DNA of 32,000 bases from a bacterium. GTDB taxonomy: Bacteria; UBP7; UBA6624; JBBIMK01. The position numbers and the translations under genes were made by a program. The stretch lies in contig JBBIMK010000002.1 in the NCBI GenBank assembly GCA_037444445.1, forward strand, positions 60,001 through 92,000, written 5' to 3'. Under the pieces are notes generated by a model that was not told the origin of the DNA, searched no databases, and saw only the letters and a list, made by a program, of their open reading frames with translations. Positions 1-32,000 of the stretch are shown one piece after another. The first letter of the stretch is position 1, and each line of letters begins with the position of its first letter.

Positions 1-2315
1 TAGGGTTTATCAATCAAGAGCGGGCTTACCAGGCCCTCACCCTCGGCGTCCGAATGCCAGAGGGAGGTTACAATATTTTTGTTTCCGGGCCACCGGAAAC
101 GGGCAGAAGAACCATGGTTCAGGCTTACCTGGAGGAGATAGCCGCTCGGGAATCCACTCCCCCCGATTTGTGTTATGTGTATAATTTTGAAGACCCGAAT
201 AAACCAAAAGCCATTAGCCTTCCCGCTGGCAAAGGAACTCTCCTGGCAAAGGATATGGAGAGCCTGGTGCGAGACTTAAAAACAAAATTGCCGGAAACCC
301 TCCAGAGCAAAGATTATGAAGGACGCTTGACACCCATTTTGAAGAAAAGTCAGGAGGAGCAGGAAAGTTTGTTTGAACAGTTGAAACAACGAGCGCTGAA
401 AAGAGGATTGATGATTCAGAGCACCAAAACCGGAATGGAAGTGATCCCCTTACTGGAAAATCGTCCCATCAGTCAAGAGGAGTTTGAGCAACTGCCCGAT
501 GAAAAAAGGAAGGAAATTTTAGAGAATCAAGAAGAGATAGAGGAATTGATACGCTCTTTCCTCAGAAAAATTAAAGAATTGCAACAGAAAGCCAAGGAAC
601 GCATTGAAAAAGTTAATGAGGATGTGATATCCTTTATTGTTCAGCCGTTTTTTGACGATTTAATGAGCAAATATGGGGGGATTTCTGAGGTGGCGAAATA
701 TCTGGAAGAAGTCCGCACCCATATCCTGTCTCATATTCGGGATTTTCTTCCCTCATCGGAAACCCCATTGCCCTTTCCCACGCCGGAAAAATCCCTTTCT
801 GAATACTCTGTGAATGTGATAGTGGATAACGGGCATTTAATGGGTGCGCCTGTGATTTTTGAAACCAATCCCACTTATTACAATCTGTTTGGAAAGATTG
901 AAAAGAAGCCTTATCTGGGCGGTCTCTACAGCGATTTTACGATGATTCGCGCCGGAAGCCTACACCGCGCCAATGGCGGATACCTCCTGGTCTATGCCCG
1001 AGAAGTACTGATGAACCCTGGAACCTACGATTCTCTGAAACGCGCCATAAAATTCAGTCAGATAACCATAGAAGACCTGGCGGAAACCCTGGGTCTCATC
1101 CCCACCACAGGGCTCAAACCCGAACCCATTCCTCTTCGTGTGAAAGTCATTATGATTGGCTCTCCTGCTATTTATCATCTTCTCAGCACTTATGACGAGG
1201 ATTTTCATCGCACTTTCAAGGTTCGTGCCGATTTTGACTCGGTGATGGAAAATAATGAAAGATACTTGAGGAGCCTGTATCATTTTGTCATTCGGGTAAT
1301 TCGGGAAGATGGCTTGCTCCCTATGAGCGCCACCGGGGTGGCGAGACTGGCTGAACATATGGTCCGAATGAGTGGAACGAAGGACAAATTGACGGCTCGT
1401 TTCGGAGCCATACGAGATGTCATCCGCGAAGCCTCCTTCTATGCTGAGCAATGGGGAGCGAAAGTCATTACCTCGGACCATATTCAACACGCGTTAGAGC
1501 AAAGGGTTTACCGCTCCAATTTAATTGAGGAAAAAATTCTGGAGATGATTCAAAAAAATCAGATTTTACTGGATGTGCGTGGGAAGGCGGTAGGGCAGGT
1601 GAATGGACTCTCCGTCTACCAAATTGGAGATTTTTCTTTCGGTCGTCCTTCCCGTATCACCGCTCAAACCTTCGTCGGTCAATCGGGGGTCGTTGACATT
1701 GAGCGAGAGGTGGAACTCTCCGGGCCCGTTCACCAGAAAGGGGTGCTGATTTTAAGTGGATTCCTGGGTGGACGCTTTGCCCAAAACTTCCCTCTCACAC
1801 TTTCCGCCACTCTCTGCTTTGAGCAATCCTATACGGAAGTGGAGGGCGATAGCGCCTCAGCCGCTGAACTCTTTGCTCTGCTGTCCAGGCTCTCCAATAT
1901 CCCTCTCCGACAAGATATCGCCGTCACTGGCTCTATTAACCAAAATGGAGAAATTCAACCCATCGGGGGCGTCAATGAGAAAATTGAAGGCTTCTTCAAA
2001 ACCTGTAAACTCACCGGCCTCACAGGCTCTCAAGGGGTTATCATCCCCAGGCAAAATCTCCAGGATTTGATGTTAAACCAGGAAGTGATAGACGCCGTGA
2101 AAGAAGGAAAATTCCATATCTATCCGATCTCTACTGTGGAAGAAGGAATAGAAATCCTGACAGGGGTTGAAGCCGGACAGATAGACGAAAAGGGAAAATA
2201 TTCTCCTGGCACCGTCTATGGTGCTATCCAACAACAATTGAAAAAATACCGGGACAGGATGGTGGCGCTGGAAAGAAAACGCCAGAAGAAGTCCCACTCA
2301 CGAAAAAAAAATTAA
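1..2315 (+). CDS. Lon-like protease (LonC/LonB family), 5'-partial at the window edge
   Basis: The reading frame is open from position 3. GFINQERAYQALTLGVR precedes the track's Met, so the gene starts upstream of the window. The AAA-like N-domain has a degenerate P-loop, GPPETGRRT. The C-terminal Lon proteolytic domain carries the Ser-Lys dyad context VEGDSASAAE ... GGVNEKIEGFF. Confidence 0.85.
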   Translation, partial: GFINQERAYQALTLGVRMPEGGYNIFVSGPPETGRRTMVQAYLEEIAARESTPPDLCYVYNFEDPNKPKAISLPAGKGTLLAKDMESLVRDLKTKLPETLQSKDYEGRLTPILKKSQEEQESLFEQLKQRALKRGLMIQSTKTGMEVIPLLENRPISQEEFEQLPDEKRKEILENQEEIEELIRSFLRKIKELQQKAKERIEKVNEDVISFIVQPFFDDLMSKYGGISEVAKYLEEVRTHILSHIRDFLPSSETPLPFPTPEKSLSEYSVNVIVDNGHLMGAPVIFETNPTYYNLFGKIEKKPYLGGLYSDFTMIRAGSLHRANGGYLLVYAREVLMNPGTYDSLKRAIKFSQITIEDLAETLGLIPTTGLKPEPIPLRVKVIMIGSPAIYHLLSTYDEDFHRTFKVRADFDSVMENNERYLRSLYHFVIRVIREDGLLPMSATGVARLAEHMVRMSGTKDKLTARFGAIRDVIREASFYAEQWGAKVITSDHIQHALEQRVYRSNLIEEKILEMIQKNQILLDVRGKAVGQVNGLSVYQIGDFSFGRPSRITAQTFVGQSGVVDIEREVELSGPVHQKGVLILSGFLGGRFAQNFPLTLSATLCFEQSYTEVEGDSASAAELFALLSRLSNIPLRQDIAVTGSINQNGEIQPIGGVNEKIEGFFKTCKLTGLTGSQGVIIPRQNLQDLMLNQEVIDAVKEGKFHIYPISTVEEGIEILTGVEAGQIDEKGKYSPGTVYGAIQQQLKKYRDRMVALERKRQKKSHSRKKN

Positions 2316-2316
2316 G

Positions 2317-2325
2317 TGATATAAT
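2317..2325 (+). promoter_or_regulatory. Candidate extended -10 promoter (TGATATAAT) for the diheme cytochrome gene
   Basis: TGATATAAT matches the TGnTATAAT consensus exactly. It ends 9 nt before the ATG at 2335. The same 12-mer AAGTGATATAAT recurs at 20865-20876. Confidence 0.4.
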
Positions 2326-2334
2326 GATGGGGAG

Positions 2335-3102
2335 ATGATGAAAGAGATGAAGATGAGAAAATGGATGTTCACCTCCATTGGGGTGGCTGTTCTGTTTGCA
2401 GGAATTTCTTCCTTTCTTCAGGCTGCTTCGGATGGAGCAGGAAAGAAAACTTACGATACTTACTGTAAAATCTGCCACGGTGAAAAGGGGCTCGGAGATG
2501 GAACCGCTGGCAAAGCCCTGAAACCCACTCCCTTTGATTTCACGGACCGAGAGAGCATGCGAAGGTTCTCGGATGATTATCTAAAAATGGTAATTACCAG
2601 AGGGAAAAAAGAGGCGCTGGTAAAACCCGGGAAAGGATATTCTCCCCTCATCATGCCCGGTTTTGAGAAAGAATTATCAAAGGCTCAGGTCAAATCCCTG
2701 ATAAAAATGGTCCGAGCGATTCAGAAAGATAAGCCTGTAAACCTGGCAAAGGACGAAAAATTTCAGAGCCAATTCCAGACAGAATACCAACTTTACATAA
2801 AGAAATGTGCCCGCTGCCACGGCGATAACGCAGAAGGAAATGGTCCGGACACTCAAACCAAAGAAAAACAACCACCGTTTATGCCCCTCCCTCCAGACTG
2901 GCGGAATGACCAGCGGATGAAAAGATATACGGACGACATCCTGGAAGAACTCATAGAAAAAGGAATCACAGAGGCTATGAAAAAAGGGTATTTCACCATG
3001 GTTGGATTCGGTGCCTCCGTGAAAGAATCTGACCTACCTGCTCTCATCGCCTACCTCCGAAGTTTTTCTGCCCCTCCACCCTCAGCCGCAAAGGGAAAGT
3101 AG
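2335..3102 (+). CDS. Secreted diheme c-type cytochrome (two class-I-like domains)
   Basis: N-terminal signal peptide (MRKWMFTSIGVAVLFAGISSFLQA). Two CxxCH motifs, CKICH and CARCH, each followed about 60-80 aa later by a Met-containing stretch (PLIMPGF, YFTMVGF). The exact start among ATGs 2335, 2338, 2347 and 2353 is uncertain. Confidence 0.85.
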   Translation: MMKEMKMRKWMFTSIGVAVLFAGISSFLQAASDGAGKKTYDTYCKICHGEKGLGDGTAGKALKPTPFDFTDRESMRRFSDDYLKMVITRGKKEALVKPGKGYSPLIMPGFEKELSKAQVKSLIKMVRAIQKDKPVNLAKDEKFQSQFQTEYQLYIKKCARCHGDNAEGNGPDTQTKEKQPPFMPLPPDWRNDQRMKRYTDDILEELIEKGITEAMKKGYFTMVGFGASVKESDLPALIAYLRSFSAPPPSAAKGK

Positions 3103-3124
3103 CCTGATGCTTCCGAGATAATCC

Positions 3125-4834
3125 TTATTGATTTTCGCCGGAAGGATGACAGGTCGCACACATCTCGTTTAATATATCGGCAGGCAATTTTTTTCCGGGT
3201 TCGTGGCAAGTAGCACACTCTACACCTGCATCAAAATGCTGAGAATGAGAAAACTGCTTTTCAAGAAACGAGATGGACTTTTCCGGTCCCTTTCCATGGC
3301 AATCAGTGCAGTTGAGTTTTGCCTTCTGATGGTGACAGGAATTGCATTGAGGGCGAGTCACTACTTTTTTCTTGCCCGGTTTGTGGGGTTCACCATGACA
3401 TTCTGTGCATTTCAATTTTGCTTGAATCACATGACGAGCGTGGGGATATTCCAGGCTATCAAAGGTTTTCACTGTAACATTCTCGGCACCGATGTGACAG
3501 ATAAGACACTCCACAGTGTAAGGCACTTCTGGCCAGATGGGCGGGCGTTCCGGCAGTCCTGCCTCTCGTAGCGCCTGATTCATCCAGGCCTGGGATGCTG
3601 TCAGAATGGCTTTGGTATACCCGATGTTGTGAGTGCCTTTTGCCTCCCGAATGAGTAAAAGATTGTGCCGAACTTGTTCAAGAATCCGTTGAACATTTTT
3701 CCTGGGAGAGGAAGAGAGGATATTTCGGACGGTTTCAAATTCTGCATTGGCGGCACTCAGGTTTTTCTCCACCAGCATCTTCCAGCCCTGGAATACCGGG
3801 CGAATGTCTTCACCATGGCATTTGACGCAGGATTCGGGACTGGCTTTATAAGTTTCACCCACTGGAATTGTATGGCAGGCTTTGCAATCCACCTGGGCGA
3901 GGAACATGGGGTCGGGCTTGCTCTCCACCCCCATTGCCCCCAGCCCTCTATAGAATTGTTTCACGAGAGTATGCTTGTCCTGGTGACAACTGGAACATTC
4001 TTCTGGAAGTACCTCCAGCGCTGCCTGTCGGGAATGAAGGATCTCCGTGTGGCAATTTAAGCATTCTATCTTGGTCTCCGTCACATGCTTCATATGAAGG
4101 TAGATATGGTCATCAATCCGCTCCAGTCTTTCAGGCTCATTATGACAGGACAGGCATCGCTCCTTTGGAACCGTTCCATCCCCCACCACAACTTTGGCGT
4201 GGCAGTGGAGGCAATCCAGGTGCTTTTCTACCGCATCTTTGTGATTAAAATAAGGCGTTTGAATCCGCATCCCTTCAGATTCCGGCGCATGGCAGAGATT
4301 GCAGTTTGCCGTTTTTTCCCCCAGTTCCACTTCCTTAAAATGACAAAGATAACAGGTGGTTGGAGTGACACTTACATGAGTTCCCTGGACAATCTGGGAA
4401 TGACAGGAGGTGCATCGGAGGACTTTCCCTCTGCGCATCTGGGTGAGATGAGGTTTATGGTCAAAGACCACCCCACTAAAGTTCACCTTTCCTTCCAGAA
4501 TTCGGGTTTCATGGCAACCGGAACGCAGGCAGGAAGCATTTTCCACCTGGGCCCAGGGCAGAGGCCCTGCCGTTCCTGTAAAATACTGCACCATCATAGA
4601 TAACCCCTGAAATTTCGCTGAAATTTCATTCCGCACTCCTGGCGTATAATGACAATCGGTGCAGGGAATCTTACTGTGGGAAGAGGTCCTCCAGGAAGTT
4701 ACATAAGGTTTCATAATATGGCAGGACCCGCAGAAGGAAGGCAAGGAGGTAACATACACCAGTCCTGAGAAAAGTATAAAGATCGTTGCGAAAATTAGTC
4801 CCGCAAGGACGACGCCCCGCTTCAGACGCTTCAT
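3125..4834 (-). CDS. Membrane-anchored multiheme cytochrome c with 18 heme-binding motifs and an NrfH/NapC/NirT-type N-terminus
   Basis: One N-terminal TM helix is followed by CGSCHIM ... SSH ... CTDCH, the NapC/NirT/NrfH signature including CXXCHXM. I count 17 CxxCH plus one CX4CH (CLRSGCH) in 569 aa. SD AGAGGTG lies upstream of the ATG. Confidence 0.9.
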   Translation of the reverse strand: MKRLKRGVVLAGLIFATIFILFSGLVYVTSLPSFCGSCHIMKPYVTSWRTSSHSKIPCTDCHYTPGVRNEISAKFQGLSMMVQYFTGTAGPLPWAQVENASCLRSGCHETRILEGKVNFSGVVFDHKPHLTQMRRGKVLRCTSCHSQIVQGTHVSVTPTTCYLCHFKEVELGEKTANCNLCHAPESEGMRIQTPYFNHKDAVEKHLDCLHCHAKVVVGDGTVPKERCLSCHNEPERLERIDDHIYLHMKHVTETKIECLNCHTEILHSRQAALEVLPEECSSCHQDKHTLVKQFYRGLGAMGVESKPDPMFLAQVDCKACHTIPVGETYKASPESCVKCHGEDIRPVFQGWKMLVEKNLSAANAEFETVRNILSSSPRKNVQRILEQVRHNLLLIREAKGTHNIGYTKAILTASQAWMNQALREAGLPERPPIWPEVPYTVECLICHIGAENVTVKTFDSLEYPHARHVIQAKLKCTECHGEPHKPGKKKVVTRPQCNSCHHQKAKLNCTDCHGKGPEKSISFLEKQFSHSQHFDAGVECATCHEPGKKLPADILNEMCATCHPSGENQ

Positions 4835-4904
4835 ATCAACACCTCTATCTCACCTTCTGAAGAAAAAACACTTTTCATAATTCACTTCCAATCCTGTCAT
4901 CGTT

Positions 4905-4910
4905 ATCATA
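4905..4910 (-). promoter_or_regulatory. Candidate -10 hexamer (TATGAT on the minus strand) for the 18-heme cytochrome gene
   Basis: The reverse complement of ATCATA is TATGAT, 5/6 to TATAAT. It implies a TSS near 4898, about 64 nt upstream of the ATG at 4834. Confidence 0.3.
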
Positions 4911-4932
4911 CATCCCTTCAAATAGATAAAAG

Positions 4933-4946
4933 TTGATAAATATCAG
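4933..4946. promoter_or_regulatory. FNR/CRP-family-type inverted repeat TTGAT-N4-ATCAG
   Basis: TTGATAAATATCAG matches 9/10 of the TTGAT-N4-ATCAA consensus. It lies in the divergent intergenic region between the two multiheme cytochrome transcription units. Its centre falls at -41.5 relative to the TSS implied by the minus-strand TATGAT box. Confidence 0.4.
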
Positions 4947-4993
4947 GGAAAAAGGAAATAAAAATCATAATTCTGTTTTTTTGAAAGTGTTAG

Positions 4994-4999
4994 TATAAT
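4994..4999 (+). promoter_or_regulatory. Candidate -10 hexamer TATAAT for the pentaheme/Rieske/cyt b operon
   Basis: A perfect TATAAT in the AT-rich divergent region. The -35 at 17-nt spacing (TTCTGT) is weak. Confidence 0.3.
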
Positions 5000-5061
5000 A
5001 ACGATGAGTGTGCCTGCGACAAAGGATTAGTATCGGTAAAGTTTGAATGGGAGGGGAGGAA

Positions 5062-6252
5062 ATGAACCGGGCGAAAGGAGAAAAATTTTTATTCACCACA
5101 TGGCTTTCCGGGAAAAATGGAAAGATATGGTGCGGGGCTTTCCTCTTCACTATTTCATTGCTGATAGCGGCAGAACGCACCAAAAGTTCTTTGCAGAGTA
5201 GTAAGGAATGCGGAAAATGCCACCGAGACATTTATGAAGTATGGAAAGAATCTCTGCATGCCCTCTCTCACTCGGACCCAATTTATCAAGCATCTTATCA
5301 AAAAACCTATACGAATACGAAAGGTGAAGCCCGCAAAATCTGCAACCCCTGCCATGCCCCTGCTTCTCTCGTCAACAGCGATTATGATGTAGAACTTCCC
5401 CTCACTCAAGAAGGTATCCTTTGCGACTTCTGCCATTCCGTGAAAAGCATAGAGTTGAAAAAAGGGCTAAACCGAATCACCCTGGACCTCGGTGACACGA
5501 AACGAGGTCCTATCTCTTTTCCCAAACAGTATGGGTCATTACGGAAATATCCTCACGGTGTAGAGTATTCTCCTCTTTTCACAGATGCACTATTTTGCGC
5601 TTCCTGCCATGAGTTCGTGAACGATGCAGGCGTGAAAGTCCTCAGCACTTATTCTGAGTGGAAAGACTCTCCTTATGTGAAAAAGGGCATCACCTGTCAG
5701 AAGTGCCATATGCCTCTGATTGAAGGGAAAATCGTTATCACTGCTGAAGAGCGTGTCGGCAAGGTGAACCTCCACAAAATCTCGGGTGGAAGTTCACTGG
5801 AACAATTACAAAAGGCCGTGCAGGTTGAGATTACAGATACCCGGTGGGAGAAAGAGGGGCTCTGGATAGGCGTGACGGTCACCAATGTAGGAGCAGGGCA
5901 TAAAGTTCCCACCGGTCTTCCCCTGAAGAAATTGACCCTGAAGGTTCGCGTCACACTCCCGGGTGAAGTCGCAAGAGAGCAGGAAAGAGCCTACTCTCTA
6001 TCTTTTACTGATTTGAGTGGCAAGCCTGTGGAGGATATTGGAAAATTGATGGACCCTACCTCCAGCGTGTCTCTGGCTGGCGATAATCGCATCTCTCCGG
6101 AAGAAACGCGGGAAGAGATTTTTCTCTTCCCTGTGCCCGAAAAAAGGGGGGTGAAAGTGGAAGCCTTCATTCAATATGAATTTAATGTTATGCTGTTGGA
6201 GCCCCGATATATACGCATAAAAATTGCCGAGACTTCTGCGGAGGTAAAGTGA
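5062..6252 (+). CDS. Pentaheme c-type cytochrome with a non-heme C-terminal domain
   Basis: Five CxxCH motifs (CGKCH, CNPCH, CDFCH, CASCH, CQKCH) sit in the first ~230 aa after a hydrophobic anchor or signal. The C-terminal ~150 aa has no heme motif and contains NVGAGHKVPTGLP. I prefer the start at 5062 (GGGAGG 7 nt upstream); the track start at 5047 is the alternative. Confidence 0.85.
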   Translation: MNRAKGEKFLFTTWLSGKNGKIWCGAFLFTISLLIAAERTKSSLQSSKECGKCHRDIYEVWKESLHALSHSDPIYQASYQKTYTNTKGEARKICNPCHAPASLVNSDYDVELPLTQEGILCDFCHSVKSIELKKGLNRITLDLGDTKRGPISFPKQYGSLRKYPHGVEYSPLFTDALFCASCHEFVNDAGVKVLSTYSEWKDSPYVKKGITCQKCHMPLIEGKIVITAEERVGKVNLHKISGGSSLEQLQKAVQVEITDTRWEKEGLWIGVTVTNVGAGHKVPTGLPLKKLTLKVRVTLPGEVAREQERAYSLSFTDLSGKPVEDIGKLMDPTSSVSLAGDNRISPEETREEIFLFPVPEKRGVKVEAFIQYEFNVMLLEPRYIRIKIAETSAEVK

Positions 6253-6253
6253 G

Positions 6254-6667
6254 ATGAAAGAAACGCGTCGCCATTTCCTCGCCTGGCTCGTTCGCATCAC
6301 TGGATTGGCAACCCTTGCAGGCTTCCTTTATCCTTTCATTCTTTACTTAAAGCCTTTGTCCTCCAGCATCTCGGCACAAACTGTAGAAATCCCCCTGGAG
6401 GAAGTCCCTCCGGGTGAAGCAAAAATTGTGTCATACAGGGGAAATCCGACCATTGTGGTTCACGCCAAAGAAGGAATGGTAGCCCTTTCGGCAGTGTGCA
6501 CTCATCTGGGGTGTCTGGTTCGCTGGGAAAAAGCCAGGGGAGAATTATTTTGCCCCTGCCATGCCGGGCGGTTTGATTTGACCGGTAAGGTTCTTGGAGG
6601 GCCCCCACCCAGGCCTCTACCGAAAGTTCCGGTAAAAGTTGTCGGTTCCTCCATCATTCTGGGATGA
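6254..6667 (+). CDS. Rieske [2Fe-2S] iron-sulfur subunit of a cytochrome bc-type complex
   Basis: Twin-arginine-like N-terminus (TRRHFLAWL) plus a TM helix. Both Rieske boxes are present: CTHLGC and CPCHAGRF. The start is 1 nt after the preceding stop, with SD GGAGGT. Confidence 0.9.
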   Translation: MKETRRHFLAWLVRITGLATLAGFLYPFILYLKPLSSSISAQTVEIPLEEVPPGEAKIVSYRGNPTIVVHAKEGMVALSAVCTHLGCLVRWEKARGELFCPCHAGRFDLTGKVLGGPPPRPLPKVPVKVVGSSIILG

Positions 6668-7731
6668 AGATTTCCCTGCGTCACAAGCTGTTTCACTGGT
6701 TTGATGAGCGGGTAGGGTGGGGTGAAATTGCCAAAAAACATCTCCACGGATATCTTCTGCCAGAAAATATCAATGCCTGGTATTCCATGGGGTCAATCCT
6801 GTTAGCCCTTTTCGGGCTTCAGGTGCTCACCGGTGTGCTTCTGATGATATATTACCGTCCCACTACAGAAGACGCCTTTTCCAGCATTCGGTCGATTATG
6901 ACGGAAGTCCCCTACGGATGGCTCATTCGGAGCATCCATGCCGCCGGCGCCAATGTGATGATTTTCATTCTCTTCCTCCACATGCTGAGCACTCTTTTTA
7001 TGGGGTCTTACAAAAAACCTCGTGAATTAAACTGGGTTACCGGGTGTGTGCTTTTCGCTTTCACTCTGGGACTTGCCCTTTCCGGGTATCTCCTTCCCTG
7101 GAGTCAACTTTCCTACTGGGCAACCACGGTAGCCACGAATACGGTTACTACCATTCCGCGATGGGGAGACACACTCCTGCTATGGGTTCGCGGGAGCGCC
7201 CAGGTCTCCCAGGCAACGCTCGGGCGCTTCTTCGCCCTTCATGTGGCAGTCCTTCCACTCCTCGTTATCCTGTTCATCCTTCTACATCTTTTCTTCGTTC
7301 GCTCCACCGGTATCTCCACTCCTCCTACCCTCGCAACCCAACCCAGAAAAATCATCCCATTTTACCCGGATTACCTACTGGAAGACCTGAAAATGATTTA
7401 TCTGGCTCTGGCTCTGGTGGCATTCCTGGTGTTTTTCTACCCCGGCTTCGTCTTTCCAGAAGATTCGCTCATCCCGGCAGACCCATTCAGCACCCCGGAG
7501 CATATCAAACCGGAGTGGTATTTTCTGGCAAATTATCAACTTCTCCGTCTGATTCCGAATAAAATCCTGGGTATCCTGGTGCAGGTTGTGGCAGGGCTAT
7601 TTATCGTTCTTTTACCATTTATTGACCGGAGTCCGGAGCGCCACCCTCTCCGACGCCCAGCCTTTACTCTCCTGTCTATCCTTGCCCTCCTGGGTTATAT
7701 CGGCCTCATCTATGCGGGTCTGAAAGAATAA
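6664..7731 (+). CDS. Cytochrome b (fused b6 + subunit IV type) of a Rieske/cyt b complex
   Basis: It shares an ATGA overlap with the Rieske gene. Helix B has H-x13-H (SIHAAGANVMIFILFLH) and helix D has H-x14-H (LHVAVLPLLVILFILLH). YYRPT and PEWYF motifs are present. Length is 355 aa. Confidence 0.92.
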   Translation: MKISLRHKLFHWFDERVGWGEIAKKHLHGYLLPENINAWYSMGSILLALFGLQVLTGVLLMIYYRPTTEDAFSSIRSIMTEVPYGWLIRSIHAAGANVMIFILFLHMLSTLFMGSYKKPRELNWVTGCVLFAFTLGLALSGYLLPWSQLSYWATTVATNTVTTIPRWGDTLLLWVRGSAQVSQATLGRFFALHVAVLPLLVILFILLHLFFVRSTGISTPPTLATQPRKIIPFYPDYLLEDLKMIYLALALVAFLVFFYPGFVFPEDSLIPADPFSTPEHIKPEWYFLANYQLLRLIPNKILGILVQVVAGLFIVLLPFIDRSPERHPLRRPAFTLLSILALLGYIGLIYAGLKE

Positions 7732-7734
7732 ATC

Positions 7735-8556
7735 ATGCGAAAAATCTCCTGGCTTGCTATTTTCTGCTTTTCACTATTTGTTCTTTTCACACCGGGATGG
7801 GCCGCTGAAGCACAGGAAGAAGAAGTTTGCGTAACCTGTCATGAGATGTTCAAAGGGGATATGCCCAATTTATATCATCCGGTAGAGCTCTGGCGACAAA
7901 GTTCTCACAAAGTCCAGGGAGTCACCTGCACCGGCTGTCACGGGGGAAATCCAAAAGACGAAGCGGAATCTATGAGCACACCCGATTTCATCGGCAAGCC
8001 CTCTGCCTCCACGATTCCATTTATGTGCGGGAAATGCCACACCGACATCAGGGAAGAATACTTATCCGGCGTGCATTCTTTTACATCTGGCTCCCGCCGC
8101 CCCACCTGCATCACCTGCCACAATAGTCATAATATCCAACCCCCGATCCTGGAAAATATCATTGAACATCAGTGCGTCTCCTGCCATAAAGCGGAAGAAA
8201 TCACTTATTTTCAATCTTTCATACTCTCTGTGAACCAGGACGCTGAAAAGGGAAATGAAGAGCTGAAAATGCTACATCATCACTGGGTAGACATTTCCAT
8301 TTACCAGAAGATACTGAACGCCTGGAAAAATAGCACCCGGGTGAAACTCATTCATCTGTCTGAACTGGATAAAGTGAAAAGTGAAACAGAAAAAATTTCG
8401 GCCTCTCTGAAGGAAATTCACCAGAAATATGAGATTATACTCCGGAACGAAGCATTGAAGAAGAAAACAGGAAAATTCACTATCGCCTTTTTACTTCTCT
8501 CGGCGGTGGCCCTCCACTTTTACTACCGGGAAGTGGAAAAGAGCCGAAAAAGGTAA
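7735..8556 (+). CDS. Pentaheme c-type cytochrome with a C-terminal membrane anchor; likely the cytochrome c subunit of the bc-type complex
   Basis: Signal peptide, then five CxxCH motifs (CVTCH, CTGCH, CGKCH, CITCH, CVSCH), a charged helical region and a C-terminal TM helix (FTIAFLLLSAVALHFYY). It starts 3 nt after the cyt b stop. Confidence 0.85.
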   Translation: MRKISWLAIFCFSLFVLFTPGWAAEAQEEEVCVTCHEMFKGDMPNLYHPVELWRQSSHKVQGVTCTGCHGGNPKDEAESMSTPDFIGKPSASTIPFMCGKCHTDIREEYLSGVHSFTSGSRRPTCITCHNSHNIQPPILENIIEHQCVSCHKAEEITYFQSFILSVNQDAEKGNEELKMLHHHWVDISIYQKILNAWKNSTRVKLIHLSELDKVKSETEKISASLKEIHQKYEIILRNEALKKKTGKFTIAFLLLSAVALHFYYREVEKSRKR

Positions 8557-8605
8557 AGCCCGGATTCTCTCGTGCACTCGCTTGCGATAAAATGATAGAA
8601 GGCGG

Positions 8606-9355
8606 ATGGACAAAGAGATTGTTCACACCGTAAAATCTTACGGCATTCTCCTCGTGTGGGTTTCCGCTATCCTTCTCGGCGTGGTGCTTCTTTTACTGGC
8701 GCTCCGTGGTAATCCTTACCATAGCGTAGAATTGGGCTACCGACAGGCTTCCGAAGTGGATGCCGGATTGAGAAGCCGTATACTCTTCGTCTCGTTCCCT
8801 CTGCTCTCCATTCTATTCTCATTTGCCAGCGCCTTTCTTCTGACCTACGATGGAATGAGAGATACGGAAAGTCTTGTATTATGGGGAAGATATGCCGTTA
8901 GCCGGGTAATTTTTCCCCGTCTACTTCTTTTTTTCACCTTCCTGATGGCAACAGCGTTGTTGATAATTCTTTTAATGGGGAATTTTTATACCGATGTTCC
9001 GGATGGAGCAATCTTTATGGCTTCCATAACCTCAGCCACCTATGTCGGTGGCATTTCAGCGGTCGTAAGTGGATTTTTCCGCAATCCGCTTGCAGGATTC
9101 CTTTTATCCTTGCTTCTCTCCGCTTACTTCGGTATTCTTCCATCCTCTGTCCCCGGAATAGAATCCCCCCTCAGAACTCTACTGGATCCATACTTTCTCC
9201 TGCACCACCCCAACTTGATTTCTGGAGAAGGTTTCATCTTTGGCAGGGAGGGTCCAGTGTTTCTGCTGAACCAGGGTTGGTGCTTTCTCATTGGCCTGGG
9301 GTTATTCTTTTACATTCTTCAATTTTTTCAGTTTTATAAGCGCCACTTCTTCTAA
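8606..9355 (+). CDS. Polytopic integral membrane protein of unknown function
   Basis: 249 aa with about 6 hydrophobic segments. It lies 49 nt downstream of the cytochrome operon on the same strand. I recognise no family motif. Confidence 0.6.
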   Translation: MDKEIVHTVKSYGILLVWVSAILLGVVLLLLALRGNPYHSVELGYRQASEVDAGLRSRILFVSFPLLSILFSFASAFLLTYDGMRDTESLVLWGRYAVSRVIFPRLLLFFTFLMATALLIILLMGNFYTDVPDGAIFMASITSATYVGGISAVVSGFFRNPLAGFLLSLLLSAYFGILPSSVPGIESPLRTLLDPYFLLHHPNLISGEGFIFGREGPVFLLNQGWCFLIGLGLFFYILQFFQFYKRHFF

Positions 9356-9424
9356 TTCCTAATTTACAATCCATTCCTTGAAATAAATCACAGAGGCGAA
9401 GAAATGGTGCTTTGTTGACCGTTC

Positions 9425-10720
9425 TCACAACGATGAAATGGGTAGAGTGAGAGAAGCATTGGATATAATGCAAGTTTCCGGGGGTTTGGTGAAGCCTTCA
9501 GCGGAGAAAGCCAGAGCCTCTTCCATATTTTTCGCCGGCAGAAAATGCATTTTTCCTGCAGTTTCTGCTGGCAACCGGGAAAGAAGAACAATTTGGGTCC
9601 GCTGAAGTTTCAAAAAATGACAGTAGGCAATGTGAGCCGTGTGGTCATAATGGTCTCGCATGAGTTCTTCCAGAGTTTCCGGGTGAGTCCAGCGCATCCA
9701 GCGCAGAATGCCCTCTCCAGGCCCTCCATCCAGAGAGGAAACAAACAGGATGCATCCACCATCCCGAACCGCTCGGGAAGCGTGCTCCAGGGCTTTATGG
9801 GCTTGATAATAAGTAAAATCATAGGGGAATCCGCCTGCGGAAGCGATGACCAGGTCAAAGGGTTTATCTATTTTTACCGAGAACCTTTTTTGAACGAAGT
9901 CGCATCCTGCTCTGTGGGCTTTTTCCAGGTCACCCGCAAAAACCCCTATCATTTCTCCACTATCTCCCAGAACGGAGGCAATTGAAAATAGCCAAGCGGA
10001 CCCTGGCATTGCCCGATATTTTTGAACAATATCCCGAATGTCTTCATAAACTGGATTCCCATCCAGAATGCCAGCATCTGCTTTCGGCGCCTTACCACGC
10101 CCCGGTAAAGGCTGTAATACCCGTTTGTGATTCGCCTGTATGGTTTCATAACCGGCTACACCGGGCATAATCATTTTGGGCCCCCCGGTGAAGCCAGCGT
10201 AGTAGTGGAAGGTAATGGAGCCTGTTACCAGAATTTTATCAAATTCAAAAAGCAGTGAATTTAAGTAGATAGGTGTGCCTGCCTCAGAATTACCTAAAAA
10301 TTTCAAATGGCTGAAATCCCGACAATTATGGATATGAATTAGAGAGTTTTGAACGATAGTTTTACCCAGATGCTCTTTTAATAGCCTTTGAAGAGGAGGC
10401 TTATGGGTTCCTGTGGCCACCAAAAATTCCACTTGCGAGGGGAGAGACTCCCGAATAATTTGAATCAACGGTGGTAGCAGAATATCATACCGAACCTTTC
10501 GTGTGGGGTCAGTCACCAGAATCAGGATGCGGTCATTCGGCCTTAAGAAATCGCGGAGTGCCGGAGCCTCTACGGGGTGTTCTAACGCTTCCATTACCCG
10601 GGAAGTCGGCTCTGCCACCGGAGCATAAGAAGGGGAGAGATTTCTATGATTCCAACTCTCGGGGAGAGTCAGGCGAACATGACTGCGACCATAGGGCAGC
10701 GAGTAATGGATTGTTCTCAT
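9425..10720 (-). CDS. larA: LarA-like protein (lactate racemase / DUF2088 family, nickel-pincer-cofactor-dependent family)
   Basis: Family-typical motifs are VATGTHKP, HYYAGFTGGPKMIMPGV, TIQANHK and DGNPV. The length of 431 aa is typical for LarA homologues. Confidence 0.8.
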   Translation of the reverse strand: MRTIHYSLPYGRSHVRLTLPESWNHRNLSPSYAPVAEPTSRVMEALEHPVEAPALRDFLRPNDRILILVTDPTRKVRYDILLPPLIQIIRESLPSQVEFLVATGTHKPPLQRLLKEHLGKTIVQNSLIHIHNCRDFSHLKFLGNSEAGTPIYLNSLLFEFDKILVTGSITFHYYAGFTGGPKMIMPGVAGYETIQANHKRVLQPLPGRGKAPKADAGILDGNPVYEDIRDIVQKYRAMPGSAWLFSIASVLGDSGEMIGVFAGDLEKAHRAGCDFVQKRFSVKIDKPFDLVIASAGGFPYDFTYYQAHKALEHASRAVRDGGCILFVSSLDGGPGEGILRWMRWTHPETLEELMRDHYDHTAHIAYCHFLKLQRTQIVLLSRLPAETAGKMHFLPAKNMEEALAFSAEGFTKPPETCIISNASLTLPISSL

Positions 10721-10751
10721 CTTGAAACTCTACATTTCAAATCTGCATACT

Positions 10752-10853
10752 TCATAATCCAGGATATCCGATCCAGGTGATGAAAAGGCGAGCGAGGAAA
10801 GCCCCCAGAACAACCGCCGCCACTACCATCAGGCTGACGAAAAAAATTGCCAC
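10752..10853 (-). CDS. Possible 33-aa single-TM small protein (below the ORF-track threshold)
   Basis: A GTG-start ORF encodes (M)AIFFVSLMVVAAVVLGAFLARLFITWIGYPGL. It begins 11 nt after the NHL gene stop. It fills most of the 144-nt gap before the LarA-like gene. The SD is weak. Confidence 0.25.
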   Translation of the reverse strand: MAIFFVSLMVVAAVVLGAFLARLFITWIGYPGL

Positions 10854-10864
10854 ACCAGAGGGTC

Positions 10865-11908
10865 CTACTTTGCGCCTTGCAGTTCTAATCGCCAGAGTTT
10901 TCCTCCTTTCATCAGGTCGCCTCCTGTGACCAGGAGGGAGCCGTCTTCCATCACCACTACATCACGAAGGAAGGCGAAGTCCGGGTCGTTCAAATCTTTC
11001 GCCCCCAATCCCCAGAGGAATTTGCCATCGGCATCAAAGGCTTGAAGAACACCGCGGTCATAGTCTACCACAAAAATTCGTCCTTCAGAGTCTACATCCA
11101 GCCCCGCTGGAGTGAGGAACTTCCCTTTTCCCTCTGCTCCATATCCACCGAAATAGGAGAGGTAAGAACCATCCGGGGCGAAAAGATAGATACGCCCCAG
11201 GCTGCGGTCGGACGCATAGACCCGTCCATTCGGCGCCACCGCAAGACCATTGGGAGAAAAGCTCCCCGCCACTTCTGCGGGAGGAGTCAATACACGAATC
11301 ACCTCTCCGTCCTTTCCTACGGCAAGAATTCGCTTGTTTCCTCGGTCGGCGATATAAACAATTTCACTCTCCGGGTCCACAGCCACTGCCTTTGGATTCA
11401 GTAGACTACCGTATCCTTTCCATCGCTGAAACTGATGTTTTCGCCTCCCCTGCTCGTTGATTTGCAGCACCGCATCGCTCCCGTGGTCCACCACGAAGAT
11501 GCTTTCATCTAACCTGGCGATGTCTGTAGGGAAAATGAGGGGTGGGGTATTGAAAAGCCTGAGTTCAACAGAGTTTCTTTTCTCTTCAGCCTTCTCACCA
11601 GAAAAATCAAAAGAATAAATTCGGCCGCCTTTCTTCCGGTCCACATCCACAACAGCATAATTGTCTTTCCCCAGCGCCACAATCCCATAGGGCTCTTTCA
11701 ACGAACTGGAAAGCAGGGTATGCTGGATATCAGGAGCGGGTGCACCTGTCACGAGCGTTTGAATCGTTTTCTGTGCCTCTTTAACCACGACTGTGCGTGG
11801 CTTCAGCGGTGGCGTCTGTGTCAGCAAAATGTAATACACATTCAAAGTGAAAGATGCTGCCGTAATCAGCACAAACCACCAGAACCCATTTATTAATCTC
11901 CGTATCAT
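10865..11908 (-). CDS. Membrane-anchored NHL-repeat beta-propeller protein
   Basis: One N-terminal TM helix (FWWFVLITAASFTLNVYYILL), then about six NHL-type blades (e.g. IVYIADRGNKRILAVGKDGE, RVYASDRSLGRIYLFAPDGS, RIFVVDYDRGVLQAFDADGK). I chose the ATG at 11908 because GAGGAG sits about 7 nt upstream. The track's extension to 12055 has implausible sequence. Confidence 0.8.
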   Translation of the reverse strand: MIRRLINGFWWFVLITAASFTLNVYYILLTQTPPLKPRTVVVKEAQKTIQTLVTGAPAPDIQHTLLSSSLKEPYGIVALGKDNYAVVDVDRKKGGRIYSFDFSGEKAEEKRNSVELRLFNTPPLIFPTDIARLDESIFVVDHGSDAVLQINEQGRRKHQFQRWKGYGSLLNPKAVAVDPESEIVYIADRGNKRILAVGKDGEVIRVLTPPAEVAGSFSPNGLAVAPNGRVYASDRSLGRIYLFAPDGSYLSYFGGYGAEGKGKFLTPAGLDVDSEGRIFVVDYDRGVLQAFDADGKFLWGLGAKDLNDPDFAFLRDVVVMEDGSLLVTGGDLMKGGKLWRLELQGAK

Positions 11909-11929
11909 TAACGCACTCCTCTTTTGAAT

Positions 11930-11935
11930 TATAAT
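11930..11935 (+). promoter_or_regulatory. Candidate -10 hexamer TATAAT upstream of the 11952 membrane-protein ORF
   Basis: A perfect TATAAT 16 nt upstream of the GTG at 11952, within the 43-nt divergent gap. Confidence 0.3.
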
Positions 11936-11951
11936 TACAACGACAGGAATT

Positions 11952-12569
11952 GTGAAGATTGCCGCATTGCTTTTTACTTTGCAAGGGTTGTCTTTGTTAC
12001 TGTTCAAATCCACCTCACTTCGCTTTCCAACGGGCATTCTTCTCACTTTCTTCATTCTGTTCTATACCGGTCTTTCGCTACCTGTACTCCTCGTCCTGAC
12101 GCTTTCCTGGGGTATTTTCTGGGGCCTTCTTCATTGGACGAGAATCCCCTCGTTAAGAAGAATCGTCTTCTCACTGCTGACTTATTCTATTCTTCTTGTT
12201 CTCACCGGGTTCGTGGCAGAAAAAATGTTGAAGCCTCCGCTTCCTCCTCTTTTATGGGCGCCTTTTCCCCCTCTTTTCCTCCTTTCCTCCTACTGGGGAC
12301 CGAGAATACAGGAAGCGAGAGAGGCAGAAAAAAATGCAAAACCAGTTACTTTTTCATCGGAGGAGTTCATCGTAGAAGCGGGGATACGAGGCGTGGAATT
12401 TTTTTTCTGGATGACGGAACTCTATCCATTCATTGTGATTTCCGCTTTTGCTCATGCCATTTTCCTGCGAGGTGTGAGGAAGGAAAAAGCCGGAAGCCGA
12501 TTTTTCAGCGCCCGCTTCTTTACCCTTTTCTGCGCCCTTTTAGGTAGAGAGTGGTTATGGAGGATGTGA
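11952..12569 (+). CDS. Hypothetical integral membrane protein
   Basis: GTG start. The translation has about 5 hydrophobic segments, rich in Leu/Phe. The other open frame over the same span (11924..12547) translates to implausible sequence. No family recognised. Confidence 0.45.
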   Translation: MKIAALLFTLQGLSLLLFKSTSLRFPTGILLTFFILFYTGLSLPVLLVLTLSWGIFWGLLHWTRIPSLRRIVFSLLTYSILLVLTGFVAEKMLKPPLPPLLWAPFPPLFLLSSYWGPRIQEAREAEKNAKPVTFSSEEFIVEAGIRGVEFFFWMTELYPFIVISAFAHAIFLRGVRKEKAGSRFFSARFFTLFCALLGREWLWRM

Positions 12570-12667
12570 AAAAGGAGCCCCGGGAAGCGAGATTTAAATT
12601 TTGAATCTATGTGATTGTTCGGAATTATGTGCTTTGGATTTAGAATTTCCATCAGGAGGGATGAAAA

Positions 12668-14080
12668 ATGCTGGTGGGCGGAAAGTATAAAAAAACTGGA
12701 AAGTTAGTTCAAGTCGCCAGCCCGTATGATGGTAGGATTGTGGGTGAAGTCTGGTATGCGGATGAAAACACGGTGGAAGAAGTCATTCTAACTGCGGAAG
12801 CCGGGAAAAAGATTATGGCTTCCCTTCCCGCCTACCAGCGGTATGAAAAATTAAAAAAATCTGCTGACCTGCTTATTTCTCGGAAGGAAGAATGGGCTCG
12901 CCTGATTGCTTCCGAGTCAGGAAAGACCATACGAGAAGCCACAGCAGAGGTGGAACGGGCATTTCAAACCCTCATAATATCCGCGGAAGAAGCCAGGCGT
13001 CTCCACGGCGAGACCGTGCCTTTTGATGCTGCCCCACGAGGTGAAAATAAGCAGGGATTTTATCTTCGTGTGCCCGTTGGAATTGTATTAGCCATCACAC
13101 CGTTTAACTTTCCTTTGAACCTCGCCTGCCACAAAGTGGGTCCTGCCCTCGCGGGCGGAAATTCTGTCATCCTCAAACCCTCTTCCTACACTCCTCTCAC
13201 CGGAGTAAAATTAGGGGAACTTCTGCTGGAGGCGGGTTTCCCGCCAGAAGCCGTCAGCGTTCTGGTGGGTCCTGGCAGCACGGTGGGGCTCCGCCTGGTT
13301 TCAGACCCTCGTATCCGCCTGATTAGTCTGACAGGAAGTCCGGAAACCGGAGAAGAAATCGCTCATTCCGCTGGCATAAAAAAGTTGCTTTTTGAACTCG
13401 GCTCTAACTCCTCAGTTATTGTGGATGATATTGACCTTCCTGAAACCATTTTGAAGCGTATTATCTTCGGCGCCTATTCTCAAGCCGGTCAGGTCTGCAT
13501 TTCCATCCAGAAACTCTATATCCTAAAATCCAGAAGTCAGGAGGTGATTGAACGATTGGTGAAAATGGTGAAAGCACTTAAGGTTGGTGACCCGCTGGAT
13601 GCCACCACGGATGTGGGACCGATGATAGCAGATTCGGCTGCTGACCGGGCGATGGAATGGATGGAGGAAGCCCTGCAAGCGGGTGCTCAATGCCCCACTG
13701 GCTTGCACCGTCAGGGCCGTCTCATTCAACCGGTTATCCTTATCAACGCTGATGAAAACCTAAGAATCTGCAAAAAGGAAGCCTTTGCACCTGTGCTGGT
13801 GATTCAGGAAGTGGAATCATTTGAAGAGGCTCTCCAGCGTGTGAATGCTTCAGAATACGGCTTACAACTCGGAATTTATACCGAGAATTTGAATCATATT
13901 TTGAAAGCGATTCAGCAGGCAGAGGTGGGCGGAGTTTTCATCAATGACATTCCAACCTTTCGCGTAGATTTAATGCCCTATGGCGGAGTCAAACGAAGTG
14001 GCATCGGGCGGGAAGGTCCCCGCTACGCTGTTGAAGAGATGACCGAGCTCCGCCTGATTTCCCTCCAGCCCCTCGCTTAG
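12668..14080 (+). CDS. NAD(P)+-dependent aldehyde dehydrogenase family protein
   Basis: Full-length ALDH fold at 470 aa. Catalytic Glu context FELGSNS, catalytic Cys context GQVCIS, and the C-terminal PYGGVKRSGIGREG motif. SD AGGAGGG lies 7 nt upstream. Confidence 0.9.
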   Translation: MLVGGKYKKTGKLVQVASPYDGRIVGEVWYADENTVEEVILTAEAGKKIMASLPAYQRYEKLKKSADLLISRKEEWARLIASESGKTIREATAEVERAFQTLIISAEEARRLHGETVPFDAAPRGENKQGFYLRVPVGIVLAITPFNFPLNLACHKVGPALAGGNSVILKPSSYTPLTGVKLGELLLEAGFPPEAVSVLVGPGSTVGLRLVSDPRIRLISLTGSPETGEEIAHSAGIKKLLFELGSNSSVIVDDIDLPETILKRIIFGAYSQAGQVCISIQKLYILKSRSQEVIERLVKMVKALKVGDPLDATTDVGPMIADSAADRAMEWMEEALQAGAQCPTGLHRQGRLIQPVILINADENLRICKKEAFAPVLVIQEVESFEEALQRVNASEYGLQLGIYTENLNHILKAIQQAEVGGVFINDIPTFRVDLMPYGGVKRSGIGREGPRYAVEEMTELRLISLQPLA

Positions 14081-14307
14081 ACAATCCTCCACCAGCGGAG
14101 AGTGGGGATGTTCGCTGGCTTCTTTTACCGGTTTTCCTCTTAGTTAATTGCAAAAAGTCTCATTGGCTCCCTCTCAACTTATTCACAAAGAGTGTGGAGA
14201 AACTCAAGGAAAAAACCTGTAAGTTCCTGAAAAATCTTGAAGAAGATTCGTATAACGGAGAAACTTTTTGGGCATAAGTGGGTTGAATAAAGATAGGGTG
14301 AGAAGAA

Positions 14308-15222
14308 GTGGCAAAGGAATGCTGTCGTCGGGATTTTCTGAAAGGTGCAGTGTTCACGGCGGCCGCCTTTATGACCGGAAAGGGCTCGGCGTTTGCCGTT
14401 CAGAAAGTGATGGAAAAGCGAAAACTGGGCAGAACAGGCTGGAAGGTTTCAGTTGTGGGTTATGGCGGTGGCCCTATTGGGGGCATGCGGATGTCCGATG
14501 AGATGGCCGTGGGCATCCTCCGCCTGGCGATTGACCGGGGGGTGAATTTTTTTGATGTTGCGCCCACTTACGGCCGTAGTGAAATCCGCCTGGGAAAAGC
14601 CATACAGGGGTATCCAAGAAAATCTCTTTTTCTGGCAACGAAAATTGAGAGCGCCAGTGGAGAATGGACGGCGAAGGAAGCCACAGACCTCATTCATCAG
14701 AGTTTGGATAGACTACAGGTGGACACGATTGACCTCATCCAGTTCCATGGGGTCGGAGGAAGGGAAGGGTTGAAGAAAATTCTATCTCCCGGAGGTGGGT
14801 TGGAGGGAGTGAGGAAGGCACAACAAAAGGGTCGTGTCCGATTCGTCGGCATCACGGGCGGACATCATCCGAGAGAGCTGGAAGTAATGGTAGAAGCAAT
14901 AGAAACTGATGAATTTGACACGGTGATGCCTTCTTATAATATTGAATTTACAGAGGCAAGTAATGAAGGTGGAGTTTTTGAAACTGCGGATAAGCACCGC
15001 GTGGGGGTTATTATCAAAAAACCTTTCACCCAGCAACCGCCTCTACCAAGATGGTTCGGTGGAGGGTATCGGAGCCTGATTCCGGATTACGGAGTAGAGA
15101 AGTGTATGCACTTCGTGATTCGTAGTCCTGGGGTTCATGTCGTCATCCCTGGCATGCACACTATGGAACATGTGGAACAGGACACGGCGTGTGGATACAC
15201 CGCTCCCATTTTCTTACCGTGA
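14308..15222 (+). CDS. Aldo/keto reductase with a twin-arginine (Tat) signal peptide
   Basis: The N-terminus is CRRDFLKGAVFTAAAFMTGKGSAFA. The AKR catalytic tetrad contexts are FFDVA (D), PTYG (Y), LATK (K) and IQFHG (H). GTG start. Confidence 0.85.
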   Translation: MAKECCRRDFLKGAVFTAAAFMTGKGSAFAVQKVMEKRKLGRTGWKVSVVGYGGGPIGGMRMSDEMAVGILRLAIDRGVNFFDVAPTYGRSEIRLGKAIQGYPRKSLFLATKIESASGEWTAKEATDLIHQSLDRLQVDTIDLIQFHGVGGREGLKKILSPGGGLEGVRKAQQKGRVRFVGITGGHHPRELEVMVEAIETDEFDTVMPSYNIEFTEASNEGGVFETADKHRVGVIIKKPFTQQPPLPRWFGGGYRSLIPDYGVEKCMHFVIRSPGVHVVIPGMHTMEHVEQDTACGYTAPIFLP

Positions 15223-15501
15223 AGATAAGCCAGAAACTATTCATACATCCATCTGCTCGGGTTTTGAGTTAAAGAAGCGGTAGAATCAGAGAATTTGACA
15301 GAGGTAAACGGATGCATTTCTTTCTTTTCCCATTTGATTGAGTAAAGGAACTCCGACTCCTTATCATATCCTTTCCCTGTTATCCTTTCTACGGGCGCCC
15401 ACAGGTCGGTTACCTCAAGCCTGCGGTCCGCACAGCGAGGGGCACTTTCTCCTTCCAGAGCCGCCTATACATAGACGGGCAACGCCGGCGGCAGAGATAA
15501 C

Positions 15502-15531
15502 TTGACAATGCCTGAAAGATTGAATTACAAT
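15502..15531 (+). promoter_or_regulatory. Near-consensus sigma70-type promoter TTGACA-N18-TACAAT for the SNF2 gene
   Basis: TTGACA at 15502-15507, an 18-nt spacer, then TACAAT at 15526-15531. It overlaps the ORF-track's TTG start, which argues that the real start lies downstream. Confidence 0.55.
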
Positions 15532-15567
15532 AAGATGTTGGGACAGAACTTAAAGGAAGGAAAAGAA

Positions 15568-18420
15568 ATGGAAGAATTTAACTGGACGCAGCGAATCGTT
15601 GAGTTAAAGGAAGCGACTCCGGGGATTTTCATGGATGTTTCCTCCCTAAACGATTTCGTGGACATCAATCGGAAGGGGTGGATTTCTCCTCTTTATGATT
15701 TTCGGCTGAAGAATTATGCAGAATACCTGGGACGGCGACGGGATTTTAATGTTCTGATTTCTCCCCTATCCAGCCGTGCCTATCTCTTTTCCCATCAACT
15801 TGCAGTGACTTCTACTGTTATCCAGAAGATGGGTGGAAGGTCTATCTTGGCGGATGAGGTAGGGCTGGGGAAAACCATTGAATCCGGTATGATTATGAAG
15901 GAACTGCTACTCAGGAACCTGGTGAATCGGGTTCTCATTCTGGTTCCTGCCTCCCTTGTCACGCAATGGCAGGAAGAAATGCGACACCGCTTTAATGAAC
16001 ATTTCGTCATTTATGACACGGATAAGCGCAAAGAATTGGAAGAGAAGTACGGTGACGATAAAAACATCTGGGAATTGGAAACTCGGATTCTTGCTTCTCT
16101 CCATGTAGCCAAGCAGAGGCGTTACCGCGAGCAAATCCAAAAAATTCCCTGGGACCTGGTTATTGTGGATGAGGCGCACCGGTTGAAAAACTCTGCCACC
16201 CAGAATCATAAACTGGTGCAAGGCCTGAAAACCAAATATCTACTCTTGCTGACTGCTACCCCATTGCAAAACTATTTGATAGAACTTTATAACCTGGTTT
16301 CGCTGGTGGACAAAGAATTGTTAGGTGCCAAGAGCGGTTTCAAGCGGCGTTTTGAAGACCATTCTCAAGACCCGGTGGTTCTGGAAAAGTTAAAGAAGCG
16401 TCTGCGAAGAGTGATGATTCGGAATCGTCGGTGCGACATCGGCTCTGCTTTGAGTTTCGGAAAACGCCATGCGCTCACTCTGCAAGTAGAACTGGATGAA
16501 CCCAATCGGACTTTGTATAACCTGGCAAGCCGATATGCTCTGGAGGGTTACCGGAAGTCTATTGCAGCCAAAAATTCCACTTATGCTTTCTTCCTGATGC
16601 TGGTTCAGAGAATGCTCACCAGTTCCACTTCTGCTCTGGAGAAAACCCTCCAGAAGCGACTGGAAATGCTTCAAGAAGTCAAGCAAGGAAAACGGAAGAG
16701 CATTCGTCTACGGGATTTTATAGCTCAGGAACTGGAGGTCCGGGCTATAGAAGAGGAAGTAGTGGAGGATGACTCTTTCCTCTCAACTCTGGATGAGGAA
16801 ATAAAAGAAATTCAGAAGATTCTTCAGATTATTCCGAAAGTCGTCACCCATCCGAAACTTAATATTCTCGTGGAGATGCTGGACCGAATCTATCAGGAGT
16901 CAATGGATGCGAAAGTGGTGATTTTTACAGAATTCCGTTCTACGCAGGATTTTCTGGGCGTGGCTCTGAAGGAAAAGGGTTTTGATGTGGAAGTTTTCCA
17001 TGGAGGATTGTCGTTAAGGGAAAAAGATGCTGCCGTGGAGCGGTTTGAGGAGGAAGGCCAAATCCTGATTAGCACGGAGGCGGGAAGCGAAGGGCAAAAT
17101 CTCCAATTCAGCCACATTGTCGTGAACTATGACCTGCCCTGGAACCCGATGAAGGTGGAACAGCGTATCGGGCGAGTTCACCGCATCGGTCAAACCCAGG
17201 ATGTTCAAATCATTAACTTCTCCACAAGAGATACCGTGGAAGAGTACCTGCTCCGCATTCTGGAACATAAGATCGGGTTATTTAAGGAGGTAATGGGCGA
17301 CCTGGAAACTATTCTCGGGTATGTGGCGGGTGACACCAGTTTTGAACAACTTCTGATGGACCTCCTGGCAAAGAATTACTCGGAGAACGGTATCCGATTT
17401 GATGAAGTTTTTCAGAATTTGGAGGCGAGAATTGAAGCAGCCCAGAAAGAAGCCGACCTCTCCCTCCTGACCGACCTGAGCCAGCGCGGCATGAACCTTT
17501 CCCTGAAAGACCTTTTTCCGCATTTTGAGCAGTATACTCCCGGACGGGAAGAAATCTTCTATCGCCGATTCATGGATGAATACCTGGACAAATATAATGC
17601 CCTTACGGATAAATCGGATGAATACATTGCGTTTAATGTGCCTGGACATCAGGCTCACAGTTTCATTTTTTCTGATTTTATACGGGGGACAGTGAATCGT
17701 GAAATTGCTCTTGCCAAGCCCTACCTGGAGTTTATTGGAATCGGGCATAAATTTGTGGACGCAGCCATTCGGGAATCCCGAAATCTTCTTCCCGTTTCTG
17801 TAGGAAAAATTTCCAGAGACCTCCTGATGGATTATGGCATATACAACCCGGGTAACCAGGGTATTCTGGCTTCATTCCTCTCAGAATTGCGATGGACAAA
17901 CGGTGGAGAGGAGCGATTCTTTACAGCCTTCACCGATGGCAATGAGACGGTGATTCTGGAAGGACTGGAGGAACCTCTGATGTATCTGGATGAACTTCCT
18001 CCTCACTTTTGCTCTGATTTGCCCCTGGAACTGTTTCTGGATAAAATCCTGAAAAAACTTCGTGAGAAACTGGTGGAGGAACGCCAGCAACTCTTCAATC
18101 AACGGAATAAGGAGGCAGAAGAAATACGGACTTATATTTCAGATTACTACAGCGACTTACGCTATGATATTGAACTCCAGTTAGAAAAAGTCCAGATGGA
18201 GTCTCTGCAGATACGCAAGAAACGACAGCGTGTGGAATGGAGTGAAGAAGAAAACCTTGCCAGCCGTGAGACATCCCTGAAGCGTCTCCGGAACGAACTT
18301 TTTGCGGAGATGGTGAAGCTGAATGCCCGGGAGAAAGAGAAAATCCGTGAAATAGAGAAAAATCTTGGCATTACTGTTCACGCCAAACTTTTATCCATCG
18401 CTAAAGTCCGTATCTTTTAG
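15568..18420 (+). CDS. SNF2-family (Swi2/Snf2) DNA-dependent ATPase with a ~370-aa uncharacterised C-terminal region
   Basis: Helicase motifs: I LADEVGLGKT, II DEAHRLKN, III LLLTATPLQN, V STEAGSEGQNLQ, VI QRIGRVHRIGQ. I prefer the start at ATG 15568 (purine-rich AAGGAAGGAAAAG upstream, downstream of the promoter). The track start at 15502 lies inside the promoter. Confidence 0.9.
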   Translation: MEEFNWTQRIVELKEATPGIFMDVSSLNDFVDINRKGWISPLYDFRLKNYAEYLGRRRDFNVLISPLSSRAYLFSHQLAVTSTVIQKMGGRSILADEVGLGKTIESGMIMKELLLRNLVNRVLILVPASLVTQWQEEMRHRFNEHFVIYDTDKRKELEEKYGDDKNIWELETRILASLHVAKQRRYREQIQKIPWDLVIVDEAHRLKNSATQNHKLVQGLKTKYLLLLTATPLQNYLIELYNLVSLVDKELLGAKSGFKRRFEDHSQDPVVLEKLKKRLRRVMIRNRRCDIGSALSFGKRHALTLQVELDEPNRTLYNLASRYALEGYRKSIAAKNSTYAFFLMLVQRMLTSSTSALEKTLQKRLEMLQEVKQGKRKSIRLRDFIAQELEVRAIEEEVVEDDSFLSTLDEEIKEIQKILQIIPKVVTHPKLNILVEMLDRIYQESMDAKVVIFTEFRSTQDFLGVALKEKGFDVEVFHGGLSLREKDAAVERFEEEGQILISTEAGSEGQNLQFSHIVVNYDLPWNPMKVEQRIGRVHRIGQTQDVQIINFSTRDTVEEYLLRILEHKIGLFKEVMGDLETILGYVAGDTSFEQLLMDLLAKNYSENGIRFDEVFQNLEARIEAAQKEADLSLLTDLSQRGMNLSLKDLFPHFEQYTPGREEIFYRRFMDEYLDKYNALTDKSDEYIAFNVPGHQAHSFIFSDFIRGTVNREIALAKPYLEFIGIGHKFVDAAIRESRNLLPVSVGKISRDLLMDYGIYNPGNQGILASFLSELRWTNGGEERFFTAFTDGNETVILEGLEEPLMYLDELPPHFCSDLPLELFLDKILKKLREKLVEERQQLFNQRNKEAEEIRTYISDYYSDLRYDIELQLEKVQMESLQIRKKRQRVEWSEEENLASRETSLKRLRNELFAEMVKLNAREKEKIREIEKNLGITVHAKLLSIAKVRIF

Positions 18421-18485
18421 GGTTTTCTCCTTCCCCGAAACTTTTTTCAGCGAAAAGAGTTTATGAAAGTCGGAGGTGAAGTAAG

Positions 18486-19322
18486 ATGACGAAAAAAGTC
18501 ATCACAATGATTTCAGTGTTAGTAATCAGCTGGGGGGTGCTTGGCTCCACTGCATTTGGAGAACACCCCGGAAAAGGAGCAGGGAAATCTGAAGGAAGAG
18601 AGCATCCTCGGTTCTTTTTCCAGAAGATGGATACCAACCAGGATGGAAAAATCTCCATGGAAGAATGGCATCAAGGCTGGAAAAAACTGTTTGACCTGGT
18701 TGATACCAATCAGGACCATTTTTTAGTCCGTGAGGAAGCAAAAGCCTTTGCTGAAAAAATACGAACAAGTGGCGGTAACATTGAAGAGAAATTCGCCAGG
18801 ATGGACAAGAACCAGGATGGAAAAATTACGCAGGACGAGTGGATAGGCCCCCCTGGGCTTTTCCACAATTTAGACCGTAACGGGGATGGAGCCATCACGA
18901 AGGATGAATATCCTGCCCCACAGAAGGAGGATGCCCTGGCACGATTCAAAAAGATGGATGCCAATGGAGACGGGAAAATCTCTAAAGAAGAATGGAAGGG
19001 GCCGGCTGAACTTTTTAACAAAATTGATGCCAATCAGGATAGCTCCTTAACCCCTGAGGAATTTCAGGAATTTCATAAGAAGTTGAAGAGGGACCAGACA
19101 AAGACGGAGCCAGGAGTAGAGCATGACATCTATGCCCAGTTCGACCGGATTGACCAGAATAAAGATGGCAAAATCTCCCCGGAGGAACTGGACGCCTGGG
19201 CGCATCAGCTTTTCTTAAAACTGGACCGAAACCAGGATGGAGTGTTAGAACCTTCGGACATGCCACTACAGGGACAGGGCATGCCACACCCCGCCGGACC
19301 ACGGGCAGGTAAGCACCGGTAA
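18486..19322 (+). CDS. Secreted multi-EF-hand calcium-binding protein (eight EF-hand loops)
   Basis: Signal peptide MTKKVITMISVLVISWGVLGSTAFG. Eight DxNxDGxIxxxE-type loops, e.g. DTNQDGKISMEE, DKNQDGKITQDE, DANGDGKISKEE, DQNKDGKISPEE. SD GGAGGTG. Confidence 0.85.
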   Translation: MTKKVITMISVLVISWGVLGSTAFGEHPGKGAGKSEGREHPRFFFQKMDTNQDGKISMEEWHQGWKKLFDLVDTNQDHFLVREEAKAFAEKIRTSGGNIEEKFARMDKNQDGKITQDEWIGPPGLFHNLDRNGDGAITKDEYPAPQKEDALARFKKMDANGDGKISKEEWKGPAELFNKIDANQDSSLTPEEFQEFHKKLKRDQTKTEPGVEHDIYAQFDRIDQNKDGKISPEELDAWAHQLFLKLDRNQDGVLEPSDMPLQGQGMPHPAGPRAGKHR

Positions 19323-19360
19323 AAGTTAGTTCCAATCCCATAGATTTTCAACCCTTTTTG

Positions 19361-19398
19361 AGGTGGAGGGAAAGGGAAGTGCCCTCCACCTTGTTTTA
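19361..19398 (+). terminator. Rho-independent terminator after the EF-hand gene
   Basis: A perfect 10-bp stem, AGGTGGAGGG / CCCTCCACCT, with an 11-nt loop. It is followed by TGTTTTAT and then GGGTTTTTT. Confidence 0.7.
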
Positions 19399-19439
19399 TG
19401 CGGGTTTTTTATCCACCCACTCACATTCCAGGCGGTGAA

Positions 19440-19445
19440 TATAAT
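19440..19445 (+). promoter_or_regulatory. Candidate -10 hexamer TATAAT immediately upstream of mnmE
   Basis: A perfect TATAAT ends 10 nt before the ATG at 19456, with no SD in between. It lies downstream of the terminator. Confidence 0.4.
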
Positions 19446-19455
19446 AAATAATGGG

Positions 19456-20826
19456 ATGGAAGAAGATACGATTGTGGCGCCAGCAACGCCTGTCGGCGTG
19501 GGAGCCATCGGAATTATTCGCCTGAGTGGTCCTGATGCAATCTACATTGCAAGCCAATGCTTCCGTTCTGATAAAGGAACCCGATTGGAAACCCTGGAAA
19601 GCCACAAAGCCACTTATGCCTCAATGGTAGAGCCTGACACAGGAATCACTGTGGATGAGGTCGTCTTTCTGGTGATGCGGAAGCCCCATTCTTATACAGG
19701 AGAAGATGTGGTGGAGATACATTGTCATGGAAGCCCGGCAGTTTTGAGGCGAGTGATGGAAGTGCTAACCCGGTTAGGCGCCCGGATAGCCGAGCCCGGA
19801 GAATTCACCAAGCGTGCTTTCCTGAATGGTCGCATGGACCTGGCACAAGCGGAAAGTGTGGCAGAACTTATCACCTCTGCCACGGAACAGGCGCGAAAAG
19901 TGGCTCTGGCACATCTGCAGGGTCAGTTATCCGCTGAAATTTCAAAAATTTCCCGGCACCTCTATTCTACCCTTGCCGCCCTGGAAGTGGTGATTGACTA
20001 CGCAGAAGAAGATGTGGAAGAGGTTCCCACAGAAACTCTGATAAGCAACCTTCAACAGGCAGAATCCCTTCTACAAAAATTATTGGAGACTTATCGGGAG
20101 GGGAAGATTCTTCGGGAAGGTGCTCTGGTGGTCATCGCAGGCAAGCCGAATGTGGGAAAGTCCAGTTTGCTTAACGCTCTCCTCCGACAAGAGAGAGCCA
20201 TCGTTACACCCATTCCTGGAACGACGCGAGATTATATTGAGGAGACTGTGGAAATAGAGGGAATTCCCATCCGGCTTACGGACACGGCAGGCCTTCGCCC
20301 CTCCACAAATGCAGTAGAACAAATGGGCACCCAACGAGCCTTATCCCTGATTGAAAAAGCGGACCTCCTTCTCCTTCTCTTTGACCAATCCTCTCCACTT
20401 ACCGCAGAAGACCGGGAGGCGCTTCAAATCTCTTCCAGGAAACTTCGCCTGCTGGTTCTAAATAAACTGGATTTACCTGCTAATCCTGATACTTTGCTCC
20501 AGGTGGAACCCCTGAACCCTATCCGTATTTCTGCTCTCACAGGAGAAGGGTTGGATACCCTGAAGAAAGAAATGATTTCATCACTTTTGGGCAGAGTGTC
20601 AATGACTGAACACACCATCATCACGCTGGAGCGTCATCGGGACATTCTACAGCGGTCCTTACTTCATCTACAGGATGCTCAAAGTGCTCTTTCCACAAGT
20701 TATCCACGAGATATTGTAGCAACAGCCATTCGGGCTTCTCTGGATGCCTTATCTGAAATAACCGGTGAAAATGTCACCGATGAAATCTTAAACACCATTT
20801 TTTCTACTTTCTGTGTGGGCAAGTGA
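19456..20826 (+). CDS. mnmE: tRNA modification GTPase MnmE (TrmE)
   Basis: The N-terminus MEEDTIVAPATPVGVGAIGIIRLSG is typical of the family. G-domain motifs are GKPNVGKSS, DTAGLR and NKLD. The C-terminus ends in the FCVGK tetrapeptide motif. The track's 5' extension (19363) runs through the terminator hairpin. Confidence 0.92.
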   Translation: MEEDTIVAPATPVGVGAIGIIRLSGPDAIYIASQCFRSDKGTRLETLESHKATYASMVEPDTGITVDEVVFLVMRKPHSYTGEDVVEIHCHGSPAVLRRVMEVLTRLGARIAEPGEFTKRAFLNGRMDLAQAESVAELITSATEQARKVALAHLQGQLSAEISKISRHLYSTLAALEVVIDYAEEDVEEVPTETLISNLQQAESLLQKLLETYREGKILREGALVVIAGKPNVGKSSLLNALLRQERAIVTPIPGTTRDYIEETVEIEGIPIRLTDTAGLRPSTNAVEQMGTQRALSLIEKADLLLLLFDQSSPLTAEDREALQISSRKLRLLVLNKLDLPANPDTLLQVEPLNPIRISALTGEGLDTLKKEMISSLLGRVSMTEHTIITLERHRDILQRSLLHLQDAQSALSTSYPRDIVATAIRASLDALSEITGENVTDEILNTIFSTFCVGK

Positions 20827-20867
20827 GGGGGCGAAGCAAAAGTTTTCCCGCTTCCCATAGCCCAAAG

Positions 20868-20876
20868 TGATATAAT
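20868..20876 (+). promoter_or_regulatory. Candidate extended -10 promoter (TGATATAAT) for archease-rtcB
   Basis: An exact TGnTATAAT match 17 nt upstream of the ATG at 20894. The 12-mer is identical to the one at 2314-2325. Confidence 0.4.
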
Positions 20877-20893
20877 AGACATTGGGTAACAGG

Positions 20894-21349
20894 ATGATGA
20901 ACGAGAGAATCTTACAACAGGAATTTGAGATTTTAGAGCACACGGCTGATGCTGCACTAAAAGCGTCCGGTGCTACCCCAGAAGAATTATTCTCACGACT
21001 ACTGAAGGGAACTATATATATGGTATTTAACGGGTATCCTGAATCTACTGCGGAGCAGAAGAAGTTCCTTCATCTCACCGCTCCTTCCCTGGAAGACCTT
21101 TTAATTGATTTCCTGAATGAAGTCCTTTACTGGATTTATTATGAAAAGCTGGTACCCATTCATACGGAAGAAGGAGGATTCCAGGTCAGAGAGGGTGAGC
21201 CATGGCGTCTGGAAGGGGAATTTTCATGCTCCAGGGCAGATTTTCAACGGCATCCTTTGCAGATGGACATCAAGGCTGCAACCTATCACAATTTGAGAGT
21301 TACAGAGAGGGATGGGCAACTGGAAACCACGGTGGTGTTTGACATTTGA
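20894..21349 (+). CDS. Archease (RtcB activator)
   Basis: N-terminal FEILEHTADAALKASG and C-terminal IKAATYHNLRV...TVVFDI are archease signatures. It overlaps the rtcB start. The ATG at 20894 is preferred over the track's TTG at 20882. Confidence 0.85.
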   Translation: MMNERILQQEFEILEHTADAALKASGATPEELFSRLLKGTIYMVFNGYPESTAEQKKFLHLTAPSLEDLLIDFLNEVLYWIYYEKLVPIHTEEGGFQVREGEPWRLEGEFSCSRADFQRHPLQMDIKAATYHNLRVTERDGQLETTVVFDI

Positions 21350-22800
21350 CTATGTGGACAGGAAAACTTGAAAAATTAGATGAATTTCGTTTTCTCATAC
21401 CCCGAGAATACAAAAAGGGAATGAGCGTTCCTGGACTGGTGTTCACTTCTGAGAAACTCCTATCTGCTATTAAAGAGGATCAAAGCCTGGAGCAGGTAGC
21501 AAATGTGGCTACCATTCCAGGGATTTTGAAATATTCCTATGCTATGCCTGACATCCATTGGGGCTATGGATTTCCCATCGGGGGTGTAGCGGCAACGGAT
21601 TGGATGAAAGGCGTGATTTCCCCTGGTGGAGTGGGCTATGACATTAACTGCGGGGTGCGCCTGATTCGGTCCAATCTTCAGGTTGAGGCTGTGGAGAAGG
21701 TCAGGGAATCACTGGCAGATGCTTTGTTTGAAGCCGTTCCCTGTGGGGTAGGGGAGGAGGGGCATCTCCGTCTCAGTTATCCAGAGCTGGACAGGGTTCT
21801 GGAGGGAGGTGTTCCTGTGGTGGTGAAGATGGGCTACGGTTGGGAAGAAGATGTGAATGCGTGTGAAGAATATGGATGCATGCCCGGTGCTCGGGCTGAT
21901 AAGGTGAGTTCACGGGCGAAGGAACGGGGAAGGGGGCAAATGGGCACCCTGGGTGCTGGTAATCACTTTCTGGAGGTTCAGCGTGTGGCGGAGGTCTATG
22001 ATGAGGTAACTGCATCGGCCTTCGGCCTTTTTCAAAATCAGGTGACCGTGATGATTCACTGTGGTTCCCGGGGGCTGGGTCATCAGGTCTGCGAGGATTC
22101 CATTAAGGTGATGCGCTCGGCGGTTGAAAAATATCACATCGTGTTGCCAGACCCTCAACTGGCATGCACCCCCATCCAGTCTCCGGAGGGGAAAGATTAT
22201 TTTGCCGCCATGGCTGCCGCCGCTAATTTTGCCTGGGCAAATCGTCAGACCATTATGCATTTCGTTCGCCAAGCCTTTTCGAAAATCTTTCATCAATCTC
22301 CCCGTGATTTAGGGTTAACTCTAATTTACGATGTGGCACACAATATGGCGAAACGAGAAATTCACCGCTTTAACGGTAAGGAAAAAGAAGTTTGTGTTCA
22401 TCGGAAAGGCGCTACTCGGTCCTTTGGCCCTAACCGGAAAGAGGTCACGGAGGCTTACCGCTCTATAGGCCAGCCCGTTCTCATACCGGGTAATATGGGA
22501 ACTTCATCTTATGTGCTGGTGGGCACGGAGCAGTCCATGGGAGAAACTTTCGGCTCCAGTTGTCACGGTGCAGGGCGGGTAATGAGCCGCTCAAGGGCTT
22601 TGAAAACTTTACGCGGACAGGATGTTGTGGAAATCCTTAAAAAGCGTGGCATCACCGTTCGCGCCAAGTCCTGGAAAGGAGTGGCGGAGGAAGCTCCAGA
22701 AGTTTATAAGGATGTGGATGAAGTGGTTCGGGTGGTTCATCAAGCAGGTATCGCTCGTCGCGTTGCCCGAATGGTTCCTCTCATCGTTGTAAAAGGATAA
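21346..22800 (+). CDS. rtcB: RNA 3'-phosphate ligase RtcB
   Basis: Motifs GGVGYDINCGVR, GAGNHFLEV, HCGSRGLGHQV, HRKGAT and SSCHGAGR (the catalytic His context). 484 aa. The start is either TTG 21346 (overlapping the archease stop) or ATG 21352. Confidence 0.93.
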   Translation: MTMWTGKLEKLDEFRFLIPREYKKGMSVPGLVFTSEKLLSAIKEDQSLEQVANVATIPGILKYSYAMPDIHWGYGFPIGGVAATDWMKGVISPGGVGYDINCGVRLIRSNLQVEAVEKVRESLADALFEAVPCGVGEEGHLRLSYPELDRVLEGGVPVVVKMGYGWEEDVNACEEYGCMPGARADKVSSRAKERGRGQMGTLGAGNHFLEVQRVAEVYDEVTASAFGLFQNQVTVMIHCGSRGLGHQVCEDSIKVMRSAVEKYHIVLPDPQLACTPIQSPEGKDYFAAMAAAANFAWANRQTIMHFVRQAFSKIFHQSPRDLGLTLIYDVAHNMAKREIHRFNGKEKEVCVHRKGATRSFGPNRKEVTEAYRSIGQPVLIPGNMGTSSYVLVGTEQSMGETFGSSCHGAGRVMSRSRALKTLRGQDVVEILKKRGITVRAKSWKGVAEEAPEVYKDVDEVVRVVHQAGIARRVARMVPLIVVKG

Positions 22801-22917
22801 GACTTTCCGCACAAGATTCAGGGGTTCATGGCTGTCTTGTAGATGATAATGAAGAAACATTTTCAAAAATTAAGAATGAAAATTTAACGGGATGAATATG
22901 TAGCACCTGTATGGATA

Positions 22918-22926
22918 TGGTAATAT
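22918..22926 (+). promoter_or_regulatory. Candidate extended -10 promoter (TGGTAATAT) for the TPR gene
   Basis: TGn plus TAATAT ends 9 nt before the ATG at 22936. There is no SD in the intervening AGTTATGCT. Confidence 0.4.
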
Positions 22927-22935
22927 AGTTATGCT

Positions 22936-23706
22936 ATGAAAGGAAGAAAGGTTGAGCGGTTTTTGTCGGTTTATTTTCCGGCGGGGCTCGTGATCGTCAT
23001 ATTACTCCTTTTCATATTAGTAGCCAGAGCATGGCAGAGACAGGTGGACCGGGCATGGCAATCTACTGCGGAAGTTTTACCGAATGACTACAGCCTTTGG
23101 CTTTTTATCGCCGAGGGGCATCGGAATAAGGGCAATTTTGATCTGGCGCTGAAAGCCTATCGCCATGCGGCTGAGCTAAAGCCTGACGATGAACTTCCAT
23201 GGAAATTCATCGGCATGATGTTTTCCGACAGAAAAGACTGGGGAAGGGCAGAAGAGGCTTACAAGAAGGCCATTCAATTAAATGCTTCTAACCCTGCCAC
23301 CTGGAATTCTCTTGGCATTGTCTACCGCATGAGTGGGAAATATGAAGAAGCTGTGAAGGCCTATAATAAAGCCATTGAACTGGACCCCGAGCGGATTGAC
23401 CTCTGGTTCAACCTCGGGAATGCTTACCGTGATTGGAAGCACTACCCAGAAGCCATAGAGGCTTACCAAAAAGTCGTCAATTCTGCTCCCGCAGATGGCG
23501 TCGCCTGGTACAATCTTGCTCGGTGCTATGCCCTGGAGGGTAAATCATCAGATGCTCTCTCTGCGCTGAAGAAGGCGATTTCTATAGATTCCGAATATGC
23601 ACAACTGGCAAACCGGGAAAAAGATTTTTTACCCTTGCGAAATCTTTCAGATTTTCAATTTATGCTGAGAGAGGAATCAGAGAAAAAGGGAGAAACCAGT
23701 GAGTAA
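22936..23706 (+). CDS. Membrane-anchored tetratricopeptide (TPR) repeat protein
   Basis: An N-terminal TM helix followed by about five 34-aa TPR units with the recurrent A..Y.KAI.L.P...W.NLG pattern. Confidence 0.8.
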   Translation: MKGRKVERFLSVYFPAGLVIVILLLFILVARAWQRQVDRAWQSTAEVLPNDYSLWLFIAEGHRNKGNFDLALKAYRHAAELKPDDELPWKFIGMMFSDRKDWGRAEEAYKKAIQLNASNPATWNSLGIVYRMSGKYEEAVKAYNKAIELDPERIDLWFNLGNAYRDWKHYPEAIEAYQKVVNSAPADGVAWYNLARCYALEGKSSDALSALKKAISIDSEYAQLANREKDFLPLRNLSDFQFMLREESEKKGETSE

Positions 23707-23783
23707 CTTTCACTGGATGCTTGCGAGAGGCTACGTTACATCTCACTCTCTGTGTGGCATAAAATAATTTAGATATTCGTTAT

Positions 23784-24875
23784 ATGTTCATGGAAGAAAG
23801 AAGGAAGAAGAAACCTAAAGCAATTGTGTTATGCTCCGGGGGGTTAGACAGCACCATTGCGGCTCGCTGGATGAAAGAAATGGGTTTTGAAGTGAAAGCC
23901 ATTCATTTCAGCACGGGCTTTTGCGTCTGGGATCATCATCGGAGAATGGGCGGGAAGGATCCGAACTACAAGAAAGGAAAAGTGCACGGTCATCCAGTTT
24001 TACAGGCGGCAGCCGGTATCGGGGTTCCTGTTGAGATGTACGACATCTCGCAGGAATATCACCACATCGTGATGAACCCGAAATATGGGCGCGGCAATGC
24101 CGCCAACCCCTGCATTGACTGCCGGATTTTCATGTTAAAGAAAGCGAAAGAAATAATGGAGGCTGAGGGGGCAGATTGCGTGGTCACGGGAGAGGTTCTG
24201 GGTCAGCGTCCTATGAGTCAACACCGCGCTGCCTTAAACCTGATTGAAAAAGAATCGGGACTGGATGGCCGGCTACTTCGTCCTCTCTCTGCTCGCCATC
24301 TTAAGCCGACTCTTCTGGAAGAGAAAGGGTATCTGACACGGGAGCAACTCCTGCAATTTTCCGGGCGTGGTCGTCAGGGGCAACTGGCTCTGGCAAAACG
24401 ATGGGGAATTTCAGGATATGCCCCTCCGGGCGGTGGGTGCTGTTTTCTTGCCGATGAGAACTTTGCCAGAAAATTCCGGGATTTGCTAAAATATCAGCCG
24501 AAGGAAAAAATTCAGCACGAAGACCTGTGGCTGTTGAAAATTGGCCGCCACTTCCGTCTCTCCTCGCAGGCAAAACTCATCCTTGGACGCCATGAGGGTG
24601 AGAATACTCTTCTAAGAGAGTGCAGGGGTGACCGATGGTGGCTGAATGTGAAAAGCCATCCCGGCCCTTTCGGCTTGATGATAGTTCATCCACAACTCAC
24701 TGAGAGTCCACCTTCAGAACTTTCTACTGCAGGGCGGATTGCTGCTTACTATAGCGATGGACGTCACACCTCCCCAATTACCATTGAATATGGACTCGGA
24801 AGTGCTCTCCATTCTCTTCTCGCTTTTTCTTCCATTGACATAACTCCTGACCTCTTATCTTCACTCCACATTTAA
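23784..24875 (+). CDS. PP-loop ATP pyrophosphatase, MnmA/ThiI-like tRNA sulfurtransferase homologue
   Basis: PP-loop SGGLDS at aa 18-23. NPCIDCRIFMLKKA resembles the MnmA Cys102 region. GGGCCFLADENFARKFRDLL resembles the MnmA Cys199 region (ICFIGERKFREFL). TGEVLGQRPMSQ resembles ThiI TGESLGQVASQ. 363 aa with no THUMP domain. Confidence 0.75.
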   Translation: MFMEERRKKKPKAIVLCSGGLDSTIAARWMKEMGFEVKAIHFSTGFCVWDHHRRMGGKDPNYKKGKVHGHPVLQAAAGIGVPVEMYDISQEYHHIVMNPKYGRGNAANPCIDCRIFMLKKAKEIMEAEGADCVVTGEVLGQRPMSQHRAALNLIEKESGLDGRLLRPLSARHLKPTLLEEKGYLTREQLLQFSGRGRQGQLALAKRWGISGYAPPGGGCCFLADENFARKFRDLLKYQPKEKIQHEDLWLLKIGRHFRLSSQAKLILGRHEGENTLLRECRGDRWWLNVKSHPGPFGLMIVHPQLTESPPSELSTAGRIAAYYSDGRHTSPITIEYGLGSALHSLLAFSSIDITPDLLSSLHI

Positions 24876-25124
24876 CCAGATGGCAAGCACTGGAAGCTTT
24901 CTCCCCCTTTTTCTCTGAATAACTGAAGGCTTACAATCTAAACAGAGTGCGTTCTTTTTTAGTCCAAATTTTGGAGCAATGAAGCCAGATTGAACCAGGA
25001 ATATCGGAAAAGTGTGAAGCGGCACAGGCTATCCAGTCTATGAGAACTCAGAATAAAAACTCTCCGTTCAGCATCTAATTGGTGTGAGATTGTGGTAATG
25101 TGATAATATACTTTAAGGAGAATT

Positions 25125-25397
25125 ATGGGAGAGGAAGGGCGAGACTTATTACGGGGAATTTATAAGGAGCGGGGATACTTGAAGCAAAAGCAGGGGACGA
25201 AAACCAGTCATTCAGGTTGGGAAATACGCCTGGCAACCTTGAATGAGAAGGAGGCTCGTGCTGTCCGCAAGGCTCTTCGTTCTCTTGGATACACCGTAGG
25301 GAAGCCTTACAAAAAGCATAGCCGGATTATCATTCCTATTTATGGAGAAGGCCAAGTCAATAGTTTTTTGGATGATATTTCTGAGGGGAAACGGTAA
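25125..25397 (+). CDS. Small hypothetical protein (90 aa), possibly a degenerate LAGLIDADG-like fold
   Basis: Strong SD AAGGAG 4 nt upstream of the ATG. The stop lies 11 nt before the cysteine desulfurase start. The predicted helix/strand alternation starts at LLRGIYKERGYL and ends at QVNSFLDDI. Confidence 0.55.
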   Translation: MGEEGRDLLRGIYKERGYLKQKQGTKTSHSGWEIRLATLNEKEARAVRKALRSLGYTVGKPYKKHSRIIIPIYGEGQVNSFLDDISEGKR

Positions 25398-25408
25398 AGA
25401 GAAATCCT

Positions 25409-26560
25409 ATGCGTATACTCTATGTGGACCATGCGGCGACTACGCCATTAGACCCACGAGTGCGAGAGGAGATGAAACCCTATGAGGAAACCCGATTCGG
25501 GAATCCCTCCTCACCTCACTTGCTGGGGCGAGAAGCGAAAAGTGCCATAGAGCGTGCACGCAGGCAAATGGCAATCAGTATCGGCGCCTCTTCTCCTCAG
25601 GAGATTGTTTTTACCTCCGGCGGCACGGAAGCAGATAACCTTGCCATTCTCGGTTATGCACTGGAAAATCAAGAAAAAGGGAATCATATTCTCGTCTCTG
25701 CCGTAGAACATCATGCGGTTCTGCACCCCTGTGAGTTTTTGCAAAAACAAGGTTTCAATGTCACTTATCTGCCCGTGAACTCTTATGGTCAGGTGGACCC
25801 GGATGAAGTGAGAAAGCACCTCACTCCGGAAACCATTCTCATTTCAGTGATGACGGCGAATAACGAAGTAGGAACGATAGAACCGGTGACAGAAATCGGC
25901 CGGATAGCAGAAGAGCGTGGGATTTGCTTTCATACGGATGCAGTGCAGGCATTCGGTCAGATGCCAGTCCAGGTGAAAGATTTCTGTTGCTCTCTTTTGT
26001 CCCTCTCTTCTCACAAAATTTATGGTCCCAAAGGAGCAGGCGCATTGTACGTCCGTGAAGGCACTTCATTGAGTTCCATAATTTTGGGTGGTGGGCAAGA
26101 GAGAAATCGTCGCTCCGGTACCGAAAATGTGGCCGGTATTGTGGGATTCGGTCTGGCTTCGCAACTGGCTTCCCAGGACTATTTCTGGAGAAGCCAGCAT
26201 CTGAAACGATTGCGCGATGCCTTTATCACCCGCATTCAGGAAATTTTTCCGGAGGCAATTCTCACAGGTCATCCCGAACATCGCCTGCCCGGTAACGCCC
26301 ATTTCCTCTTTCCCGGCATTCCCTCTGAAAGCATGATAGCCGGGTTAGACCAGGAGGGCATTGCCGTTTCGGCGGGTTCTGCCTGCGCTTCTGGCTCCCC
26401 GGAGCCTTCCCATGTTTTGAAAGCCATGGGGATTCCTGCGGAACTGGCAAGATGCGCTGTGCGGTTCACTTTTGGAATGGGTAATACAATGGAAGATGTG
26501 GAAACGCTGGTCTCTGCTGTGGAGAAAATTAAAAGCCGGCTCCTGGCTCCTTCTGTGTGA
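25409..26560 (+). CDS. nifS: Cysteine desulfurase (class I, NifS/IscS family)
   Basis: PLP-lysine context SSHKIYGPKGAGALY, RSGTENV, and the active-site Cys loop SAGSACASG. 383 aa. Confidence 0.92.
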   Translation: MRILYVDHAATTPLDPRVREEMKPYEETRFGNPSSPHLLGREAKSAIERARRQMAISIGASSPQEIVFTSGGTEADNLAILGYALENQEKGNHILVSAVEHHAVLHPCEFLQKQGFNVTYLPVNSYGQVDPDEVRKHLTPETILISVMTANNEVGTIEPVTEIGRIAEERGICFHTDAVQAFGQMPVQVKDFCCSLLSLSSHKIYGPKGAGALYVREGTSLSSIILGGGQERNRRSGTENVAGIVGFGLASQLASQDYFWRSQHLKRLRDAFITRIQEIFPEAILTGHPEHRLPGNAHFLFPGIPSESMIAGLDQEGIAVSAGSACASGSPEPSHVLKAMGIPAELARCAVRFTFGMGNTMEDVETLVSAVEKIKSRLLAPSV

Positions 26561-28781
26561 GAATCTGAACCCGATTTTTCTCTTGATTTCCCTGGATACG
26601 AACAACACCATTGAGAAGATAAGGCCTTTTCTGGTGAATAAACAGGAGAGAATGAGAGCGGAGGAATTGAACCTGTCCGCCACAGGCCGATAAATCTGTT
26701 TCTTCTTCATCCACGCACACAGTGAGGGAGGGGGTGAAAATTTCCAGTCTCTCTGATGAAGAACGGTGAACCCGAATCCATTTTTTCTCTCCCACATTGA
26801 AGGTGAGCCAATCACCCGCGGCCAGACCAGAGTATTTCGCAGGTTCTGCGCTTGAAAAGGCAATATGACCCTCGCTTGCCCAGCAATTTGCTCCTTTCTT
26901 CCAACAATCTTCAGGCAGGAAATAAGATTTTACTCCGATATTATGGAGTTGATGAAATAGTTGGTTCACATTGTTCACCGAGAGGGACCCGGGAAAAGGA
27001 AGAATCCGGATTTCCCTGGATTTGTATTTTTTTAAGAGCCGGAGGAGCTCTGACCAGTGAACCGGGCTTCCATCCCCGATTGCCAGGCGGTCACCAGGAA
27101 AATACAGGTAACGGTGAGAGCCACGGTTCCAGGCCACCAGGTCCGGTTGACTTTGTGGGAAAATGACTACGAATAGGAAGACCGGTGGAAATATCATCAG
27201 CCATTTCCGAATACGCCATTGAAAGTTCAACCCTTCAGCAAAGAAGAAGAGGGAAATGAGGAAGAAGGTTAGAATAAGCGGGGATAGACGATGCCCTTGA
27301 ATCGTAGCGATAGGAAATCTGGCAAAAAAATTGGCTACGGTGAGAACCCACCAGAGAAAAGGTTTCAGGATGAGGAAAAGAAGCATGGAAAGCCAGGAAA
27401 AGGGGGGAGGGAGGAAAGAAAGGAGTGTGGCTGTCAAACCCAGGGGAGTGACGACGGCTGCCACCGGTACTACCAGAATATTTGCCAGCGGGGATAAAAG
27501 GGGCACCGAGCCAAAGTAATACATCAGTCCCGGTATTAAAAATATCTGGGATGGTAATCCAAATCCTAACAGGGTTTGCCATAATTTAGGGATGTTCTTC
27601 AAAAATTGAAAGAGGGGAGGGCTTAAAACCGCCATTCCGAGAGATGCGGAAAAGGACAGCTGTAAGGAAGGATGGAGAAGAAGGAAAGGGTCTAATATCA
27701 AAAGCACTGATATGGCAAACCCGAGAGAATTCAGAGCGTCTCTCTGCGTTTCAATGGCAAATCCCAAAATGAGGAGAAGTCCTGTAAGGAATGCGCGGTA
27801 AATTGGGATTCCTCCCAGGAAAATGCTCATCATAAATGTGAGAAAAATGGCGAGAGGAACGACGAAAAATCTTCGTATTCTGAGATATCCGGCTAAAAGG
27901 ATGAGAAGAAAAAGGGAAATGGAAAGATTGGATGCCGAAGGAACAATAAGGTGTGTCAACCCGGATTTGCGAAAGTTTTCTTTCGTCTCCTGAGCAGGCG
28001 GGTAAATGTTTTTGCCCAGGAAGATACTGATGGTATCACAGATTGGTGGATGTTTATCACTCTCGCATTGGCTTTTATTTTCTTTTTTATCTTTCGGATT
28101 TTCACCCTCCTTCTCAGGAGCAAGAGTTTGTGCAGCCTTTTGAATTCCCTCCCGTTGGAAATGTTGTAAGAATAAGGGCCTGGATTTTGGGCTAATCGCA
28201 GGGCGAGTGGGGAGAAGAAGAACCGGCACAAATCGGTGCTGAAGATAGGCAGGGAGGTGCTCCTTTACCCAGGTGCCGAGGAGCGTGATCCTGGCTTCTC
28301 CTTCCACTACATCGCCGAACTTCGGACATCCGGAAGGCATACTGCAAAGTTCATCGCGACCAATCAGAGTGATGACTGTGGGAATTTTTTTGCCATTCAC
28401 AGAGGTAAGGGCAAGGGAGTAAGCGGTGTCTTGAAAAGATTCCACAATGGAGAAGCCGAGTTGACCCTGAAACTGAACCCGCTGAACTCTTGAAAGTTGC
28501 TCTTGAATGGGTCGGATTCTCAATAAAGTCAGTGCAGGCATAGTATATCCCGTTAAAATAGCGATAGACAGGATAATCCAGAGAGGAATGCTTTTTTGGA
28601 GCCAGCGGATTCCAGCAATCCAGAGGAGGAGCGGAAGGACTATTCCCGGTAGGAACGGGAAATAAAGGGCGAGAAAAATACCGATAGATAAGGTAACAGC
28701 AAGAGTAAAAAGAGGACGGAGGCTCAAGTATTTTTCGAGGGTTTCCACCTGTTTCCCTCGGTCAAGACGGTGGAAAGTCAA
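26529..28781 (-). CDS. comEC: ComEC/Rec2-family DNA internalisation channel protein with a degenerate C-terminal MBL-like domain
   Basis: N-terminal TM helices plus a soluble insert, then a long polytopic competence-type core (GLTHLIVPSASNLSISLFL and about 10 further TM segments). The ~240-aa C-terminal soluble domain has no HxHxDH motif. TTG start overlaps the upstream stop (TTGA). Confidence 0.75.
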   Translation of the reverse strand: MTFHRLDRGKQVETLEKYLSLRPLFTLAVTLSIGIFLALYFPFLPGIVLPLLLWIAGIRWLQKSIPLWIILSIAILTGYTMPALTLLRIRPIQEQLSRVQRVQFQGQLGFSIVESFQDTAYSLALTSVNGKKIPTVITLIGRDELCSMPSGCPKFGDVVEGEARITLLGTWVKEHLPAYLQHRFVPVLLLPTRPAISPKSRPLFLQHFQREGIQKAAQTLAPEKEGENPKDKKENKSQCESDKHPPICDTISIFLGKNIYPPAQETKENFRKSGLTHLIVPSASNLSISLFLLILLAGYLRIRRFFVVPLAIFLTFMMSIFLGGIPIYRAFLTGLLLILGFAIETQRDALNSLGFAISVLLILDPFLLLHPSLQLSFSASLGMAVLSPPLFQFLKNIPKLWQTLLGFGLPSQIFLIPGLMYYFGSVPLLSPLANILVVPVAAVVTPLGLTATLLSFLPPPFSWLSMLLFLILKPFLWWVLTVANFFARFPIATIQGHRLSPLILTFFLISLFFFAEGLNFQWRIRKWLMIFPPVFLFVVIFPQSQPDLVAWNRGSHRYLYFPGDRLAIGDGSPVHWSELLRLLKKYKSREIRILPFPGSLSVNNVNQLFHQLHNIGVKSYFLPEDCWKKGANCWASEGHIAFSSAEPAKYSGLAAGDWLTFNVGEKKWIRVHRSSSERLEIFTPSLTVCVDEEETDLSACGGQVQFLRSHSLLFIHQKRPYLLNGVVRIQGNQEKNRVQILTQKEPGAGF

Positions 28782-29566
28782 TCGCGGAAGTCAAACCATT
28801 CTTCGTCTTCCGGTAAAGAAATGAAGTCGTAGATATGACGGGCAGCATCCAGCATGGCTTTATTCTTTCCTTCATCATTCAGCGGGGGCAGGTGGATGAG
28901 GTAGCATCGCCAGGGGCGTGCTCGGCTGGCTATTTGACCAACTCCCCGGGCCGTGGTGTGCCCCTGATAAGAGTAATCTGGCGGGTTTCCTACATCTTCA
29001 TCCAGCGCCCAACATCCGTGAAGTAATAACTCTGCGCCCGCTGCAAAGGAAGCATTCTGCAGGTCAAACACCGTATCCGTATGGTAGGAAAGGAAGTTTT
29101 CAAAGCGAAAGGCAAGGGAGAAAGGGGAGTGAACCTGGTTTCGGACATTCAATGCGACCCCACCAAAATGGTGTTCTCCTTCCTGGATTTCTGCGATTTC
29201 AAAGTCGTAAGGCAGATTGGTTAAAGGGATGGGGAATAATGGACTACAGAAGATGTGTTTCAGGAAATCTTCGCCCGATATGCCGGAGATTTCTCTGGAT
29301 GGCATGAGGAAAGTGACGGTCTTTCCAGCCAGTAAACTGGGCGTGTAGGTTAGCCCCACGGTGTGGTCCAGGTGGTAATGAGAAAAAAGAACGAAGAGAT
29401 GTTTGCAGTAGTCCAACGCTTCTTTGAATTCTGGCAGAGCGAATTTACGGAAGCCGGTGCCCATGTCCACGATGAATCCCGTTTCTCGCTTCATAACGAA
29501 ATAACAAGCGGTGTCGCGCAGGTCGGTAGGCATCCCCCCGTTAGTGCCAAGAAAGTAAACTCGCAT
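28778..29566 (-). CDS. Stand-alone metallo-beta-lactamase-fold hydrolase (RNase Z/ElaC-like)
   Basis: LGTNGGMP...DMGTG, then an intact HxHxDH motif (SHYHLDHTVG) and further downstream His/Asp positions. 262 aa with no signal peptide. Confidence 0.85.
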   Translation of the reverse strand: MRVYFLGTNGGMPTDLRDTACYFVMKRETGFIVDMGTGFRKFALPEFKEALDYCKHLFVLFSHYHLDHTVGLTYTPSLLAGKTVTFLMPSREISGISGEDFLKHIFCSPLFPIPLTNLPYDFEIAEIQEGEHHFGGVALNVRNQVHSPFSLAFRFENFLSYHTDTVFDLQNASFAAGAELLLHGCWALDEDVGNPPDYSYQGHTTARGVGQIASRARPWRCYLIHLPPLNDEGKNKAMLDAARHIYDFISLPEDEEWFDFRD

Positions 29567-29576
29567 GCTAAAAAGT

Positions 29577-29585
29577 ATTATAACA
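29577..29585 (-). promoter_or_regulatory. Candidate extended -10 promoter (TGTTATAAT on the minus strand) for the MBL-comEC unit
   Basis: The reverse complement reads TGTTATAAT. It ends 10 nt before the ATG at 29566, with no SD in between. Confidence 0.4.
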
Positions 29586-29653
29586 GACTACTTTATCCTA
29601 CCCCTGATGAGTTCCTTTCCAGTTTGTCGTATTCAGCCTGCTTTATTGTAGAA

Positions 29654-30814
29654 TTAAGAAGTTCTCTTTTCTATGGGAACATAGTCCAGATTTTCAGGTC
29701 CTTGATACAGGTCTAAAGGTCTGAAGAGGCGATTATCTTCCAGGTATTCCAGACAACGGGCCGTCCATCCGCTGACGCGGGCGACGGCAAATATAGGTGT
29801 GAACAGGTCAATGGGGATACCGAGGAAGGAATAAACGATACCGGAATAGAAATCCACATTGGGGTAAACGCCTTTTTGGCCGTAGCGTTCAATCATAATT
29901 TTTTCAATGAGACTGCCCATCTCAAACCAGGTCATAGAGTTATGTTTTTCGGAGAGCCTCCGGGCATATTCTTTCAGGATGGAGCAACGGGGGTCATAGG
30001 TTTTGTAGACCCGATGGCCAAATCCCATAATTTTCTTTTTGGTGGCGAAGGCATTGGCGAGCCAGGGTTCAACATTTTCAATAGAGCCGATTTCCTGGAG
30101 CATACGCATCACCTGCTCGTTAGCACCTCCATGGAGAGGACCTTTCAGAGTATCAATTCCTGTGACGATAGCCGAGTATAGGTCGGCGAGAGTGGATATA
30201 GTAACGAGGGAAGCAAAGGTGGAAGCATTCATCCCGTGTTCGGCATGGAGAATAAGGCAGACATCAAATATGTGGGTGTCTTCGGCATCCGGTTGCTTTC
30301 CGTGCATCATATAAAGGAAGTTACCCGCGTGAGAGAGGTCAGTTCTCGGAGGGACAAACTCTTTGCCTTCCCGGTATCGGTGGAAAGCAGCGGTGATAGT
30401 GGACAATTTTGCTGTCATCCGTATGGCTTTCCGGAGGTTTGCCTCCGGGTTCATCGTCTCAGTCTCCGGGTCAGTCATTCCAAGGTAACCAATCGCCGTG
30501 CGAAGTGCATCCATGGGATGGGCTCTCCTGGGGAAATGGTAGATGAGGTCTACCAGTTCCCCTGGAATTTCTCGGTTAGTCTTTAAAAGATGATCCAGTT
30601 CCTCCAGTTCAGTTTTAAGAGGCATTCGTTTGTGCCACAGGAGGTAGCAAACCTCCTCAAAAGTGCTATTCTGAGCCAGGGTCTGAATAGGGTATCCGCA
30701 GTAGATGAGTCGTCCTCCCGTGCCGTCCACCAGGCTGAGAACGCTTCTGGCCGCAATCACGCCTTCCAGGCCTTTGGAAAATTCGGCTTCCGCTGTTTTC
30801 ACTGCTTCTGGCAT
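29654..30814 (-). CDS. gltA: Citrate synthase (short ~380-aa type; 2-methylcitrate synthase not excluded)
   Basis: Motifs GLEGVIA, HAEHGMNAST, GFGHRVYK and RPLDLY. A perfect SD AAGGAGGTG lies upstream. Confidence 0.92.
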   Translation of the reverse strand: MPEAVKTAEAEFSKGLEGVIAARSVLSLVDGTGGRLIYCGYPIQTLAQNSTFEEVCYLLWHKRMPLKTELEELDHLLKTNREIPGELVDLIYHFPRRAHPMDALRTAIGYLGMTDPETETMNPEANLRKAIRMTAKLSTITAAFHRYREGKEFVPPRTDLSHAGNFLYMMHGKQPDAEDTHIFDVCLILHAEHGMNASTFASLVTISTLADLYSAIVTGIDTLKGPLHGGANEQVMRMLQEIGSIENVEPWLANAFATKKKIMGFGHRVYKTYDPRCSILKEYARRLSEKHNSMTWFEMGSLIEKIMIERYGQKGVYPNVDFYSGIVYSFLGIPIDLFTPIFAVARVSGWTARCLEYLEDNRLFRPLDLYQGPENLDYVPIEKRTS

Positions 30815-30975
30815 TTTTTACCACCTCCTTATGTTTTCATCCAGTGTATTACCTTACACGATTTTGAGAGAAAAACAAGAGAGATATGTCATTTTGAAAT
30901 GTGACTTATATCATACTCCTACTATCAGATTTAAAGTTTCATTACACAGTGGTGGATGCTGGGAGAAAGAGGGGC

Positions 30976-31004
30976 TTGACCCTGAACGAAAAAATGAATA
31001 TTCT
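30976..31004 (+). promoter_or_regulatory. Candidate promoter TTGACC-N17-TATTCT upstream of the glutamate dehydrogenase gene
   Basis: The -35 is 5/6 and the -10 is 4/6 at 17-nt spacing, about 45 nt upstream of the ATG at 31050. Confidence 0.3.
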
Positions 31005-31049
31005 TATATCGCTATTCAGAAAAAAAAATTTCAGGAGGTGTGTTAAAGA

Positions 31050-32000
31050 ATGGCGGTAGGTGGAATTAACCCGTGGGAAGTGGCGCTGAAGCAATTTCAT
31101 GATGCCGCTGAAATCATGGGATTGGATGATGATTTACGGCGGGTGCTCAGCACCTGCAAGCGAGAGCTCACGGTGAACTTTCCCGTGAAGATGGATGATG
31201 GGCGTATTGAGGTGTTTTCCGGCCACAGAGTTCAACACAATATTGCGCGGGGTCCGGCGAAGGGAGGCATTCGCTATGCACCGGATGTGACCCTGGATGA
31301 GGTGAAAGCCCTGGCGATGTGGATGACCTGGAAAACGGCAGTGGTGGGAATCCCTTATGGAGGCGCCAAAGGAGGTGTGGTGTGCAATCCGAAGAAAATG
31401 AGTCTGGGGGAGCTGGAAAGGCTTACCCGCCGATACGCCACGGAAATCTCTGTTATTATCGGACCTGAAAAGGACATCCCTGCCCCCGATGTGAACACTA
31501 ACCCCCAGGTAATGGCATGGATTATGGACACTATTTCCATGCATCAGGGTTATTCCATTCCTGGGGTGGTAACGGGAAAACCTCTGAACATCGGGGGAAG
31601 TCAGGGGCGATTTGAAGCCACTTCCCGTGGGGTTCTTTATACCACAATGGAAGCCATGGCACGCCGGGGTATCCCGGTGAAAGGGGCAAAAGTCTCCATT
31701 CAGGGATACGGAAATGCAGGTTCTATTGCGGCTCGGCTCTTCTCTGAGCAGGGTGCCATCATCGTTTCTGTCTCTGATTCCCAGGGAAGCATCATCAATT
31801 CCAAAGGATTAGATATAGCAGAAGTGAACAAGGTGAAAGCGGAGACCAAAACGGTGGTCAACTATAAGGATGCTGACAGAACCAAGGACACGAAGGCACC
31901 TCTCACGGTTCCCTGTGATGTATTGATACCGGCTGCACTGGAAAATCAGATAACAGCCGAGAATGCGGACCATGTGAAGGCGAAAATCGTCGCGGAAGCT
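31050..32000 (+). CDS. gdhA: Glutamate dehydrogenase (Glu/Leu/Phe/Val dehydrogenase family), 3'-partial at the window edge
   Basis: It is absent from the ORF track because no stop is reached. My own translation reads MAVGGINPWEVALKQFHDAAEIMGL... and includes RGPAKGGIRY, GIPYGGAKGG and the Rossmann motif IQGYGNAGS. SD CAGGAGG upstream. The frame is open to position 32000. Confidence 0.9.
   Translation, partial: MAVGGINPWEVALKQFHDAAEIMGLDDDLRRVLSTCKRELTVNFPVKMDDGRIEVFSGHRVQHNIARGPAKGGIRYAPDVTLDEVKALAMWMTWKTAVVGIPYGGAKGGVVCNPKKMSLGELERLTRRYATEISVIIGPEKDIPAPDVNTNPQVMAWIMDTISMHQGYSIPGVVTGKPLNIGGSQGRFEATSRGVLYTTMEAMARRGIPVKGAKVSIQGYGNAGSIAARLFSEQGAIIVSVSDSQGSIINSKGLDIAEVNKVKAETKTVVNYKDADRTKDTKAPLTVPCDVLIPAALENQITAENADHVKAKIVAEA

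Follow-up and report, generated by a model that had tools for sequence, protein, structure and literature searches.

The four plus-strand genes g3–g6 (Table 1) probably encode a Cbc3-type menaquinol:multiheme-cytochrome oxidoreductase feeding a periplasmic heme network, with g3 as its electron-exit partner (probability about 0.65). This reading rests directly on the identity of the genes, on their motifs and homologies, on fold and on conserved synteny. The genes lie in the window (the whole 32-kb stretch of DNA that was analysed) within a region that is a genuine respiratory gene cluster.

Gene content and heme-binding sites

The profile search proposed in the earlier note was run on the proteins of g1–g7, and Pfam confirmed Rieske (PF00355), cytochrome b (Cytochrome_B and Cytochrom_B_C) and multiheme domains, together with a NapC/NirT domain at the N-terminus of g2. 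A six-frame scan of 2335–9355 revealed 29 CxxCH motifs, all in frame with four cytochrome genes, whereas shuffles of the same region yielded 0.4 on average and never more than 3. With one conserved CX4CH site, the number of heme sites came to 30. The total of 30 motifs (2 + 18 + 5 + 5) given in the earlier note was thus reproduced, although only 29 of the 30 are canonical, and its five c-type cytochrome genes were reduced to four. As had also been stated there, no terminal enzyme or outer-membrane conduit was found in the 32-kb window.

Table 1. Features of the cytochrome gene region
Feature	Position	Strand	Length	Heme-binding sites	Description
g1	2335–3102	+	255 aa	2 CxxCH	Diheme class-I cytochrome c
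g2	3125–4834	−	569 aa	17 CxxCH + one CX4CH	18-heme cytochrome
g2/g3 intergenic	4835–5046		212 nt		AT-rich, divergent
g3	5047–6252	+	401 aa	5 CxxCH	PHC-family pentaheme, first operon gene
g4	6254–6667	+	137 aa		Rieske [2Fe-2S] protein
g5	6664–7731	+	355 aa		Cytochrome b
g6	7735–8556	+	273 aa	5 CxxCH	Anchored pentaheme cytochrome c
g7	8606–9355	+	249 aa		Polytopic, ~6 transmembrane helices

The operon and its Cbc3-type core

The order of the operon is pentaheme g3, Rieske g4, cytochrome b g5 and anchored pentaheme g6. Its tight packing, which had been claimed earlier, could be confirmed by the junctions g3/g4 (TGA-G-ATG, 1 nt), g4/g5 (ATGA overlap) and g5/g6 (TAA-ATC-ATG, 3 nt). The unit is also conserved at other loci. 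No terminator-like sites above chance were detected between the operon genes. The g2/g3 intergenic region is presumed to be the promoter region of both genes, but only weak matches to sigma-70-like hexamers were present on both strands (plus, 4881–4909; minus, 5022–4995 and 4993–4964), and these do not speak for a function.

The g4 protein carries a twin-arginine signal/anchor (RRHFL) and the cluster motifs CTHLGC and CPCHAGRF. Its sequence motifs lack the Ser/Tyr pair, which raises the redox potential of Rieske clusters by hydrogen bonding (PMC12954380), and a low-potential chain is therefore favoured; judged from these motifs, the g4 cluster is probably low-potential. The g5 protein represents fused b6 and subunit IV with seven transmembrane helices, in which all four b-heme histidines are present (H92/H106, and H193/H208 with x14 spacing). 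The protein carries PEWY as its Qo motif at residue 283 and lacks the CxGG cysteine, so that no heme cn is expected. The earlier designation of this protein as b6-type holds for the H-x14-H spacing of helix D, but not for the fused seven-helix form and the missing heme cn cysteine, and the scores of g5 against bc1-type cytochromes b were equally good.

In the g6 protein, a signal peptide is followed by a long helical stretch and, at the C-terminus, by a hydrophobic anchor (FTIAFLLLSAVALHFYY); the gene holds the position of the cytochrome c1/f subunit. NCBIfam analysis gave a DmsE/MtrA-like match (43.9 bits), while BLASTP revealed 32% identity (E 2e-41) to CbcX of CP001124. The g5 protein was 54% identical to a Citrifermentans bemidjiense cytochrome b annotated as 'menaquinol oxidoreductase complex Cbc3, cytochrome b subunit'. 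Sequence comparison identifies Geobacter Cbc3 (CbcVWX) as a homologue of the g4–g6 core, and the Geobacter locus likewise comprises a Rieske protein, a cytochrome b and a 266-aa pentaheme cytochrome; g3 is an additional pentaheme gene ahead of this core. A further precedent is the Geobacter Cbc6/extKLMNOPQS cluster (2010, 2018), in which the Rieske protein (ExtO) and cytochrome b (ExtP) stand among 5-, 12-, 10- and 4-heme cytochromes, with the PHC-type pentaheme ExtKL leading. The view that the architecture was unrecognised was therefore abandoned. No biochemical characterisation of a Cbc3-type complex or of the PHC four-gene unit was found in the literature, and a 2026 review assigns no role to Cbc3. 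The layout is thus uncharacterised, yet it is a variation on the known Cbc3 arrangement and not a new architecture.

The PHC-family cytochrome g3

The g3 protein, for which the NCBI product starts five codons later (396 aa), shows a five-heme alpha-helical cap followed by a C-terminal Ig-like beta-sandwich. Its AF2 model (pLDDT 80) matched 5ZE8 in Foldseek with an E-value of 1.3e-18 and a TM-score of 0.67–0.70, and profile searches matched 5ZE8 (4e-31) and MccSep 9WT8 (8e-14). The score against NCBIfam ExtKL was 67.8 bits, under the cut-off of 250. The PHC fold family includes the Thermochromatium tepidum cytochrome c552 (PDB 5ZE8) and Geobacter ExtKL/MccSep, a selenoenzyme which reduces polysulfide and selenite with heme 2 as its active site. 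The GHxxPxG-x-P loop of the Ig-like domain is common to g3 and MccSep. However, C239 of MccSep is replaced by V198 in g3 and U325 by L291, and in 24 of 24 family members the two sites were occupied by I/V/L and L/I/M, respectively. Four conserved non-motif histidines (H71, H170, H243 and H285) are available for the five hemes of g3, while MccSep has bis-His ligation at four hemes and His/Cys ligation at heme 2.

The N-terminus of g3 is signal-like only. The T. tepidum c552 was reportedly described as soluble by Chen and colleagues in 2019, and by analogy g3 is probably soluble as well, so that it may act as a diffusible partner and not as a subunit.

Conservation of the PHC/Rieske/cytochrome b unit

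The order PHC, Rieske, cytochrome b and pentaheme could be found at ten or more further loci in several phyla (L005, L090, L091, L063, L069, L064, L071, L024, L043 and L027), and a g6 homologue was identified downstream of cytochrome b at L005, L063, L064, L071, L024, L043, L090 and L091. The earlier note had allowed that the order might prove widespread and already assigned; it occurs in many phyla, but no characterised complex is assigned to it. The complete g1–g7 arrangement was present only in the near-identical contigs L003 and L004.

Among the best 79 PHC loci from GTDB species genomes, Rieske and cytochrome b genes lay directly downstream of PHC in 22, directly upstream in 6 and elsewhere within 8 kb in 9 more. 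No Rieske/cytochrome b lay nearby at 40 of the 79 loci, many of which adjoin ACIII/Psr-like modules instead, and PHC is therefore a modular component that is not specific to the Rieske/cytochrome b complex. At L038, L020, L025, L034 and L040, PHC is the sole cytochrome c gene of a Rieske/b6/subunit IV operon, and operons with PHC as the only cytochrome c gene occur in some Nitrospinota/Nitrospirae. PHC and cytochrome b distances, compared at 31 linked loci, showed a modest rank correlation (rho 0.29, Mantel p ~0.001), part of which reflects species phylogeny.

Flanking genes g1, g2 and g7

The g1 protein has an N-terminal signal or anchor and two CcoP-like domains (CKICH and CARCH; PF13442 and PF00034). 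Its gene begins 19 nt past a Lon-like protease gene and converges on g2. The g2 gene is divergent from the operon; its product has a transmembrane helix at the N-terminus and combines an NrfH/NapC-like tetraheme quinol-dehydrogenase module with c3/c7/HmcA-like repeats. The N-terminus matched PF03264 (30.1 bits, cut-off 24.1) and NrfH in the PDB. The non-canonical site, C102-LRSG-C-H, and each of the 17 CxxCH motifs were kept in 21 of 21 aligned homologues, and distant homologues have 18 canonical motifs, so the count of 18 hemes is sound and the earlier description of an 18-heme quinol-dehydrogenase-like protein stands. Within this family of at least 1504 members, one gene lies between two Rieske/cytochrome b/multiheme modules (L087) and another adjoins such modules (L018), while relatives at L085 and L086 are next to a multiheme cytochrome c and a Ni_hydr_CYTB cytochrome b without a Rieske gene. 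Both g1 and g2 are tied to g3–g6 by proximity only.

The g7 gene follows g6 after 49 nt, as the earlier note had it, but it is nearly an orphan and probably no member of the complex. No Pfam or NCBIfam match was obtained, only 3 relatives were found among 1.84 billion representatives, and a 40% homologue sits after an ABC_tran ATPase gene. In every other lineage examined, g7 was absent downstream of the PHC/Rieske/cytochrome b unit.

Proposed electron flow and alternative readings

The mechanism is inferred from the bc1/b6f paradigm; subunit contacts, flow direction, the kind of quinone, the redox potentials and the terminal acceptor are likewise predictions. The two-heme g5 would oxidise menaquinol at its PEWY Qo site. 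One electron would pass to the Tat-exported, probably low-potential Rieske protein g4 and on to g6, which may replace cytochrome c1/f, while the second would travel across the membrane by way of hemes bL and bH in a Q cycle, so that the complex should conserve energy. As a general concern, multiheme bis-His cytochromes are usually low-potential, and the high-potential branch of the Q cycle therefore fits awkwardly. The periplasmic g3, most likely the dedicated electron-exit partner of g4–g6, would deliver electrons through a periplasmic multiheme network to acceptors encoded elsewhere, the likeliest candidates being sulfur compounds or metals. The g2 protein, whose family is repeatedly found beside Rieske/cytochrome b modules, may act as a second membrane-anchored, quinol-linked heme wire, and g1 as a possible higher-potential carrier.

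It is unlikely that g3 is itself the terminal enzyme, with the four genes forming a self-contained quinol:substrate oxidoreductase in which heme 2 reduces or oxidises a small periplasmic compound of S, Se or N, in the manner of NrfHA or the anammox Rieske/cytochrome b-HAO complexes. MccSep/ExtKL, the sole functionally characterised PHC member, is an enzyme whose fold and loop g3 shares; the distal position of heme 2 may be open or unusual, given four conserved histidines for five hemes; relatives of the unit adjoin Psr/Phs/Qrc-like Mo enzymes; and no other terminal enzyme is encoded in the window. Nevertheless, g3 lacks both catalytic residues of MccSep, and its closer structural relative, T. 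tepidum c552, has no reported activity. Reverse operation, in which sulfur compounds, Fe(II), nitrite or a partner organism supply periplasmic electrons that enter via the multiheme cytochromes and are driven uphill by the pmf, through Rieske/cytochrome b, into the quinone pool, appears improbable. PHC-linked Rieske/cytochrome b operons are common among Nitrospinota and Nitrospirota genomes, reverse electron transport via bc complexes was proposed for Nitrospina (PMC3578206) and a reversed Q cycle for the bc complex of Geobacter metallireducens (PMC4122944), and class-I cytochrome c genes, whose products are usually higher-potential, are nearby (g1) and adjoin such units at L023, L024 and L087. 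However, the Qo motif of g5 is the conventional PEWY and not the APWY variant tied to proposed reverse operation, the g4 cluster looks low-potential, the window contains no Sox, Sqr, Nxr, Cyc2 or similar oxidising enzyme, and the direction of flow is not readable from sequence.

A restricted reading, with only g3–g6 as the functional unit, g1 and g2 as independent respiratory cytochromes and g7 unrelated, is quite possible, although we lean somewhat against it. It is consistent with the co-orientation of g1 with the protease gene, the presumed divergent promoter of g2, the Rieske-free loci of the g2 family, the near-orphan g7 with its ABC-ATPase neighbour in a relative, and the confinement of the full gene set to two near-identical contigs. 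Association with a wider system is suggested by g2-family or other large multiheme genes co-oriented with Rieske/cytochrome b genes at L087, L018, L024 and L043, by the ext cluster, which joins a PHC and 12- and 10-heme cytochromes to Rieske/cytochrome b, and by the class-I cytochrome c genes, which lie upstream of PHC at L023 and L024.

Gene content and heme sites of the cluster

A six-frame scan of positions 2335-9355 revealed 29 CxxCH motifs, every one of them in frame with four cytochrome genes, while shuffled versions of the same sequence gave a mean of 0.4 motifs by chance. One further site, a CX4CH variant, was present in g2. This variant and the 17 canonical sites of g2 were each kept in 21 of 21 aligned homologues, and distant homologues carried 18 canonical motifs; the count of 18 hemes in g2 is therefore sound. 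The cytochrome cluster and the total of 30 heme sites described in the earlier note could thus be recovered, with two corrections: the c-type cytochrome genes number four, not five, and only 29 of the motifs are canonical. The genes are listed in the table together with several neighbouring genes.

The tight packing claimed for the operon g3-g6 was found exactly as described. The g3 gene ended 1 nt before g4, g4 and g5 shared an ATGA overlap, g6 started 3 nt after g5, and 49 nt separated g6 from g7. Scanning for promoters and terminators produced weak matches only, with terminators not in excess, and gave no basis for placing the ends of the operon. The window contained no tRNA, rRNA or Rfam elements.

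Genes of the cytochrome cluster and selected neighbouring genes (positions in the window)
Gene	Position (nt)	Strand	Product and features
Lon-like	54-2315	+	LonC/LonB-like protease; LonC_helical, AAA_32, LonB lid and Lon_C domains
g1	2335-3102	+	diheme cytochrome c; 255 aa; 2 CxxCH
g2	3125-4834	-	18-heme NrfH/NapC-anchored cytochrome; 569 aa; 17 CxxCH + one CX4CH
g3	5047-6252	+	pentaheme cytochrome of the PHC family; 401 aa; 5 CxxCH
g4	6254-6667	+	Rieske protein; 137 aa
g5	6664-7731	+	cytochrome b; 355 aa
g6	7735-8556	+	anchored pentaheme cytochrome; 273 aa; 5 CxxCH
g7	8606-9355	+	polytopic protein; 249 aa
SNF2	15502-18420		SNF2-family helicase; 972 aa
EF-hand	18486-19322	+	278 aa, almost all EF-hand repeats; EF-hand_5, 149 bits
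MnmE	19363-20826		MnmE
Archease/RtcB	20882-22800	+	archease/RtcB pair; archease gene overlaps start of the RtcB RNA ligase gene

The Rieske/cytochrome b core

Pfam analysis assigned g4 to the Rieske family (PF00355, 51 bits). The [2Fe-2S] boxes were CTHLGC at residue 82 and CPCH (within CPCHAGRF) at residue 100, and the N-terminus carried a twin-arginine motif (RRHFL). In other Rieske proteins, hydrogen bonds from a Ser and a Tyr to the cluster raise the potential (PMC12954380). As Gly and Phe replace these residues in g4, the protein is likely of low potential and of the menaquinol type.

The g5 protein matched PF00033 (Cytochrome_B, 208 bits) and PF00032 (Cytochrom_B_C, 76 bits) in Pfam. It is a single chain with seven predicted transmembrane helices, a PEWY Qo motif at residue 283 and two heme-ligand His pairs, H92-x13-H106 and H193-x14-H208, for hemes bL and bH. 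Histidines separated by 14 residues on helix D are a mark of b6-type proteins. The cysteine of the heme-cn motif (CxGG; PMC5600118) was not found in g5, in which the aligned segment reads WYSMGS. Based on the His pairs, the seven helices and this segment, g5 was read as a fused b6 and subunit IV with two hemes and without heme cn. Against solved structures, bc1-type cytochromes b scored as well (Aquifex 6KLS, 255 bits) as b6 and subunit IV (202 and 57 bits). The label "b6-type" given to the core in the earlier note is therefore half right: the helix D pair H193-x14-H208 agrees with it, while the fused gene, the missing heme-cn cysteine and the pentaheme c subunit do not. A true b6f or heme-cn complex is ruled out by the missing cysteine and the fused protein.

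A signal peptide and a hydrophobic C-terminal segment were present in g6 in addition to its five heme sites. The features expected of the bc1/b6f superfamily could thus be seen in the Rieske boxes and export signal, in the His pairs and PEWY motif of cytochrome b, and in a gene layout with adjacent Rieske and cytochrome b genes and a gene for a membrane-anchored c-type cytochrome.

The upstream pentaheme cytochrome

More than 500 relatives of g3 were present in the protein collection, nearly all of them unnamed. One solved structure was matched along the entire AlphaFold2 model of g3 (pLDDT 80), namely 5ZE8 (Foldseek E 1.3e-18, TM 0.67-0.70, 417 columns). It is cytochrome c552 of Thermochromatium tepidum, a pentaheme protein of low potential. 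A profile of the g3 family recovered 5ZE8 by hmmsearch at E 4.3e-31, and also 9WT8 (MccSep) at E 8e-14, with almost the entire protein aligned. These proteins belong to one pentaheme cytochrome fold family, referred to here as PHC.

MccSep is the Geobacter protein ExtKL (GSU2937-2936) and the sole characterised PHC; it was shown in late 2025 to be a polysulfide reductase essential for S0 respiration, and it is the key enzyme of elemental-sulfur respiration. Four of its hemes are bis-His and one is His/Cys. The catalytic site is heme 2, with C239 as ligand, and the selenocysteine U325 sits in the Ig-like domain, within a D-G-U-P loop. The study called its electron donor "unidentified". [quoted passage not shown] When the two proteins were aligned by HMMER, the loop GHKVPTGLP of g3 paired with GHSIPDGUP of MccSep; therefore, U325 corresponds to L291 of g3 (loop T289-G290-L291-P292) and C239 to V198. 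All 24 family members carried L, I or M at position 291, and all 24 carried I, V or L at position 198. As both catalytic residues are missing, g3 was rejected as an MccSep-type polysulfide reductase.

Among solved structures, cytochrome c552 comes nearest to g3; it has a five-heme cap and an Ig-like domain and likewise no selenocysteine, an Ala standing at the U325 position. However, its identity to g3 is just 22%, and c552 has a cysteine (GVPLCQTG, 5ZE8 residues ~228-236) that falls within one residue of the C239 position in the HMMER alignment, where g3 has no Cys. By its sequence, g3 is placed with the c552-like part of the PHC family, for which no function is assigned. Just four non-motif histidines were conserved in the g3 family for five hemes; the binding motif of heme 2 in g3 consists of C99, C102 and H103.

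Comparison with known Rieske/cytochrome b complexes

The closest named relatives of g5 were found in Geobacteraceae (53-56% identity), one of which, 54% identical, is annotated as [quoted passage not shown]. Cbc3 (CbcVWX; GSU1648-1650) shares with the window the order of Rieske, fused cytochrome b (~355-367 aa) and C-terminally anchored pentaheme cytochrome (~266-273 aa). The corresponding locus of Citrifermentans bemidjiense (CP001124) encodes a Rieske protein, a 367-aa cytochrome b and a 266-aa cytochrome with five CxxCH. The latter was 32% identical to g6 (E 2e-41), the long C-terminal helical part included, and the phmmer score of g4 against the Geobacter Rieske protein was 88 bits. In contrast to the window, the Geobacter locus has neither an upstream PHC gene nor an adjacent 18-heme gene. 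With a PHC gene 1 nt upstream of the Rieske gene, the window operon is not the three-gene operon of Cbc3. Cbc3 has been listed since about 2010 as a putative quinol:cytochrome c oxidoreductase of G. sulfurreducens, and a 2026 review still gave its role as unknown. The trio of Rieske protein, cytochrome b and anchored pentaheme cytochrome is a known and named kind that is biochemically uncharacterised.

The Geobacter cluster extKLMNOPQS, or Cbc6 (GSU2937-2930), published in 2010 and 2018, is led by extKL. It also encodes 12-, 10- and 4-heme cytochromes (the 4-heme one being the membrane-associated ExtS), the Rieske protein ExtO, the cytochrome b ExtP and the subunit IV-like ExtQ. It resembles the window in being PHC-led, with ~31 c-hemes around a Rieske/cytochrome b pair compared to 30 in the window. 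It differs in that ExtP and ExtQ are a split b6/subunit IV, whereas g5 is fused; in that ExtKL is a selenoprotein enzyme, whereas g3 has neither its Sec nor its Cys; and in that the ext cluster has a porin and a rhodanese-like protein (ExtHIJ), both absent from the window. The NCBIfam scores against ext families were all below the equivalog cut-offs: ExtKL, the best family for g3, reached 67.8 bits, far under its cut-off of 250, and ExtP reached 206 against 290.

Canonical bc1 and b6f complexes and their multiheme variants share with the window a core of Rieske protein and diheme cytochrome b and the PEWY motif, and in all of them electrons exit by way of a c-type cytochrome anchored in the membrane. 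The c subunit in the window is pentaheme, compared to monoheme c1, cytochrome f, or diheme or octaheme subunits elsewhere, and the window cytochrome b differs from canonical and multiheme variants in its seven helices without a heme-cn cysteine. NAD(P)-binding or HAO-like subunits are absent from the window. Multiheme partners of Rieske/cytochrome b have been documented in anammox bacteria (R/b complexes), Nitrospina and Methylomirabilis, and an octaheme type is shared by Nitrospina, Kuenenia and Methylomirabilis. Long cytochromes b encoded in large, conserved operons with unknown function had already been pointed out by Dibrova et al. (2017). The statement in the earlier note that the architecture was not recognised proved too strong, since the core is that of Cbc3, the PHC-led theme of ~30 hemes is that of Cbc6/ext, and multiheme partners are on record. 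In the literature searched, no published description was found of a Cbc3-type core with a PHC gene in the operon. Alternative complex III could be ruled out, as genes for ActB (Mo-pterin-like/FeS), ActC (NrfD-like) and the pentaheme ActA were absent from the window.

Distribution of the four-gene unit and neighbourhoods of PHC genes

The window locus is real, conserved and uncharacterised. In two near-identical contigs (L003 and L004), the arrangement was preserved in full, with the Lon-like gene at one end and LarA at the other. JGI metagenomes 3300010938 and 3300003892 are among the sources of the contigs most similar to the window. The same unit was carried by three contigs of unrelated origin, metagenomic or MAG, namely L005, L090 and L091 (Nitrospirae), with 54-59% identity in cytochrome b; each consisted of a PHC gene (~392-409 aa), a Rieske gene, a fused cytochrome b gene and a pentaheme cytochrome gene (~264-285 aa).

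At least 573 GTDB species genomes encode g3 relatives, and the neighbourhoods of the best 79 PHC loci in these genomes were compared. Among these 79, Rieske and cytochrome b genes lay directly downstream of the PHC gene in 22, directly upstream in 6 and within 8 kb in 9, while 40 had none. The complete unit with a 5-heme homologue of g6 was found in Dadabacteria (L063, L069), Ignavibacteriales (L064), Thermodesulfobacteriota (L071), Nitrospiria (L024) and Nitrospinota (L043, L027). Every carrier of the unit identified, those from Ignavibacteriales, Nitrospinota and Dadabacteria included, is a metagenome-assembled genome. In five other Nitrospinota/Nitrospirae loci (L038, L020, L025, L034, L040), no cytochrome c gene other than that of the PHC accompanied the Rieske, b6 and subunit IV genes. 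In locus L026 (7809-11868), PHC genes flanked the Rieske/b6/subunit IV genes on both sides. Distances among PHCs and among cytochromes b were modestly correlated over 31 linked loci (rho 0.29, Mantel p ~0.001).

PHC genes that were unlinked to Rieske/cytochrome b often adjoined modules resembling alternative complex III or Psr (L030, L044, L045, L047, L082, L084, L016, L049). These modules encoded an FeS protein starting MARWGMVIDLDKCTACQAC, an NrfD-like membrane protein and an 800-870-aa Tat-exported Mo-pterin-like protein, some with a 5-heme ActA-like cytochrome. The linked and unlinked loci together indicate that PHC is a modular periplasmic component and a repeated companion of quinol-oxidising membrane complexes. 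In the three unrelated contigs (L005, 1053-6108; L090, 1-3086; L091, 8466-12451), the four-gene unit itself adjoined a Psr/Phs/Qrc-like module of Mo-bisPGD, FeS and NrfD proteins, and L005 and L090 encoded a TorD-like chaperone too. The Mo subunits of L005 and L091 were scanned against NCBIfam, that of L090 being cut by the locus end; PhsA was the best match for both, QrcB followed closely for L005, and every score stayed below cut-off. Such neighbours suggest a link to sulfur-compound respiration; the window itself has no such module.

The PHC gene of L027, a Nitrospinota MAG, contained an in-frame stop. Selenocysteine was ruled out there, as the codon is TAG (2111-2113) and replaces the invariant E204 of an S-E-W motif; it is likely a sequencing error or a pseudogene.

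The 18-heme cytochrome

Assessment of the g2 sequence revealed a transmembrane helix (residues 8-26) followed by a NapC/NirT/NrfH tetraheme module (PF03264, 30.1 bits, cut-off 24.1) and then c3/c7/HmcA-like repeats. The N-terminus matched the solved NrfH structure 2J7A_C (E 2.8e-7). Scores against the equivalog families were below cut-off for NrfH (TIGR03153, 51 bits against 134) and TorC (20.6 against 455), and g2 differs from NapC/NirT/NrfH proteins in bearing 14 further hemes. The g2 family has at least 1504 members of 570-610 aa, all 18 sites being conserved, and is annotated as "cytochrome c3 family protein" only. A literature search for an 18-heme NapC-type cytochrome gave nothing relevant.

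Members of the g2 family could be found near other cytochrome b genes. In a Blastocatellia contig (L087), a g2 homologue lies between two Rieske/cytochrome b/multiheme modules, and in L018 a family member is co-oriented with such modules. In L085 and L086, it follows genes for a multiheme cytochrome c and a Ni_hydr_CYTB-type cytochrome b, and no Rieske protein is encoded. The genes of L087 (3996-13796) run on one strand, with a multiheme cytochrome fused to Ni_hydr_CYTB, a Rieske/cytochrome b/456-aa multiheme module, the 18-heme g2 homologue and a second such module, Rieske/cytochrome b/454-aa multiheme; ahead of this array lie genes for two monoheme cytochromes c and for a C554-like cytochrome.

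Proposed function of the complex

Rieske/cytochrome b complexes are life's main energy-conserving quinol oxidases, and to our knowledge their mechanism has been worked out almost entirely on versions whose c subunit is monoheme c1 or cytochrome f. The products of g3-g6 probably form a menaquinol:multiheme-cytochrome c oxidoreductase working by a Q cycle, a reading to which we give a probability of about 0.65. In such a complex, g6 would be the anchored equivalent of c1 or f, g3 a dedicated soluble or peripheral exit partner, and g2 a parallel quinol-linked heme wire. The reading draws on protein identities, motifs, fold and conserved synteny, from which we infer the contacts, the direction of electron flow, the potentials and the acceptor. 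Sulfur compounds would be the most attractive class of acceptor, because the unit adjoins the Psr/Phs/Qrc-like module in three relatives and the characterised PHC is a polysulfide reductase; for the window, this amounts to a hint.

Other readings were weighed against the same evidence. Cys/Sec-less PHCs such as g3 could have an open heme 2 and a catalytic activity of their own, and g3 would then be a terminal enzyme rather than an exit partner; with the MccSep catalytic residues replaced throughout the family, this is unlikely. Operation of the complex in reverse, taking electrons up, is a still slimmer prospect. A narrower claim, that g1, g2 and g7 work independently of the operon, has a good deal more going for it and is possible at somewhat under even odds; g2 lies on the opposite strand, and its link to g3-g6 is plausible on grounds of proximity.

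The locus represents an operon type conserved across several phyla, in which electrons would leave through a pentaheme subunit and a PHC-fold pentaheme cytochrome. We know of no purified member of this operon type. How a Q cycle would run with a low-potential multiheme acceptor branch is the question raised. The cluster indicates that the organism has a periplasmic multiheme respiratory chain of an anaerobic style. A broader proposal, which we advance tentatively and consider rather doubtful, is that PHCs serve as cognate electron-exit partners in a whole class of Rieske/cytochrome b complexes, widespread but undescribed, and that Rieske/cytochrome b is the missing donor of MccSep. In the Nitrospinota-type operons with a PHC gene as sole cytochrome c gene, the PHC would then take the functional place of cytochrome c1 or f. 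If true, by extension ExtO/ExtP would be the electron donor of this sulfur-respiring selenoenzyme in Geobacter, and the recurrent synteny of PHC and Rieske/cytochrome b genes provides a concrete, testable candidate for that donor.

Other genes of the window

The diheme cytochrome g1 is of class I, and its gene comes directly after the Lon-like gene. Genes for similar class-I cytochromes recurred in L023 and L024, on the upstream side of the PHC gene, and in L087. The gap between the Lon-like gene and g1 is 19 nt, and the pairing of these two genes was kept in L003 and L004.

No family could be assigned to g7 using Pfam and NCBIfam. It is a near-orphan: comparison with 1.84 billion representative proteins gave just 3 relatives, at 77%, 40% and 29% identity. 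On a 2-kb contig (L088), the gene of the 40% relative comes after one for an ABC-transporter ATPase, and no similarity was found between g7 and an unannotated membrane protein that follows an ABC ATPase in L086. A conserved extra subunit was ruled out for g7, which was found after the unit in no other lineage examined and has few relatives; g7 is accordingly left out of the proposed system.

The rest of the window was of a housekeeping nature, with genes for LarA-like, NHL-repeat, aldehyde dehydrogenase, aldo-keto reductase, SNF2 helicase, EF-hand, MnmE, archease/RtcB, TPR, cysteine desulfurase-like, ComEC and citrate synthase proteins. This gene content bears out the earlier observation that the window encodes no terminal reductase or outer-membrane conduit. 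The EF-hand gene comes after that of the SNF2-family helicase, and the MnmE gene is located just upstream of the archease/RtcB pair.
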